DNA from: a bacterium
GTDB taxonomy: Bacteria > Oederibacteriota > PGYV01 > Palsa-1178
DNA: 64,000 nt
NCBI GenBank assembly: GCA_037138355.1
Contig: JBAXIL010000001.1
Coordinates: 1 to 64,000, forward strand
Direction of reading: 5' to 3'
Positions 1 to 64,000 of this stretch are shown piece by piece. How positions within the stretch are numbered: the first letter of the stretch is position 1; the number at the start of each line of letters is the position of its first letter. Below the pieces are notes generated by a model. That model was not told the DNA's origin. It searched no databases and worked only from the letters and a program-made list of their open reading frames with translations. The position numbers and the translations under genes were made by a program.

Positions 1-1
1 A

Positions 2-874
2 TATCCAACAGCAACAAACACAGCAGGAATATCAACAAACACATTTACACCTACAGCAACATTTACAAAAACAAATACTCCGCCAATAGGCTCAACAAAT
101 ACATTTACACCAAGTGTAACAAATACAGTACCAGCAGGTTCAACAAATACATTTACACCAACATATACAATGACAGCGGTTTCAAATCCATCACTTTCTG
201 TGGTAATTTCTGTACCTACAAATGTAACAGTAGGACAGCAGTTGACAGTTAGTATGGTAGTTACTAACAATGGCAATGCTGCAATCTCAGGAGTTTTACC
301 TGCACCTCTTGTTATAACTGGAAACACATCTTCTTTACAACCTGTAAGTACTCCTCCACCATCTGCTGGAAGTCTCGCAGTTGGAGCAAGCACAACATTT
401 ACTTGGGTATATAATGTAGTAGCTGAAGGTAATGTGACTATAAAAGGAACAGCGTCTGGCAATAGCAATGCAGTCGTAAGTCCTGATAGCAATATTGCAG
501 CAGCATCATTGAAACCTACAGTACCAACACCAGCACAGACAATAGCTTTCTTTGTTCCTGTAGATACGAGAACACCAGTTGTTCTTATTTATCCTAATCC
601 AAATCCAACACCAGGAACAACGCCAGATAGAGTAATTGTATTTACAGTAACAAAACCAGTATCAAAAACTGTGTTTAAAATATATACAAGTATGGGTAGA
701 TTGATAAGAAAATATGAAAACCCTACAACATATTCGCAGGGTGGAAAAGCAATAGTTGTTCCAGGAGTTTACTTTCAGGGTATGGCAAGAGGCGTATATT
801 ATTATGTGATAATAATAACGGATGCTTCAGGAAAAGAAGCAAAGTCACCTATAGCAAAAGTAGTAATTCAATAA
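2..874 (+). CDS. 5'-truncated secreted protein: Thr/Pro-rich linker, Ig-like (DUF11/CARDB-like) domain, T9SS type A-like C-terminal sorting domain
   Basis: Frame 2 is open from base 2 (YPTATNTAGISTNTFTPT...) into ORF 170..874. The C-terminus has YPNP...KIYTSMGRLIRK...GVYYYVI...KVVIQ. Confidence 0.8.
   Translation, partial: YPTATNTAGISTNTFTPTATFTKTNTPPIGSTNTFTPSVTNTVPAGSTNTFTPTYTMTAVSNPSLSVVISVPTNVTVGQQLTVSMVVTNNGNAAISGVLPAPLVITGNTSSLQPVSTPPPSAGSLAVGASTTFTWVYNVVAEGNVTIKGTASGNSNAVVSPDSNIAAASLKPTVPTPAQTIAFFVPVDTRTPVVLIYPNPNPTPGTTPDRVIVFTVTKPVSKTVFKIYTSMGRLIRKYENPTTYSQGGKAIVVPGVYFQGMARGVYYYVIIITDASGKEAKSPIAKVVIQ
32..158 (+). repeat. Three degenerate copies of TCAACAAAYACATTTAC encoding STNTFTP in the Thr-rich linker
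   Basis: Copies begin near 32, 92 and 139; an in-frame coding repeat. Confidence 0.7.
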
Positions 875-920
875 AAATGGTCATTGTCACAAAGGCAATT
901 GCCAGTGATATAGAAAAATA

Positions 921-954
921 AAAAAATGCCTGGCTTAGAAGCCAGGCTTTTTTT
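921..954 (+). terminator. Rho-independent terminator
   Basis: GCCTGGC-ttagaa-GCCAGGC stem (928-947) followed by a T run and preceded by an A run. Confidence 0.85.
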
Positions 955-975
955 ATTTTATCTTAAAAAGTATTA

Positions 976-992
976 TTGAAACTTTGTTTCAA
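976..992. promoter_or_regulatory. Candidate operator palindrome TTGAAAC-N3-GTTTCAA
   Basis: Perfect 7-bp inverted repeat about 60 bp upstream of the predicted -35 of the 1135 operon. Confidence 0.4.
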
Positions 993-1054
993 ATTCAGAG
1001 TGGCATAAAATGCTTATAAGTATATTATTAATAAGCGTTTTAATGAGAATGCTA

Positions 1055-1084
1055 TTGACTAAAAGCATAAGGGTTTGGTATAAT
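1055..1084 (+). promoter_or_regulatory. Sigma-70-type promoter of the outer-membrane protein/CBM operon
   Basis: TTGACT-N18-TATAAT with an extended -10 TG; AAGGAG RBS before ATG 1135. Confidence 0.7.
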
Positions 1085-1134
1085 AAATTCAATATTTTTA
1101 TAGGGAATGCTATTAAATATATTAAGGAGAAAGC

Positions 1135-3549
1135 ATGAAAAGGACACACCTAATTTACGCTTTTATTTTCCTTTCCATCTTTATTATACCAATATACGCA
1201 GGAGAGACAGAGGATATGTTTATTCCCCAGTCGTCTATAGTATATGAAGATTTTTATCAAATTGCACAAGCCGGTTTAATAAAATCAGTTCCAGCAGAAC
1301 AATTCAGAATTAGTCCAATGACAGAATATGATGCGGCAGGATATATGGTTGAAGCCGCTGCGCAGTATGCTCAGGCAGGCGGACCTACGGAAGTAAATAG
1401 TCAGATGGTAGCAAAAATAAAACAGTACTACAATATATACAGAAAAAAAGCTTTTGAGATATATGGAAAGACAATGGAAATGAGAAAGAAACTTGCCAAT
1501 ATAGAAAAACTTCTTAAATCTCCTGATATAAAAGCCTTTGATGAAACTCTCACAGAAGCAAAGGCAGCTATGTTTGATGTAGAAACAGAATTTGCAAATA
1601 CCACTTTTAGAGGAGTTCCTCCTTTTAAAGTTATGGGTATGCTTCAAGCAAGATGGCAGGATGTTGAAACATTTGGAATAACTCACGCACATCACACTTC
1701 TCTTGGCGGAACACTAATGTCACTTTGGACAGAAGGAATTGTTTCTCCTGATGTGAGTTTTAAACTTAATTTGAATTTTGAAAGACCAGCAGACGAAGCG
1801 AAAAAAAATACTTTTGGCGAATACTGGGGAACAGGACAAAGATTTCTTGATAAATATACAATCAATCTTAATCTCTACGGTTGGCAGATTTTTACAGGCT
1901 TTTTCTGGGAAGATATTACACCATTTATAGCAAAAGGAGTTCTCTCGGATAGACCAGCTTTGTTTGATCGTGACCCTTATGTACTTGAAGAAACAACAAA
2001 AGGACATTTTGAAAACGCATTCTTGCACTCTTTTGTTAAGCGCGGAGATATTTGGTCTAAACATGGTTTTTATGGTGTAGAGTTTATGAATATGGCTCTT
2101 CCAACAGGCGCTAGATTAAAAATTATGGGTGGTAAAGCAGAAAAGTTTGATGAGCAATATGATAAACTTTATTTATATGAATTTGCAGGAAGGGTAACGC
2201 AACCAATAGATTTAGGTATATTTAGCGGAAGTGAAGTATCACTTAACTTCTTTAATACCTCAAATGAAAAAGCAGAAATAGAAACTCTTGCACCAACTTC
2301 TCCAGATAATAATTTTCCCCCAAGTCCTGATGGCTATATACAGGCGTCTACTATTGTGGGTGGAGATGCTAAAATTAAAATTTTTAATGTCTTTAATATA
2401 AATGGTGAGTTTGAACATGCGGACACATTTAGTTATTTATTAAAACAGCCAGTGGGCGTATTCGGTTCTCCTCCATATTTTCTACCACGATATCATCAAG
2501 AAGGTACGGCTATGTTTGTTAATGCTTTAATAAAAGAAGTAATCCCTGTAACTGTAGAGCTTAAATATACAAGAATAGATCCTAATTATATTGCGAATTC
2601 TTCTGCTATCAATGATACTACAAGAAGAAGCGTTAATTTGGCAGGAGATGGAGTTGATTTAAAATGGGATACTTATGCTGGCGATCCTACACTCCTATAT
2701 AATAACTTATCAAGATTAGATGCGAGAGCAACAATTGAAATGCCAGTTTCTATGGGCTTTATTAATCTATGTTATGGAAACTCCGGTCAGATAAATCCAA
2801 CTACGAATAGAATATTTGTTGATCACTTTCTTTTTGGAAACAGATTAACAGGAGCTATGTGGTGGCAGTTATTTTATAGCCAATACGGATATCCTGTGCC
2901 AGGAAGAGATAGTGGTTTCTATGCATATAATGCCATTGATCATCCACAAATAGCTGGTGCCGGAACTGGAATGAGATATATATTTACTGATAAATGGTTA
3001 ACAAATAAAGAAATGATAAAATCAACTGATCCAAACTCTGCATCTGGTGACGATCAGTCACAAAAGTTTACATCAAATATATCAGTGGAGCTTAAGTTTT
3101 CACTGCATAAACTATTGGCTGCAATGGGAATCCCATCAAACAATCTATTTCTTGAAATATATGATGAGATGACTACATTAAGGTCAGGTAATGATATGAT
3201 GCCAACTTTTGATCCGCGTACTTTATTTTCACAGAATATTTTTGATTCGTTTATAGTTTACAACCTAACAAGAAAAACAAACATAATGTTTGAATACGCT
3301 TTTGAGAGATGGGCTACCAGAAACTCTTGGGTGGCATACGCAACAGGGGCTACCCCAACTGGATACCTTTATGAATCTATACCTATAGATTATATGGATC
3401 AGAATTTCGGTGTTGGTTTTGATTATGATTTTGCACCAAGAACTTCATTATTCATGAGAGTTAAGAAGTTTATACATAATGATTTGGTTGTAAAGTCACA
3501 AAGTTTTGATGGTTGGTATCTTGGCTTTGAAATTAAAAATTTCTTCTAA
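1135..3549 (+). CDS. Outer-membrane beta-barrel protein with N-terminal SLH-like motif and coiled coil (putative carbohydrate porin)
   Basis: Signal peptide; IVYEDFYQIAQAGLIK...PMTEYDAA resembles SLH; helical linker; amphipathic strands ending YLGFEIKNFF (terminal Phe). Confidence 0.65.
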   Translation: MKRTHLIYAFIFLSIFIIPIYAGETEDMFIPQSSIVYEDFYQIAQAGLIKSVPAEQFRISPMTEYDAAGYMVEAAAQYAQAGGPTEVNSQMVAKIKQYYNIYRKKAFEIYGKTMEMRKKLANIEKLLKSPDIKAFDETLTEAKAAMFDVETEFANTTFRGVPPFKVMGMLQARWQDVETFGITHAHHTSLGGTLMSLWTEGIVSPDVSFKLNLNFERPADEAKKNTFGEYWGTGQRFLDKYTINLNLYGWQIFTGFFWEDITPFIAKGVLSDRPALFDRDPYVLEETTKGHFENAFLHSFVKRGDIWSKHGFYGVEFMNMALPTGARLKIMGGKAEKFDEQYDKLYLYEFAGRVTQPIDLGIFSGSEVSLNFFNTSNEKAEIETLAPTSPDNNFPPSPDGYIQASTIVGGDAKIKIFNVFNINGEFEHADTFSYLLKQPVGVFGSPPYFLPRYHQEGTAMFVNALIKEVIPVTVELKYTRIDPNYIANSSAINDTTRRSVNLAGDGVDLKWDTYAGDPTLLYNNLSRLDARATIEMPVSMGFINLCYGNSGQINPTTNRIFVDHFLFGNRLTGAMWWQLFYSQYGYPVPGRDSGFYAYNAIDHPQIAGAGTGMRYIFTDKWLTNKEMIKSTDPNSASGDDQSQKFTSNISVELKFSLHKLLAAMGIPSNNLFLEIYDEMTTLRSGNDMMPTFDPRTLFSQNIFDSFIVYNLTRKTNIMFEYAFERWATRNSWVAYATGATPTGYLYESIPIDYMDQNFGVGFDYDFAPRTSLFMRVKKFIHNDLVVKSQSFDGWYLGFEIKNFF

Positions 3550-3565
3550 ATTGGAGGTATATTAA

Positions 3566-5758
3566 ATGTTAAAGAAAATTGCTATTTTACTCGCAGTATT
3601 ACTGGTGCCGGTTTTGATTATGTCTGCCGGTGATACAATTAGCCGTGACCAAAAGACTTATCAAGATTTGAAATCCTTAAGTGATGCTGGTATCATTACA
3701 AAACCACTTACAAAGGATAATTTAACAAGAGCCGAAGTAGTGGAGTACATAAATGACGGAGTTCATAATGTGCTTGCTGCTAATGTTTTAGCTACTTCGA
3801 CTTCGTCAGATACTGAACTCTCAGGGCAGATTGAAAAGCTGTATAATCTCGTTAAAGCATATATGACAGATATGATGAAAACACAGCAAAAGCTTGATTC
3901 TATAATAGAAACTATAGGTGATTTAAAAGTAAAAAAAGATTCGATTGAAAAAAGGCAAGATAAACTGTTGAGCTCTATGGGTATGAGAATTAATGGTGAG
4001 TCGTCAGCATATATGACAGATGTTCTTTTATTTGGAAGTAAATATATAGCAAATGCAGAGCCAGCAAAGCGTTATAGACCTATAACTCAGTATCTGGATT
4101 TGAAATTTTCCTTAAATGCTACAAAAGAATTATATGCAGAAGCCACATTTAGAGTTGAAAATCTTTATGGTGGTTTTTGGGGTTCTATGGACATACAGGG
4201 TTTAAAAAGATTTTTTATTCAGGGACAGTATCCTGTATCTTTTGTTTTTGGAGATTATCAAGGTAAATTAACACCTTATACATTGTGGGCTGTTGATGAT
4301 CAAAGACCTTATGAGGCAAAAATATTTTCTGATAAAAGAGATATGAACAAAAAAGAATTGTATCTTTTAGACAATACTTGGCCTTTATCAGGAGCAAAAG
4401 CTCAGACCATTTTGGAATTATTTGATACAGTGGATGTGGATATAACAGTTTTAGGTGCCAGACTTGGAGAGGGAATGAATTCAGGAGAACCTGCAAGAAG
4501 TTATTACCAACTATATAGTCCATCTCAGGGAGTATTTATGCCGAATCCATATAATCATGATGAATATTTGATTGGTGGAAGCATACATTCTGGAGTTTCT
4601 GATTTATTTAAATTAGGAGTTAACTATTCTGAAATAATTGATTCAAAAGACACAGGAACTTTTAGTTATGCCACTTTAGATAATTATGTAACATCAGCAG
4701 ATGGAGAGTTTAAAATAAAATTTGGTGATGATGGACAAGCAAAAGTAAAAGCAGAGTTTGCAAAATCAAGTTACACTAATAATAAATGGTTTCAAAATTA
4801 TATAACTGATACGGCTCTTAAAGGAGCAGCAGAAGCTACTTTTATGAATTCAACATTAGGCGTAAGTTATAGCTTAGTAGGAAACTCATATACAGCTTAT
4901 GCGGCCCAGACGCGCATGTCGGATGAAAGAAATAGTTATATGTATCTTACGCAGAATAATGCATGGAATATCACAACTGCACCACCTTCATATTTGTTGG
5001 GAGGAAAAACATATCCTTTCACAAGATATAATCCAGCAATTAATGTGAGTTATGGTAATTCAGCCGGTTCGGGTTCAACTGGTTTGGCATACAAGCAGGA
5101 AAATCTTTTCTATTTCCCAGTTTATGAAAACAATACAATGCCTTATGGAGATTCAACTCCGAACAGAAAAAATATTACAGTTAAATATTCAGGCAATTAT
5201 TTGGATGGTATTATCCAGCCTTCTATTCAATATGTCATGGCTAATGAAATCGTTTCTTCTTTAGATGTAACTTATACAGTAAAACCAAGAAACTTCACTG
5301 TTATAGAAGGCGGCGTGAAAAGTGAGTTTACGCTTGGCATTCCTTGGACGATTTCTGCCGGTTACAAAACGGAAAATACAGACAATGGCCAGACAAACTC
5401 TATAGCTTTAATTTCCAGTACTATTGATGCTGGCATTGAGGGAACAATTATTAAAAAGAAATTAAAAGCATATGCTGGCTACAAGAATATAGCATTTGCA
5501 GGTTCTGAATATGGTGTAGCTTGGAATGCTATGAGCTTTAGTTATAAATATGGTTTGCGTAAATATGATGCTACTATAACAAGTATGGGAGCTGGCGTGG
5601 AGTATTATATAGCCAAGCCTGCTGTTATAGGAGTTTCATTCACAAACACAGTCTTAGCAGATAAAAATAACAAGACATTAACGGATTTTTTGAATAATAC
5701 AAAACCATTAAGCTACAGTGTGCAGGAATTGGATATAAAGGTTTCAATAAGCTTCTAA
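3566..5758 (+). CDS. Outer-membrane beta-barrel protein with N-terminal SLH-like motif and coiled coil (putative carbohydrate porin)
   Basis: GGAGG RBS; signal peptide; TYQDLKSLSDAGII...LTRAEVV is SLH-like; coiled coil leads into MRINGE; ends LDIKVSISF. Confidence 0.7.
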   Translation: MLKKIAILLAVLLVPVLIMSAGDTISRDQKTYQDLKSLSDAGIITKPLTKDNLTRAEVVEYINDGVHNVLAANVLATSTSSDTELSGQIEKLYNLVKAYMTDMMKTQQKLDSIIETIGDLKVKKDSIEKRQDKLLSSMGMRINGESSAYMTDVLLFGSKYIANAEPAKRYRPITQYLDLKFSLNATKELYAEATFRVENLYGGFWGSMDIQGLKRFFIQGQYPVSFVFGDYQGKLTPYTLWAVDDQRPYEAKIFSDKRDMNKKELYLLDNTWPLSGAKAQTILELFDTVDVDITVLGARLGEGMNSGEPARSYYQLYSPSQGVFMPNPYNHDEYLIGGSIHSGVSDLFKLGVNYSEIIDSKDTGTFSYATLDNYVTSADGEFKIKFGDDGQAKVKAEFAKSSYTNNKWFQNYITDTALKGAAEATFMNSTLGVSYSLVGNSYTAYAAQTRMSDERNSYMYLTQNNAWNITTAPPSYLLGGKTYPFTRYNPAINVSYGNSAGSGSTGLAYKQENLFYFPVYENNTMPYGDSTPNRKNITVKYSGNYLDGIIQPSIQYVMANEIVSSLDVTYTVKPRNFTVIEGGVKSEFTLGIPWTISAGYKTENTDNGQTNSIALISSTIDAGIEGTIIKKKLKAYAGYKNIAFAGSEYGVAWNAMSFSYKYGLRKYDATITSMGAGVEYYIAKPAVIGVSFTNTVLADKNNKTLTDFLNNTKPLSYSVQELDIKVSISF

Positions 5759-5805
5759 ACTATTTGATAAAAAAGAAATTAATTATAATTTAAAGGAGAA
5801 TGACT

Positions 5806-6549
5806 ATGAAAAAGACAATTGCATTAGTAACAGTTTTAGCAGTAATGTTTTCAGCTTTAGCGTTTGCAGAAAAAGCAACAACATCGCTTCCTCTGATTAC
5901 AGGAGCAATGACTATCGATGGTTCACTTGCGGATTGGCAAGCATGTGGTATCAAGCCAGTAACAATTAATACACCAGCACAGGTCGCAATAGGCGTACCG
6001 TATTGGCTTGGGGCAGAAAAACAGTCTGGCGAAGTTTATGTAGCTTTTTCAGAAACCACACTTTATATAGCGGCAAAAGTTAAGAGTGTAAAGGGATTAA
6101 AAAATGTAAATACAGAAGGAAAAATATATGATGGAAACGGCGTAGAACTTTTTATTGGATTTGATAACAGTGATCCAAGCAGAGAAATGTATACTGAAAC
6201 AGATTATCAGTTAGGTTTTTCAACAGGAGATTACTCAAAAGCAAATAAAAAGTTTGCTGTACAACCATCTGTGAGAGCATTTAATTTAAATAAACAGGTA
6301 GATGGTGCTGTAATAGTTGCTAAACCAGTAGAGGGTGGATATATTATAGAAGCATCAGTGCCAGCAGCATTTCTTGCTGGTTATGATGTGAAAAATGGTG
6401 GCGATATATCATTTGACATAGGCATAGATGATATAGGCGATAAAGGACTTGTTCGTAAAGTTCAAATGACATGGTCAGGCGATAAAGACGGATGGAAAAA
6501 TCCTAAAGGTTGGGGCAAGGCAAATATAAAAGCAATAGCGTGCAAATAA
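5806..6549 (+). CDS. Exported CBM9-like (DOMON-type) sugar-binding protein
   Basis: Signal peptide; TIDGSLADW, LYIAAKV, GNGVELFI, GYIIEASVP and FDIGIDD motifs. Start 5806 chosen from GGAG spacing. Confidence 0.75.
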   Translation: MKKTIALVTVLAVMFSALAFAEKATTSLPLITGAMTIDGSLADWQACGIKPVTINTPAQVAIGVPYWLGAEKQSGEVYVAFSETTLYIAAKVKSVKGLKNVNTEGKIYDGNGVELFIGFDNSDPSREMYTETDYQLGFSTGDYSKANKKFAVQPSVRAFNLNKQVDGAVIVAKPVEGGYIIEASVPAAFLAGYDVKNGGDISFDIGIDDIGDKGLVRKVQMTWSGDKDGWKNPKGWGKANIKAIACK

Positions 6550-6590
6550 ACGCATTAATAAATAAAAATATTTTGGAGGTGTAGATTAAG

Positions 6591-7667
6591 ATGAAAAAAT
6601 TTTTGACAATGGCTTTGGTTGTTTTAGTTGTTTTAGCAATGGTGACTATTGGTTGTAACAAAAAGAAAAATATACCATTGACACCTTCTGATTTTGGAAC
6701 AGCAACGACAGTTGTAGCTGCAACTATGACATTTACAAATACGCCTTATTCTGGAACCGCTACTTCTACGATTGCAGTACCAACGGTGACTTTTACAGTG
6801 ACAGTTTCAGTGCCTGCATGGCCTTCAGGTTTTATTGATGACTGTGAGGATACATTTGCACCTAATGCTAATAATTATAATGGTGCTAATCCAACCCTGA
6901 ACCTCGGCGGATATTGGGTAACTTACGATGATAATAGTAATACAAATAGTGGAACTTCGTATGTATGGCCAATGTCACAGACATGGGCGACAAGAAAACT
7001 TATTGGAGATCCAGCAGGAACTCCTCCATATGCAAACCCACCATTTGCAATGTCAGCACCAGGATATTCTGGCTCACTATATGGTACTGCTTTTGCGGTA
7101 AATGTTACAGGTTATGTTACTACTAATCTGATAACTCCTCCAGGTGAATCAGCAGGTGGATTTAAATATGGATTTATTGGTTTTGGAACTCAGCTTACAG
7201 TTACAGCAGGAGAGCCAACTTGTAATGAAGTTGATATCTCTGCATACACAGGCGTAAGATTCTGGTGCAAAGGTGATGCAGTTGCTAATGGTTGGAGTGT
7301 CAAAATACCATTTACAACAACTACGAACAGTAATTGTGATGGAACTGTATCAACCACAGCGTCATCTTTAGTACAAAGTGATGATTATAAACATACATTT
7401 ACAGCTCCTGCTACTTGGACACAAATATCTTTCACTTTCGCGCAATTTACTCAAGAAGGTTGGGGTATTGCGGTAAGTATTGCTGATGGTAGATATTGGC
7501 AGGGTTGTTCGGCTACTCATGTAGGAACAACACCAGGATGGCTTGCTACATGTCCTGTATCAACTATAATTCAACATGTAAAGCAGATACAATTCCAGTC
7601 AGTAGGACAAGCAGTAGTTTATCCTACTGTAAGAACCATATGGGTAGATGATTTAGAACTTTTCTAA
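6591..7667 (+). CDS. Lipoprotein with Thr-rich linker and CBM11/CIA30-like carbohydrate-binding domain
   Basis: Lipobox TIG-C; IDDCED, GGYWVTYDD, DISAYTGVRFWCKG, WTQISFTFAQFTQEGWG and IWVDDLELF motifs. Confidence 0.75.
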   Translation: MKKFLTMALVVLVVLAMVTIGCNKKKNIPLTPSDFGTATTVVAATMTFTNTPYSGTATSTIAVPTVTFTVTVSVPAWPSGFIDDCEDTFAPNANNYNGANPTLNLGGYWVTYDDNSNTNSGTSYVWPMSQTWATRKLIGDPAGTPPYANPPFAMSAPGYSGSLYGTAFAVNVTGYVTTNLITPPGESAGGFKYGFIGFGTQLTVTAGEPTCNEVDISAYTGVRFWCKGDAVANGWSVKIPFTTTTNSNCDGTVSTTASSLVQSDDYKHTFTAPATWTQISFTFAQFTQEGWGIAVSIADGRYWQGCSATHVGTTPGWLATCPVSTIIQHVKQIQFQSVGQAVVYPTVRTIWVDDLELF

Positions 7668-7679
7668 AATATTTTAATA

Positions 7680-7710
7680 TCTGGGGAACGGTGATAAACC
7701 GTTCCCCAGA
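7680..7710. promoter_or_regulatory. Strong intergenic hairpin without U-tail (mRNA stabiliser or partial terminator)
   Basis: Perfect 13-bp stem TCTGGGGAACGGT-gataa-ACCGTTCCCCAGA. Confidence 0.65.
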
Positions 7711-7737
7711 GTAATTAATATAAAGAGGTGATTTCGA

Positions 7738-8403
7738 GTGAAAAGATTATTTAGTTTTATCCCAGTACTTATAATATTTTTTATTATCAGTTCCTGTTCA
7801 GGTGTTTTTATTGTAAAAACTCCTAAATTAACAGGTGGTAAAATCGAAAAGATAGGATATGTGGCTAAAAAAGCACCTGTGCTTTTTGATGATTTTGAAG
7901 CTGGCACAGTAGTAGGTGCATATGCTTATGCAAACTCTGCTGGTGCAGCCTCAGCTAAACTAATGATTAGTGAACCCCCAGTGGATGTTTCACACGGTGG
8001 TAAATATGCTGCTAAAGCTGTATTTGATACTGGTACTAATGCTGATTGGGGTTGTGGTTTTGGAGCACAGTCAACATACGGTGGCGGGTATATAGATGCT
8101 ACTGGTCGCGAGTATTTAAGTATGTGGGTAAAAGTAAATGAAGGTGTTGCATATTATATATTTGTAAATGAGGCCAATGCAAATGGTGCAGATGGTGAGT
8201 TTTGGAATGGTACATTGTTGATAGGAACTGGAAATTGGCAGTTGTATGAAGTACCACTTGAGGATTTCTACAAAAATATATATTCTGGAACACAAGGCGG
8301 AAATGGAGTTTTAGATTTATCAGGAATTGGAACAGTAGGGGCACAGTTAGGTGGAGCACAGGGTAATGGCGAATTCATGATGGATGATATAACATTTAGA
8401 TAA
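7738..8403 (+). CDS. CBM11-like carbohydrate-binding lipoprotein
   Basis: GTG start with GAGGTG RBS; lipobox ISS-C; FDDFEAG, DGEFW, WQLYEVPLEDF and MDDITF motifs. Confidence 0.75.
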   Translation: MKRLFSFIPVLIIFFIISSCSGVFIVKTPKLTGGKIEKIGYVAKKAPVLFDDFEAGTVVGAYAYANSAGAASAKLMISEPPVDVSHGGKYAAKAVFDTGTNADWGCGFGAQSTYGGGYIDATGREYLSMWVKVNEGVAYYIFVNEANANGADGEFWNGTLLIGTGNWQLYEVPLEDFYKNIYSGTQGGNGVLDLSGIGTVGAQLGGAQGNGEFMMDDITFR

Positions 8404-8444
8404 AAAATTTTATAGGATTGATAAGTAATAATCAGGAGGATAAA

Positions 8445-9107
8445 TTGAAAAAAATATCATTAATAGCAATTTTGACAGCAGCAGTAATTTTATTAAATGG
8501 TTGCGCTGGCATGGTTTCTTTTAGAAATCCAAATAAGGCAAAAGTTGTTAAAATAGCTGGGCAATCACAAGTAGTCCAACCAGTAAAATATGAGGATTTT
8601 GAAAATGGAACTTTAGTTGGATCTTACGGATACCAAAACACTGCAGGTGGTGCAGCCGTTAAATACATGATAAGCGATCCTTCGACAGATAAAGCACATG
8701 ACGGACAATATTGTGGTAAGGCAGTCTATGACACTGGAACAAACTCTGATTGGGGTTGCGGTTTTGGTTCGGGTTCATCATATGGAGCAGGTTATTTTGA
8801 TGCTACTGGCAGGGAATATGTAACATTTTGGGCGAAACTTCCTGAAAACTTTACTTTTTATGTTTTTATAAATGAAGCAGCTGCTAATGGGGCTGATGGT
8901 GAAAACTGGAGTGGTCCATCAATTACTGGTTCTGGAAAGTGGATTGAATATACAGTCCCATTTGATGAGTTCTTCAAAAATGTCTATGCGGGAAATCAAA
9001 TGGGTAATAATACTTTTGATCCACCTGGTATAGGACAGGTAGGTTTTCAGTTAGGTGGAAATCAGGGTAAATCTATTTTCTTGGTGGATGATATTTGGTT
9101 CAAATAA
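8445..9107 (+). CDS. CBM11-like carbohydrate-binding lipoprotein, paralog of 7738..8403
   Basis: TTG start after AGGAGGA; lipobox LNG-C; shares DTGTNxDWGCGFG, DATGREY and NEAxANGADGE with the upstream gene. Confidence 0.75.
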   Translation: MKKISLIAILTAAVILLNGCAGMVSFRNPNKAKVVKIAGQSQVVQPVKYEDFENGTLVGSYGYQNTAGGAAVKYMISDPSTDKAHDGQYCGKAVYDTGTNSDWGCGFGSGSSYGAGYFDATGREYVTFWAKLPENFTFYVFINEAAANGADGENWSGPSITGSGKWIEYTVPFDEFFKNVYAGNQMGNNTFDPPGIGQVGFQLGGNQGKSIFLVDDIWFK

Positions 9108-9125
9108 TAAAAGACTATAAAATAT

Positions 9126-9155
9126 AAAAAAACGGGCGAAAGCCCGTTTTTTTTT
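9126..9155 (+). terminator. Rho-independent terminator closing the 1135-9107 operon
   Basis: A7-CGGGC-gaaa-GCCCG-T9. Confidence 0.9.
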
Positions 9156-9335
9156 ATAAAAAATTTTGAAAATATATAATAGCAATAAAATATAGTAATA
9201 ATATAATTTGTTTTGGTTAATTGAATTTGTGGTTTTTTGTAAATTCGAAACTTTTTTTTGATATTATTGTCATATTAATAGGACTTAATATAAGATTTTG
9301 TTTTAAATTTTTTTATTATGAAAGGTTAAAATGTA

Positions 9336-11726
9336 ATGAAGAAACTTATTGCAATAATGATACTTATGTCTATTTTTACAAATATTTTTCCAATTGGTGG
9401 AACTATTCCTACAGGATTACCAACAAACTTTGGATTTGGTTGTATTGATAAGGCCGATTCCTATGCGACAGACGGACCACATTTTTACAAAGGAACCACT
9501 GTTGGCACTTGTTGGGATTATTCATATGCATATCTGACATCAGATTTTGCTTCTAATACTTGGACGAACTGGGTAGCAAGTGGTGCTTGGGCAAAGCAAG
9601 AATTGCAGTATTGGGAAAGTAAGGGACAAATTCAAGTTTTTTCATTTTACTATACTCCATATACGCTAAGTAATTACACTCAAACAGCAAAGATGAAGAC
9701 TTATTTTCAAGATTTTAAACTTCTATGTCAAATTATTGCAACAAATTCAACGAAGAAAGTCATAATCCATATAGAGCCTGACCTTTTAGGATTTTGGAGA
9801 AAAGCTGGGAAAACTGCGACATCTACTGGAGCAGTAGTTGTAGGGAGTGCTGTATTTGGAGAAACTTGTGACGGGATTGTAATTAATAATTTACCAGATA
9901 CTATTGCAGGGTGGAGTGAGGCCTTGTATAGAATTAAAAACCAATATGGTGGCGGAAAAGTTTTACTTGCACATCATTATACGCATTGGGGTAATGTAAA
10001 TTCTAAAGATGTAATTATTGATTCTTCTTTAACGCAGACTGATATCAATACTAATGTTGATGACACTACAAGCTTTATAAATCAAATTGAAAATGGAAAC
10101 AAATACGATTTGATATTTGTTGATCCATCAGATAGAGATGCTGATTGGTACAGGGTAATAGGTGGAGCTTCTAATACCAGATGGACAGACCCATCACATT
10201 CATATAGTTCGACAAGAAGTTGGGGAAAGCTTGGTTATATATATGACAGAGTATCGACAAATCTTGATAGAAGGTTGATGTTCTGGCAAGTACCCGTTGG
10301 AAATACTTATTATACTACCTGTAATAACAGTTCTTATCATTATCGTGATAATAGTGCGCAAGAGTTTATTCCTTCAACTACGGCTGATGGAACTTCGGGA
10401 AGTCCAGGTGATGCATATTTATCAAATGATACATCTAAAGGACCTGGTTATTGGGCAACTCGCGGGTTTATTGGAATATTGTTTGGAGAGGGTGGTTACG
10501 ATCATTACTCTTCTCCAAATGATATGTGTCATTTACGAGATTATGTAACAGATGGAATTACAAATCCTGGTTCAGATGCAAATGCTGGCGGCCCATCATT
10601 TGATGTTTGGGGGAAAGCAGTCTCAAACTCTACAGACAATGATGGTGGTTATATTAGAGCAGCAGTTGCTAAATATTGTTCAACAGGAAAATATTCACTG
10701 ATAGCATCTCCTGTGGCGACCGCGACTAATACTAAAACCAATACTCCACAAGCACCTACAGCGACTACTACTAAAACTAATACTCCACAAGTACCTTCAG
10801 CGACTACTACATTTACTCCTTCTAAAACAAGTACTCAATTAATACCAACTTTTACTTCAACAAATACACCAAAAACACCAACCTATACAATTACTTCTAC
10901 AAGCACAGTAATATATTTCACGCCGACCTCTACTGTGACTTCTTTACCACCAACTGCGACTATAACAAATACAGCAGTATTACAAACCGTTACAATAACT
11001 ATCACAAAAACAATTACACCCATCGCTACAGTTTCAGTTACGGATATACCAGTGAATTCAGCAACAGCTACTATGACTAAAACTGTAAGCCCAGTTATTA
11101 CAAATTCGCAGACCTCGACTCAAATACCAACCAGTACTTTAACCAATATAATAACTGCAACAGTTACACCGACAAATATGATAGCAATACTAAGTCCAAC
11201 GAGCACGAAAGTAAATACTGTAATTGCAAGTATAACAATGACTGCTACACAAAAGAATACTATTATGCCATCCCCAACTATGACAATAACTCGTACTTTA
11301 AGTCCAATTATTACAAATACAATAGTTATAACTGCGACAGCAATTAACTCAGCCACTATTATTTCCACTATGACATCTATTGCAACTGCAACCTTTACTT
11401 CCACTATTGCCGTAGATCAAGGTATACTTTCTATACCAAGTCCGCCTATGGCATATCCTAACCCCTATACAGGTCAGCAGCTAAATATTAAATTCAGTAT
11501 TTCAAGCCATGCAACAAAAATAGCTGTGAAAATATATACAATCTCACGCAGATTAATTAGAAAGGTTCAAACGGATGGAGTATTTCATCCTGGGGATTGC
11601 TATTTTACAATAAAGCGAGAGTATTTATTGGGACTGTCTAAGGGAACATATCTATATCAAATTATTATAAACGATAGTAATGGTAGAGAAGCAAAATCAA
11701 AGACTGGCACAATTATTATTCAATAG
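9336..11726 (+). CDS. Secreted putative glycoside hydrolase (TIM-barrel-like), long Thr-rich linker, T9SS type A-like CTD
   Basis: Signal peptide; aromatic-rich N-terminal domain with IIHIEPDLLGFW and FWQVPVGN; about 230-aa Thr-rich tract; C-terminal YPNP...KIYT...GTYLYQI. Confidence 0.65.
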   Translation: MKKLIAIMILMSIFTNIFPIGGTIPTGLPTNFGFGCIDKADSYATDGPHFYKGTTVGTCWDYSYAYLTSDFASNTWTNWVASGAWAKQELQYWESKGQIQVFSFYYTPYTLSNYTQTAKMKTYFQDFKLLCQIIATNSTKKVIIHIEPDLLGFWRKAGKTATSTGAVVVGSAVFGETCDGIVINNLPDTIAGWSEALYRIKNQYGGGKVLLAHHYTHWGNVNSKDVIIDSSLTQTDINTNVDDTTSFINQIENGNKYDLIFVDPSDRDADWYRVIGGASNTRWTDPSHSYSSTRSWGKLGYIYDRVSTNLDRRLMFWQVPVGNTYYTTCNNSSYHYRDNSAQEFIPSTTADGTSGSPGDAYLSNDTSKGPGYWATRGFIGILFGEGGYDHYSSPNDMCHLRDYVTDGITNPGSDANAGGPSFDVWGKAVSNSTDNDGGYIRAAVAKYCSTGKYSLIASPVATATNTKTNTPQAPTATTTKTNTPQVPSATTTFTPSKTSTQLIPTFTSTNTPKTPTYTITSTSTVIYFTPTSTVTSLPPTATITNTAVLQTVTITITKTITPIATVSVTDIPVNSATATMTKTVSPVITNSQTSTQIPTSTLTNIITATVTPTNMIAILSPTSTKVNTVIASITMTATQKNTIMPSPTMTITRTLSPIITNTIVITATAINSATIISTMTSIATATFTSTIAVDQGILSIPSPPMAYPNPYTGQQLNIKFSISSHATKIAVKIYTISRRLIRKVQTDGVFHPGDCYFTIKREYLLGLSKGTYLYQIIINDSNGREAKSKTGTIIIQ
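10722..10810 (+). repeat. 39-bp tandem coding repeat (about 2.3 copies; ATxTKTNTPQxPx)
   Basis: GCGACTAATACTAAAACCAATACTCCACAAGCACCTACA, then GCGACTACTACTAAAACTAATACTCCACAAGTACCTTCA, then GCGACTACTAC. Confidence 0.85.
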
Positions 11727-11857
11727 TTGCTGCTAAATCACAAATATTTATTTATTAATTTGATTTTTTATCATTCATTTCTATAATGCTTAATTATCCT
11801 CAGTAATATATAATTGTTAACAATATTGTTTATAATTATTCAATTTTTACAATAAAC

Positions 11858-11885
11858 TTGACTTCAATTAGGGCTATGATAAAAT
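11858..11885 (+). promoter_or_regulatory. Candidate sigma-70 promoter
   Basis: TTGACT-N16-TAAAAT with TG extension. Confidence 0.5.
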
Positions 11886-12001
11886 ACATTAACATATATG
11901 ATAAATGCTTCAGTTTAATAGGACTTTCCAGAAAACTTGATTATTTAATAATTCCGTAATATTGTTTAGTTCATTACTTAAACTGAAAGGTGGAGTTTAT
12001 A

Positions 12002-13081
12002 ATGCACAAAATGATTATTTATACATTCTTACTTGTTTTTTCCTTTATGATTTCTGCTGGATGTAATAATGCTCCAGCTGAAACAAACATTAGTCCAGAA
12101 AGCATTTTTAATATGGCAACGGATGAAATGATGAATGGAAATGATGCCTTGGCAATTGATTTATACTATAAGCTGGTTGATTACTATCCTGATTTTAGTA
12201 AATACAGAGCAGATTCAATGTTTAGACTTGGTACTTTGCTATATAAAACAGAACGATATGATGAGGCAGAAAAAATATTTGGATTATTTGCAGATACATA
12301 CGGTAATGACAGTAGATTGAAAATGGTTTATGAAAAGTTATTATATATTTACATGCAGGAGTTCCATGATGAAGAACGCGCACAAATTATAAGAAATTTA
12401 TATGCAAATAAATTCAAGAAAAGTGAGGTTTTATCAGAAATTGATAGAACCATTAATGTTTTATCGATGGATGATACGATAGGGTCGGCTGTTCTGGCTA
12501 TGGATGCTTCTGAAATAAGTATTATCCAAACATTAAAAATGGAAGAAATTGATAAGGAATTATTTCCAGTTAGAAATTATATATTGAAAAGCGTAAAATC
12601 CCCAGATGGTAAATATATGGTGGAGAAAAAAGAAGATAAAGGTAATAATTATCTTTACTTTGGTGCGTCTGAGATGAATACTCTAAAGATTGGTGGCTCT
12701 TTGGGTGGCTATGCTCCACAATGGTCCTGGAATAGCCGATATATAGTGTTTACATCTATGAACTGGCAAAAAAAAGAAAGAAAAATACTGATTTATGATT
12801 TGAAAGAAAGAGTTATAAGAAAACTTTTCACTGGAAAGGGAGTAGGGCCATTACTTTGTATATCTCCCGACTCTACGAAAATAGTTTTTAGTTGCTCTAA
12901 TAAATTATGGATAATGAAAATCAATGGAGATAAAGCCACTTTACTTAGTTCAACAGTTAATGCTAAAAATATCAGAATGATTGCCTGGTCAAGAGAAGGT
13001 GGTTCGATTATTTTTTCTAAGAAAAATGAATATAATAGATATTATTTTTGTAAGCTTGGTAAGAAAGATAGTGCAATATAA
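12002..13081 (+). CDS. Lipoprotein with TPR repeats and TolB/PD40-like beta-propeller repeats
   Basis: ATG 12002 after GGAG; lipobox SAG-C; BamD-like TPR (LVDYYPDF...SMFRLG); SPDGKY, PQWSWNSRYIVF, ISPDSTKIVF and WSREGGSIIF repeats. Confidence 0.7.
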   Translation: MHKMIIYTFLLVFSFMISAGCNNAPAETNISPESIFNMATDEMMNGNDALAIDLYYKLVDYYPDFSKYRADSMFRLGTLLYKTERYDEAEKIFGLFADTYGNDSRLKMVYEKLLYIYMQEFHDEERAQIIRNLYANKFKKSEVLSEIDRTINVLSMDDTIGSAVLAMDASEISIIQTLKMEEIDKELFPVRNYILKSVKSPDGKYMVEKKEDKGNNYLYFGASEMNTLKIGGSLGGYAPQWSWNSRYIVFTSMNWQKKERKILIYDLKERVIRKLFTGKGVGPLLCISPDSTKIVFSCSNKLWIMKINGDKATLLSSTVNAKNIRMIAWSREGGSIIFSKKNEYNRYYFCKLGKKDSAI

Positions 13082-13133
13082 AGTTAACACGATAGGTATG
13101 TCGATATAATTTAAATTAATGAGAAGGGCAAAA

Positions 13134-14153
13134 ATGGAAAAAATCACTATTTATGATGTGGCAAAAAAAGCAAAAGTTTCCATTTCTACGGCATCAAAGG
13201 CCTTAAATGATCGTAAAGATGTGGGAGACTCAACAAAGGAAAGAATAAGGGCAATTGCTGCTGATTTAAACTACGAGCCTTCTCATTTTGCTCGTGCTCT
13301 TGCTATGAGAAAAACTGGCAACATTGGCGTTATAACTGTAAGGTATTATCAAGCACCTATGTTGACTAATCCTTTTTATTTTAAAATTATTGAGGGAATA
13401 GAAGAGGAACTAATCAATACCGATTATAATCTGGTTACAAATGTTATCAGAAAAGAACAGGCAGAAGCAATGGAGATACCAAAAATGGTTAAAGAAAAAT
13501 CTGTTGATGGTATTATTTTATTGGGATATATGCCTGAAAAGTTTGTAAATTTGATTGTAAGTAAAGCACCGCCAACTATTATAGTGGATAATGTTATAAA
13601 AAATCCACCAGTGAGCACAATCCTAATGGATAATATGGATGGGGCAACTAAGGCGGTTGAATATCTTATAGATACTGGACACAAAAAAATTGCTTATTTA
13701 TCTGGTCCATCTTCGAGGTATAGTTTCATGCAAAGGGAGCAAGGATACAGAAAGGCTCATGCTGCAAGAGGCATACCTGTAAATGAAAAGTTCGTTTTAT
13801 TCAATGAAAGTGAAGAACGAGGAAATGAATGGATGAGTAAAATCTTAGCTACTAAAGATAGACCAGATGCAATTTTTGCCTGTAATGATGTACATGCTAT
13901 CCTTGCGATAAATATGCTAAAAGACCATGGACTCTTAGTACCTGATGATATAAGTGTGTTGGGTTTTGATAATATTGAAATGAGTGAGCATTTTATACCA
14001 TCACTTTCCACGGTCGATATTAATAAGCCAGGAATGGGAACAAAGGCCGCTCAAATGCTTGTGGACTTAATAAATACTAAAAATAACAAGGTTGAGAATA
14101 TTGTTTTTCCAACTTCAATAATCATTAGAAAATCAGTTAAAAATAGAGATTAA
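13134..14153 (+). CDS. LacI-family transcriptional regulator
   Basis: TIYDVAKKAKVSISTASKALN HTH; GHKKIAYL; VPDDISVLGFDN. Confidence 0.95.
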   Translation: MEKITIYDVAKKAKVSISTASKALNDRKDVGDSTKERIRAIAADLNYEPSHFARALAMRKTGNIGVITVRYYQAPMLTNPFYFKIIEGIEEELINTDYNLVTNVIRKEQAEAMEIPKMVKEKSVDGIILLGYMPEKFVNLIVSKAPPTIIVDNVIKNPPVSTILMDNMDGATKAVEYLIDTGHKKIAYLSGPSSRYSFMQREQGYRKAHAARGIPVNEKFVLFNESEERGNEWMSKILATKDRPDAIFACNDVHAILAINMLKDHGLLVPDDISVLGFDNIEMSEHFIPSLSTVDINKPGMGTKAAQMLVDLINTKNNKVENIVFPTSIIIRKSVKNRD

Positions 14154-14314
14154 CCTAATTTTCCCCATAAAACATTACTGTTTCAATCAATCCGTTTTTA
14201 TTAACTTCATATGGTTTTTTTGAGGTATTTGTATTATAATTATATACTATATATAATAGTGTTGCTTGTTTTAATGGCTATGCGAATTGCCATAATTTAT
14301 GAATCGAGGCTAAT

Positions 14315-15526
14315 GTGAAGCTAAAAATTGGGGATTTGTTTTTATACAGTCTTTTGGCGGTGGGTTTTTGTGCTCCAGTTTCCATAACCGCTGCTGAAGT
14401 ATTTATGATAATTGCTATTATAATATGGATTATATCGACTATAAAAAACAAAGTGAGTCTGAAAGAATCGTTTTCCTCCCCGTTGACATTGCCCATTGGA
14501 GTTTTCGTATTAATTCATTTGATAGCTTCTTTTACAGGAATTTCTCCAACTCACAGCTTACAAGATTTTTCTAAAGCGTGGATTCTTTTGATATTTTTTG
14601 CCGCTATGCATGGATATAGTAAAGTATATCCTTTAAGAATGGGTGCTGGCTTTTATGCAGGTGGCGCAGTTTTGGCAGCGACTTATGCCATAATTATGAC
14701 AATAATACATAGATATATTGGACATGATTTGGACTTCAGAGCATCTTCTTTTTCTGGTTCATATATGCATGCGGGTGGTCTTTTCATGATGGGTGTTATT
14801 ACCGCAGCTTGTATTGTGGCATATAGATTTAAAAATGAAAATGGAGACCACACTCCAAAGTTTCTATATGTGGGTGGTCTTATTATTATTTCTATTGGAT
14901 TACTTTTTACATTTACAAGAGGTTCTTGGATTGCAGCTGGCGTAGGTTTGGCAGTATTGACTTTTTTGACTGACAAAAGACTTTTTGGTGGATTACTTAT
15001 ATTACTTGTTTTAACTGGGGCACTGGCATGGAATACATCCTTCATGCGCAGACTTTCGTCTTCGTTTATTCTTAAAGACAATACTTCTCAAATGGAACGC
15101 GTTTATATGTGGAAAGCTGGACTACAAATAATAAAGGACAGACCTTTGCTCGGAATAGGGACTGCAAATTTGGAAAAAATCTATCCGACTTATAAAGATC
15201 CGCGTGCTGTAGAGCCTAATGCTGGGCATGTTCATAATAATATACTTCAGATTGCTATCATTGATGGTTTACCAGGTCTTGCTGCATTTTTGTGGATATT
15301 TGTAGCGTTCTGGATTGAGTTATACAAGGGAATAAAAAAAGCCAACAATGCCGTATTTAAATATGTACTTATCGGCGGTTTTTCGATAAGTATTGCTTTC
15401 TTTGTTAACGGCTTTTTTGAATATAATTTTTTCTCTTCACAGCCAGCAATTGCGTTTTGGTATCTAATGGGAGTTTGTATGGCTGCAATCAAACTTGAAA
15501 AAAATGGTGTATTGAATACTAAGTGA
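14315..15526 (+). CDS. O-antigen ligase (WaaL/Wzy_C) family membrane protein
   Basis: Multiple TM helices; TFTRGSW, ERVYMW, PLLGIG and HVHNNILQ motifs. Confidence 0.88.
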   Translation: MKLKIGDLFLYSLLAVGFCAPVSITAAEVFMIIAIIIWIISTIKNKVSLKESFSSPLTLPIGVFVLIHLIASFTGISPTHSLQDFSKAWILLIFFAAMHGYSKVYPLRMGAGFYAGGAVLAATYAIIMTIIHRYIGHDLDFRASSFSGSYMHAGGLFMMGVITAACIVAYRFKNENGDHTPKFLYVGGLIIISIGLLFTFTRGSWIAAGVGLAVLTFLTDKRLFGGLLILLVLTGALAWNTSFMRRLSSSFILKDNTSQMERVYMWKAGLQIIKDRPLLGIGTANLEKIYPTYKDPRAVEPNAGHVHNNILQIAIIDGLPGLAAFLWIFVAFWIELYKGIKKANNAVFKYVLIGGFSISIAFFVNGFFEYNFFSSQPAIAFWYLMGVCMAAIKLEKNGVLNTK

Positions 15527-16599
15527 GGTCAAATGTGCAAGTAGATTTATCGAAAATCAAAAAGGTTTTGATTATAAGGCACAGAGCCATAGGGGACATA
15601 ATTTTGGTTACTCCTTTTATAAGGGCTCTAAAAAAAGCCATGCCCAATGTGCAGGTGGATATGGTTATAGAACCTATGGGTATTGAAGTGTTGCAGGGCA
15701 ATCCTTATATAAACAAAGCAATTATTTTTGAAAAAAACAAATTTAGTAAAGCGCCATTTTGGATAAAAATTAAGGAGACATTCAAGTTTTATAAGCAATT
15801 AATGGACTCCAAGTATGATGTTGTATTTGATTTGTGGGGAAACTTAAGAACTGCTTTAATGTGTTTTTTTACAGGGGCAAAATATAGAGTGGGATTCAAT
15901 TTTAGAGTCAGAAAATATTTCTATAATATAGTAGTAAAACCTGACGGTCCGCCTAAGTATAATGTTTATTATCATATGGACTTATTAAAGGCTATCGGAA
16001 TCAAGGATGATGGACAGCAAACTGATTTTTATGTAATGGCGTCGGACAAGAAGTTCGCTGAGAACTTTTATGAGTCCATAGGAAAGCGTGCAGATGATAT
16101 TGTGGTTGGCTTAAACCCAGCAGGTTCGTGGATAACCAAACGCTGGCCAGAATACAAGTATGCTCAATTGGCAGATGAGATTGTTAAAGTATATAAAAAT
16201 GTAAAGATTGTAATTGTGTGGGGCCCAAAAGAAAAATTTATGGCTGAAAAGATATACACACTCATGAAAGAAGTAAAAAAAGATGTGTTTTTGGCACCTG
16301 AAACAACTTTAAAACAGCTCGGAGCACTTTTGCTATGTATGAATGTGTTTGTTTCCAATGACGGAGCTCCTAATCATTTGGCAATAGCATTAAATGTTCC
16401 TTCTCTCACTGTTTTTGGCCCAACAAATTATAAATCGTGGATTCCTGCAGGGAGTTTAAGACATGCTGAAATACATAGCGAAATAAAATGTGCACCATGT
16501 GACAGAATGGCATGTCCAACAAATATAGAATGTATGAATGATATAGACGCACATGCAGTGTTTGAAGTTATGGATAAACTTTTAAAACAGACAAAGTAA
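15523..16599 (+). CDS. Glycosyltransferase family 9 (LPS heptosyltransferase-like)
   Basis: LIIRHRAIGDIIL, KRWPEY and SNDGAPNHLAIALNVPSLTVFGPT motifs. Confidence 0.92.
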   Translation: MRSNVQVDLSKIKKVLIIRHRAIGDIILVTPFIRALKKAMPNVQVDMVIEPMGIEVLQGNPYINKAIIFEKNKFSKAPFWIKIKETFKFYKQLMDSKYDVVFDLWGNLRTALMCFFTGAKYRVGFNFRVRKYFYNIVVKPDGPPKYNVYYHMDLLKAIGIKDDGQQTDFYVMASDKKFAENFYESIGKRADDIVVGLNPAGSWITKRWPEYKYAQLADEIVKVYKNVKIVIVWGPKEKFMAEKIYTLMKEVKKDVFLAPETTLKQLGALLLCMNVFVSNDGAPNHLAIALNVPSLTVFGPTNYKSWIPAGSLRHAEIHSEIKCAPCDRMACPTNIECMNDIDAHAVFEVMDKLLKQTK

Positions 16600-16673
16600 A
16601 AGCAGGCGTGATTTAAGATATTATTTATGTGAAAAATTGTCGCTGAGGTTTGTTTTAATCAGCATGGTGAATT

Positions 16674-19600
16674 ATGTTTTTAAAACAAATGAAAAATAAA
16701 GTTATCACAAAGTATTCTGCTTCAATTATGTTTATCATAGTTGTTGTTTTTCTTTCTGCTTGTTTGAAAGCAGAAACTCAAGTGCTTTCAAAGGTAACTC
16801 CTAATGCCACAATAATTGCTATTCCAGCTGCTGTCTCAGGAACTTCTGCTTTAGGTGTGACGGATGCGGTGATAAATATACCTGATTTTTTAAAAGCTGA
16901 AGCAAAAGGCATTGAAGTTCATCTAAGTTGGAATGCGAGTTTGAAAAAAGATATTGTTTATAATATATATAGAAGTGTTTCACCAGACACGAATTTTATA
17001 AAGATAAATAAAGACTTTGTGAAACAAAACAATTATATAGACAATTCTCAATTAAGCTTGACTGCTCCTAAAAGTGGAAAGCTATATTACTATAAAGTCA
17101 CCGCAATTGATTCTGGCTTAGAATCAAAGAGTTCTACGACTGTAATGGCTACTGCTTTTGCTCCATTAGCTCCTCCAGATAAAATAACATTGGTAGCAGG
17201 TTTTTCTTCAGTTAAAATTAAATGGGTTGAGCCTGAAGCATCAGGTAGCTATGGAGTAAGTGGCTACAATATTTTTAGATCTACTGTTGCAGGAATACTA
17301 ACGCAAATCAATCCTGTAACTATTACAGCAATTCAATACGATGACTCTGGACTTACAAATGGAGCGAGGTACGATTACTCTTTGCAATCAATTGATGCAC
17401 AGGGAAATACATCGGCATTATCGGCTTTGTTTAGTGTGACTCCATTTTCTTCTATAGCTTCTCCTAAAAATCTAACTACAACTGCTGTTTCTTCTGAATC
17501 AATTAAATTGATATGGGACTTGCCTGATGGAAGTGGAACATATGGGATATCGGGTTATAACATATATAGAAGTACTCAAGCTGGTATTTTTTCAATGGAT
17601 CCAATAAATGGTAAATTGGCAAAGGAATATAAAACAGATGACAATAGAGTATTTTATTTTGATAATATGATTAATTCTTCTTCCAGGCCGCAAGCAGGAA
17701 GCATATATTATTATAAAGTTGTGCCAGTGGATTTGTCTGGCAATTCTGGAAATGCCAGTGATATTATTACTGGGGCAGTGCCAGTATTTGAAGTTAATCG
17801 AAATGGAATTATATCAGCAGATATTTCGGAATATGGTTTGCCCCCAGAATCGCGTCTTTCCTTATCTGGTAGCAAATCTTTAACAATTAAATATGCTCAT
17901 ACTTGGTGGAAGAAAAATTCTACTGCTTCATCAGCGGACTTCAATATTGATCAAAAACTCAAACTTGCTCTAAAGGGAAATATAGGGACAAAAATAAATG
18001 TAGATGTAAATTATGACGAGAATACATTGACAGATGAATATACAAAAATATCTATAAGCTACGCTGGCGAAAAGGATGAGACCTTGCAAGAGGTTACTTT
18101 TGGTGATTTAACCTTAGATTTACCGTCTACAAGATATCTAAGCTATGCTCCTCAAAAACTTTTTGGACTTCGTGGCAAAGTGAAAATAGGGGATAAGCTT
18201 TCAATAACCGCTCTTGCCGCACAAACGAAGGGTATTAACGACACGCAGGTATTTACAGGAAGTGTGCGAAAAAAACAAACAAACTCCAGAGACGGTATTG
18301 ATATTTCGGACATGTCATATATATTAAATACTTATTATTATATAACAAAAGATAGTACTGTAAAAATAAAACCTGGAACATTGAAGTTGTACTGTTATGA
18401 TGGCGGTTTAACTGCGGCGGATGTTAATACTGTGTATTCTACGCCAACCTCCGCTTATCATTTTAGATTGCTATATTCAGGTGTTGATTATCTTGTAGAT
18501 TATAACGAAAAAATTATTAAATTTAATGTTGGGATAGCAAATAACTTTGTTATTGTTGCTGGATATGAATTAGAAGATGGTACAAAAATAGGTCTTAAGG
18601 CAGATGATTCTTTAGATTTGAATGAAGCATATTTAGTTTCAGCAGCAGATGGTATGACAACTGCCTCGGCGCATTTAATACAAGATGGAACGCAGACCAG
18701 TGCTCGGCAGTCAGATATTTCCCATAAAGTTTTAAGCTACTACTATATGGGCGAGACAAAAATTAATAATCCTGTGACAGATACAGGTGGTTTTAAAATT
18801 GTAATTACAAATCCTGATAATACGAAAAATTATTACATACCGCAACCTTGGGAAACTAATGCATCAGATTATTACACTATAGATACCGATTTTGGTATAT
18901 TAAAATTTAAAAGTTTTTTTCCTTTTGCTGCAGGGCAAGCCCAACCGTGTTATCCTCCGTATAATTTATCTACTGGAAATGAAGACGATGCATATAAAAG
19001 TGTAAGTGCAAAATCACTTTATAAAATTCATCTTGAATATAATTATCAGGTGTCATCATATAAATTAGATAATTCGCCTGTTGTATTTGGTAGTGAACGC
19101 GTTATGGTTGGTGGTGTGCTTCAGAAAAAGAATATACAATATGAAATTAACTACGATGCTGGTGAAATAACTTTTTATAAAGATAAAGTTGCCATAACAG
19201 ATAGCACCGAAATCAAGGTCACATATGAGTATCTTCCTTTTATCGGAGCAAATAACAGTAATTTATTCGGGGGCAGATTAGATTATGATTTGCTTGATAA
19301 TTTAAAGCTTGCCATTACGGGACTGTATAAAACATCAAATGCTGGAACCACAACTCCAGATGCGCGTTCTACAGAAATATCATTGAATACTCCATATAAT
19401 TCTCTTGTAGTTGATGGAAATGTAACTTTTGATTTAAGTAAAGATAATTTTAATGCGATATTAAATGCCTTGCCTATTATAGACAATAGCAATATACCCG
19501 TGGACTTCAAATTTGCTGCGGAAACAGCTTATAGTAATTTAAATCCAAATACTTATGAAAAATCATTTTCTGGCGGTAGAGTAGAAAAGGGTCCTGCTAT

Positions 19601-22600
19601 GATAGATGATATGGAGTCAGCAGATATAATAACATCTGCAACTATGTTGAAAACTGCATGGTTTCCAGCTGTTATGCCACCATTCAAAACTGCTCAAAAT
19701 AGAGCATATATTGAACGCGGAGAGTCAATAGAGACAACTAATTTGCCAACTTCTACAGACCCACTGGCAACTAATCAAACAAAAGTACTTAAACTTGATT
19801 TTAGTGGTTTGACTTCTGATAAATGGGATTCTTTCAGACAAGTTCTTTCAACTTCTGGAATTAGTTTAAATCAATATAATACTTTGGAAATATCAGTGAA
19901 GGTGAGTACTGATCAGCCAGTAAGAATGAGTGTTGATGTAGGTGTAATTAGTGAGGATTCAAATGGAAATGGAACATTTGCATATAATGGAAAAGATGGC
20001 ACAAGAAATGATAGTGAAGATGCAGATCAGAATAAAACATTTATAACTGTAAATGATATAGGCACGGGTCAGGGTATATACACAGGTGGTTCTCCTGCAT
20101 ATTGGGGAGCAGGCAATAATGTTTTAGATACAGAAGATATGAACGGTAATGGCATACTGGATACTCAGGAAGAGTATTACCATTTTGATTCTGAAGTTTC
20201 ACCTACGGGTGCTAATGTTTTACATTCAAAACTTCTTTTGAGTAATGGAGATAATTGGGTAGATATAAAAATTCCTCTTAAAGATTGGACAAATATAATC
20301 GGTGGAGCTGCAGTTAATAATATTGGAACCAATAAAGATAAATATATGTCTTTTATAAAACATTTAAGAATTAATTTTAAAGGTTCTGGAGCGGCACCTG
20401 CTTCAGGTACAATAAAAATTGCATCAATTAAATTTACTGGCAATTCATGGAGCTTACAGACCCCCGCAAATGAAACAGATCTTGCTGGAAATCCTGTGGT
20501 GGTTGATAGCTCGAAAATGAATATTGAATCAATTAATCAAAACACTGATTCACAATATACACCGAACCTTGATTATTATGACTGGACAACAGATAATGAT
20601 AAAAAATTTGAAACAGCTTTAAAAATAAGTTATAAAATATCAAACCTCGATCAAAGTAGTATTGACAATAAAACTTTATATTATGTAACAAAATCCTTAA
20701 ATGCATCAAGTGGTTATGATTTTCATTCTTATAAATACTTGAAAATGGATGTTTATTACAAGGCAAAAGATGCAATTGCTGGAAATGGAAGAGTAATGTT
20801 TATCAGAGTGGGTAGCGGAAGCGATAGTGACCCATTGGCGAGATATTATCAATATAATGAACTGCTTGACCCGATAACAACAGGCGGTTGGCGAACTGTT
20901 GTTTTTGCGCTTGATGGTTCAGATGGAAAGAGAAGCTCTACTGTAAGTCAGCCAAATTTAAGACAAGCACAGTATATATCTTTGGGTTTCATTAATCCAA
21001 ATACGACTCAACCTTCGGAAATAATGTATGTAAATAATATAAGATTAACTGATGCACAGTCATCGACTGGGCGTGCATCTTTTGTTAACTCAGCCATGAA
21101 TTACGCTGGCATAGGTTCTTTGAGTCATACCTATGAAGATAAAGAGGCCACATTTTATACACTGGCAGATGCAGGCAGGGCAGACATAAAGCAGCACGAG
21201 ATTTCAACTAATGTTTCTTTTAATTATACTCAGATACCTTTTCTTCCGATTAGTACAAACTATTTTAAGAGTTCCAAAGTGCTTGACGGACCAAATGCAA
21301 ATGATCCAGGTTATACTAACAATAATCTGGTTTATGATATTTATAGTGAAGGATTTAATAATATCGTGTCGTTTAATCTTATTCCGGATTTGAATTTTAC
21401 AAATAATACGACAGTGAGAAAAAATATCGTAAACTATCCAGGTTATAATGCTTACTTGGATAGTGTTGTAAGTGGTATGACTATAAATCCATCACTTTCT
21501 TGGAAGGCCCCAACTAAGTTGTTTTTTATACCTTTAGGTTCAAATAGTTTTGTTGGAAATCTTTCTATCAACAATTCTGAAACAGTTTATAATAGTATTG
21601 CTTTATCTCCAACGGCACAGGGAATATATTATTATAATTGGCGCAATGATAGAAAACAGGATTATCAATGGAATGGAGTTTATAATATATTTGGTTTGGA
21701 CATACAACCGTCATATCAGTATGGTCTAACTGAACAGATGGGATATCTCACATCGAAGTATGTCTATTATCAGAATTCAATTACAGATCCACATAATCGT
21801 GTAAATAAATATTATGTTTTAAGAAGAAATATTTCTCCAAAATTAAACATTAGTTATCCTGGAATCTGGATTTTTTCTCCAGCTTTAAGTTATCTCCAAG
21901 AATATAAAATGGATTATACGCAGTCGTATCTTGATAATCATGGCAGAATGGAAGCATCTACAAGTGTTAATTTAAGCACCTTTGCAAGCTGGTTGCCTGA
22001 TATAGGGAGATATGCTTTCTCTGTAGATAGCACACAACACTATGACGAGATACAAAATCCTGGGTCCTTTGGAAAATATGACAAAATGCCTTTTGAAAGT
22101 CAATGGAATATCTTCCTCTGGAAAATGTTAAATAATGAAAAGGAAATATTGCGTTTTGAGACGGCTGCAAAAAACGGAGCTTTTGTTATAACGCACAGTT
22201 TGAATTTTAATGTTATTAAGGTCCTAAGCATATTTGATTTTACTCCATCGGTGTCTTACTCTCTTAATAGAACTTTTTACTCACAAGGTGCTGTTAGACA
22301 GTTTAGTGAAGGCTTCAATATTTCTGTAAACAGTATAACTATAAATAATGTTACTATTCCTCTCCCTATATTGAGTGATTTGGTTTCAAACCAGCAGCTA
22401 ACTGGAACATATTCATATATGAGAAACCTTACCAAAGATTCTAATAGAAAGATAACGCTTGATGATATGACAAATAATTTTAGCGCCCAGCTTCCTTATG
22501 TTTCAAAGTCAGGAATTAACGGAGTATTAAGTATTTCTGGGAGTAGAAATCAGCAAATACGGCAGTATCTGAGAAGCTGGACGGGTTCGATTATGCCTGC

Positions 22601-22931
22601 TCTCACATTTAATTATAAATATAGACAAACTGATCCAATAACATTCCCAAGTTGGTTATGGCTCATCGGAGATAAGACTTTCCGTTTGGAGCAGGCACTT
22701 GACTTGGGAGTGAACTTATCAGTGAAGTACAGTCTTAGTGGAGATAATGATTTAAATATTAATAGAGCGGATGTTAAGGAATATACTTTAGGAACTTCTG
22801 CTTCGTATAATATTTTGCAAAATTTAACGACAACATTTAAGCTTGAATATAGTCATAAAGAAGATAAGTGGAAAAAGGATCAGGAATATGACAGATTTTC
22901 TGTAAGCGTCGGTGCGGTTATTGAATTTTAG
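16674..22931 (+). CDS. sprA: SprA/Sov-like T9SS outer-membrane translocon with N-terminal fibronectin type III domains
   Basis: SprA-like motifs FNIDQKLKLALKGNIGTKINVDVNYD, YAGEKDETLQEVTFGD, KLFGLRG, IDDMES and DTEDMNGNGILD; 2085 aa; terminal VGAVIEF; three YNI(Y/F)RS FN3 repeats at the N-terminus. Confidence 0.8.
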   Translation: MFLKQMKNKVITKYSASIMFIIVVVFLSACLKAETQVLSKVTPNATIIAIPAAVSGTSALGVTDAVINIPDFLKAEAKGIEVHLSWNASLKKDIVYNIYRSVSPDTNFIKINKDFVKQNNYIDNSQLSLTAPKSGKLYYYKVTAIDSGLESKSSTTVMATAFAPLAPPDKITLVAGFSSVKIKWVEPEASGSYGVSGYNIFRSTVAGILTQINPVTITAIQYDDSGLTNGARYDYSLQSIDAQGNTSALSALFSVTPFSSIASPKNLTTTAVSSESIKLIWDLPDGSGTYGISGYNIYRSTQAGIFSMDPINGKLAKEYKTDDNRVFYFDNMINSSSRPQAGSIYYYKVVPVDLSGNSGNASDIITGAVPVFEVNRNGIISADISEYGLPPESRLSLSGSKSLTIKYAHTWWKKNSTASSADFNIDQKLKLALKGNIGTKINVDVNYDENTLTDEYTKISISYAGEKDETLQEVTFGDLTLDLPSTRYLSYAPQKLFGLRGKVKIGDKLSITALAAQTKGINDTQVFTGSVRKKQTNSRDGIDISDMSYILNTYYYITKDSTVKIKPGTLKLYCYDGGLTAADVNTVYSTPTSAYHFRLLYSGVDYLVDYNEKIIKFNVGIANNFVIVAGYELEDGTKIGLKADDSLDLNEAYLVSAADGMTTASAHLIQDGTQTSARQSDISHKVLSYYYMGETKINNPVTDTGGFKIVITNPDNTKNYYIPQPWETNASDYYTIDTDFGILKFKSFFPFAAGQAQPCYPPYNLSTGNEDDAYKSVSAKSLYKIHLEYNYQVSSYKLDNSPVVFGSERVMVGGVLQKKNIQYEINYDAGEITFYKDKVAITDSTEIKVTYEYLPFIGANNSNLFGGRLDYDLLDNLKLAITGLYKTSNAGTTTPDARSTEISLNTPYNSLVVDGNVTFDLSKDNFNAILNALPIIDNSNIPVDFKFAAETAYSNLNPNTYEKSFSGGRVEKGPAMIDDMESADIITSATMLKTAWFPAVMPPFKTAQNRAYIERGESIETTNLPTSTDPLATNQTKVLKLDFSGLTSDKWDSFRQVLSTSGISLNQYNTLEISVKVSTDQPVRMSVDVGVISEDSNGNGTFAYNGKDGTRNDSEDADQNKTFITVNDIGTGQGIYTGGSPAYWGAGNNVLDTEDMNGNGILDTQEEYYHFDSEVSPTGANVLHSKLLLSNGDNWVDIKIPLKDWTNIIGGAAVNNIGTNKDKYMSFIKHLRINFKGSGAAPASGTIKIASIKFTGNSWSLQTPANETDLAGNPVVVDSSKMNIESINQNTDSQYTPNLDYYDWTTDNDKKFETALKISYKISNLDQSSIDNKTLYYVTKSLNASSGYDFHSYKYLKMDVYYKAKDAIAGNGRVMFIRVGSGSDSDPLARYYQYNELLDPITTGGWRTVVFALDGSDGKRSSTVSQPNLRQAQYISLGFINPNTTQPSEIMYVNNIRLTDAQSSTGRASFVNSAMNYAGIGSLSHTYEDKEATFYTLADAGRADIKQHEISTNVSFNYTQIPFLPISTNYFKSSKVLDGPNANDPGYTNNNLVYDIYSEGFNNIVSFNLIPDLNFTNNTTVRKNIVNYPGYNAYLDSVVSGMTINPSLSWKAPTKLFFIPLGSNSFVGNLSINNSETVYNSIALSPTAQGIYYYNWRNDRKQDYQWNGVYNIFGLDIQPSYQYGLTEQMGYLTSKYVYYQNSITDPHNRVNKYYVLRRNISPKLNISYPGIWIFSPALSYLQEYKMDYTQSYLDNHGRMEASTSVNLSTFASWLPDIGRYAFSVDSTQHYDEIQNPGSFGKYDKMPFESQWNIFLWKMLNNEKEILRFETAAKNGAFVITHSLNFNVIKVLSIFDFTPSVSYSLNRTFYSQGAVRQFSEGFNISVNSITINNVTIPLPILSDLVSNQQLTGTYSYMRNLTKDSNRKITLDDMTNNFSAQLPYVSKSGINGVLSISGSRNQQIRQYLRSWTGSIMPALTFNYKYRQTDPITFPSWLWLIGDKTFRLEQALDLGVNLSVKYSLSGDNDLNINRADVKEYTLGTSASYNILQNLTTTFKLEYSHKEDKWKKDQEYDRFSVSVGAVIEF

Positions 22932-22944
22932 GAGGACGATTTTT

Positions 22945-25900
22945 ATGAAAAAGTTTTTTTTACTTTTTGTTTTATTGAGTTCTATCTTTTCTACAGCTTA
23001 TGCTGGAGCTTGGGATCCAACAATAATTAGTTCTGAGTTTGATGGAACCAATATTAAGATAAGTTGGAAGCCGATAACTTATACTGCTTCGAACTATTCG
23101 GTATACAGGTCACCAGTTACACTTTCTGCTACTGCTGATTGGGAAGCATTAACCGCTTTGACGACAGTGGCGCAGAGCGTGGATACTTATGTTGATGCAG
23201 TACCACTGACATATACGGCCTATTATTATCGAATTAAGAATTTTACTACGGCTTTAGATGGTGTATTTTCAAGTATTGTTAATTCTTCGCCTTATCCAGA
23301 GCCTATTGTTAGTTATGCAGGATATGATTCAAAAGTTATTTTGGAATGGGCAAAATCCTCAGATACTGGGGTGCAGTATTATAATGTGTATCGGTCAACA
23401 AATGCTGGTATTTTAGATGCTTTGTTGACAGGGAAAACAAGCGATAATAAATATATAGATTACTCAACAGCCAATTTAATTAAATATTATTTTAGGATTC
23501 AGCCAGTTACAACTCAGGGTGGTTCGTTTTCACAAGCAATAACAGTTACGCCTTTTGCTTTGCCATTTATTCCTTCAAATGTGGCAAAGGTTGTTTTAGG
23601 AACGACAGTTACAATGACATGGGCTACTACTACTGCCAGAGCGTCATATGATATTGCTGGGTATAGTATATATCGTTCCACTTCACAAATAATTTCATCT
23701 GATTTTATTGCTCTCACACTTAATGGTTATTTTTTAGATACAGGTCTTACTCCAGGAACAAGGTATAATTATCAGGTAAGAACAACTGATGTTAATTTTA
23801 ATGTTTCGGCTCCTGTTGAATTCTCGGTTTTAATTCCTGGGCCGCCTGCCGCTCCAGTGAATATTCAGGCAAGTACGAATGCCTTAGCTGCAACAATTAC
23901 TTGGAATTATAATAGCTCGGATGAAAGTGTCACTTCTTACTCTGTTTATGAAAGTGGAAGTTTTAAGGGGACTACAGGAAATAACCATTATGCAGATAGT
24001 TCTGTAACCTTAGGAGGGGCATATTTATACACGGTTAAGGCAAATAATTCATATGGTTTAAGTGTTATGTCGCAAGCTGTGGCGGTAACGATTACTCCTT
24101 CTGCACCACAGAACTTAATTGTTGAAAATGCAACGCTACCTGGAACTCTATATATAAATTGGACCCCAATAAATATTTCTGAAAATATTACAGGTTATAA
24201 TATATATAGGGCCACAAGTCCAGAAACATTTGATTATTCAATACCAATTCTTGTTACTGCTACTACATATGATGATTCTGATGTTGGAGTAGGATTAAGA
24301 TATTATTATTGCGTAGCTGGATTTTCATCTATGGAAGGAGCAAGGTCTTTAACTGCAAGTGCTGTCCCTGAGTTAACTGCAATAAATGTTAATGGCTTGA
24401 CAGCTACAGCCTTTACTAATTATGCTTTTCTTAATTGGGATAATGCGGATATTGAATATGGTGTGACTGGGTATAAAATATATAAAAGTACTTCTCCATA
24501 CTCTGAGTTATTTTCTTATGAAAAGTATGTGACTGCTTCTGCTGGAGTTTCAAGTAGCGCGTATGTTACAGGATTAAGTTCACTTAATATCCCTTACTAT
24601 CTTAAGGTAACTGCATTAAATTTTTATGGAGAGGGAGATACTATAAATGCTTCATATATAGATATTACAATGACAGCAGCTACAACTCCTGAAAGACCTA
24701 TAAGTGTTACTGCAACAAGTCAGGGAGATGCGACTATATATCTTTCGTGGAGTACTGCACTATCGCCGGCAAGTGTGACTTCCTATAATGTTTATAGAAG
24801 CATTTCGGCAGGCATATATAACTTTACTACTCCAATTGCGAGAGTGACAGGAACAAATTATACGGACCATGTTACTTCTACAGCTGGTACTGTGTATTAT
24901 TATGAGATTAAGTCCCAAGGTTCTGGATTGGAAAGCTTGTCTTCTGCAGAAATCAGTGGAAGATCTTATTATAGACCTTATCCTGTAAATAATCTTACAG
25001 GTTCTTATGTAAATGGAAATAATTGGATTTTATGGAGCAAACCAGATAGTGATGGCACAGATGATTATGCAGTAAAACATTATAGAATATATAGAAGTAC
25101 TGTATCTTCTTTTTCGGAAACTCTTTTGGCGGGGGCGGAAGCAATAACGGAGGAAAAGTATATTGATTCGGATATAAACACATCAGTATCAATATATTAT
25201 TATAAAGTAAAAACCTATGATACAAATGGTATTGAAGATGATGATACTTCGACATTGCAAGTAAATATGTCAGCCATACAGCAACCGCCTGCGACTTTAG
25301 TGGCATTGGCTGGTGACAGTAAAGTTTCTTTGATATGGCGAATGGTAACGCCACTATATTATAATATTTACAGAAGAGAAGATTCGAATCCATCATATGG
25401 ACCACCAGTAGCTTACAATGTTTCTTTTTCGCTTAAGGATTATACTGATACGAATTTAATAAATGGTATTTTATATCATTATATTATCAAAGCAGTGAAT
25501 TCGTCTGGGGAAGGTCCGGCCTCCGTGGAAGTGAGTGCTGAACGATACTTGGCAATAACGCTTCCGTTAGATCCGACAGTTACAGCTCAGATAGTCAATA
25601 AAAAGGATATACTACTTAACTGGAATGCGGCAATAGGTGCTTCTCTTGCTGGATACTATGTCATGAGAAGTAATGATGGTGGTGGAACCTACGCGCAGCT
25701 AACTATAACAACGCAGACCAATTATACTGATGCGAGCACACAATGGAATCAAGTATATTACTATCTTATTAAAACAGTAGATGTAGATGGACATATAGAT
25801 GCTATTTACACGCCTGTGAAGATAGTTCTACCACAGCCAAAGAATAAAATCAGAGTTTACAGAAATCTCTTGGATCTATCAAAAGGAGAAACTTTAAAAC

Positions 25901-26148
25901 TCCGGTATGTTTTAATTCAAGGTGGAAAAATTAAGCTTAGTGTTTATACACTGACAGGGGCATTTGTGATTGAACTTGTGAATGCAATTGTTGCTGGTAA
26001 TATTGATGAAATCAATCCTTATGAAAGTGCGGATATAATCTGGGACGGAAAGAATCAAGCCGGAGAAAAAGTGGCTTCGGGCGTTTACCTACTATCACTT
26101 GAAGCACCTAATTTAAGGGTGGTTGAAAAAGTGGCTGTAGTTAAGTAG
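22945..26148 (+). CDS. Secreted poly-fibronectin type III protein with C-terminal FlgD-Ig/T9SS-CTD-like domain
   Basis: GGAGG RBS, ATG 22945; about ten W...YN(V/I)YRS...Y.D...YYY repeats; C-terminal WDGKNQAGEKVASGVYLL. Confidence 0.8.
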   Translation: MKKFFLLFVLLSSIFSTAYAGAWDPTIISSEFDGTNIKISWKPITYTASNYSVYRSPVTLSATADWEALTALTTVAQSVDTYVDAVPLTYTAYYYRIKNFTTALDGVFSSIVNSSPYPEPIVSYAGYDSKVILEWAKSSDTGVQYYNVYRSTNAGILDALLTGKTSDNKYIDYSTANLIKYYFRIQPVTTQGGSFSQAITVTPFALPFIPSNVAKVVLGTTVTMTWATTTARASYDIAGYSIYRSTSQIISSDFIALTLNGYFLDTGLTPGTRYNYQVRTTDVNFNVSAPVEFSVLIPGPPAAPVNIQASTNALAATITWNYNSSDESVTSYSVYESGSFKGTTGNNHYADSSVTLGGAYLYTVKANNSYGLSVMSQAVAVTITPSAPQNLIVENATLPGTLYINWTPINISENITGYNIYRATSPETFDYSIPILVTATTYDDSDVGVGLRYYYCVAGFSSMEGARSLTASAVPELTAINVNGLTATAFTNYAFLNWDNADIEYGVTGYKIYKSTSPYSELFSYEKYVTASAGVSSSAYVTGLSSLNIPYYLKVTALNFYGEGDTINASYIDITMTAATTPERPISVTATSQGDATIYLSWSTALSPASVTSYNVYRSISAGIYNFTTPIARVTGTNYTDHVTSTAGTVYYYEIKSQGSGLESLSSAEISGRSYYRPYPVNNLTGSYVNGNNWILWSKPDSDGTDDYAVKHYRIYRSTVSSFSETLLAGAEAITEEKYIDSDINTSVSIYYYKVKTYDTNGIEDDDTSTLQVNMSAIQQPPATLVALAGDSKVSLIWRMVTPLYYNIYRREDSNPSYGPPVAYNVSFSLKDYTDTNLINGILYHYIIKAVNSSGEGPASVEVSAERYLAITLPLDPTVTAQIVNKKDILLNWNAAIGASLAGYYVMRSNDGGGTYAQLTITTQTNYTDASTQWNQVYYYLIKTVDVDGHIDAIYTPVKIVLPQPKNKIRVYRNLLDLSKGETLKLRYVLIQGGKIKLSVYTLTGAFVIELVNAIVAGNIDEINPYESADIIWDGKNQAGEKVASGVYLLSLEAPNLRVVEKVAVVK

Positions 26149-26203
26149 TAATGATAGATGATGAGGTGTTAAGAGTTTTACAAATAAAAATTCACGAGGT
26201 TAT

Positions 26204-27955
26204 ATGTTAAAAATAAATATCTTACCAGATAATGTGGCAAATCAGATTGCTGCTGGTGAAGTGATAGCAAGGCCAGCTTCTTGTGTTAAAGAGTTGTTAG
26301 AAAATTCTATTGATGCTGGGGCAACAAATATAACTGTTTCTATAGAAAATGCAGGTAAAAATAAAATAGAGATAAAAGATGATGGTCTGGGAATGGAAGA
26401 AATTGATTTAAAAAATGCTTTTTTACGACATGCCACAAGCAAAATAAAAACAATTGAAGATTTAAACTTTATTGAGACATTGGGTTTTAGAGGTGAAGCA
26501 CTTGCCTCTATTGCATCTGTGGCAAGAGTGGAAGCTATGACAAGAACAGAAGGCGAAGATGTTGGAAACTTTATAAACATAGAAGGCGGTAAGATAGTAA
26601 AACAAGGAAAAAAAGCATCAAATAAAGGTACTATTATTTCTGTGAAAGATATTTTCTACAATACTCCTGCAAGGTTAAAATTTTTAAAATCGGACTATAC
26701 GGAAGAAGCCAATATTATAGAAGTTGTATTAAATGAAGCTCTTGCCAGAATGAATGTCTCTTTTAAATTAGAACTTGATGGTAAGGAAAATATGTTTTTT
26801 TCGAAATCGTCCGTGCTGAAAGATAGAATCCGTATAGCTGCTGGCAGGGAAGTAGCGGAGGCTCTTATAGAAATATCATATTTTACAGATAATGTGAAAG
26901 TAACTGGATATATTGCAAAACCTTCTGTAACAAGAAAATCAAGAGGTCCTCAATTTCTTTATGTAAATAGTAGGTGTATACAAAATAGAAGTATATCGTA
27001 TGCAGTGTTTGAAGGTTTTGGAACACTATTAATGAAAGGCGCATATCCTTACGCATATATATTCATAGATATCAATCCTGCTTTAGTAGATGTTAATGTA
27101 CACCCGACTAAAGCTGAAGTAAAGTTTAAGGATGAAAGATTTGTTTATAATTGTGTGCGTTTAGCAATTGATGCAGCTTTGAAAAAAAACGAATTGACTC
27201 CAGCGGCATATTTTGGAACAGGCATAGATGGTCCTACTGCTACAGACATAAAAGATGGAGCACAGCAAGCCATCAATGGATTCTTTGCAAATGAATCATC
27301 AAGATTATTTAATAATACGCAAGTTGAATACACAAAAAGCGGTATTGAGGCTCACACAAAATCTCAAACAAGAGCTTATTTGTGGTTAAGAGCTTTAGGA
27401 CAAGTACATAAAACATATATTGTTGGTGAAGATGATAATAATCTTGTTGTGATTGATCAACATGCGGCTCATGAAAAAGTACTTTATGAAAAGATAATGG
27501 ATGATATCGAAAAAAACAGCTTAAAAGTTCAAGAACTGCTTATTCCTGAAATTATTGAAGTCGCACCTCCTGAAAAAAGAGTAATTATGTCAAACATAGG
27601 AGTTTTTTCAAGACTTGGATTTTTTCTGGAAGAGTTTGGAGAAAGAGATTACAAAATTTCAGCACATCCAGTCATAATAAGAAATAAGGCCGCAGCGCCA
27701 TTTGTAAAAGAAATAATAGGAACATTAATGGATAAAGATAAAGCCAACGAACATGATATATTAAAACATCTCTGTGCCACTATGGCATGTAGGGCTGCTG
27801 TAAAAGCAGGCGATATACTAAATGATGCAGAAATAACGGAGCTGCTTAATAATTATGTAGAGTTAAAAGATCCACATTCCTGCCCACATGGTCGACCGCC
27901 AATAATAAAAATACCATTTGATGAAATTGAAAAAATGTTTAAGAGAAAATTATAA
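26204..27955 (+). CDS. mutL: DNA mismatch repair endonuclease MutL
   Basis: NQIAAGEVI, GFRGEALASI, DQHAAHE and CPHGRP motifs. Confidence 0.98.
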   Translation: MLKINILPDNVANQIAAGEVIARPASCVKELLENSIDAGATNITVSIENAGKNKIEIKDDGLGMEEIDLKNAFLRHATSKIKTIEDLNFIETLGFRGEALASIASVARVEAMTRTEGEDVGNFINIEGGKIVKQGKKASNKGTIISVKDIFYNTPARLKFLKSDYTEEANIIEVVLNEALARMNVSFKLELDGKENMFFSKSSVLKDRIRIAAGREVAEALIEISYFTDNVKVTGYIAKPSVTRKSRGPQFLYVNSRCIQNRSISYAVFEGFGTLLMKGAYPYAYIFIDINPALVDVNVHPTKAEVKFKDERFVYNCVRLAIDAALKKNELTPAAYFGTGIDGPTATDIKDGAQQAINGFFANESSRLFNNTQVEYTKSGIEAHTKSQTRAYLWLRALGQVHKTYIVGEDDNNLVVIDQHAAHEKVLYEKIMDDIEKNSLKVQELLIPEIIEVAPPEKRVIMSNIGVFSRLGFFLEEFGERDYKISAHPVIIRNKAAAPFVKEIIGTLMDKDKANEHDILKHLCATMACRAAVKAGDILNDAEITELLNNYVELKDPHSCPHGRPPIIKIPFDEIEKMFKRKL

Positions 27956-28012
27956 ATTAGAATTAAATTATTATTAATTTTTGTTCTTGGGAAAAAACAT
28001 TAGGAGCGTAGA

Positions 28013-28921
28013 ATGTATATTATTGTAACTGGAGCCACTGGTACTGGCAAGTCTGCTGTGGCTGTTGAACTGGCAAAGAAAATTAATGGTGAAATAATAT
28101 CTGCTGATTCCATGCAGGTGTATGTGGGTATGGATATAGGCACATATAAGATATCCAAGGAAGACACGCAAGGGATAAGCCATCATTTATTAGATGTGGT
28201 AAATCCTTGGGAAAAGTTCTCAGTAGCACAGTTTAAAATTTTGGCGGAAAAGGCATTAAATCACATAAAAGGAAAAGGCAAAATACCTATAGTTGTTGGT
28301 GGTACGGGCTTGTTTATAAACTCGCTTACGCGTGGGATATTGACTTCTAAAGAGCCTTCTAATGAACTAAAAAGTCTTTTGAGAGTTGAACTTGAGGAAA
28401 ATGGTCTTGAGGCACTTGTCAATTTATTGAATAAAAAAGACCCCGAGGCAGCATCGTTAATTGATATTAATAATAGTCGGAGAGTACTTAGGGCACTTGA
28501 ACTTATAGAAACTAATAAAATGAGTTTAAGCGAATTAAGAAAAACAACAGAGAAAAACCGGTATAAAGATGATTATAAATTATTTGTTTTGGAAACTGGC
28601 AGGGAATATATGTATTCAAGACTTGATAAAAGAGTTGATGAAATGATAAAAAGCGGATTGTTAAATGAAGTAAAAGTCCTTATGAGTAAAATCAATGCAT
28701 TAAGCATGACAAGTATGCAAGCCATAGGATATAAGGAAACCACGGAGTTTTTAAATGGAAATATAAATATGAATCAAATGATAATAAATATAAAACAGGC
28801 CACTCGAAATTATGCAAAAAGACAGCTTACTTGGTTCAAAAAATATGAGGAAGCAATAAGAATTAATATGGAACGCATAACCCCTGTAGAAGCAGCAAAG
28901 GAAATTCAGGATAAGTTGTAG
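28013..28921 (+). CDS. miaA: tRNA dimethylallyltransferase
   Basis: GATGTGKS, SADSMQVY, GGTGLF, QAIGYKE and YAKRQLTWF motifs; follows mutL. Confidence 0.97.
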   Translation: MYIIVTGATGTGKSAVAVELAKKINGEIISADSMQVYVGMDIGTYKISKEDTQGISHHLLDVVNPWEKFSVAQFKILAEKALNHIKGKGKIPIVVGGTGLFINSLTRGILTSKEPSNELKSLLRVELEENGLEALVNLLNKKDPEAASLIDINNSRRVLRALELIETNKMSLSELRKTTEKNRYKDDYKLFVLETGREYMYSRLDKRVDEMIKSGLLNEVKVLMSKINALSMTSMQAIGYKETTEFLNGNINMNQMIINIKQATRNYAKRQLTWFKKYEEAIRINMERITPVEAAKEIQDKL

Positions 28922-28930
28922 TACTATATG

Positions 28931-29112
28931 AGTATGGAATAATCCAATAAAGGCAGTACTGAGTGCAATATTTAGCATTATTCAGTTAATTAATTAGCAT
29001 AGTTCGATTCATTAATAGAGTCAATCACAGAACAAAACAGTGAAATCGGGTTGCAGATAAGACATATTGAACTTATCTTATTTGATTGTTTTTTATTGGT
29101 TTTATCCATATT
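28931..29112 (+). ncRNA. Candidate structured non-coding RNA (about 180 nt), family unassigned
   Basis: Ends pair over about 22 bp (TATGGA/TCCATA, CCAATAAA/TTTATTGG, GGCAGT/ATTGTT) and enclose hairpins ACTGAGT/ATTCAGT and AGATAAG/CTTATCT. Confidence 0.35.
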
Positions 29113-29132
29113 TAAAAGCTATTAAAATGTAA

Positions 29133-29161
29133 TTGACATAAAGAATTTATTATGTTAAATT
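29133..29161 (+). promoter_or_regulatory. Sigma-70-type promoter
   Basis: TTGACA-N17-TAAATT with TG extension, upstream of the 29235 gene. Confidence 0.65.
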
Positions 29162-29234
29162 TACTCACTTGCAAAGAATCTATTGTTGCAACAGGTTTTT
29201 ATATATTGGAACATTATATGCATCGGAGGATACT

Positions 29235-31346
29235 GTGCGTAAGAGCATATTTCTGTTTTTGTCTTTATTTATTTTGGTTTTAGGTGCTAATTCTTTAATT
29301 TTTTCTGACGATTATTCTGATACTCGTCTTATTACTTGGGAAAAAGTTAATGAGCCTTTCTTTAATAAATGGAATCCTTATGGAGTAGGCGCGAGAGCAA
29401 TGGGAATGGGCGAAGCTTTTTCTGCAATTGCGGACGATGCTTCAGCCGTATATTACAATCCTGCTGGATTGGCACAAATGGATCACAATGAATTATCATG
29501 GACGGGTGGAAGTGATTATAGCTCTGCTCCATACACAAATTTCGCAACATTTGATATGGCTTTAGGTGGACAATATTTTGCTTTGTCTTATTTAAAACTT
29601 TATCATCCTATTGGAAGATATCCAGACAAAATAGTAATTCCAGCACCAGGTGTTGGACCTGTTCCAGGTAATTTATATTCGACACAACCTTTATTTATTC
29701 CAAGTGGACTATACGAAAATTGGTTTGGTTCTTTACAAGCATCACAACAAGATTTACTTGCTAAGATGTACAGAGCATATATCAATCTTCCTTTTCAAGA
29801 AAATCAGGTAGCTTTAACTTATGCCACATCTCTTACAAGTGACAAAAGTTTTGATTTTGGAATAAATGTAAAATATCAATATACTGATGCAGCGGCAGCA
29901 AAGGTTCTTGGTTCAGCATATGATGCTTGGGCTTGGTCAATTGATTTAGGTTTTCTTTATAAAATCCGTTTGATTGAATTCCTTAAAGATTTTAACATAG
30001 GTATCATGCTTCGCGATATTTCTGGTAGGGCAAAATATTTTAATACAGGTGTAGAAAAACCTTTGTATTTCACATCCACAGTGGCTCTTTCTATGAGAAC
30101 AACAGAATTAATAGAGAATGAAATAACAAGTTTGTCTGTTGACTGGGACGCTGTTAATGATGCTGGCGTTTTTGTTAATGAAGCAAACAGATTGAAATTT
30201 GGTTTTGAACAGTGGTTTATTGATGGTCATTTTGCTGTACGCAGCGGACTTGTGTTTCCTATGAACCAGCAGCCATGGAGAATGTCTTTTGGAGTTTCCG
30301 CAAGATATTTGCTTGGCATAGATTACGCTTATGTACGGGGAATACCTTTTGATGCTAAAGCAGAAAATGAAGGTGATAGTCACTGGTTGACTCTATACTG
30401 GATGTGGGGAAAAGTTGCAAGAAAAATGCCTATGCCAGATGTTTTTGCAGCAGTAGAGCCAATATCATTCTCCCCAAGAAATGGCGAAACCGCAATTTTT
30501 AAAGTTAATGCGACATCAAAGGCAGGTATAGATAGATGGGCTTTGAGTATTCTTGATAAAAATAATAATTTAGTAAAAACTTATGTTGATATAGGAAATC
30601 CACCATCACAGATAGTGTGGAATGGTTCAGATAATAAATATCTACTTTTACCAGATGGTGAATATACTTTTATATTTGAAGCTACTGATAAGCTTGGCAG
30701 TACTTCATCAACACCTGTGCAGACAGTTAAAATTTACACTCCTGTTATAGAAGGAGTAAGTCCTGAAGCGTTAAATAAATTAAGACAATTATTAAATCAA
30801 TCAAAAGACAGAGATGTTGCAGAAGATATTGGAGAATTGAATTCAGCGAAAAAAGGAGTAGATGATCTTAAAAAAGCAAAGGCAAAACCTACTCCTCAAG
30901 AACCCCCATTACCAGCAGCGGGTTATAATACGCTTCCGGTAATTGCGGGAACACCAGGAGTATTAGGAAATGGATTAACTGGAACGGCATCCCCAATAGA
31001 TATTGTAGGATTTCCAAATATAGATTCTGGCGCGATTAGGTCGGCATATATATCCACAGGCGCAGATGGCGATAGACAATTTAATATGGATTATGTAACT
31101 ACTAATACTTTACCTAAGTATGTAATTAAAGAAATGAGTCTTATGGTAAAATCAATTGCAGAAAGTTTAGGATATTCCGTAGATAGGATAGGAATCAACG
31201 CCATTTATGGCGGTAATAATAATATGAACTTATCAGTTCCGATTGCGCAGGCGGAAAACTACCAGAGAGGTACAATCTCAGTAGACCAAATGTTAAGGGG
31301 CGCAAGTATTAATCTGAACGGTGAGATCATATATCCCAATTTTTAG
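29235..31346 (+). CDS. PorV/PorQ (UPF0164/FadL-like) beta-barrel fused to a FlgD-Ig-like domain and an unknown C-terminal domain
   Basis: GTG start after GGAGGA; GVGARAMGMGEAFSAIADDASAVYYNPAGL; later FSPRNG...IVWNGSD...LPDGEYTF. Confidence 0.8.
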   Translation: MRKSIFLFLSLFILVLGANSLIFSDDYSDTRLITWEKVNEPFFNKWNPYGVGARAMGMGEAFSAIADDASAVYYNPAGLAQMDHNELSWTGGSDYSSAPYTNFATFDMALGGQYFALSYLKLYHPIGRYPDKIVIPAPGVGPVPGNLYSTQPLFIPSGLYENWFGSLQASQQDLLAKMYRAYINLPFQENQVALTYATSLTSDKSFDFGINVKYQYTDAAAAKVLGSAYDAWAWSIDLGFLYKIRLIEFLKDFNIGIMLRDISGRAKYFNTGVEKPLYFTSTVALSMRTTELIENEITSLSVDWDAVNDAGVFVNEANRLKFGFEQWFIDGHFAVRSGLVFPMNQQPWRMSFGVSARYLLGIDYAYVRGIPFDAKAENEGDSHWLTLYWMWGKVARKMPMPDVFAAVEPISFSPRNGETAIFKVNATSKAGIDRWALSILDKNNNLVKTYVDIGNPPSQIVWNGSDNKYLLLPDGEYTFIFEATDKLGSTSSTPVQTVKIYTPVIEGVSPEALNKLRQLLNQSKDRDVAEDIGELNSAKKGVDDLKKAKAKPTPQEPPLPAAGYNTLPVIAGTPGVLGNGLTGTASPIDIVGFPNIDSGAIRSAYISTGADGDRQFNMDYVTTNTLPKYVIKEMSLMVKSIAESLGYSVDRIGINAIYGGNNNMNLSVPIAQAENYQRGTISVDQMLRGASINLNGEIIYPNF

Positions 31347-31355
31347 GAGCGAGCC

Positions 31356-32975
31356 ATGAAGAAAAAGTCATTTGTATTGTCTTTGCTTTTTGTGTTAATT
31401 GCAACATTTGCTTTTGGTGGAGCTTTTGATAAGGGTGGAGTTTTAGGTATAGGTGGTAGAGCTACTGGCATGGGAAATGCCTTTGGTGCTGTCGCTGATG
31501 ACGGAAGTGCTGTATACTGGAATGCGGCGGGATTGACACAAATGAACAGGCCCGAATTATATATATTTTTAGGACCTTTATTAAACGGAAAAGAGTGGTA
31601 TTCTTTCTTATCATTTGGTTCGCCTTTCTTTGAGGATACAGCTTGGCAGTTATCTGTAATGTCTCTTATTCATAGTGATACGAGTAATACAAAAGAGTTC
31701 ACTGTAGTTGGGAGCTTTGCTTCAAACCTCAATCTTGAAAGAACTTTTTCTGTGGGTATTAATATAAAATATCTTAATTATATTTCCACAGCTCAATTCA
31801 CGACAACTGATGGCGTTAATCTTCAGGGAATTGCACATGGTTTAGGACTTGACCTTGGAGTTCTATATCAAATACCACTTCCACAATTGGGTAAGAAACT
31901 TAACTTTGGATTATTCATACAGGATATAGATACTAATATTGATTGGTCAAATGGAACAAGCCAAGAACAAATTCCTACAGTGTTTAAAATTGCATCGGCA
32001 TATTATCTTGATGACAATCTTGTTATTACAGCTGATTATGACTTTTTTAAGGATTTAAATATAAGTGGTATTCCACTCTCAACTCCAATATATGATTCTG
32101 CTTCTGGTGTCACAATCACAGCTTTAGTGCCACAGGAAGATAGACTTCATGTTGGTTTGGAAAGTTGGTTTTTTAAAAGACATTTAGGACTTCGTGGTGG
32201 TTATACAACTTTTGCAACAATGCCAGGAAGGTTTACAGGCGGCGTATCTTACCGTGAAGATGCATGGCAAGTTGATTATGCCTATATAGGTCACGCTGAG
32301 CATCTTGGAGATTCACACAGATTGTCTGTTGCTTTAAGATTTGGCCAGCCAAAAGAACAGATAAGAGCGATTACTGTAGTAGCTCCTCCAAAAACATTGG
32401 AAGCATATGCAGCAAATGCTTCAGCAAACTTGACATGGGAAATAAATACAGATCCAAATATAACTGGTTATGCAGTATACATGAGCAAATCACCAGGAGC
32501 AAGATACATACCAATAGCTAAAAGAATAAAAGAAAATTATGTAACCATAGATGGACTTCAGAACGGTACCAGATATTATTTTGTAGTTGCTTCTATTAAC
32601 AATACTTATCCTTCGGTTGAGAGTGCTTATTCAAACGAAACTTCAGCTGTCCCAGCACCTGTTGTTCCTGGGGTTCCTGAAATATTCCCAATTTCTAAAG
32701 TCGCTAAAGTACAAAATAATGGAGTTGTAGATATTGCTTGGGGTAATATGCCAAATGATAGAATGGCTGGATACAATATCTATATAACAGAAACACCGGG
32801 AACTGGTTATAATAAATTAAATGCAGTTCCAGTAAAAGATGTTCATTATTTAGTGAGTGGCCTGGAAGTTGGAAAGAAGTATTATTTTGTAATGACATCT
32901 GTTACAAATGATACACCTCCAGTAGAATCGAAATTTACTAAAGAGTTTAGCTATATAGCAAAACCTGGAAAATAG
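31356..32975 (+). CDS. PorV/PorQ family beta-barrel fused to two FN3 domains
   Basis: GGRATGMGNAFGAVADDGSAVYWNAAGL; VDYAY...LGDSHRLS; two GYxxY...GLxxGxxYYFV FN3 repeats. Confidence 0.8.
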   Translation: MKKKSFVLSLLFVLIATFAFGGAFDKGGVLGIGGRATGMGNAFGAVADDGSAVYWNAAGLTQMNRPELYIFLGPLLNGKEWYSFLSFGSPFFEDTAWQLSVMSLIHSDTSNTKEFTVVGSFASNLNLERTFSVGINIKYLNYISTAQFTTTDGVNLQGIAHGLGLDLGVLYQIPLPQLGKKLNFGLFIQDIDTNIDWSNGTSQEQIPTVFKIASAYYLDDNLVITADYDFFKDLNISGIPLSTPIYDSASGVTITALVPQEDRLHVGLESWFFKRHLGLRGGYTTFATMPGRFTGGVSYREDAWQVDYAYIGHAEHLGDSHRLSVALRFGQPKEQIRAITVVAPPKTLEAYAANASANLTWEINTDPNITGYAVYMSKSPGARYIPIAKRIKENYVTIDGLQNGTRYYFVVASINNTYPSVESAYSNETSAVPAPVVPGVPEIFPISKVAKVQNNGVVDIAWGNMPNDRMAGYNIYITETPGTGYNKLNAVPVKDVHYLVSGLEVGKKYYFVMTSVTNDTPPVESKFTKEFSYIAKPGK

Positions 32976-33022
32976 TTTTTGGAGAAATGAGAAATATTCA
33001 TAAGAACAAAAGGAGCAAATAA

Positions 33023-33820
33023 ATGATAAGCGGTTTATACACAGCAGCATCGGGCTTGATCGCCCAGACACAGCAACAGGATGTTATAGCAAACAACCTG
33101 GCCAATGTGAATACCACAGGTTACAAAAAAGATACCGCTTTATATGTTCCGTTTCCAACTGTTTTTCTGAATAGAATTAATGATGATAAAACTCCAGTTC
33201 CAGGAGGTATGGCAGATGCTATGCCGCCTATAGGTTATATGGGTAGAGGAGTGGAATTGCGTGTGGATGGAGTAAGACCGCAAACAACAGAAGAAGGTTC
33301 TTATGTTGAGACCACCAATAATCTTGATTTGTCTATTAAAGGAAATGGTATGTTTGTTGTCATGACACCTAATGGAGAGCGTTACACAAGAAATGGTAAT
33401 TTCACGCTCGATTCAAATGGCGTATTAGTAACACAACAAGGGAATCCAGTTATGGGGCAAGCAGGAAAAATTTCATTAAATAATAACAATATACATATTG
33501 ATGAGGGTGGCAGGGTATTTGAAGATAAATCAGAGATTGATACTTTGCGTATTGCCATGTTTTCGAAAGATGATAATTTGAGGAAGGAAGGCGATAGCCT
33601 TTTTTATAAACTTGATGGGGTACCTTTAACTGAAGATCATTATGTGGACCAAGTTCAAGTTAAGCAGGGTTATTTAGAAACTTCCAATGTAAATGTAGTA
33701 AAGGAAATGGTAGAAATGATTACTGCATACAGAGCATACGAGGCTTCTGCAAAAGCAATTCAGTCACAAGATCAGACACTCGGTAAAGCAGTAAATGATT
33801 TAGGAACTATTTCAATATAA
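33023..33820 (+). CDS. flgF: Flagellar basal-body rod protein FlgF
   Basis: GLYTAASG, ANNLANVNTTGYKKD, YTRNGNF and LETSNVNVV motifs; precedes flgG. Confidence 0.9.
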   Translation: MISGLYTAASGLIAQTQQQDVIANNLANVNTTGYKKDTALYVPFPTVFLNRINDDKTPVPGGMADAMPPIGYMGRGVELRVDGVRPQTTEEGSYVETTNNLDLSIKGNGMFVVMTPNGERYTRNGNFTLDSNGVLVTQQGNPVMGQAGKISLNNNNIHIDEGGRVFEDKSEIDTLRIAMFSKDDNLRKEGDSLFYKLDGVPLTEDHYVDQVQVKQGYLETSNVNVVKEMVEMITAYRAYEASAKAIQSQDQTLGKAVNDLGTISI

Positions 33821-33841
33821 AATTTTTTAGGAGGCAATAAA

Positions 33842-34633
33842 ATGTTAAGATCACTCTGGACGGCAGCAACAGGTATGGCGGCACAGCAGTATAATATAGA
33901 TACTATTTCAAATAACCTTGCAAACGTGAATACTACTGCTTTTAAAAAGAGTCGTGCAGAGTTTCAGGATCTTCTTTATCAGACTATTAGACCTGCAGGT
34001 ATGACTAATAATATGGGTACGCAGTATCCTACGCCAATTGAAATAGGACATGGTACAAAGATATCATCTACACAGAAATCATTTATACAAGGTAATCTTG
34101 TGCAGACGGATAATCCGCTTGACCTTTCTATTCAAGGTGCTGGATTTTTTATGATTCAGAATCCAAATGGAGAAGTGGCTTATACCAGAGATGGTTCTTT
34201 TAAAGTTGATGGCTCTGGAAATTTAGTTACTTCAAATGGATATTCAATGATGCCGGAAGTTGCATTGCCTACTGATACAAGTGCTGTTGTAATTAGAGAA
34301 AATGGCGATATAGTAGTAACAGTTTCTGGACAGACAGAGGGACAGACAATTGGACAAATAAAACTTGCAAACTTTATTAATCCTGCTGGATTGGAAAGTC
34401 TTGGAGGAAATCTTTATAAAGAAACAGAAGCATCAGGTGGACCTGTTGAAGGAGTTCCAGGAATTAGTGGTTTTGGTGCACTTACACAGGGTCAGCTTGA
34501 GGCTTCAAATGTAAAAGTTGTTGAAGAAATGGTAAACTTGATTACTTCACAGCGTGCTTATGAGATAAATGCAAAAGCAATTACTACTTCAGATCAGATG
34601 TTAAGCACCGCTAATAACTTAAAGAGCAGTTAA
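33842..34633 (+). CDS. flgG: Flagellar basal-body rod protein FlgG
   Basis: SLWTAATGM, RAEFQDLLYQ, YTRDGSF and QRAYEIN motifs. Confidence 0.97.
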   Translation: MLRSLWTAATGMAAQQYNIDTISNNLANVNTTAFKKSRAEFQDLLYQTIRPAGMTNNMGTQYPTPIEIGHGTKISSTQKSFIQGNLVQTDNPLDLSIQGAGFFMIQNPNGEVAYTRDGSFKVDGSGNLVTSNGYSMMPEVALPTDTSAVVIRENGDIVVTVSGQTEGQTIGQIKLANFINPAGLESLGGNLYKETEASGGPVEGVPGISGFGALTQGQLEASNVKVVEEMVNLITSQRAYEINAKAITTSDQMLSTANNLKSS

Positions 34634-34646
34634 TAGATAATCATAA

Positions 34647-35597
34647 ATGAAATTTAAAATATTTGCTGTTTTGTTTTTTGTCTTTCTGGCAGTTGGACTT
34701 GTTGCGGAAGGACCAGAAGTTGTTCTTAAAAGCAACGACATATATATTGCAAGTGATAAAATATATCTTGGAGATATAGTTGACTTTTCAAGCATAGCAC
34801 CTAAAGATTTGGAAAAGTTGCAGACTCTTTATGTTAAAAGAGCAGCAGTTCCAGGTTTTAAAGTGGTCGTTGAAAAGGAAACAGTGCAAAATATAGTTGC
34901 AAAGGCATTTCCTTATATAGCGGTATCAGGTTTGAATTATGTAAATGTTTACACATCTAAGGGATCGGTAAGCAGAGATGAAGTTGAAAATAAAGCAAAA
35001 GAATATGTATTAAAAAATATGCCTTGGCAGTTTGAGGCGGCTGAAGTTGCAGTTAAGCATGTTAAAGGTTCTGTAGCAGTAATAGATGGAATTGTTCTTT
35101 TAAAAGTTAAAGAAGATGGAAAGTTTAATTACAAGGGTAATCTTATAGTACCTGTAGAAATAGATGTGGATGGAAAGTTCTATAAGATAGAACCAGTAGC
35201 CATGCTTATTAAAGTTAATGCTCCTTGTGCTGTGGCCCAAAATAATATTAGCAGACACTCTGGTTTGTTGATGGACAATATAATTATGGAAACGAAAGAT
35301 ATAACTTTTCTACCTGAAGCTATCATAACGGACATAGCATTTTTTAATAATAAGGTACCACTTAGAAACATAATGAAAGGTACCATAGTTACTTCTGATA
35401 TGTTTGAGAGTTTACCTTTGTTTAGAAGAGGTTCATTGGTTGATGTGGTTGTAAAGATTGGTACAATACAAGTGAAGTCTGAAGGTTCGGCACTTTCTGA
35501 TGGAAGAGAAGGTGATTTAGTGAAGGTGAAGTTAGTTACTGGTAAAACAGTAGAGGGTAAAGCGGACGCAACTGGTCGAGTAATAATAGTAAAATAA
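34647..35597 (+). CDS. flgA: Flagellar P-ring chaperone FlgA
   Basis: Signal peptide; C-terminal SAF-like domain with GSALSDGREGDLVKV; position between flgG and flgH. Confidence 0.88.
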   Translation: MKFKIFAVLFFVFLAVGLVAEGPEVVLKSNDIYIASDKIYLGDIVDFSSIAPKDLEKLQTLYVKRAAVPGFKVVVEKETVQNIVAKAFPYIAVSGLNYVNVYTSKGSVSRDEVENKAKEYVLKNMPWQFEAAEVAVKHVKGSVAVIDGIVLLKVKEDGKFNYKGNLIVPVEIDVDGKFYKIEPVAMLIKVNAPCAVAQNNISRHSGLLMDNIIMETKDITFLPEAIITDIAFFNNKVPLRNIMKGTIVTSDMFESLPLFRRGSLVDVVVKIGTIQVKSEGSALSDGREGDLVKVKLVTGKTVEGKADATGRVIIVK

Positions 35598-35622
35598 AAA
35601 TATATATTAAGGAGATAATCTG

Positions 35623-36243
35623 ATGAATAAGAAAGGATTTCTGACGGCTTTTGCCGCGATTTTCCTTATTGCTTTTTATTCGGGAGTTCTTTTTGCGGAT
35701 GAAATAATGAAAAATGAGGCTGATATTGAGTCTGTTTATACCGATCACAAAGCATATAAAGTTGGAGATATAGTAACTATAATAATTGTTGAATCTACTC
35801 AAGGTTCTCAAAGTGCTTCACTTTCTACTTCTAAACAGCAGAAGCTTCAGGCTGGAATGGGAACTGCCACATCGTGGGGCGGAGGCTTAAGCACCAGTCT
35901 ACCTGTTTCTTCATGGGGAGCAGGCGGCGCGGAATATCAAGATGGTGGTGGAAAGTCAATAAGATCAGGCTCTTTGCTGGCAAAACTTTCTGCAAGAGTT
36001 GAGAAGGTACTCACAAATGGAAATCTTGTTATTAAAGGTACTAAAATAATACTTGTAAATGATGATAAACAGAATCTTATGATTAAGGGTGTAATAAGAG
36101 CAGAAGATATAAGTTCTGATAATACTATAATGTCTACTAATGTTGCTGATGCTACAATTGAATACGAAGGAAATGGTCCAATTGGTGAGAAAACTTCACC
36201 GGGAATTTTAACCAGGATACTTGATTGGCTCGGCATATTCTAA
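35623..36243 (+). CDS. flgH: Flagellar L-ring protein FlgH
   Basis: DHKAYKVGDIVTIII, NGNLVIKG, GVIRAEDI and VADATIEY motifs. Confidence 0.93.
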   Translation: MNKKGFLTAFAAIFLIAFYSGVLFADEIMKNEADIESVYTDHKAYKVGDIVTIIIVESTQGSQSASLSTSKQQKLQAGMGTATSWGGGLSTSLPVSSWGAGGAEYQDGGGKSIRSGSLLAKLSARVEKVLTNGNLVIKGTKIILVNDDKQNLMIKGVIRAEDISSDNTIMSTNVADATIEYEGNGPIGEKTSPGILTRILDWLGIF

Positions 36244-36256
36244 AGAGGTGAAATTA

Positions 36257-37375
36257 ATGAGAAAATATTTTAGAATTTTAATTACTGTCTTAATAATTAT
36301 GGCAATTGCTGCTACAACATTGCTTGCCGTGGAATTAAGAGTTAGAAATGTTGCCAGATTTAAAGGCGTTCGCGATAATCAATTGACAGGTTTTGGACTT
36401 GTTGTAGGTTTAAAAGGAACTGGCGATAGAAATACTACTGTTTTTACAACTCAGGCAATCGTTAATATGTTAAAGAGATTTGGAATAGCCGATGCTGCAA
36501 CACAAATCAAAGTAAGAAATGTAGCAGCGGTCATGGTCACAGCAAACTTGCCAGCATTCGCAAAAAAAGGAGACAAGATAGATGTAGTAGTTTCCTCAAT
36601 GGGTGATGCCAAAAGTTTGGATGGTGGAGTATTGCTTGTAGCCACTATGAAGGGTCTTGATGATAATATATATGTGGCTGCACAAGGACCTATCTCTACG
36701 GGAGAAGGCGGAGCAACTATGGGTTCTATTGCTGCAATGTCAAATAAAATGACAACAGGTCGTGTCCCAAATGGTGGCTTGGTAGAAAAAGAAGTACCAG
36801 TTACTTTTGTCGATGATAAAAATAATATGTTCCTAATTTTAAATATTCCTGATTTTACTTCTTCAGATAGAATAACTTATGCAATTAATTCTCAGTTTTG
36901 GGGAAGTATTGCAAGTGCGGTTGATGCGAGTACGGTTAAAATTAGTGTTCCATATGATTTTCAAAATAATTTTGTTGAATTTGCAGCTGCAGTCGAAGGG
37001 CTTTATGTGGAAACAGAAGAAGTAGCAAATAAAGTTGTAATTAATGAGAGAACTGGAACTGTAGTTATGGGTGCGGATGTTACCATAGACACTTGTGCAG
37101 TATCTCATGGAAATTATAATGTGAATATTGCTGTAACAAAACAGATTTCCCAACCAAATCCTTTCGTACCAGGTGCTTCTGCTATGGTGTATGAAGATTC
37201 AAATATTAAAATGGAAGGTGCAGGAAATCAGTTAGTGACACTGCCGCAGGGAGCTAATGTACAGGACTTAGTAAATGCTTTAAATGTTCTCGGAGCCACA
37301 CCACAGGATATTATTAATATAATTCAGGCGATAAAAGCGGCGAATGCACTACACGCTGAAATTTCTATAATGTAA
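36257..37375 (+). CDS. flgI: Flagellar P-ring protein FlgI
   Basis: GVRDNQLTGFGLVVGLKGTGD, NVAAVMVTA and INERTGTVV motifs; ATG 36257 after GAGGTG. Confidence 0.97.
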   Translation: MRKYFRILITVLIIMAIAATTLLAVELRVRNVARFKGVRDNQLTGFGLVVGLKGTGDRNTTVFTTQAIVNMLKRFGIADAATQIKVRNVAAVMVTANLPAFAKKGDKIDVVVSSMGDAKSLDGGVLLVATMKGLDDNIYVAAQGPISTGEGGATMGSIAAMSNKMTTGRVPNGGLVEKEVPVTFVDDKNNMFLILNIPDFTSSDRITYAINSQFWGSIASAVDASTVKISVPYDFQNNFVEFAAAVEGLYVETEEVANKVVINERTGTVVMGADVTIDTCAVSHGNYNVNIAVTKQISQPNPFVPGASAMVYEDSNIKMEGAGNQLVTLPQGANVQDLVNALNVLGATPQDIINIIQAIKAANALHAEISIM

Positions 37376-37445
37376 TAGCTTTAACAGATTCAAGTTAATA
37401 TTCTAAGAGAAAATATTTCAAAATGATTGAGACCAAGGAGAACAA

Positions 37446-37862
37446 ATGCCAGATTTTTTAGGAAGCTCAGAGATTATCGCAAGGACGGATATGATGGGCC
37501 TTACAAATAGGTTGCAAGAAGCAACTATACAGGCAAATAAAACTGATGGAGTTAAAGATGCTAAATATCTCGCTCAAATAAAAAATGTATCTCGCGAGTT
37601 TGAATCAATCTTTCTCGGATACATGTTAAAACAAATGCGTAAAACAGTACCTGAAGATGCACTTATGGGTAATAGCCCAGCAAAAGATATATTTATTGGT
37701 ATGCAAGATGATGAACTATCAAAAGAGCTTTCAAAGGCTGGTGGCATAGGTTTGGCGGCAGTTATTTATTCTCAGCTTGCCAGTCAGGGAGCAGCAGCAA
37801 AGCGTCCGCATGTAGCTCCAGTTATGCCAATACCAATTAATAAGACAGACATAACAATATAG
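37446..37862 (+). CDS. flgJ: FlgJ, rod-binding domain only
   Basis: REFESIFLGYMLKQMRKT and GGIGLA motifs; follows flgI. Confidence 0.88.
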   Translation: MPDFLGSSEIIARTDMMGLTNRLQEATIQANKTDGVKDAKYLAQIKNVSREFESIFLGYMLKQMRKTVPEDALMGNSPAKDIFIGMQDDELSKELSKAGGIGLAAVIYSQLASQGAAAKRPHVAPVMPIPINKTDITI

Positions 37863-37878
37863 CTATATTTATAAGGGC

Positions 37879-37905
37879 AAAAGCCGGCTTTAAGCCGGCT
37901 TTTTT
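37879..37905 (+). terminator. Rho-independent terminator after flgJ
   Basis: AAAAGCCGGC-tttaa-GCCGGCTTTTTT. Confidence 0.85.
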
Positions 37906-37954
37906 AATTAATAGATATATAGTTTGTAGTTACTAAAATAAATTAAAATAAAGC

Positions 37955-37981
37955 TAAAGTTATTCGTATTATGTCCGATAT
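37955..37981 (+). promoter_or_regulatory. Sigma-28 (FliA) promoter of flgM-flgN-flgK
   Basis: TAAA-N15-TCCGATAT, against the consensus TAAA-N15-GCCGATAA. Confidence 0.8.
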
Positions 37982-38023
37982 ATATATAAAGAAGGTAAAT
38001 AGTTTCAAAAGGAGGCGAAATCA

Positions 38024-38323
38024 ATGATACCAATAAACAATTCAGGAAACATCAATCCTATCTTGCCACAAAATCTTACAGATTTAGCTACAAGTAAAAG
38101 TAAAGAGCAAGCTCCAGTTTTAAACACAGCAAATACTCCAGCAGATAAGGTTGAGATTTCAAAGCAGGCAGCAATCATCAGTAAGGCAATTGTTGCTTTA
38201 AATGAACTACCAGCAGTGAGAACAAACCTTATTGCAAACGCTACGCAGGAAAGAGTTGTACAGGACAAACAGATTCCTGCAGGATTGCTTGCTCAAAAAA
38301 TGCTTTTTGAAGACATAAAGTAA
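38024..38323 (+). CDS. flgM: Anti-sigma-28 factor FlgM
   Basis: DKVEISKQA and LPAVR motifs; size; position between flgJ and flgN; AAGGAGG RBS. Confidence 0.78.
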   Translation: MIPINNSGNINPILPQNLTDLATSKSKEQAPVLNTANTPADKVEISKQAAIISKAIVALNELPAVRTNLIANATQERVVQDKQIPAGLLAQKMLFEDIK

Positions 38324-38332
38324 AAGGAATAT

Positions 38333-38842
38333 ATGGATAAACAACTTAAAACAAGCTTCATTGTGATAGTTAAAAATCAGATTGAGCTATATAATAAACT
38401 CAAAATACTTTCAATTGCTGAACAGAAAACTTTGACGACGAAAGAAGCTCGTGGACTTGAGGATATAGTAAAGCAAAAAGAAATACTCATTAATGCAATA
38501 AAAAAGCAAGAAGATGAGAAGCTCGTTGTATTTGTTAAAATGGCTGAGAGTTTTGGTTTGAAATATACTCCAGAATTGAAACTTCAGGATTTGCTTTCTA
38601 AGGCAGGAAGTGAAGACTCAGTAGAGATTGATAAGGAAACCACTAAACTAATAATCTTGATTAAGGATATTATTACTTTAAATGTAAATAACTCCAGATT
38701 AATGAAAAATTATCTTGATTTTATGAAGTTCACTGCAGAGCTAAAAGCAAAAATTGAAAACCCTGTACAACCAATATACAATCAGGATGGGATAGTTAAG
38801 AACGCAGCAGATAAAAAAAGTAAAATAGACCAACAGATATAA
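38333..38842 (+). CDS. flgN: Flagellar export chaperone FlgN
   Basis: Helical protein with LNVNNSRLM and a C-terminal YNQDG motif; lies between flgM and flgK. Confidence 0.82.
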   Translation: MDKQLKTSFIVIVKNQIELYNKLKILSIAEQKTLTTKEARGLEDIVKQKEILINAIKKQEDEKLVVFVKMAESFGLKYTPELKLQDLLSKAGSEDSVEIDKETTKLIILIKDIITLNVNNSRLMKNYLDFMKFTAELKAKIENPVQPIYNQDGIVKNAADKKSKIDQQI

Positions 38843-38861
38843 AAACTGAAGGGAGCATACT

Positions 38862-41006
38862 ATGTTAAATATTTCAATGGGTTTAGAAACAGCACTGAGG
38901 TCGCTACTTGCAAATACTGCGGCACTAAATACGGCAAATACTAATGTGGCTAATGCAAACAATGCTGATTATTCGAAACAGGTAGCTAATATGTCAGCCA
39001 CATCGGCCTTAACGATTGCAGGACAGGCTGGACAGATAGGAACAGGCACGCTTCTGAGCAGTGTTCAAAGAATAAGAGATATTTATCTTGATAGGCAGAT
39101 AAGAACTGAGTGGATGAATTATGGAAAAGCTGAAATTACAGATAGAACTTATCAAAATATAATGGCTTTTATTCCTGAATTATCTGGAGTTCCTGCAAAT
39201 GGAATTGGAACAAAAATAGATCAATTTTTTACTGCCTGGACAAATGTTTCAACTCAGGCAGCGCTTGCAGCCGCAGGTTCAGCTAATACCTTGAGTGATG
39301 CTCTTAATACGGTTTATCAGCTTGCTGCAAGTTTAGCAGCTCAGCTTAATACTCAATCAAATGATTTAACAAATATACAGCTTGATTTAAATACGGAATT
39401 AGAATCAACTGTGCAAAGTGTTAATGCTCAGCTTCAAAATATTTATCAACTAAATAAATCTATCGTTTATCTTATGGGACAAGGACAGCAGCCTAATGAT
39501 TTGCTTGATAAGCGTGATGCTGCTATGGCAAAACTGGCTGAACTAATTAATTTTGATACGGCAAATAAAACGGATGGTTCTGTTACAATAATGTTAGGCG
39601 GAAGAACTCTTGTAAGTGGAGCAGATAGCTATAATCTATTAACTACTATGACTTCAGGAGTTATTACAAAGACTTCGCCTTTGACTTTTGGTGTAAGAGA
39701 TTCAAGGTTTGAATCTGTCGGTATAACAAACAGTAACGGTTCAAATGCTGTTCAGCTCGATAATTCTATTTTTACTGGTGGAAAGATTGCGGGTATATTA
39801 TATTCGCGAGATAATATTGTTCATGATTACAGTTCTCAGCTTGATTCGGTAGCCAATACCCTAATTACTATGGTAAATAACATATACAATGCTACCAAAA
39901 AATCTGGCACTACTGACAATGTTGACTTCTTTAGTGGCACTATGGCATCAAATATAGCTGTAAATCAGACAATTCAAAGTGGAAGTGATATATCTTATAC
40001 TATGTTTAAAGTGGGTGATATAGCAAAAATACTTGGACAATTAAGTAATAAATTGGTTTCTACTCGGGTAGTGTCAGAGACACTAAGCTTAACCTCTGCT
40101 TCAGCATTATCAGCTTTACCACTTCCAGCAGGAACTTCAGGGGAATTGATTATTAATGACACACATATAGCAGTAACTTCAACTATGACTATGGCTGACC
40201 TCATAAATGCAATAAACACGCATGCAACCGATTTTTCAGCGGTTTATAATGATGTGACTAAAACATTTTTTATGGTTTCTTCTAAACCATTAGTAATACA
40301 AGAGGTTGGTTTGGGCGGCAATTTTCTTCGTAACATGAAATTGATTGAGGAACAAATTAGTACTGCTTCAATTGTCTATAATGCTGATATGGCAAGTCAA
40401 ACATTAGACCTAAACGCAAGTTGGATATCCCAAAAATATACTTTTGATATTCCTGCTACAACAAGTGGTACAATTAACATAAGTTTGGGAGGTCAGACCT
40501 ATTCAATTGATTGGCTCAATAAGAATTCAATCTTGTTTACCAATTGGTCAATTTATGCACTTGATGGAAACTCCTCAGTCCCGCCTGGAATAAGTCAATA
40601 TAACTATTTTGCTGATGAGAAGTTCCATTTCGGTACAAGGGTTGGCAACGCTGGAGTCGCAAATGAAATTACCCCTTTTACAATGTATGATAAGTCAGGA
40701 AATCTTACACAGACGATGAAAATCATTGGAACTGTTAGCTTTAATCAATATTATAATTCCATTTCTAATGCTATATTTAGTGACGCAAGTAGCGCGGCTA
40801 CTATGGTGGCTTCTGATAAAAGCACTTTGGATCAACTTCAAGCAATGCAGGATACTATTACCAAGGTTGATGTAAATGCAGAACTGGCAAAAGCTAAATT
40901 ATATCAGCGTGCCTATGATGCCTCAGTTAAGTTTATGTCGGTAATTGATGAAATGTTAAATATGCTAATCAATAAAACTGGAACTTCATCAACATCTATT
41001 AGCTAA
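38862..41006 (+). CDS. flgK: Flagellar hook-associated protein FlgK
   Basis: NVANAN...YSKQ, GQIGTG, VQRIRDIYLD, PNDLLDKRD, GGKIAG and YQRAYDAS motifs. Confidence 0.92.
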   Translation: MLNISMGLETALRSLLANTAALNTANTNVANANNADYSKQVANMSATSALTIAGQAGQIGTGTLLSSVQRIRDIYLDRQIRTEWMNYGKAEITDRTYQNIMAFIPELSGVPANGIGTKIDQFFTAWTNVSTQAALAAAGSANTLSDALNTVYQLAASLAAQLNTQSNDLTNIQLDLNTELESTVQSVNAQLQNIYQLNKSIVYLMGQGQQPNDLLDKRDAAMAKLAELINFDTANKTDGSVTIMLGGRTLVSGADSYNLLTTMTSGVITKTSPLTFGVRDSRFESVGITNSNGSNAVQLDNSIFTGGKIAGILYSRDNIVHDYSSQLDSVANTLITMVNNIYNATKKSGTTDNVDFFSGTMASNIAVNQTIQSGSDISYTMFKVGDIAKILGQLSNKLVSTRVVSETLSLTSASALSALPLPAGTSGELIINDTHIAVTSTMTMADLINAINTHATDFSAVYNDVTKTFFMVSSKPLVIQEVGLGGNFLRNMKLIEEQISTASIVYNADMASQTLDLNASWISQKYTFDIPATTSGTINISLGGQTYSIDWLNKNSILFTNWSIYALDGNSSVPPGISQYNYFADEKFHFGTRVGNAGVANEITPFTMYDKSGNLTQTMKIIGTVSFNQYYNSISNAIFSDASSAATMVASDKSTLDQLQAMQDTITKVDVNAELAKAKLYQRAYDASVKFMSVIDEMLNMLINKTGTSSTSIS

Positions 41007-41019
41007 TTTAATAATTTTC

Positions 41020-41052
41020 AAAAAGGTCGGGTTAATAGCCCGACCTTTTTTT
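41020..41052 (+). terminator. Rho-independent terminator after flgK
   Basis: AAAAAGGTCGGG-ttaatag-CCCGACCTTTTTTT. Confidence 0.9.
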
Positions 41053-41071
41053 ATATATATTATATGCTTTA

Positions 41072-41100
41072 TTGACAAAAGGTTTATGCTGTATTATCAT
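41072..41100 (+). promoter_or_regulatory. Sigma-70 promoter of lnt (probably leaderless)
   Basis: TTGACA-N17-TATCAT; ATG at 41108. Confidence 0.7.
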
Positions 41101-41107
41101 TAAAAAT

Positions 41108-42631
41108 ATGAAAAAACATTCTCTATATATTTTTTTATCAGTTTTAACAGGCATATTGTTGGCTTTCAGTTTTCCTAACATTATTGAGAAAACTCTAAAT
41201 GTTCATACTTCTTTTTTTATGTGGTTTGCATTTGTCCCACTTTTGTACATTGTAATTAGTTCAGATAAAATTTCAAGCGTATTTATTTATAGTCTTTTGT
41301 CTACGAGTATATTTTATCTTAGTGCATTATATTGGATATGCTTCGTAGGTCCCATGGGGTATGGAGCATATTTAGCTTGGTTTTTGTTTTGTGTTTATCT
41401 TGCAATGATATATGCACTTTCTTTTGTTGTTATAAAATATTTAAATAATAAACTAAATATTGATTATATATTTTCTGTACCTGTTATATTGACTATTGCT
41501 GAGTATATAAGAGGATGGTTATTTACTGGTTGGCCTGGACTAACTCCAGCACAAAGTCAGCATCAGCTTATACCAGTTCTACAAATTTTGAGTATAACCG
41601 GTGTTTCTGGTCTGAACTTTATTGTCTTTTCAATAAATTGTATAATTGTTTCTATTATAGCTGGCTCTATCTATAGGTATAATAAATTAGAGAATATTGT
41701 TTGGATAATGATTTTTATTATGTTGTCTGGTTTCGCTGTGATATCTAACTATTATCAAAATACCGGAACTATAACAGTTAAAACGGCCATTATACAACCA
41801 AATATAGACCAAAATGTTAGGTGGACGACTAAATATCAAAAATATACTATGAATACAATGAAGGTCTTATACAAGAGTATTTCAATACTTAAGCCTAATA
41901 TTGTTGTTTGGCCGGAAACAGGTTATCCTGGCGTTCTCAATATGGAAGGTAATAAAAATCCTGAAATAGCATCATGGGTTAAGGGAGCTTTTTCGATAGT
42001 GGGTTCAGATAAAATATTGATTAAAAATAATATAACGGAATATTACAATGCGGCTTATATGTTAAATTCTAATGGTAAAATCATTGGAGATTATTCTAAA
42101 CATCACTTGGTACCTTTCGGGGAGTATATTCCTTTACAGGAAGTTATACCATTTGTCAAAAAGGTAGTACAGCGTTATGGTTATGTCGGTTTTTCAAGTG
42201 GGTCAACAATTGTTCCTTTAGATTATAAAGGAATAAAGATAGGTCCAATAATATGTTTTGATAGCTTTTTTCCAGAAATAAGTAGAGAGCATGCAAACAA
42301 AGGGGCAAAAATATTAGCTCATTTGTCCTATGAAACTTGGTATGGTGTTTCTCCAGCTTCCGCACAGGTTTTCACAAATGTTATTTTAAGAGCTGTTGAA
42401 AATAGAGTTTATGTAGTTAGATCTGTGGCCTCTGGAATATCAGGTATAGTTAATGATAAGGGAGAGGTTCTTGCAAGTACAAAGTTATTTGAAAAAAAAG
42501 CATTAGTTTGTGAATTGAAATTGAGCGATAATCAGTATAGAAGTTTCTATACGAAGCACGGCGATTGGCTGCCTTTATTTTTGATGATTATATTTTTGTT
42601 TATTATGGCTGCACGATTTATTAAAATATGA
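41108..42631 (+). CDS. lnt: Apolipoprotein N-acyltransferase
   Basis: GWLFTGWPG, IQPNI, VVWPET, KHHLVPFGEYIP, ICFD and RAVEN motifs. Confidence 0.95.
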   Translation: MKKHSLYIFLSVLTGILLAFSFPNIIEKTLNVHTSFFMWFAFVPLLYIVISSDKISSVFIYSLLSTSIFYLSALYWICFVGPMGYGAYLAWFLFCVYLAMIYALSFVVIKYLNNKLNIDYIFSVPVILTIAEYIRGWLFTGWPGLTPAQSQHQLIPVLQILSITGVSGLNFIVFSINCIIVSIIAGSIYRYNKLENIVWIMIFIMLSGFAVISNYYQNTGTITVKTAIIQPNIDQNVRWTTKYQKYTMNTMKVLYKSISILKPNIVVWPETGYPGVLNMEGNKNPEIASWVKGAFSIVGSDKILIKNNITEYYNAAYMLNSNGKIIGDYSKHHLVPFGEYIPLQEVIPFVKKVVQRYGYVGFSSGSTIVPLDYKGIKIGPIICFDSFFPEISREHANKGAKILAHLSYETWYGVSPASAQVFTNVILRAVENRVYVVRSVASGISGIVNDKGEVLASTKLFEKKALVCELKLSDNQYRSFYTKHGDWLPLFLMIIFLFIMAARFIKI

Positions 42632-43368
42632 ATATTATTATAAGTGACATAGATGGGACACTGCTTGGGGATAGGGTTGGTTTGGCTGACTTCAATCAAT
42701 ACATTGAAGGTATTAGAGATAAGGTATTTCTTGTTTATGCTACGGGTCGTAGTTACGGTGAATATCTAAATGCTTTGAAGGAAGAAGGACTTATTCTCCC
42801 AAATGCAGTTATAACTTCTACGGGAGCTGATATATACTTAAAAAATAAAGATACATATGAAATGGATAAAAAGTGGCATGAAATAATAGGATCTAATGCA
42901 TGGAATGTTGATTTAGTAAGGAATTTGTTAGATAAGCTACCAGAGCTGATAAGCCAGACTGCCAAAAATGATTATAAAGCGTCATATTATTTGAATAATA
43001 AACATTTAAAAACGCTTGAAATTAAAGTGATAGAGTTAATTAAAAGTATAGGCATTAAAGCCAAAGTGATATCAAGTCATGGAATTTATCTTGATATACT
43101 TCCTGAGAACTGTGATAAAGGGGAAGCAGCAGTGTATTTAGTTAAGAAGCTTAAGATGTCTCATAGTGATGTTATTGTGGCTGGTGATTCAGAAAATGAT
43201 GTGGACCTTTTTAGAAAATTCAAGCATGGAATCATAGTGGGGAATGCCCACCTTGCTATGAAAGAACTATTGAAAGGAAATGATTATTATGAGGCAACTG
43301 CTCACGCAGCTGCAGGATTATTGGAAGGCCTCAGATATTATGCAGGTAAAAACATATTTAAAATATAG
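42628..43368 (+). CDS. HAD-IIB hydrolase, sucrose-phosphate-phosphatase-like
   Basis: SDIDGTL, YATGRS, LDILP...DKGEA and AGDSEND motifs. Confidence 0.85.
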   Translation: MNIIISDIDGTLLGDRVGLADFNQYIEGIRDKVFLVYATGRSYGEYLNALKEEGLILPNAVITSTGADIYLKNKDTYEMDKKWHEIIGSNAWNVDLVRNLLDKLPELISQTAKNDYKASYYLNNKHLKTLEIKVIELIKSIGIKAKVISSHGIYLDILPENCDKGEAAVYLVKKLKMSHSDVIVAGDSENDVDLFRKFKHGIIVGNAHLAMKELLKGNDYYEATAHAAAGLLEGLRYYAGKNIFKI

Positions 43369-43398
43369 ACTGTTTGTTAACGATCGGAGAGCTTTACC

Positions 43399-44175
43399 TT
43401 GAAAAAAAAATATTATGTTGTAATTTCTAATGATGATGGGATACAATCAGACGGATTAAAAGCTGTACATGAAGCATTGAAACCTATTGCAGATGTGATA
43501 ATCTCGGCACCAGATATACAAAGAAGTGGAGCCTCTCATTCTATCTCTTGCATTAATCCAATAAAAGTAAGAAATATTCATTATAATGGATCTCGAGCTC
43601 ATGCGGTCTCGGGAACGCCAGCAGATTGTGCTAAACTTGCATTGTTAAGCTTAGCAAGAAGAAAACCAGATTTGCTAATTTCTGGCATCAATCATGGACC
43701 AAATATAGCACAGTTTATACTCTATTCAGGGACTGTTGGAGCAGCAGCTGAAGCGGCTATATTAGGAATTCCTGCAATTGCTTTTTCTATAGATTCTTAT
43801 GAGCCAAAGGATTTCGTTTTTGCTGTTAAATATATCAGGCAAATAGCTTTAAAAGTATTAAAAGGCAAAATTAAAATAAAAAAACACACTATGCTTAACA
43901 TAAACTTTCCAGACAGAAAAGAAGGAGATATCAAAGGAGTTAAGATCCTACCAAAAGGTTTAAATGAATATGCAGAGAAATATGTGAAAAAAATAGGAAA
44001 AAAAGGTCAAGATTCATATTATTGGCATATTTTAGGTAAAAAAATCAAAAGAAAAAAACAATTAACTGATGCAGATGGGGTAGAAGCAGGATATATCACT
44101 ATTACACCGTTATATTTTGATTTAAATGATGCAGATGCCATAATTAAGCTAAAACAAAAGGACTTTATAATATAA
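43399..44175 (+). CDS. surE: 5'/3'-nucleotidase SurE
   Basis: SNDDG, SGTPADC, SGINHG and YSGTVGAA motifs. Confidence 0.96.
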   Translation: MKKKYYVVISNDDGIQSDGLKAVHEALKPIADVIISAPDIQRSGASHSISCINPIKVRNIHYNGSRAHAVSGTPADCAKLALLSLARRKPDLLISGINHGPNIAQFILYSGTVGAAAEAAILGIPAIAFSIDSYEPKDFVFAVKYIRQIALKVLKGKIKIKKHTMLNINFPDRKEGDIKGVKILPKGLNEYAEKYVKKIGKKGQDSYYWHILGKKIKRKKQLTDADGVEAGYITITPLYFDLNDADAIIKLKQKDFII

Positions 44176-44202
44176 AAAAAGCGCGAATAAATCGCGCTTT
44201 TT
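44174..44202. terminator. Bidirectional terminator between convergent surE and the spy-like gene
   Basis: A7-GCGCGA-ataaa-TCGCGC-T5. Confidence 0.85.
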
Positions 44203-44222
44203 AAATTTATAAATTGATTTGT

Positions 44223-44699
44223 TTATTTTTTGTTTTTGTCTAATATCTTTCTTTGTATTTTATCTTTGTGCTTTTCCAATAATGAAACCATTTTATTGAA
44301 TTGTTCGTCGGTCAGAATCTCTTTAACCTTGAACATGTGTTCAGTTCTTGTCTTAATTAATTTTCTTTCTATATTTGCCATTTTGTCAGTGAGAGCATTT
44401 ATTTTGTCTCTGTTCGTGGGATTATTTTTAAACTCATCTTGAATGTCCCAAACTGTTGTTTTTAGTTCGTTTCTCATGGAAAATATTTCGCGCTTTGAAG
44501 AGTCTTTCAAGGATTGAAGCTGTTCTTCTTGAGCAGGAGAGAGCTTAAGCTCGTCTACTATCTTCAGAACCCCTCCAATAATCATTCCTGGACCTATTCC
44601 ATCATCCCCATCTGGGCCTGGTCCTTCTGCTGCGAAAATGAAAGGTATTGCAGTAAATATTAAGGCAAGTACAAAAATTATGCTTTTTCTCATTACCAT
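44223..44699 (-). CDS. Spy/CpxP family periplasmic chaperone
   Basis: Signal peptide; LKLSPAQ and ILTDEQ (LTxxQ) motifs. Confidence 0.85.
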   Translation of the reverse strand: MVMRKSIIFVLALIFTAIPFIFAAEGPGPDGDDGIGPGMIIGGVLKIVDELKLSPAQEEQLQSLKDSSKREIFSMRNELKTTVWDIQDEFKNNPTNRDKINALTDKMANIERKLIKTRTEHMFKVKEILTDEQFNKMVSLLEKHKDKIQRKILDKNKK

Positions 44700-44761
44700 A
44701 CCTCCTTAAGTTATTTTGTTTGCTTTATTAAATAATAAAAGACTAAAGTCACAAAAATTAT

Positions 44762-45202
44762 TTAAAATACTTCTGTGTTATATTCGTTGTCATATATGTA
44801 TGAAACCTCTTCTATGTCTGAAGTCTCATACAGTGCAGTTTCTGCAATATTATAGTCATCAATAAGAATATTAGATAATTTTGTTTTCTTTTCCAAATTA
44901 GGATAAAGGAAAACTCCAACAAGCAGTAGCACTGCTGTAGCCATGGCAAATGCTGGTTTAAATATCAAGGTAAACAAAGTTTGTCTTTTTTGATTCACAA
45001 TTCTTTTAATGTTGGTTAAAACAGAAAGAGAAGGCTCTCTCAATGTGACTTTAAATAAAGTACTCAATTTGACAAGTTTTTTTAGTTCTGATTCACAAGC
45101 TTTACAAGTTTTTAAGTGATTTTCTATTGTCTTAGTGGTAACAGCGTCTAATTCGGTTCTTTTAAAGTCGTACAATAGGGAACTTACTTTAGCACATTTC
45201 AT
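44762..45202 (-). CDS. Zinc-finger (zf-HC2) transmembrane anti-sigma factor
   Basis: HLKTCKAC motif, one TM helix; overlaps the end of the ECF sigma gene. Confidence 0.88.
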   Translation of the reverse strand: MKCAKVSSLLYDFKRTELDAVTTKTIENHLKTCKACESELKKLVKLSTLFKVTLREPSLSVLTNIKRIVNQKRQTLFTLIFKPAFAMATAVLLLVGVFLYPNLEKKTKLSNILIDDYNIAETALYETSDIEEVSYIYDNEYNTEVF

Positions 45203-45675
45203 AATAAAGCCTCCTTCGCGGCATACTCTTTAAGTTTGGCTATGCCACGGTTTATACGGGATTTAACTGTCCCTAAGTTTATATTCATTATCTTTGATAT
45301 TTCTTTATATGAAAACCCGCCTATTTCTGCAAGAAGAATCGGGGCTTTAAGCTCTGGACTCAATTTTTCAAGTAGGCTATCAAGCAGGGAAATGCTTGAA
45401 TCGGTCTTTTTTTGTTCGGGTTGTTCTATCAGCTCTAATTTGTTGCTATGTAGGTTCTGTGATCTTATATAGTCAATGGTTTTATTGACTGTCATTCTGT
45501 AAAGATAAGTCTTTATATCAGCATCTCCTCTAAAATAATTGTAACCCTCAAATAATTTTATGAACACATTTTGCATAATATCCTCTGCTTCGTCACGACT
45601 CCTAAGCATTCCGAGCGCCACATTATATACATATTTGGAGTTTTCCTTGTATACTTTCTCAAACCTGTGGTCCAT
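45199..45675 (-). CDS. ECF RNA polymerase sigma factor
   Basis: AEDIMQNVF, TYLYRMTVN and SYKEIS...GTVKSRINR motifs. Confidence 0.95.
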   Translation of the reverse strand: MDHRFEKVYKENSKYVYNVALGMLRSRDEAEDIMQNVFIKLFEGYNYFRGDADIKTYLYRMTVNKTIDYIRSQNLHSNKLELIEQPEQKKTDSSISLLDSLLEKLSPELKAPILLAEIGGFSYKEISKIMNINLGTVKSRINRGIAKLKEYAAKEALL

Positions 45676-45702
45676 AGCGCTCCTTTTTCTAATTACAACA
45701 AT

Positions 45703-45730
45703 TAGACGATTTGAAATGCTTATTTGTTCA
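45703..45730 (-). promoter_or_regulatory. Candidate autoregulatory ECF promoter
   Basis: The minus strand reads TGAAC-N17-CGTCTA just upstream of the AAGGAG RBS of the ECF gene. Confidence 0.65.
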
Positions 45731-45751
45731 ATTAATTATATCACATAAGAC

Positions 45752-45780
45752 TTGAGTTTAATTACAGTTAAAGGTAAAAT
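45752..45780 (+). promoter_or_regulatory. Candidate sigma-70 promoter
   Basis: TTGAGT-N17-TAAAAT. Confidence 0.5.
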
Positions 45781-45840
45781 CATGTAAACGAAGATAATTT
45801 GGTTGTAAAGTTTGATAATTGAACAAAATGGAGAATTATA

Positions 45841-46575
45841 TTGTCTCAAAATTACTCAATATATTGGCCTTTTGGAGCAAAAGCTGCTGTTTCATTGACA
45901 TACGATGATGGTCTTGAGTCGCAGTTAAGTCAGGCTGTACCTCAACTTGCTAAGTATGGGATAAAAGGAACTTTTTTCCCTTCAACTTGGGGACTGGCAA
46001 ATCCCCAAAATACTAAGTTCTGGACCGACTTGGTAAAGGCAGGCCATGAAATAGGTTGTCATACACTTAATCATCCTTGTAGTAATTCTTTTGAATTTAC
46101 AAAACGGGGTTATACTCTCCAAGAATATACATTGGATAGAATTAATGAAGAGATAGATGCAAATATACAGCTAATAAAAAGTTTCGGTTACAACAATAAG
46201 GAACTTGTTTTTGCTTATCCATGCGGTCAGACGGCGGTTGGGGCAAATCTTGATATAAGTTATAAGCCGATTATTGCGAATAAGTTTACTGCGGCAAGAG
46301 GCACAAAAAGAGGTTATGCTTTTCCTGATAAGCTACAGCTTAATGAAATTCCATGTTTTGGTGTTGAAGAGGACGGGGAGGGTCTTATAAATATTGCAAA
46401 AGAGGCAATTAGAACTAATACATGGGCTGTGATTTTGTTTCATGGTGTAGGTGGAGATTATATATCGGTAACAGCTCAGGCACATAAAGAATTACTTGAG
46501 TATTTAAAAGATAATAATGATATTTGGACAGCAAGGTTTGGAGATATAGCAAAATATATTATAAAACAACTATAG
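45841..46575 (+). CDS. Polysaccharide deacetylase (CE4/NodB) family protein
   Basis: SLTYDDG, GHEIGCHTLNHP, FAYPCG and ILFHG motifs. Confidence 0.9.
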   Translation: MSQNYSIYWPFGAKAAVSLTYDDGLESQLSQAVPQLAKYGIKGTFFPSTWGLANPQNTKFWTDLVKAGHEIGCHTLNHPCSNSFEFTKRGYTLQEYTLDRINEEIDANIQLIKSFGYNNKELVFAYPCGQTAVGANLDISYKPIIANKFTAARGTKRGYAFPDKLQLNEIPCFGVEEDGEGLINIAKEAIRTNTWAVILFHGVGGDYISVTAQAHKELLEYLKDNNDIWTARFGDIAKYIIKQL

Positions 46576-46600
46576 CTGTGTTTAGTTTAAATCTCTTTTC

Positions 46601-46629
46601 TTGCGAAACCTCACATACTATGATATTAT
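46601..46629 (+). promoter_or_regulatory. Candidate sigma-70 promoter of acpS (probably leaderless)
   Basis: TTGCGA-N17-TATTAT with TG extension; ATG at 46637. Confidence 0.55.
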
Positions 46630-46636
46630 TACAATT

Positions 46637-47002
46637 ATGATAAAAGGAATAGGCGTAGATATTTGCGATATAAAAAGGCTAAAGACCGCGATTAAAAAAA
46701 ATAAAAGGTTTTTAAAGCGCGTTTATAGCGATAGGGAAATACAGTATTGCTCAGGTAAGAAAAATTCTATACTTAATTTTGCTGGCAGGTTTGCTGTTAA
46801 AGAGGCATTCATAAAAGCTGTCTCTACAGACAAGTCAATTAGCCTAAATGAAATTGAGGTTGTGAATAATAATCATGGAAAACCTGAAATCGTTTTAAAC
46901 CTTGCTATTAAAACGATATTAAAAAAGAAGAAAGCTAAAAACTTAAGCATCAGTATTTCTCATACACATAATGCCGCAGTTGCGGTATGTATATTAACTT
47001 AA
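46637..47002 (+). CDS. acpS: Holo-ACP synthase
   Basis: MIKGIGVDI, AGRFAVKEA, GKP and SISH motifs. Confidence 0.96.
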   Translation: MIKGIGVDICDIKRLKTAIKKNKRFLKRVYSDREIQYCSGKKNSILNFAGRFAVKEAFIKAVSTDKSISLNEIEVVNNNHGKPEIVLNLAIKTILKKKKAKNLSISISHTHNAAVAVCILT

Positions 47003-47021
47003 TTCAATTTGGAGGGTATAT

Positions 47022-48578
47022 ATGTATTTAGTAAACTCATCTGAAATGAAAGAAATAGATAGACTTACTGTAGAGAAGTATTCTCTTCCTGCCATAATAC
47101 TCATGGAGAATGCTGGGATTAATGTTGTTGACGCATTAAGTAATGAACTTGGCAGACTTCTTTTTCGTCGTGTAAATGTATTTTGTGGAGGAGGAAATAA
47201 TGGTGGTGATGGTTTCGTAGTTGCCAGACATTTGAAAACAGAAGGTGCTTATGTAAAGGTTTTTTTTACTGGGGATTTGGCTTCATTAAAAGATGAATCA
47301 AAAATTAATTATAATGCTGCTTTGAAATATGGCGTTGAGATAATACATTTGAAATCTGCTGAGGACATAAGAAAACATGAAAGTAGTATTTTAGGTTGTG
47401 AGATCGTTATTGATGCACTTATCGGTACAGGATTAAAGCAAGATATAGCCGGCTTTATGGCTCAGTTAGTTGTTTATATAAATATGATGGGAAAATACAC
47501 AGTCTCAGTTGATATTCCTTCAGGTGTTGATGCTGATACTGGTGACATAAAGGGCATAGGCGTTTACGCCAACTTAACAATAACTTTTGGTCTCCCAAAG
47601 ATAGGAATTGCTATATATCCAGGTCTTGAGTATGTAGGAAAACTTGTGGTCGCTGATATTAATATACCTTCGCAATTATTAGCTATCCCACGACAGAATG
47701 TTTTAATGACAAAAGAATTAGTTGTTCCTATGATGCCTTATAGACAGCCAAATGCTAATAAAGGAAACTTCGGCCCTTTACTAATTATTGGAGGGTCTCC
47801 TGGCATGACAGGCGCCGTAGTCCTTGCTGCCAAGGCTGCATTGAAGTCAGGTGCTGGTATAGTAACAGTGGCAGTGTCGCAGTCGCTTACTGCAAGTATT
47901 AAATCAAGAACTGACGAAGTTATTGTAGCAGCTGTGAAAGAAACTAAAGATGGTTTTATAAGCGAGGATGCATACGCTCATATAATGGAACTTGTAGGGC
48001 AGTCAAAAGTTGTTGTAATAGGTCCTGGAATGGGCAGGGATAAGGGAACGCAAGCACTTATTAGAAAATTAATAAATGATATAAAAAAACCATTAGTCAT
48101 TGATGCGGATGCTTTGAATGCCATGGAAAATGATAAAACATGCTTGAAAAACATTGACAAAGATGTTATATTAACTCCACATATAGGAGAAATGTCAAGA
48201 CTGACAGGACTTAAGATTGAAGATATAATTAAGGATAAAATAGGAGTTTTGAGATCTTTTATAAGCACCTATAAGGTCAATGTTTTACTAAAAGATGGCA
48301 GATCTATGCTGGCGGATTCGGAAAAAAATATTTATATAAATACCACAGGCAACTCTGGTATGGCAACACCTGGAAGTGGAGATGTGTTATCAGGAATTAT
48401 AGCAGCTTTTATGGCGCATAGTATGCTCTCTGCGCAGGCTGGAATTGTGGCTAATTATACACATGGTTTGGCAGGAGATATGCTTTTATCAGAAATTAGT
48501 GGTGAAGGAATTACAGCAGAAGATATAATTAATAATGTGCCAAAAGCAATTAAGGCACTTAAAAAACAGGAGGCTTAA
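47022..48578 (+). CDS. nnr: Bifunctional NAD(P)H-hydrate epimerase/dehydratase
   Basis: LMENAG, GGNNGGDG, DIPSG, VIDADAL, LTPHIGEM and GSGDVLSG motifs. Confidence 0.95.
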   Translation: MYLVNSSEMKEIDRLTVEKYSLPAIILMENAGINVVDALSNELGRLLFRRVNVFCGGGNNGGDGFVVARHLKTEGAYVKVFFTGDLASLKDESKINYNAALKYGVEIIHLKSAEDIRKHESSILGCEIVIDALIGTGLKQDIAGFMAQLVVYINMMGKYTVSVDIPSGVDADTGDIKGIGVYANLTITFGLPKIGIAIYPGLEYVGKLVVADINIPSQLLAIPRQNVLMTKELVVPMMPYRQPNANKGNFGPLLIIGGSPGMTGAVVLAAKAALKSGAGIVTVAVSQSLTASIKSRTDEVIVAAVKETKDGFISEDAYAHIMELVGQSKVVVIGPGMGRDKGTQALIRKLINDIKKPLVIDADALNAMENDKTCLKNIDKDVILTPHIGEMSRLTGLKIEDIIKDKIGVLRSFISTYKVNVLLKDGRSMLADSEKNIYINTTGNSGMATPGSGDVLSGIIAAFMAHSMLSAQAGIVANYTHGLAGDMLLSEISGEGITAEDIINNVPKAIKALKKQEA

Positions 48579-49043
48579 ATGATAACACCTATTTTTCTAA
48601 TTCTGATTACACTTCTTTTCTTAATAATGTGGGGATGGATTATTATGATATTTATAGATAATTATAAAATAAAAATGCAAATTGAGGCACTCGTCGAACA
48701 TCCTTTGACCCTGGAACAGAAGGAAACCGTTGATAATCTTCAATTAGATCTTGATACAAATGCGTATAGAGCAAAAAATGTGAAAATCGTAGTTTTAGTT
48801 TTTGGATTCCTTTATTCGGTAGCAGCGGTAGCAATTGTTTGGCTAAATGCAAAGTATTCGTTTTTTACTTATGATGGGCTTGTAACAAATCTTAAACTTA
48901 CTATGCTTATCATTGTATTATTTTTTACCCCTGGTTACATAGGGCTTGAAGTGATTAGTAATACTGAAGGAGCATCAGGGAACATATCATCAAGACTTAA
49001 ATTCAGCGAGGAATTAAAAGCTGGAGAAGAAGTTGAAATCTAA
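48579..49043 (+). CDS. Hypothetical membrane protein (3 TM)
   Basis: GGAGG RBS, abuts nnr, hydrophobic segments. Confidence 0.7.
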   Translation: MITPIFLILITLLFLIMWGWIIMIFIDNYKIKMQIEALVEHPLTLEQKETVDNLQLDLDTNAYRAKNVKIVVLVFGFLYSVAAVAIVWLNAKYSFFTYDGLVTNLKLTMLIIVLFFTPGYIGLEVISNTEGASGNISSRLKFSEELKAGEEVEI

Positions 49044-49401
49044 AACCAAGTTTGTAAAATATTTAATTATTGTTTTTTTGTTGTCGAGTTGTGCTTCAAT
49101 GCAGTTACCAAAAAATATTTTAGAATTTCAAATAACTCCTGAAACAGGCATAAAAGCAGGTACTATAGTAACAGTTAATATAAAAACCTCCGAAGATGTG
49201 ACTCGCGTTTTGGGTTCATTGGATATGATGGGCTCTCCTCAAATACCCCTAAAATATGACGAGTCAAAAAAAGTTTGGTACTTAAGACGCATGATACCGA
49301 TTGGCGTAATGATCCCATCAGGTGAGTATATTACAAAAGTCGAAGTTATCACTAAATCGGGCGAACATTATTACGCTGAAAAGAAAATAAAAATACAGTA
49401 A
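49033..49401 (+). CDS. Hypothetical lipoprotein (Ig-like)
   Basis: TTG start after GGAG; lipobox LSS-C; beta-rich. Confidence 0.7.
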   Translation: MKSKTKFVKYLIIVFLLSSCASMQLPKNILEFQITPETGIKAGTIVTVNIKTSEDVTRVLGSLDMMGSPQIPLKYDESKKVWYLRRMIPIGVMIPSGEYITKVEVITKSGEHYYAEKKIKIQ

Positions 49402-49432
49402 AGCGCATACTTAACACAAAAGGAGATTTATA

Positions 49433-50266
49433 GTGGCAATAAAGAATAAAAAGAAAAAAGTTGAAAAATTAGCTACGACTGATCAAACTGATGAAAGATC
49501 AATGTTATTGCCACCAAAGCATAAATCACGCAGAGTGGGTTTGATATATTCAATAATACTGGCTGTATTGGTTATTGTAGCGGCTTGTGTAATGATAGAT
49601 TATTATACTGCTTGGGGTAATACTCCGAAGCTGATAAAGCGTATGCTCGTAGAGGCAGAAAAGAAAGCCATTTATAAACATTATGATGAAGCAGAAACAA
49701 AATATGAAATCATTATGGAAAGATTCAAAAACAATGTGAAATATATTGAAGAGTTAAAGCAGGCAAAATTATCATTGGCAAAAACATTAAAAGACGCTGA
49801 ACAATATATAAAAGCTATTGTCTTGTATAAGGAACTTTCAATAGAATATAAAAAGTCTAATCCCGATATGTATGCTTGGCTACAGCTTGAACTTGCTGAT
49901 TCCTATAATAGTATATTAAATACTGAAGAGGCGATAAGAGTTTATAAGCAAGTCGCAATAGATTATAAAGCTTCAGATTGGTCTGCTGAGGCACTTTTCG
50001 GCATTGCTGATGCTTATAAGTCTAAAAAAGATTATACAAGTGCACTTGAATATTATGATCTAATAATTAATAAATATGAAAAAGGTTTTTTAAGTGCTGA
50101 GGCCTTGACTAATAAAGGTCGTATATATGAAATACTTGGAAAAATTGATCTTGCGTATAAAGTTTATGAGAAGGTTGTGAGGGAATTCCCAGAAATTGTT
50201 ACGGAATATGCAAGGGGTAGATACGACGCTCTCACAATAAAAACAAAATCAAATGCGCGAATTTGA
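49433..50266 (+). CDS. Membrane-anchored TPR protein
   Basis: One TM helix, then TPR repeats (AEALFGIADAY, AEALTNKGRIY). Confidence 0.85.
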   Translation: MAIKNKKKKVEKLATTDQTDERSMLLPPKHKSRRVGLIYSIILAVLVIVAACVMIDYYTAWGNTPKLIKRMLVEAEKKAIYKHYDEAETKYEIIMERFKNNVKYIEELKQAKLSLAKTLKDAEQYIKAIVLYKELSIEYKKSNPDMYAWLQLELADSYNSILNTEEAIRVYKQVAIDYKASDWSAEALFGIADAYKSKKDYTSALEYYDLIINKYEKGFLSAEALTNKGRIYEILGKIDLAYKVYEKVVREFPEIVTEYARGRYDALTIKTKSNARI

Positions 50267-51236
50267 ATTCATAAACAGAATCAAAACAGCGACTAACAAT
50301 TCGTATAATTCTATTATAAAGTCGATAGGCGACGATTGCGCGATACTTCATTATTCGAAATCCATGGATATGCTAATAACTACTGATACTATTTGTGAAG
50401 GGGTGCATTTTTCGAGTAAGTATTTTAAGGCAAATGAAATCGGAGCACGCGCCTTTGCTGTAAGTGTTTCTGATATATGCGCTATGGGGGGCAACCCTTT
50501 ATATGCACTTGTAAATATTGCTTTTCCAAAAAAAACACCACAAAAGTATATTGATACAATATTTAAAGGATTGCTTGCTGAAGCAGCTAAGTATAAAACA
50601 GATATTATTGGTGGTGATACAATTTCTTCAGCCCAAATAGTCATCACTGTTACTGTAATAGGAAAAGTTGAAAAAGGAAAAGCTTTATTGAGAAAGCATG
50701 CAAAACCTGGCGACACGCTATATGTCACAGGTACGCTGGGAGATTCTTTTGCTGGATTGCAAATATTATCTAAGAAAAAACGCTCTAAATTACTTCCCAA
50801 CGAATTAATTCCCGTGAATAAACATATAGCGCCTCGACCAAATTATTTAGAGGGGCGTTTATTACTTAAAAGTAACATGGTTAATGCCTGTATGGATGTT
50901 TCTGATGGGATAGCAAGTGATATAGCAAGAATATGCGAAGAAAGCAAAACTGGGGCAGAAATCAGGGTAGATAATTTACCCGTTTCATTATCTACACTTA
51001 AAACTGCCGAGCAATATCATGATAAAATAGTTGATTATGCTCTTTATGGTGGTGAAGATTTTGTTTTAATGTTTACGGTAGCAGATAAGAATAAGAATAG
51101 AATCAAACAATATATGAATACCAATGGAAAAGCAATTTATGAAATAGGCACAATTACTAAAAAAAAGGGTATAATACTAGTAAAAGCTGGGAATAAAATA
51201 AAGGAAACAGGGAAAAAAGTATGGAAGCATTTTTAA
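50253..51236 (+). CDS. thiL: Thiamine-monophosphate kinase
   Basis: IGDDCA, EGVHF, SDICAMGG, IIGGDT, DVSDG and GGEDF motifs. Confidence 0.96.
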   Translation: MREFEFINRIKTATNNSYNSIIKSIGDDCAILHYSKSMDMLITTDTICEGVHFSSKYFKANEIGARAFAVSVSDICAMGGNPLYALVNIAFPKKTPQKYIDTIFKGLLAEAAKYKTDIIGGDTISSAQIVITVTVIGKVEKGKALLRKHAKPGDTLYVTGTLGDSFAGLQILSKKKRSKLLPNELIPVNKHIAPRPNYLEGRLLLKSNMVNACMDVSDGIASDIARICEESKTGAEIRVDNLPVSLSTLKTAEQYHDKIVDYALYGGEDFVLMFTVADKNKNRIKQYMNTNGKAIYEIGTITKKKGIILVKAGNKIKETGKKVWKHF

Positions 51237-51700
51237 AAAAATATTTCAAAAAGGTTGAGAAAGTAGAATCTTTATCTGTTAAACAAACACAAGCGTGTGC
51301 TTTGCATTTTGCAAGTGGGATAAGTGCTGGTGATATAGTAGCACTTTCAGGCGATTTAGGTGCTGGCAAGACACATTTTGTTAAGGGAATAGGCAAGTTC
51401 TTTAAAATTAATGGTAAAATGATAGTTAGCCCAACATTTTCGCTCATTAAAACATATAAGAGTAAGGGAATGGTTATTAACCATTTTGATTTTTATCGAC
51501 TTAAAGGCATAGATGAACTTGAGAAAATTGGATACAGAGATTCTATAGCAGAACTAAATACAATATCTTTAATAGAGTGGCCTGAAAAAGTTAAGGAAAC
51601 TTGGAGAAATTTTACTTATGTAATTAATATTTTGCATAAGGGTTCTAATCGCAGAAGTATAACTATTTATAAAAAGAAGATTTTGAAAAAGTGTCAGTAA
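51221..51700 (+). CDS. tsaE: t6A biosynthesis ATPase TsaE
   Basis: GDLGAGKT, SPTF, HFDFYRL and IEWPE motifs. Confidence 0.96.
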   Translation: MEAFLKKYFKKVEKVESLSVKQTQACALHFASGISAGDIVALSGDLGAGKTHFVKGIGKFFKINGKMIVSPTFSLIKTYKSKGMVINHFDFYRLKGIDELEKIGYRDSIAELNTISLIEWPEKVKETWRNFTYVINILHKGSNRRSITIYKKKILKKCQ

Positions 51701-51722
51701 AGAGTTATGAAAAAAAATATTG

Positions 51723-51751
51723 TTGACGGTAATTAAATCTATAAATATGTT
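51723..51751 (+). promoter_or_regulatory. Candidate sigma-70 promoter of tsaB
   Basis: TTGACG-N17-TATGTT. Confidence 0.5.
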
Positions 51752-51771
51752 GAAATTCTAAAAGGATGTTC

Positions 51772-52467
51772 ATGAATTTACTTGTGGTTGACACCAGTTC
51801 GAAAGAGATAGCAGTTGCTGTATTTAATGGCTCTAAATGCCTTTATGAAAATTATATAACTGTTGATAAAAATTATAATAAAGTATTGATGCCTATATTG
51901 CAGAATGCAATAGATAAATCTGGTCTTATGCTAAATGAAATAGATTTATTTGCTTCAACTTTAGGTCCAGGTTCTTTTACTGGGATCAGAGTGGGGATGG
52001 CTGCCTTAAAAGGTCTGGCGCAGCCAGTTAGTAAAAATTACTCAGGTGTAGTCGTTCTTGATATTTTAGCAAATTCAGCTGAAAGTCATGGCAGAGTTTG
52101 GGCTATACTCGATGCTGGCAGAGGAGAATTGTACGCTGCTGCTTATATATATAAAGATAAGATGCAAATGTTAAGTGGAAAGTATTTGTTGATTTCAAAA
52201 GAAAATTTTCAAAAGAAAATAAAAAAAGGTGATACAATAGTTTCTCTAAAACGAGAGGCATTTATAGTAGAAATGGAAAGACCAATACTTAAAGTACAAT
52301 TTGTACGACTTGAGCATATAGATATGAAGGTTTTTGCAAAGATGATGCTTCGTAAAGCAAAAACAATTAAAGCTTCAGATTTGTTTAATTCAGCGCCAGT
52401 ATATATAAGACCATCAGAAGCAGAAGTAACTCTAAAAAGAAATAAGAAACAAAAACACACGAGGTGA
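51772..52467 (+). CDS. tsaB: t6A biosynthesis protein TsaB
   Basis: LVVDTS, GPGSFTGIRVG, DAGRGE and PVYIR motifs. Confidence 0.95.
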   Translation: MNLLVVDTSSKEIAVAVFNGSKCLYENYITVDKNYNKVLMPILQNAIDKSGLMLNEIDLFASTLGPGSFTGIRVGMAALKGLAQPVSKNYSGVVVLDILANSAESHGRVWAILDAGRGELYAAAYIYKDKMQMLSGKYLLISKENFQKKIKKGDTIVSLKREAFIVEMERPILKVQFVRLEHIDMKVFAKMMLRKAKTIKASDLFNSAPVYIRPSEAEVTLKRNKKQKHTR

Positions 52468-52472
52468 GTACA

Positions 52473-53213
52473 ATGAAGAAAGTATTTGTGTTATTCGTTT
52501 TTATCTGTCTTTTGACATGTGGAAATATATTTGCAGCTAATGCACAAGACGATGATGAAACCCCACGGGAGTTTGTAGTTAAAGGTATTGCTGGTGGTGT
52601 GAGTGGGGCTGTAGAAACGAAAGATAATATCATTGGTGAATCAGTAAAACAAAAAATAATTCAAACTGGCTTTTTGGAAAAAGTCAGTGGTGATAAATGC
52701 CTACTTCGCAAGGCGCAGTCAAAAGTGGAGTTTTATCTATCAGATAAAATAAACATATTTAATAAAAATGATGGAAGCTTGAGTGATCTAACCGACAGAT
52801 CATATATTGACATCCGTGGTCCTAAAAATAAAAAGGCGGCTTTGGCCAATACTATATATATATATCAAAATAAAAAAATGTTTGATGAAATGACAGATAG
52901 TGAAACATCTATATCAAAGAACTCATTTCAGTCACCTTTGGCAGGCACAATAATCAGAAATAATGTAATGGTTTCAAATAGTGATAATGTTAGTGGTACA
53001 GCTCAGATAGCTTTCACTGTCAGAACGGATGATGGACTTGATTATCAGATATTATTTGATGAAGATACTATATGGGTTAATAATACTGTGGTAACAAGAA
53101 GAGATTTAACCGTAGGAGATCGTTTAAAATTATTTTTTGATAAACGATTAAGCATAAGATACAATAATTATCCAATAAAAATAATTATAGACAAAACAAA
53201 AAAGAATATTTGA
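52473..53213 (+). CDS. Exported hypothetical protein, possibly two small OB-fold-like (DUF5666-like) repeats
   Basis: Signal peptide after GAGGTG RBS; weak internal repeat LSDLTDRSYIDI / RRDLTVGDRLKL. Confidence 0.55.
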   Translation: MKKVFVLFVFICLLTCGNIFAANAQDDDETPREFVVKGIAGGVSGAVETKDNIIGESVKQKIIQTGFLEKVSGDKCLLRKAQSKVEFYLSDKINIFNKNDGSLSDLTDRSYIDIRGPKNKKAALANTIYIYQNKKMFDEMTDSETSISKNSFQSPLAGTIIRNNVMVSNSDNVSGTAQIAFTVRTDDGLDYQILFDEDTIWVNNTVVTRRDLTVGDRLKLFFDKRLSIRYNNYPIKIIIDKTKKNI

Positions 53214-54667
53214 AATATATCTTGAAAAAAAAATTCATTCTTGCTGTATTTCTGGTGCTATTTATTATGGCTACTGTTTCTTCTTGTTCCAGAAGAAGGG
53301 TCATTCCTACGGAAGTAATTTGGAACACGACAATTACACAGACAAGTACCCATGTGAGCACATCAGTATTGACATACACAGCGACCCCGACTATAAGTGC
53401 GACACCTTTAGTTATATCTACGGTCACATTGTCCTCGACCAGTACCAGAGTGATTACATTCACATCGACAAGCACAGCAACCCAAACAAGTAGCGCTACC
53501 CCTGTATTCATACACCCAGGTGCGTGGTCCTCTGTTTCGGAGTTGAGCTTCGTTAAAACGCAAATTTCGGCAAATGCTCAGCCATGGAAGCAGCAGTTGA
53601 ATAATCTTTTGTGGCAGACAGGTGGTGCTACTTCTGGAATAAATTTTAATGGCATAACTCAGGATTCGTGCACGCAGGAAACCGCTGTCAAAACCGATTC
53701 TACGCTATGTTACGCCAACGCCCTTTCCTGGTATCTTACAGGTACCATGTCTTATTACACGACGGCAATGGCCATACTCTCTAATTATGCAAACATACAA
53801 GGCTTCCAGTCTTCGGCTTGTTATTATGGACAGCAAAATCTGAATGCTGGGTGGTTTGGAGTACTTTTTGCTAACGCTTGCGAGCTATTGAGGACGAGTC
53901 CGAACTGGACTGCAGCGAATACGCAAACATATGTGAATATGTTCAAAACAGCATTTTATCCATCGTTAAACACTATGAACATAGATAATGGAAATATAGA
54001 TTTAACACAGATTGATGCCATGATGTCAATGGCAGTATTTTGTGATGATAAAGAGGAGTGGAACTTAGCTGTTTCCAGATACCAGGCAAGAATCCCTGCA
54101 TATATTTATGATTCCACTTGGCCTACGGTTAATAACTCCACCAATCCTGATACTGGGGCTAATCAGCCGCCGAAACTTGGTAAATGGGATACAAATAATG
54201 CTGGATGTGTTACAGGTTTTCCTATGAATTTTTGGTACTGTCCGCTCAAATGGATTGCGGGATTGTGTCAGGAAACCTGTCGTGACAATGGACACCATAT
54301 ACAGTTTGCATTGGACGCGGCAGTGGAATGTGCCGAGATAGATTATCATCAGGGAAGTTTGAATAATTTTTATGCGACCTATCAGACATCGCTTGTGCCA
54401 GCTCTGGAACTGCTCGCGCAACAGTTTTATACAAACAGTTCGTGTGGTGTTTGCAGCGGCGCATGGGATCCGCAGAATCAAGTTCTTGACACTTTTGAAA
54501 TAGGTTTTAACCATTACGCCAATCGTCGAGGAATGGCGTCAACGGCTCCTGGGGACCCTTTGTATTACACAAAACAGTGGATAACTTCGCTCAGAGCCAA
54601 CAATAACACTACCTGGCTCCAGTTCAACATAGCCTGTGAAACACTGACACACGCTGGAGTGAACTGA
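53210..54667 (+). CDS. Lipoprotein with Thr-rich linker and alginate lyase family (alpha/alpha toroid) domain
   Basis: Lipobox VSS-C; FIHPG...AQPW, NGNIDL and GLCQETCRDNGH motifs; visibly higher GC than its neighbours. Confidence 0.75.
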   Translation: MKYILKKKFILAVFLVLFIMATVSSCSRRRVIPTEVIWNTTITQTSTHVSTSVLTYTATPTISATPLVISTVTLSSTSTRVITFTSTSTATQTSSATPVFIHPGAWSSVSELSFVKTQISANAQPWKQQLNNLLWQTGGATSGINFNGITQDSCTQETAVKTDSTLCYANALSWYLTGTMSYYTTAMAILSNYANIQGFQSSACYYGQQNLNAGWFGVLFANACELLRTSPNWTAANTQTYVNMFKTAFYPSLNTMNIDNGNIDLTQIDAMMSMAVFCDDKEEWNLAVSRYQARIPAYIYDSTWPTVNNSTNPDTGANQPPKLGKWDTNNAGCVTGFPMNFWYCPLKWIAGLCQETCRDNGHHIQFALDAAVECAEIDYHQGSLNNFYATYQTSLVPALELLAQQFYTNSSCGVCSGAWDPQNQVLDTFEIGFNHYANRRGMASTAPGDPLYYTKQWITSLRANNNTTWLQFNIACETLTHAGVN

Positions 54668-54848
54668 CAGTAAATTAGATATGAAAAGTTTCAGATTAGT
54701 CATCTCACATAAATACAAATGTTGTTTTACAACGAGAAAACTTGATTTTGCTTTATGAAACGCTAACTGCTATATCTTAATTTATCTCTCTTGAAAACAC
54801 GATTCTTTCACTATATGGAATCAAAATCACAAACCCCATAAAATACTA

Positions 54849-54876
54849 TTGATTTATAATATATATCATTTATAAT
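54849..54876 (+). promoter_or_regulatory. Candidate sigma-70 promoter of the yggS operon
   Basis: TTGATT-N16-TATAAT, in very AT-rich context. Confidence 0.45.
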
Positions 54877-54912
54877 GATAAAAATGGTAAAAAATAAAAG
54901 GCAAGGTAAAAA

Positions 54913-55611
54913 ATGAGCGATTTTGATTATATAAAAAATAATATTGATAAATTAAGAACTGAGATTGACTTAATTAATAAGAATGTAAAAATTTTAGCAG
55001 TTACTAAAACTCACAGTAAGCAGGCAGTTGAAGCAGCTATTAATTTTGGATTAAATGAGTTTGGAGAGAGCAAGTTACAGGAAGCACAAGCGAAAATAAT
55101 AGATATTAGTTCTTCGCATAGTAATATACTTTGGCACTTCATTGGACATTTGCAAAGTAATAAAACAAATAAAGTGATTGAAAATTTTGAAGTTATAGAG
55201 TCATGCGATAGAATTGAGTTGATTGAACAAATTTCTTTACAATCTTTGAGTATGGGGAAAGTTACTACTTGTCTTCTTGAAATTAAAGTTTCTGAAGAAG
55301 ACACAAAATTTGGAATACAACCTGATAATACATTTGCTATAATAGAAAAAGTAAAGCATTTGGGTGGTATAAAAATTAATGGACTTATGACTATGGCACC
55401 ATATTTTGATGAGTCTGAAAAGGCACGACCGTATTTTAAGAAAGTAAGAAAACTTTTTGATACTATAAAAGGTCAAAATCCAGGTGGTAATGTTACGATG
55501 GAAATATTATCAATGGGAATGAGTGATGATTATAAAATAGCAATAGCAGAAGGCAGCACTCAGGTAAGAATTGGAACAGCAATTTTTGGCAAGCGCGACA
55601 ATTATAAATAA
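54913..55611 (+). CDS. yggS: PLP homeostasis protein YggS
   Basis: LAVTK, WHFIGHLQSNK, LSMGMSDD and VRIGTAIFG motifs. Confidence 0.97.
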   Translation: MSDFDYIKNNIDKLRTEIDLINKNVKILAVTKTHSKQAVEAAINFGLNEFGESKLQEAQAKIIDISSSHSNILWHFIGHLQSNKTNKVIENFEVIESCDRIELIEQISLQSLSMGKVTTCLLEIKVSEEDTKFGIQPDNTFAIIEKVKHLGGIKINGLMTMAPYFDESEKARPYFKKVRKLFDTIKGQNPGGNVTMEILSMGMSDDYKIAIAEGSTQVRIGTAIFGKRDNYK

Positions 55612-55632
55612 TATAAGGGAGACGAGAATATT

Positions 55633-56451
55633 GTGGCTATAGATATGACTGGTATAGGTTTCATAGGCTTCGGCAAAATGGCACAGGCAATTGTTAAAGG
55701 TATGTTGTTTTCTAAAAAATATAGTTCCAAAAAAATATCAGCTTATGATGTTGATGTTAAGACACTTGTTTTAGGTTGTAAGAAGTATAAGATTGGCAAA
55801 GAAAATTCAAATCAAAATATTCTTAATAAAAAACGAATAATAATATTGGCAGTCAAACCACAAAATCTTTCCGAAGTTTTGGAATCGCTTAAAACTAACA
55901 TAACTTCAAATCATTTGATAATCACTATAGTTGCAGGAGTTTCAATAAATAAAATACAGCAACTTTTAGGAATTAAATGTTCTGTCGTCAGAGTCATGCC
56001 AAATACACCAGCATTAATTGGTGAAGGGGCTGCTGGTTATGCTTTTAGCAGAGAAGTAAAAGCCAAGGATAAAATATTAACACAGAATATATTAGCTACA
56101 ATCTGTAAAATCATGATTAATGTTCCTGAAAGTGAAATAAATAAAGTTACAGCTTTGAGTGGAAGCGGACCAGCATATGTGTTTTATTTTGCAGAAGCAA
56201 TGCTTGAGGCGGCAAGACAAATGAAGTTTGACTTAAAAGAAGCAAAAAAACTTATAGCACAGACATTTATTGGTTCTGCTATGTTGTTAATAAAAAGTGA
56301 AGAAGGACCTGAGGTTTTAAGACGAAATGTAACATCAAAAGGTGGCACTACTGAAAGCGCTATAACGACAATGGAAGCTAAGGCTGTTAAAGATAGCTTT
56401 ATCAAAGCAATAATTTTAGCAAAAGAGAGGGCAGACGAACTTGGCAAGTAA
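55633..56451 (+). CDS. proC: Pyrroline-5-carboxylate reductase
   Basis: GFIGFGKM, LAVKPQ, RVMPNTP, SGSGPAY and VTSKGGTT motifs. Confidence 0.97.
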   Translation: MAIDMTGIGFIGFGKMAQAIVKGMLFSKKYSSKKISAYDVDVKTLVLGCKKYKIGKENSNQNILNKKRIIILAVKPQNLSEVLESLKTNITSNHLIITIVAGVSINKIQQLLGIKCSVVRVMPNTPALIGEGAAGYAFSREVKAKDKILTQNILATICKIMINVPESEINKVTALSGSGPAYVFYFAEAMLEAARQMKFDLKEAKKLIAQTFIGSAMLLIKSEEGPEVLRRNVTSKGGTTESAITTMEAKAVKDSFIKAIILAKERADELGK

Positions 56452-56737
56452 TATACATATCATCATAGTAGATATCATAAATGGAATGGCTACAGTATAT
56501 ATGTTTCTTATACTAATTAGATCACTTATGACTTGGCTAAGGCAAGAAGTCATTGCTAAATTTTTTGGTTTTTTTGATGCCGTGGCGAAAGTCACGGATC
56601 CTGTTTTGAATTTAATAAGAAAATTTTTTCCTTCCTATATTGGAAGAGTTGACCTTTCCCCATTCATTGCTTTGTTGTTAGTTGAAATAATAAAATATGT
56701 GTTTATATATGGTCTTAACTTAATTTATAAATTATGA
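56441..56737 (+). CDS. yggT: YggT family membrane protein
   Basis: VTDPVLNLIRK and DLSPFI motifs; synteny. Confidence 0.9.
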   Translation: MASNIHIIIVDIINGMATVYMFLILIRSLMTWLRQEVIAKFFGFFDAVAKVTDPVLNLIRKFFPSYIGRVDLSPFIALLLVEIIKYVFIYGLNLIYKL

Positions 56738-57030
56738 TTAATTTAATTATAGAACACAATGGGGCAATAACTTTCAATGTGAAAGTATTGCCAAACTCAT
56801 CGAAAACTGAAATTATAGGCACTAATGATGGTATATTAAAGATAAAATTAAATGCTCCTCCAGATAAAGGGAAGGCGAACAGAGAACTCGTTGAATTATT
56901 TAGTGAAACATTTAAAGTCAAAAGAAAAGCTGTAATTATTGTTAAGGGAGATAAGAGTCGAAATAAAAGTATTATGATAGATGGTATCACAAAAAAGAAT
57001 TTTATAAATATATTAGGAGGTACAATTTGA
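56734..57030 (+). CDS. yggU: DUF167/YggU family protein
   Basis: [14 protein letters not shown] and GDKSRNK motifs. Confidence 0.9.
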
Positions 57031-57857
57031 AAGAGCTAAATAAGAAAATCATTTTATCGGTAGAAAAGATACAGCAGGAGGTCCCTGGTTTTATGCCAGA
57101 GATTGGAATTATTCTCGGAACAGGACTTGGGGCGCTTGCCAAGGAAATCAAAAACAAAAAATCAATCCCTTATGAAAAAATACCAAATTTTCCACTTTCT
57201 ACAGTAGAATCTCATCAGGGGCAACTTGTGTGCGGAGAACTGGAAGGAAGGCAAGTGGTGGCAATGCAGGGGCGTTTTCATCGCTATGAGGGCTATACAA
57301 TGAAGGAAGTGACATTCCCTGTGCGTGTTATGAAAGAGCTTGGGGTTAAATACCTTCTTATATCAAATGCTGCAGGTGGTATGAATCCAAAATTTAAAGC
57401 TCCTTGTCTTGTCTTGATTGAGGATCATATTAGCTTATTTATGGGAGATAATCCTTTACTTGGTCCAAATGACAATGAGTTAGGACCGCGCTGGCCTGAT
57501 ATGATAGAGCCATATTCCAAAGAACTTATGAGTATTGCTAAAATTGCCGCTAAAGATTTGGGAATTGAATTACAGTCTGGTGTTTATGTTGGTGTGACTG
57601 GACCAAGCCTTGAAACGCGTGCTGAATACAAGTTATTAAATAAATTTGCAGATATGGTAGGCATGTCCACTGTCCCTGAAGTTATCGTGGCGGTTCATTG
57701 TGGTCTTAAAGTTTTGGGTATTTCAGTCATAACAGATTTATGTATACCAGAGACACTTGAACCAGCTGATATTTCAAAAATCATTAACAATGCTAACATA
57801 GCGGAACCAAAACTCACCGCGCTTATGAAAGAAGTAATAAAAAGAATAAAGGAGTAA
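57027..57857 (+). CDS. punA: Purine-nucleoside phosphorylase (trimeric PNP/MTAP family)
   Basis: [34 protein letters not shown] and VGMSTVPE motifs. Confidence 0.92.
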
Positions 57858-57864
57858 TAACACT

Positions 57865-58929
57865 ATGAATGATTTTAGCCCGGTTGAATGGAAAAATAAT
57901 CATTTATTAGTACTTGATCAGTTATTATTACCATTTCAAGAAAAAGTAATAATTTGTAAAACATGTAAGGAAGTTGCGACTGCTATTAAAGATATGAATT
58001 TGCGTGGAGCACCGCTTATAGGTATAGCGGCGGCTTTTGGATTAGCAATGGAAGCGAAGCAGTCAAAAGCAAATAAATATGATAAGTTCAGTAAGGAAAT
58101 GATAAAGGCAGGAGCACAACTTGTAGAGACCAGGCCAACAGCTGTTAACCTCAAATGGGCGGTTGACAGAATGCTTAGAACGATGGAACAAAATAAAGAG
58201 AGGAAAATTTCAAGTTTAAAAGATTTAATTATTGCTGAAGCTGTAAAAATATATAAAGAAGATTTAGATAATAATAAACTGATTGGTAAATATGGTTCAG
58301 AACTAATTCGCGAAAAAGATACTGTTCTTACTCATTGTAATGCAGGAGCACTGGCAACTGCAGGGTATGGAACCGCATTAGGAGTAATAAGGGCGGCGCA
58401 TGAAAAAAAGAAAAAAATAACAGTATTTGTAGATGAGACAAGACCTTACTTACAAGGGGCAAGACTTACTGCTTGGGAAATGGAAAAGGAAAAAATTCCA
58501 CACTTTCTTATTACCGATAATATGGCTGGATATTTTATGTCAATTGGAAAAATTAATGTTGTGGTAGTGGGAGCGGACAGAATCACTGCAAATGGTGATG
58601 TGGCAAATAAAATAGGGACATACTCTGCTGCAGTTCTTGCCCATGCTAACAATATTCCTTTTTATGTTGCGGCACCTTCTTCAACTATTGATTTTAGTAT
58701 GAAAAAGGGAAGCTTAATACCTATAGAAATGAGAAGTGAAGATGAAGTTAAAAAGATTTTTGGTAAGGATATTTCATGCAAGAAAACAAGAGCACTTCAT
58801 CCGGCTTTTGATGTAACTCCTGCAAAATATATAACAGCAATAATAACCGAGAAAGGCGTCATAAGAGCGCCATATGACATAAATCTTGAAAAAGTGCTAT
58901 TAAATAAAGAGGTTGTGGCTGATTTATGA
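57865..58929 (+). CDS. mtnA: Methylthioribose-1-phosphate isomerase
   Basis: LRGAPLIG, RPTAVNL, LTHCNAGALAT, ETRPYLQGARLT and NKIGTY motifs. Confidence 0.97.
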   Translation: MNDFSPVEWKNNHLLVLDQLLLPFQEKVIICKTCKEVATAIKDMNLRGAPLIGIAAAFGLAMEAKQSKANKYDKFSKEMIKAGAQLVETRPTAVNLKWAVDRMLRTMEQNKERKISSLKDLIIAEAVKIYKEDLDNNKLIGKYGSELIREKDTVLTHCNAGALATAGYGTALGVIRAAHEKKKKITVFVDETRPYLQGARLTAWEMEKEKIPHFLITDNMAGYFMSIGKINVVVVGADRITANGDVANKIGTYSAAVLAHANNIPFYVAAPSSTIDFSMKKGSLIPIEMRSEDEVKKIFGKDISCKKTRALHPAFDVTPAKYITAIITEKGVIRAPYDINLEKVLLNKEVVADL

Positions 58930-59348
58930 CAGATGGCTGGATAGATGACCGGTATTGTTTCGCCTGTGGAGAAAAGAATCCTATAGGTATGCATCTTCAT
59001 TTTGTTTTGACTGATGAAGGTATAGAAGCAAAATATGCATTCCCAAAGGAACTGCAGGGATATTCTGGTATAGTCCATGGAGGAATGATATCTTTACTTT
59101 TAGACGAAGTTATGGTAAATTTACCGTGGCTTAAATTGAAACAACCAGTAGTTTCTGCGGATATTCGAATTAAGTTTATAAAACCTTTAAAAATAGGCGA
59201 AATTGTTGTTGCCAAAGCTTTTATAGAAAAGCAGAAGAAAAATATTTTTTGGGTTAAAAGTGTGCTTATTAGAGAACGAGATGGTGTAAAAGTGGCAGAA
59301 GCGGAAGCTGTCTGCGTGCAGGTGAGTCTTGAACAGATGAATGCCTGA
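58926..59348 (+). CDS. PaaI family hot-dog thioesterase
   Basis: CFACGEKNPIG and VHGGMISLLLDE motifs. Confidence 0.9.
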   Translation: MTDGWIDDRYCFACGEKNPIGMHLHFVLTDEGIEAKYAFPKELQGYSGIVHGGMISLLLDEVMVNLPWLKLKQPVVSADIRIKFIKPLKIGEIVVAKAFIEKQKKNIFWVKSVLIRERDGVKVAEAEAVCVQVSLEQMNA

Positions 59349-59394
59349 AGCAATATAAAAAAAATTAACATAAAAAAATTCGGAGGTTTTACTG

Positions 59395-59487
59395 ATGGGA
59401 AGCGGAAAGAAAAGACATAAATGGAAAATTAAGACGCATAAGAGAAAAAAACACAGAAGAGTAAATAGATTTAAAGCTGGTAAATAG
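59395..59487 (+). CDS. Small basic ribosomal protein bS22-like (AURKAIP1/COX24 family), 30 aa
   Basis: GGAGG RBS at 59382-59386; translates MGSGKKRHKWKIKTHKRKKHRRVNRFKAGK; below the ORF-track size cutoff. Confidence 0.8.
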   Translation: MGSGKKRHKWKIKTHKRKKHRRVNRFKAGK

Positions 59488-59519
59488 AACTTAATAGATA
59501 AAGAATAACGGAGGATTTT

Positions 59520-60272
59520 ATGTCAGGACATTCAAAATGGGCGACCATTAAACGCAAGAAAGCCCTTACTGATTCAAAGAGGGGCGCTTCGTTTACTAAA
59601 ATAATCAGAGAAATAATCGTTGCGGCAAAATCTGGCGGTGATCCAAATGCTAATGCCAGATTAAGAACGGTTATTGAAAAGGCAAAAGCGGTTAATATGC
59701 CTTCTGATAACATTAAAAAGGCAATACAAAAAGGAACTGGCGAACTTCCAGGCGTAAATTATGAAGAAATAATGTATGAAGGCTATGGTCCAGGCGGAGT
59801 CGCTTTAATAATTAATATTACAACTGATAATAGAAATAGATCTGCTGCTGATTTAAGGGCTATACTTGCCAAATGCATGGGTTCTATGGCTGCTCCAGGC
59901 GCGACAGCGTGGCAGTTTGACCAGAAAGGTTTTATTTCAGTACCAAAAGAAGCTATTGATGAAGACAGCTTAATGGAAGTAGCACTTGAAGCTGGTGCTT
60001 CTGATATTAAAAACGAAGAAGAATCTTATGACATAGTAACTGAAGTTTCTGATTTTGAAAAAGTTAAAAAAGCACTTGAAGCAAAAAGCGTAAAGTTTAC
60101 TGTGGCAGAAATTACTATGGTGCCTAAGAATTATGTAAAGCTTAATGGCAAGGATGCTGAGCGTATGCTCAAGCTTATGGAAGCACTTGAGGAACATGAA
60201 GATACTTCAAATGTGTATGCGAATTTTGATATACCAAAAGAAGTAATGGATAAAATTAGTTCTGAAGAATAA
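59520..60272 (+). CDS. yebC: YebC/PmpR family protein
   Basis: MSGHSKWATIK, YEGYGPGG, TDNRNR and VYAN motifs. Confidence 0.97.
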   Translation: MSGHSKWATIKRKKALTDSKRGASFTKIIREIIVAAKSGGDPNANARLRTVIEKAKAVNMPSDNIKKAIQKGTGELPGVNYEEIMYEGYGPGGVALIINITTDNRNRSAADLRAILAKCMGSMAAPGATAWQFDQKGFISVPKEAIDEDSLMEVALEAGASDIKNEEESYDIVTEVSDFEKVKKALEAKSVKFTVAEITMVPKNYVKLNGKDAERMLKLMEALEEHEDTSNVYANFDIPKEVMDKISSEE

Positions 60273-60293
60273 ATGGAAAACAATATATGATTA

Positions 60294-60317
60294 AAAGGGC
60301 GGAGCAATCCGCCCTTT
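60294..60317 (+). terminator. Rho-independent terminator after yebC
   Basis: AAAGGGCGGA-gcaa-TCCGCCCTTT. Confidence 0.75.
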
Positions 60318-60361
60318 GTCACAAATAAAGGATTTTGTTAGTAGAATGAGGCGAATATAAC

Positions 60362-61279
60362 ATGGAAAACTTACCTTACAATTCACTGAGAAAATACTAT
60401 GCTGAAAAATATACACAAAGAGTTCAAAAAATAACTGTATCTCTACCTTTTACATGTCCACATATGGCACAAGATGGTACAGGTGGATGCACTTATTGTC
60501 ACCAAGGAAGTATTCCTAACTTAAACGATTCAAAACTTCCTATGCAACAACAGGTAATTACAGGAATTACTGCTGCACAAAAGCGCTACGGACTGAATAC
60601 CAAATATATAATATATTTTCAAACACATACAAATACCAATGCTACAATTGCAACCCTGAAGAAGATATATGATGAGGCATTAGGTTTTGAAAATGTAATA
60701 GGTTTAGGAATTGGTACAAGACCTGATTGCGTTGATAATGATGTACTTAACTTGCTCAATCAATATTGTGATTCGGGCCATGAAGTTTGGATTGAACTTG
60801 GTTTGCAGTCAGCTAATAATGCTACCTTAAAAATAATAAACCGAGGTCATACGGTAGAAGATTTTATTGATGCTGTTTTACGCGCGAAAAAAACAAAGCT
60901 AAAAATAACAGCACATATGATTATAGGCCTGCCTGGAGAAAAAAAAGAGGATTTTATGAAAACTGCCAAGCTGATTGCTTCGCTTGGGGTACACGCAATT
61001 AAGATTCATCCTTTACATGTTATGGAAGGAACAGTTCTTGGAGATAACTACAAAAAACAGCAATTTGAAACACTTCACCTTGATGATTATATAGAAGCAC
61101 TTGCTGACATTATTGAAATATTGCCGCCTGATATGATAGTAATGCGATATACTGCTGAGGCCATAGACAGTCATTTGTTGGCTCCAAATTATTGCAGACC
61201 TGAGTATAAAATAGTATTAAAACAGATGTTGATTGCAGAACTTCTAAAAAGAGAGTCAAAACAGGGCTCAAAGTTATGA
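60362..61279 (+). CDS. TIGR01212/YhcC family radical SAM protein
   Basis: FTCP...GGCTYC, YFQTHTNT, GTRPDC, ELGLQS and INRGH motifs. Confidence 0.92.
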   Translation: MENLPYNSLRKYYAEKYTQRVQKITVSLPFTCPHMAQDGTGGCTYCHQGSIPNLNDSKLPMQQQVITGITAAQKRYGLNTKYIIYFQTHTNTNATIATLKKIYDEALGFENVIGLGIGTRPDCVDNDVLNLLNQYCDSGHEVWIELGLQSANNATLKIINRGHTVEDFIDAVLRAKKTKLKITAHMIIGLPGEKKEDFMKTAKLIASLGVHAIKIHPLHVMEGTVLGDNYKKQQFETLHLDDYIEALADIIEILPPDMIVMRYTAEAIDSHLLAPNYCRPEYKIVLKQMLIAELLKRESKQGSKL

Positions 61280-61353
61280 TACAATAATATATGGAACATG
61301 TTGTAGTTGACATGCGTCTAAATATAGACATCGATTAATCAAAAGGGGGTTTT

Positions 61354-62643
61354 ATGAAAAAAATCATTGTTATGTTCATCTGGGTGGTACTTGTGGTCAG
61401 TTCTTTGCAGGCAAATGCACAACAATTATCGTGGAAGTTCTGTGTTAGCGAGGCTTTAGTAAGTAATTATTTATTAATATCTGCTCAAGAAAAATTGAAT
61501 CAGGCAAAAGCGCAGAGCTGGTCAGCAGCAGCGGCTGCACTTCCACAAATATCAATTTCTGCTTCTGCTTCAGATAGCGGAAGTGAACCAAGCTTGGATT
61601 CTCTTCCTTATACAGGAAATACAAAATCGCAGAATTATGCATATGGTTTGAATGTCAGACAGCTTGTCTTTGATGGATTTAAGAATACCCACGACATAAT
61701 GAAATCCTCAGAAGATGTAAAATCTGCAGAATTAAATTACAAAATTACTTCAGCTCAAGTCAGATATAATTTAAAGCTTGCTTATGTAGGTTTAATGAAA
61801 GCGCAGGAAATGGTCACAATCACAGGTCAAATATTAAATTTGAGAAAAAAACAATACGAAGATGTGAAACTAAGATATACCGCTGGTAGGGAAAATAAGG
61901 GAGCTGTATTAAGTTCAGAAGCAGATTTTAAGGAGTCTGAATTTGAAGTAGCTCAAGCAGCTCGTTCGCTTGAACTCGCAAAACAAATTCTGTCAACAGC
62001 ACTTGGAAGGGATATAAACTCAGATATTTCTGTAACTCTGGATTATACACTTAAGGAAACTCTGTCTGTAGATCCGGATTTTGAAGCATTGCTTAATAAT
62101 AATATGAATTATTTACTACTTATGTCACAACGCAAGGCAGCAGAATTTTCTTTGAATTCATCTTTGGGAGCATGTTTTCCTCAAGTCACATTTAGCGGAA
62201 GCCTTGGCAGGAGTGCTAAAACGCTTGAAATTAATAATACCAGTTGGTCTTTGGGTTTAAATGTTTCATATTCATTATTTGATGGAGGAAAGCTTGCCGC
62301 TCAGTCAGCAGCTTCACTTGCAGCATTAAGACAGGCAAAGGCAGACGAGAAGTCTGGCATGTATTCTGGTTTAAATACGATTAAAACAATTTGGTATGAT
62401 TTTAAAGATGCCTATCTAAATCTTAATGTACAACAGAAGTATTTTGAAGCCAGTCAAGAAAGAGCAACAATAGCAGATGCCCAGTACTCAACAGGATTAA
62501 TTGATTTTAATAATTGGACAATAATTCAAAACAGTCTTGTGAGTTCTCAGAAGTCTATAATTTCATCACAAACAGACTTATTAAATGCAGAAGCTGCCTG
62601 GGTACAGGTTAAGGGAGGAACATTAGAAAATGAAACTAAATAA
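61354..62643 (+). CDS. TolC family outer-membrane efflux protein
   Basis: Signal peptide; LPQIS, QLVFDG and YSLFDGG motifs; precedes adaptor and ABC genes. Confidence 0.9.
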   Translation: MKKIIVMFIWVVLVVSSLQANAQQLSWKFCVSEALVSNYLLISAQEKLNQAKAQSWSAAAAALPQISISASASDSGSEPSLDSLPYTGNTKSQNYAYGLNVRQLVFDGFKNTHDIMKSSEDVKSAELNYKITSAQVRYNLKLAYVGLMKAQEMVTITGQILNLRKKQYEDVKLRYTAGRENKGAVLSSEADFKESEFEVAQAARSLELAKQILSTALGRDINSDISVTLDYTLKETLSVDPDFEALLNNNMNYLLLMSQRKAAEFSLNSSLGACFPQVTFSGSLGRSAKTLEINNTSWSLGLNVSYSLFDGGKLAAQSAASLAALRQAKADEKSGMYSGLNTIKTIWYDFKDAYLNLNVQQKYFEASQERATIADAQYSTGLIDFNNWTIIQNSLVSSQKSIISSQTDLLNAEAAWVQVKGGTLENETK

Positions 62644-63607
62644 ACTTTTATGGGTAGTAGTTCTTTTACTGGCTGTGGTAATTGTATTAATGTTTGTAAT
62701 TCCTAAAAAAACAACAGCAGTTGATCAGAAATATACTGTAACAAAGGGTTCAATAAAAATATTTGTTAGTACCACGGGGACAGTATTGCCGCAGAACCGA
62801 CTTGAAATAAAACCGCCATTGGCAGGAAGAATAGAGAGTATTTTGGTCGTGGAAGGACAGCATGTAAAGAAAGGGCAGACTCTTGCTTACATGAGTTCTT
62901 CAGATAGAGCAGCCTTGTTAGATGCAGCACGCGGGCAGGGCATACAAAAATTGAAACAATGGGAAGATACATATAAACCAATACCATTAATTGCACCTAT
63001 TGATGGCGAGGTAATTGTGAGGGCTGTAGAACCAGGACAGAGTGTGACAGCTTCTGATCCAGTTTTGGTTTTGTCAGATAGACTTATTATACAAGCGCAG
63101 GTAGATGAAACAGATATTGGAAAAATACAGCTTGGTCAAAAAGCAATGATTGTTTTGGATGCATATTCTGACCAGACCATAGAAGGTTTAGTTGACCATG
63201 TATATTACGAGTCAAAAACAGTTAACAATGTAACTATGTATAATGTCGATATACTCCCTAATAAAGTGCCAGATTTTTTCCGTTCAGGTATGAGTGCAAA
63301 TATAGATGTAATAAGACAATTTAAAGATAATATATTGATATTGCCTGTTGTTGCCATAAAGAAGTTTAATGATAAAAGTTTTGTTTTTGTTAATGTTGCA
63401 GGACAAGAAAAAGCAGAAAAAAGAGAAGTAATTACTGGCATTAGCGACGATGATAATATGGAAATAACTGCTGGGCTAAATGAATCAGATATAGTTGTAG
63501 TATCAAAACAAAATTATTTTATTGAAAAAGCATCAACTAAGCAAGTAAATCCATTCATGCCACAAAGACCACAGAGAACCAGTGTTGGTGGCGGACGCGC
63601 ACATTAA
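62630..63607 (+). CDS. MacA-like periplasmic adaptor (MFP)
   Basis: GRIESILVVEGQHVKKGQ, APIDGEV, VDETDIGKI and SGMSA motifs. Confidence 0.92.
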   Translation: MKLNKLLWVVVLLLAVVIVLMFVIPKKTTAVDQKYTVTKGSIKIFVSTTGTVLPQNRLEIKPPLAGRIESILVVEGQHVKKGQTLAYMSSSDRAALLDAARGQGIQKLKQWEDTYKPIPLIAPIDGEVIVRAVEPGQSVTASDPVLVLSDRLIIQAQVDETDIGKIQLGQKAMIVLDAYSDQTIEGLVDHVYYESKTVNNVTMYNVDILPNKVPDFFRSGMSANIDVIRQFKDNILILPVVAIKKFNDKSFVFVNVAGQEKAEKREVITGISDDDNMEITAGLNESDIVVVSKQNYFIEKASTKQVNPFMPQRPQRTSVGGGRAH

Positions 63608-63668
63608 GTAACTTATTTAATTTTAATTTATATATATTATAATATTATGAAAAAAAGAAAGGCAAAAA

Positions 63669-64000
63669 ATGAAAATAATTAGTATAAGAAATCTCAGTAA
63701 AACATATAATACAGGTAAGGTGAGTTTTAAAGCATTAGATAATGTGTCTTTAGATGTAGAGGCAGGTGAGTTTTTGGCGATTATGGGACCCTCAGGTTCT
63801 GGAAAATCAACACTCATGCATCTTATGGGCTTTTTGGATTCTCCCGATTCTGGTTCGTATTCATTAAATGGTATCGAAACAGCTAAATTGCCAGATGATG
63901 AATATGCTCAGCTACGATCAGGGTTTATTGGTTTTGTTTTCCAACAGTTTCATTTATTACCAAGAGAAACAACAGTAGAAAATGTAGAACTTCCTTTGAT
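63669..64000 (+). CDS. MacB/LolD-type ABC transporter ATP-binding protein (3'-truncated by window end)
   Basis: ATG 63669: MKIISIRNLSKTY...ALDNVSL...GPSGSGKSTL...IGFVFQQFHLL, open to the window end. Confidence 0.93.
   Translation, partial: MKIISIRNLSKTYNTGKVSFKALDNVSLDVEAGEFLAIMGPSGSGKSTLMHLMGFLDSPDSGSYSLNGIETAKLPDDEYAQLRSGFIGFVFQQFHLLPRETTVENVELPL

Follow-up and report, generated by a model that had tools for sequence, protein, structure and literature searches.

A conserved operon of paired outer-membrane barrels with a putative wall tether and CBM-type partner proteins in Goldbacteria, related to the atypical PUL of Cytophaga hutchinsonii

Results and Discussion

The stretch of DNA that we analyzed (the window, 64,000 nucleotides) belongs to a freshwater member of the Goldbacteria/FCPU426 group that has not been cultured. 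The window carries an operon of six genes, A to F, which spans positions 1055-9155. Its features are as follows:

928..947, + strand: terminator of the upstream gene; 8-pair stem with 6 G-C pairs, then a T run; left edge of the unit
1055..1084, + strand: sigma-70-type promoter-like site; TTGACT, 18 nt, TG-TATAAT; a consensus match only
1135..3549, + strand: protein A, 804 aa, distant CHU_1276 homologue by sequence; predicted signal peptide, SLH-like domain, coiled coil and plug-less barrel
3566..5758, + strand: protein B, 730 aa, CHU_1277 homologue by sequence and paralogue of A; predicted signal peptide, SLH-like domain, coiled coil and plug-less barrel
5800..6549, + strand: protein C, 249 aa, secreted, CBM9-like; type I signal peptide, no lipobox
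6591..7667, + strand: protein D, 358 aa, lipoprotein; lipobox TIGC, Thr-rich linker, beta-sandwich weakly like CBM11/CIA30
7738..8403, + strand: protein E, 221 aa, CBM11-like lipoprotein; lipobox ISSC
8418..9107, + strand: protein F, 229 aa, CBM11-like lipoprotein, paralogue of E; lipobox LNGC; TTG start uncertain
9126..9155, both directions: intrinsic terminator; 12-pair stem (9126-9153) with A/T runs on both sides; right edge of the unit
13119..14153: LacI-family gene (Pfam), 4 kb downstream of the operon

The six open reading frames lie on one strand with intergenic gaps of about 16-70 bases, B beginning about 17 bases past the stop of A, and all six translations carry export signals as read by eye. 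The site at 1055-1084 agrees with the consensus at 11/12 positions, includes an extended -10 TG and is the top promoter-like match within 800-14400. Neither promoter-like sites (68 vs 61.7 expected) nor terminator-like sites (6 vs 6.7 expected) are in excess over shuffled sequences, so the argument from them rests on their intergenic positions and not on their number. Reading frames, sites and export signals thus agree with an earlier note on this DNA, made from the letters alone, according to which one promoter and one terminator bracket six exported proteins. Metatranscriptome contigs from two libraries of one sample map onto all six genes, and one of them (3450-3633) spans the A-B junction. 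A search with Pfam revealed no glycoside hydrolase encoded by A-F, and neither an inner-membrane sugar transporter nor a glycoside hydrolase was found in the operon or in its 11 syntenic relatives.

The gene order is strongly conserved: B follows A in 18/18 related loci that extend beyond the end of A, and all 11 loci with enough downstream DNA continue with C, a D-type gene and one or more E/F-type genes, in agreement with the earlier note, which had treated the six genes as one unit. E and F are both present in nine of these 11; locus L003 ends at a contig edge and L020 has one E/F-type gene. L038, from a distantly related family within the phylum, likewise has the barrel pair grouped with genes of the D-like, E/F-like and CBM9-like kinds. 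The B family occurs in 22/24 genomes of the order, and the two in which it was not found are 61% and 83% complete. The conserved unit is A-B-C-D-E/F, and the genes at 9336-14153 lie outside it. Of the surroundings drawn in the earlier note, the Thr-rich flanking proteins (2-874 and 9336-11726), which have a common C-terminal domain, and the LacI gene are present, but related loci show no conserved linkage of the operon to the GH-like protein, a TPR protein or LacI. The designation of 9336-11726 as GH-like is a structural lead only. LacI-family genes adjoin the barrel pair in L037 and L008.

Protein A is encoded in a single copy in the 1.66 Mb genome, which also contains two GH9 and three GH5 matches, two of the latter within one 813-aa frame. 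Second copies of the barrel pair exist in relatives, and in 4/4 relatives examined they adjoin GH2, GH29, GH31, GH44 and GH62 genes as well as genes for Sortilin/BNR proteins, ABC solute-binding proteins and CBM11-/Mann_GBD-type lipoproteins. PMC7031533 reports the capture of Goldbacteria on labelled cellulose and counts 24 CBM11 copies in them, along with enzymes of GH5, 8, 9 and 44.

Both barrel proteins have type I signal peptides and end, by eye, in NFF (A) and SF (B), and comparison of the profiles of the two families (A1 for A, A2 for B) indicates paralogy (prob 95.4). Strand counts and loop topology were derived from the secondary-structure strings of AF2 models of middling confidence (pLDDT 68 for A, 73 for B). 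The model of A comprises helices at 89-127 and 130-155 and strands onward to residue 802, which corresponds to a barrel of about 24-26 strands with a terminal Phe; that of B comprises helices at 82-137 and then 22 strands up to residue 729. Within the B family, the outward loops L2, L3 and L7 have majority-residue fractions of 0.79, 0.82 and 0.63, respectively, compared with 0.61 in the strands and 0.37 in the remaining outward loops. No Pfam or NCBIfam family, Plug included, matches A or B.

The segment preceding each barrel, which the earlier note had overlooked in both proteins, consists of an SLH-like domain (about residues 25-80 in A, 22-72 in B) and a coiled coil (about 89-155 in A, 82-137 in B); a TRAE-type motif is kept in the SLH-like domain of B and absent from that of A. 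When a profile of 27 N-termini (A4) was compared with the PDB, the top three matches were all SLH domains of Veillonella parvula OmpM (8bz2, E 4e-5; 8bys and 8bym, E 5e-4). The Pfam SLH model has no match anywhere in the genome, and no match to a CsaB-type pyruvyl transferase (PS_pyruv_trans) was found in this 94%-complete assembly. The N-terminal parts of A and B are best described as an SLH-like domain and coiled-coil stalk that would form a wall tether of the OmpM/SlpA type.

The order of parts, SLH-type domain, coiled-coil stalk and C-terminal barrel, is the same as in V. parvula OmpM1 and is common also to SlpA of Deinococcus radiodurans (8agd, 8ae1). In contrast to OmpM and SlpA, A and B are two distinct paralogues whose genes are adjacent and share an operon with genes for CBM-like proteins, their SLH-like domains escape the Pfam SLH model and no CsaB was found in their genome. 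Their barrels differ as well, belonging to the CHU_1276/1277 families and not to the OmpM porin family. The barrel of OmpM has 16 strands and that of SlpA 30. In structural and profile searches, OmpM1 matches the B barrel within the generic range (VIA Z 12.5), SlpA entries head the Foldseek list of the B model but with a TM of about 0.2, and Pfam SlpA_C matches 12/35 A-family members with a best E of 3e-7, all under the 35-bit cut-off.

Of the binding-type proteins, for which the earlier note had proposed CBM folds throughout, C fits the proposal best. It matches Pfam CBM9_1 with 59.7 bits (cut-off 23.4, E 4.5e-16), and its profile (A5) matches CBM9-2 of T. maritima Xyn10A (1i82, also 1i8a and 1i8u) with E 4.9e-9, which makes a sound sequence-based case for a bona fide CBM9 relative with predicted sugar binding; a Cys-Lys/Glu is conserved at its C-terminal end. 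The likeness of D, E and F to CBM11 is weak, with all three under the Pfam cut-off and E values of 6e-4 to 0.01. E comes closest with 26.8 bits against Pfam CBM_11, just below the cut-off of 27, and the profile of E and F (A3), which are 50% identical to each other, matches CtCBM11 (1v0a) with E 5.7e-4. For D there is a weak match to Pfam CIA30 (E 0.021) and a profile match (A6) to CtCBM11 (2lro, 1v0a) with E 0.011; F likewise has a weak CIA30 match only.

The earlier note had proposed a resemblance of the barrels to CHU_1276 and CHU_1277 of C. hutchinsonii, and profile comparison with hhalign corroborates it. A1 aligns with CHU_1276 (ABG58548.1 cluster) over 482 columns reaching the C-terminal Phe-Phe (prob 95.1, E 3.3e-8) and with the Cytophagaceae protein of locus L022 (prob 98.4, E 4.9e-15), and A2 aligns with CHU_1277 (ABG58549.1 cluster) over 530 columns (prob 99.8, E 8.7e-30). 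Crosswise the comparison fails (A1 vs CHU_1277, prob 0.5; A2 vs CHU_1276, prob 0.9), and the window, L022 and the chu_1276-1280 cluster (L035) all place a 1276-type gene before a 1277-type gene. The profiles thereby confirm A as a distant homologue of CHU_1276 and B as a homologue of CHU_1277 through a match that is reciprocal and specific, at an identity of 20-26%. The barrel motifs quoted in the earlier note (NLYGGFWGS; WEDITPF...LFDRDPY) proved to be conserved family signatures.

According to PMC12016534, cellulose use requires chu_1276, chu_1277, chu_1279 and chu_1280; the cluster, named an atypical PUL there, is described in only three Cytophagales species in the literature searched. The cluster shares with A-F a pair of neighboring outer-membrane barrels, one-to-one homologous and identically ordered, exported proteins of a sugar-binding type downstream of them (CHU_1278 bears a lipoprotein label, and CHU_1279 is a cellulose binder of tandem CBM-like type), and the lack of a SusC/SusD pair. 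The two systems differ in phylum and in several parts. The Cytophaga barrels have neither SLH-like domain nor stalk, the alignment with B beginning at residue 31 of 606, and the Cytophaga cluster contains a GH9 endoglucanase, which the A-F operon does not. The binding proteins are unrelated in sequence: a relation of D, E or F to CHU_1278 or CHU_1279 is not detectable (E/F profile vs CHU_1279, prob 1.5; vs CHU_1278, prob 0.3), and the CBM9-/CBM11-like proteins fill the same position as analogous, not homologous, components. What is known of CHU_1276 and CHU_1277 is their genetic requirement for growth on cellulose, not transport. The A-F system is a variant of a module known from genetic work on C. 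hutchinsonii (PMC12016534) and not a separate invention. The "distinct" machine of the earlier note falls in this respect; its notion of a PUL analogue survives, with uptake and substrate as things that we infer.

Against the background of the observed homology, domain architecture, co-conservation and genomic association with glycan genes, we consider it probable that A-F constitute a TonB-independent, wall-anchored device for the capture and import of beta-glucan, a variant of the atypical PUL of C. hutchinsonii. A and B, as plug-less barrels of about 22-26 strands, would hang from the wall via the coiled-coil stalk and the SLH-like domain and would at the same time link outer membrane and wall. 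C and the lipoproteins D, E and F would retain beta-glucan chains or oligosaccharides at the cell envelope, the lipoproteins perhaps in a complex with A and B, and the sugars would cross the outer membrane through the A/B barrels without TonB energy, with the unusually conserved outward loops L2, L3 and L7 as putative binding or constriction elements. Our best guess for the substrate is a beta-1,4 or mixed-linkage glucan.

Several observations run against glycan import: the GH-like neighbor and LacI are not conserved partners, the operon encodes no hydrolase or transporter, and a housekeeping role in the envelope would likewise be compatible with the single copy, the near-consensus promoter and the occurrence in almost all genomes of the order. 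A and B could accordingly resemble OmpM of diderm Firmicutes and be mainly tethers between outer membrane and wall that also serve as pores for general diffusion, with the beta-sandwich proteins as structural partners instead of sugar binders. The architecture of SLH-like domain, coiled coil and barrel is in line with this, and PMC10628300 reports both tethering and nutrient uptake for OmpM itself. We nevertheless regard such a role as unlikely to be the main one: the specific homologues CHU_1276/1277 do without a tether and, according to PMC12016534, are still needed for cellulose use, paralogous copies of the pair are found within glycan loci in 4/4 relatives examined, the kinship of C with CBM9 is bona fide, and two OmpA-domain proteins in the genome could bind the wall instead. 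The housekeeping role and glycan import overlap and are not mutually exclusive.

The neighboring genes invite a different thought, namely that barrels and lipoproteins anchor or secrete the adjoining Thr-rich C-terminal-domain proteins, enzymes included. Genes with this C-terminal domain stand directly upstream of A in nine loci (L003, L004, L008, L009, L014, L015, L017, L019 and L020) and on both sides of the operon in the window, and D-type domains recur in them. We judge such a display or export platform to be quite improbable, as the terminators at 928-947 and 9126-9155 set the flanking genes apart as separate transcription units, the downstream one is not conserved, A and B resemble no known secretion component (Foldseek and VIA return generic barrels only) and the Cytophaga homologues are tied by PMC12016534 to substrate use and not to secretion. 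That A and B are divergent TonB-dependent, SusC-like transporters is largely refuted. In the VIA comparison, the B barrel does score best against 22-strand TonB-dependent/SusC-like barrels (Z 14.5 to 5t3r_D), the UniRef label of CHU_1277 reads "TonB-dependent receptor", and PMC12016534 mentions TBDT matches for a CHU_1276 model. Yet the Plug model that misses A and B readily detects two genuine Plug proteins elsewhere in the genome, the structural alignment is limited to the barrel (model residues 138-730) with porins and ushers within about 2 Z units, and the SLH-like domain and coiled coil sit where TonB box and plug would be. The absence of a plug asserted in the earlier note thus holds for both the Pfam search and the structural alignment.

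Kinship in logic with the SusC/SusD PULs of Bacteroidota is evident all the same: a large outer-membrane barrel and surface glycan-binding lipoproteins are encoded together, paralogous copies of A/B likewise adjoin glycoside hydrolases and regulators, and the SusC barrel is similar in fold to that of B. A-F differ in having no plug, TonB box or SusD, in having two barrels instead of one, and in the putative wall tether.

Conclusion

The wall-anchored glycan-import device that we favor for A-F touches on an old question. To our knowledge, the route of cellulose fragments across the outer membrane in the absence of cellulosomes or SusCD has been an unsolved problem ever since C. hutchinsonii was sequenced, and we know of no genetic handle on it other than the chu_1276-1280 cluster. 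The same barrel pair is now found one-to-one in a second, unrelated cellulose-associated phylum. Because of this conservation across two phyla, a comparative map of key residues (loops L2, L3 and L7 and the shared motifs) can be drawn, which is testable by mutagenesis in the tractable Cytophaga.

More tentatively, and with doubts prevailing on our part, A, B and the CBM-type partners might together form a single wall-anchored, TonB-independent glycan translocon and thereby a third ancient import route. If so, the two-barrel module would be a route of polysaccharide import beside porins and SusCD, the A/B duplication would be older than the split of the Goldbacteria/FCPU426 and Bacteroidota versions, and SLH-type outer-membrane anchoring would extend to a lineage beyond the classical diderm Terrabacteria. 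The fusion of a barrel to an OmpM-type tether suggests that one protein can combine glycan import with envelope anchoring, and it bears on the split between the tethering systems of Terrabacteria and Gracilicutes as reported in a preprint (10.1101/2021.05.31.446380).

Operon Architecture and Transcription

Six closely packed plus-strand genes lie between a terminator and a two-way terminator:

928–947: terminator
976–992: perfect 7+3+7 palindrome
1055–1084: sigma-70-like promoter site
1135–3549 (+): A, large predicted outer-membrane barrel
3566–5758 (+): B, large predicted outer-membrane barrel
5800–6549 (+): C, CBM9-like protein
6591–7667 (+): D, putative CBM11-like lipoprotein
7738–8403 (+): E, putative CBM11-like lipoprotein
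8418–9107 (+): F, putative CBM11-like lipoprotein
9126–9155: two-way terminator

The sigma-70-like site upstream of the six genes is the best of the region, matching at 11 of 12 positions and carrying an extended −10 TG. Because promoter-like and terminator-like sites in 800–14400 are no more numerous than in shuffled sequence, these sites draw their meaning from their location. Reading by eye revealed ordinary signal peptides in A (804 aa), B (730 aa) and C (249 aa), lipoboxes in D, E and F, and a C-terminal Phe in both A and B. Gene calls and sites confirm the observation of the earlier note that one promoter and one terminator bracket six exported proteins.

Short contigs from two metatranscriptome libraries fall on all six genes, and one of them (3450–3633) bridges the A–B junction. 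Both libraries stem from a single freshwater sample, perhaps the one behind the assembly, and since these data are contigs, not reads, they show presence only and cannot rank expression. Between 9073 and 17000 runs X10/X20 contributed no metatranscriptome contig, DNA contigs being present, a contig-level gap that is not equivalent to silence. A single DNA contig (run X1) connects 9548 with 15528 but has only 21 letters on one side, and we regard it as unreliable. The palindrome at 976–992 is located about 65 bases 5′ of the −35 hexamer; it is the sole copy in the genome at up to one mismatch and was not found in 38 other loci. Looser matches in the window number 4 against 4.4 expected by chance. 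In this search for a LacI operator, no regulon could be defined.

Conservation of the Gene Set

Co-conservation of the gene set, on which the earlier note had staked its reading, holds across the relatives, whose public records are labeled Goldbacteria/Goldiibacteriota, FCPU426 or, loosely, 'Spirochaetia': B follows A in all 18 Goldbacteria-type loci that extend beyond A, and C, a D-type and at least one E/F-type gene lie downstream in 11/11 loci with sufficient DNA. Nine of these 11 have both E and F, the exceptions being L003, which meets a contig end, and L020, which has a single E/F-type gene. Within the order, 22 of 24 genomes have the B family, and the two that lack it are 61% and 83% complete; across the phylum it occurs in 38/99 genomes at E ≤ 1e-10. 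A distant family retains the arrangement at locus L038, where the A-like and B-like genes, both untethered, precede D-like, E/F-like and CBM9-like ones. Another distant phylum member (L036, G116:C1:594000-613000) encodes three successive barrels (839, 764 and 870 aa), of which one is A-like and the other two are B-like, and an mreB-like gene stands after them where the CBM-type lipoproteins would be. A B gene from the same genus (G138:C113:1995-4112) contains one in-frame TAG, which could be an assembly error or a real truncation.

The earlier note had described the flanking genes together with the operon; the neighborhoods of related loci place 9336–14153 outside the conserved unit. Downstream, neither the GH-like protein nor the TPR/propeller lipoprotein nor LacI is conserved: Of the related loci, only L008 has a LacI-family gene close by, on the opposite strand, and in L037, from another distant family, LacI lies immediately upstream of the barrel pair. 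The flanking genes are:

2–874 (+): protein with the shared C-terminal domain
9336–11726 (+): secreted GH-like protein, shared C-terminal domain at 11430–11726
11990–13081 (+): TPR/propeller lipoprotein

The C-terminal 90–100 residues encoded at 2–874 and 11430–11726 are mutually homologous, and this domain recurs terminally in many neighboring genes of related loci; a gene for a protein carrying it lies upstream in nine loci. It bears a faint likeness to the CHU_C T9SS sorting domain (E 0.029) and may be a lineage-specific sorting signal. In the 9336–11726 product it is preceded by a Thr-rich linker of ~250 aa and an N-terminal domain of ~450 aa without a family name. Structurally, this domain resembles hypothetical proteins of the ESM Atlas to which CBM2, CBM5/12, ricin or Mann_GBD modules are fused. 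It is distantly GH26-like (TM 0.52/0.68), and the protein may represent an undescribed glycoside hydrolase family. The 11990–13081 lipoprotein, whose gene is not kept beside the operon in relatives, combines a BamD/YfiO-like TPR region (TIGR03302, E 4.6e-13, below cut-off) with a TolB/PD40-like propeller and may be the lineage's BamD fused to a propeller.

Homology of the Barrel Pair to CHU_1276 and CHU_1277

When reference genomes were scanned with the A profile, 19 Goldbacteria-type loci and one Cytophagaceae locus (L022) came up, the latter with an A-like gene followed by a B-like gene. Searching with the L022 protein led to a protein of Cytophaga hutchinsonii ATCC 33406 whose cluster contains ABG58548.1, 'hypothetical protein CHU_1276'.

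Table. Five consecutive genes in the genome that encodes this protein at 100% identity
Gene 1: 747 aa; CHU_1276
Gene 2: 606 aa; CHU_1277; cluster of ABG58549.1
Genes 3 and 4: 380 and 375 aa; CHU_1278 and CHU_1279
Gene 5: GH9 enzyme

Profile comparison aligned A1, the profile of the A family, with CHU_1276 (probability 95.1, E 3.3e-8, 482 columns) and A2, that of the B family, with CHU_1277 (probability 99.8, E 8.7e-30, 530 columns), and the crosswise pairs failed (probabilities 0.5 and 0.9). Because only the direct pairs match, the correspondence is one to one: Judged by these profiles, A is the counterpart of CHU_1276 and B that of CHU_1277, in identical gene order. A and B are themselves distant paralogues (hhalign probability 95.4, E 1.6e-8, 419 columns), and on the same profile evidence their duplication predates the split of the two lineages' versions. 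The resemblance to CHU_1276/1277 that the earlier note had proposed is hereby borne out, and the barrel motifs it quoted coincide exactly with the stretches of best alignment to the Cytophaga proteins. Its view of a distinct machine has to give way: By tested homology, the operon encodes a variant of the Cytophaga module instead of a separate invention.

According to PMC12016534, cellulose use needs chu_1276, chu_1277, chu_1279 and chu_1280, the chu_1276 cluster is regarded by its authors as an atypical PUL, and two related Cytophagales have similar clusters. In the family of L022, 39 of 41 genomes carry CHU_1276-type genes, with a maximum of 16 matches per genome. In the literature searched, no paper connects CHU_1276/1277 with Goldbacteria or SLH tethers.

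Predicted Fold and Conserved Loops

Neither A and B nor CHU_1276, CHU_1277 and the L022 homologues match any Pfam or NCBIfam family, and the PDB, queried with A and B as single sequences, gave no match. Among 5.8 billion proteins the families comprise 42 (A) and 53 (B) clusters, mostly unnamed; among 1.84 billion representatives, the B family reaches 502 representative clusters at E ≤ 0.001, most of them ~570 aa long and starting at the barrel. AF2 models with a mean pLDDT of 68 for A (35-sequence alignment) and 73 for B (44-sequence alignment) share one layout: A short helical domain leads into a long helix (A 89–155, B 82–137) and then into a large all-beta region that extends to the last residue. 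In the secondary-structure string of B, 22 strands are connected by turns of 1–6 residues on one side and loops on the other, and that of A, whose barrel would occupy about residues 160–804, has ~24–26 strands, which suggests a barrel topology for both. Foldseek searches with both models and VIA searches with B recovered generic outer-membrane barrels only, at low TM; the VIA list for B is headed by a SusC-like protein, matched in its barrel part over 389 residues (Z 14.5), together with TonB-dependent receptors, Occ porins, ushers and OmpM1 (the last at Z 12.5), and all alignments are confined to model residues 138–730. No plug domain was found in A or B by Pfam or in the barrel-only fold alignments, in keeping with the earlier note.

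In outer-membrane proteins, variability is usually greatest in the outward loops. Across the B family, predicted strands have a majority-residue fraction of 0.61 and most outward loops one of 0.37; the value rises to 0.79 in L2 (199–208), 0.82 in L3 (234–271, with a helix) and 0.63 in L7 (439–533), a loop of 95 residues of which 17% are aromatic. These three loops are also the segments in common with CHU_1276/1277; the signatures that both sides have comprise a Gly-Gly-Phe-aromatic-Gly turn, a Leu-Ser/Thr-Pro-aromatic-Thr motif in L3 and an L7 rich in aromatic residues and Asn. Because they are unusually conserved where outward loops normally vary, L2, L3 and L7 are the best candidates for a binding or constriction site.

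An SLH-Like Domain and a Proposed Wall Tether

For the helical domain, we aligned the N-termini of 27 proteins, 10 of them A-type and 17 B-type, and built a profile. Its three best PDB matches are all the SLH domain of Veillonella parvula OmpM (8bz2, E 4e-5; 8bys and 8bym, E 5e-4), which the single-family profiles match at E 0.005 (A1) and 0.43 (A2). Where SLH domains have their 'TRAE' motif, the B-type proteins retain Thr-Arg-Ala/Glu-Glu. Moreover, Deinococcus SlpA heads the Foldseek list for B, and Pfam SlpA_C gives sub-threshold matches in 12/35 A-type proteins. As the source genome (1.66 Mb, 94% complete, 91 contigs) contains neither a match to the Pfam SLH model nor a CsaB-type enzyme, the SLH-like domain must be called divergent; the genome also holds two OmpA-domain proteins. 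CHU_1276 and CHU_1277, in contrast to A and B, have neither the SLH-like domain nor the stalk.

The Small Proteins

C scores above the Pfam CBM9_1 cut-off, and its 12-sequence profile matches CBM9-2 of Thermotoga maritima Xyn10A at E 4.9e-9, in agreement with the CBM9-like character first proposed for it. The CBM11 likeness claimed for D, E and F stands in part: A 20-sequence profile of E and F, which are 50% identical, matches CtCBM11 (1v0a) at E 5.7e-4 and a 14-sequence profile of D at E 0.011, but E, the best CBM11 match, stays 0.2 bits below the Pfam cut-off, and the putative assignment is weak. No relation of the small proteins to CHU_1278 or CHU_1279 was detectable. At the C-terminus of C, a conserved Cys precedes Lys/Glu (6535–6549; likewise the homologues in L003, L004, L008, L016 and L020), and E and F contain a nearly invariant Cys within an Asp-Trp-Gly-Cys-Gly-Phe-Gly motif; a disulfide link between the partners through these residues is conceivable. 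The C homologues at L012 8424–9185 and L014 14833–15570 stop a few codons before the others, which could reflect assembly errors or real truncations. Complex prediction for the B barrel (138–730) with E (40–221) returned 'no answer' (score 0.00), a result uninformative in either direction.

Association with Glycan Use

A and B are each single-copy in the source genome. Four relatives with a second copy of the barrel pair, one of the same genus, were examined, and in all four that copy lies within a plain sugar-utilization locus.

Table. Genes at the second copies of the barrel pair
L040: sugar kinase, GH29, solute-binding protein, barrel pair, Sortilin/BNR protein, GH31
L041: Mann_GBD-type lipoprotein, GH62, GH44, GH29 with CBM6/35
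L042: Mann_GBD-type lipoprotein, ABC solute-binding protein, Sortilin/BNR protein, GH2, LacI-type binding protein
L043: CBM11-like lipoprotein, solute-binding protein, two Sortilin/BNR proteins

We take Sortilin/BNR proteins of such size to be typical of GH74 xyloglucanases, and the enzyme set beside the second copies presumably suggests xyloglucan. The source genome itself contains two GH9 and three GH5 matches, two of the latter within one frame, and two true TonB-dependent receptors outside the operon. According to PMC7031533, Goldbacteria were captured on labeled cellulose and have 24 CBM11 copies as well as GH5, 8, 9 and 44 enzymes; its main text uses none of the words 'outer membrane', 'uptake' or 'porin'.

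The interpretation first offered for this operon is of the right kind, with tested homology as its anchor, and one feature is added to it: The barrels of A and B are probably wall-tethered. For the operon at 1055–9155, we infer transport of a glycan, its substrate and the formation of a complex.
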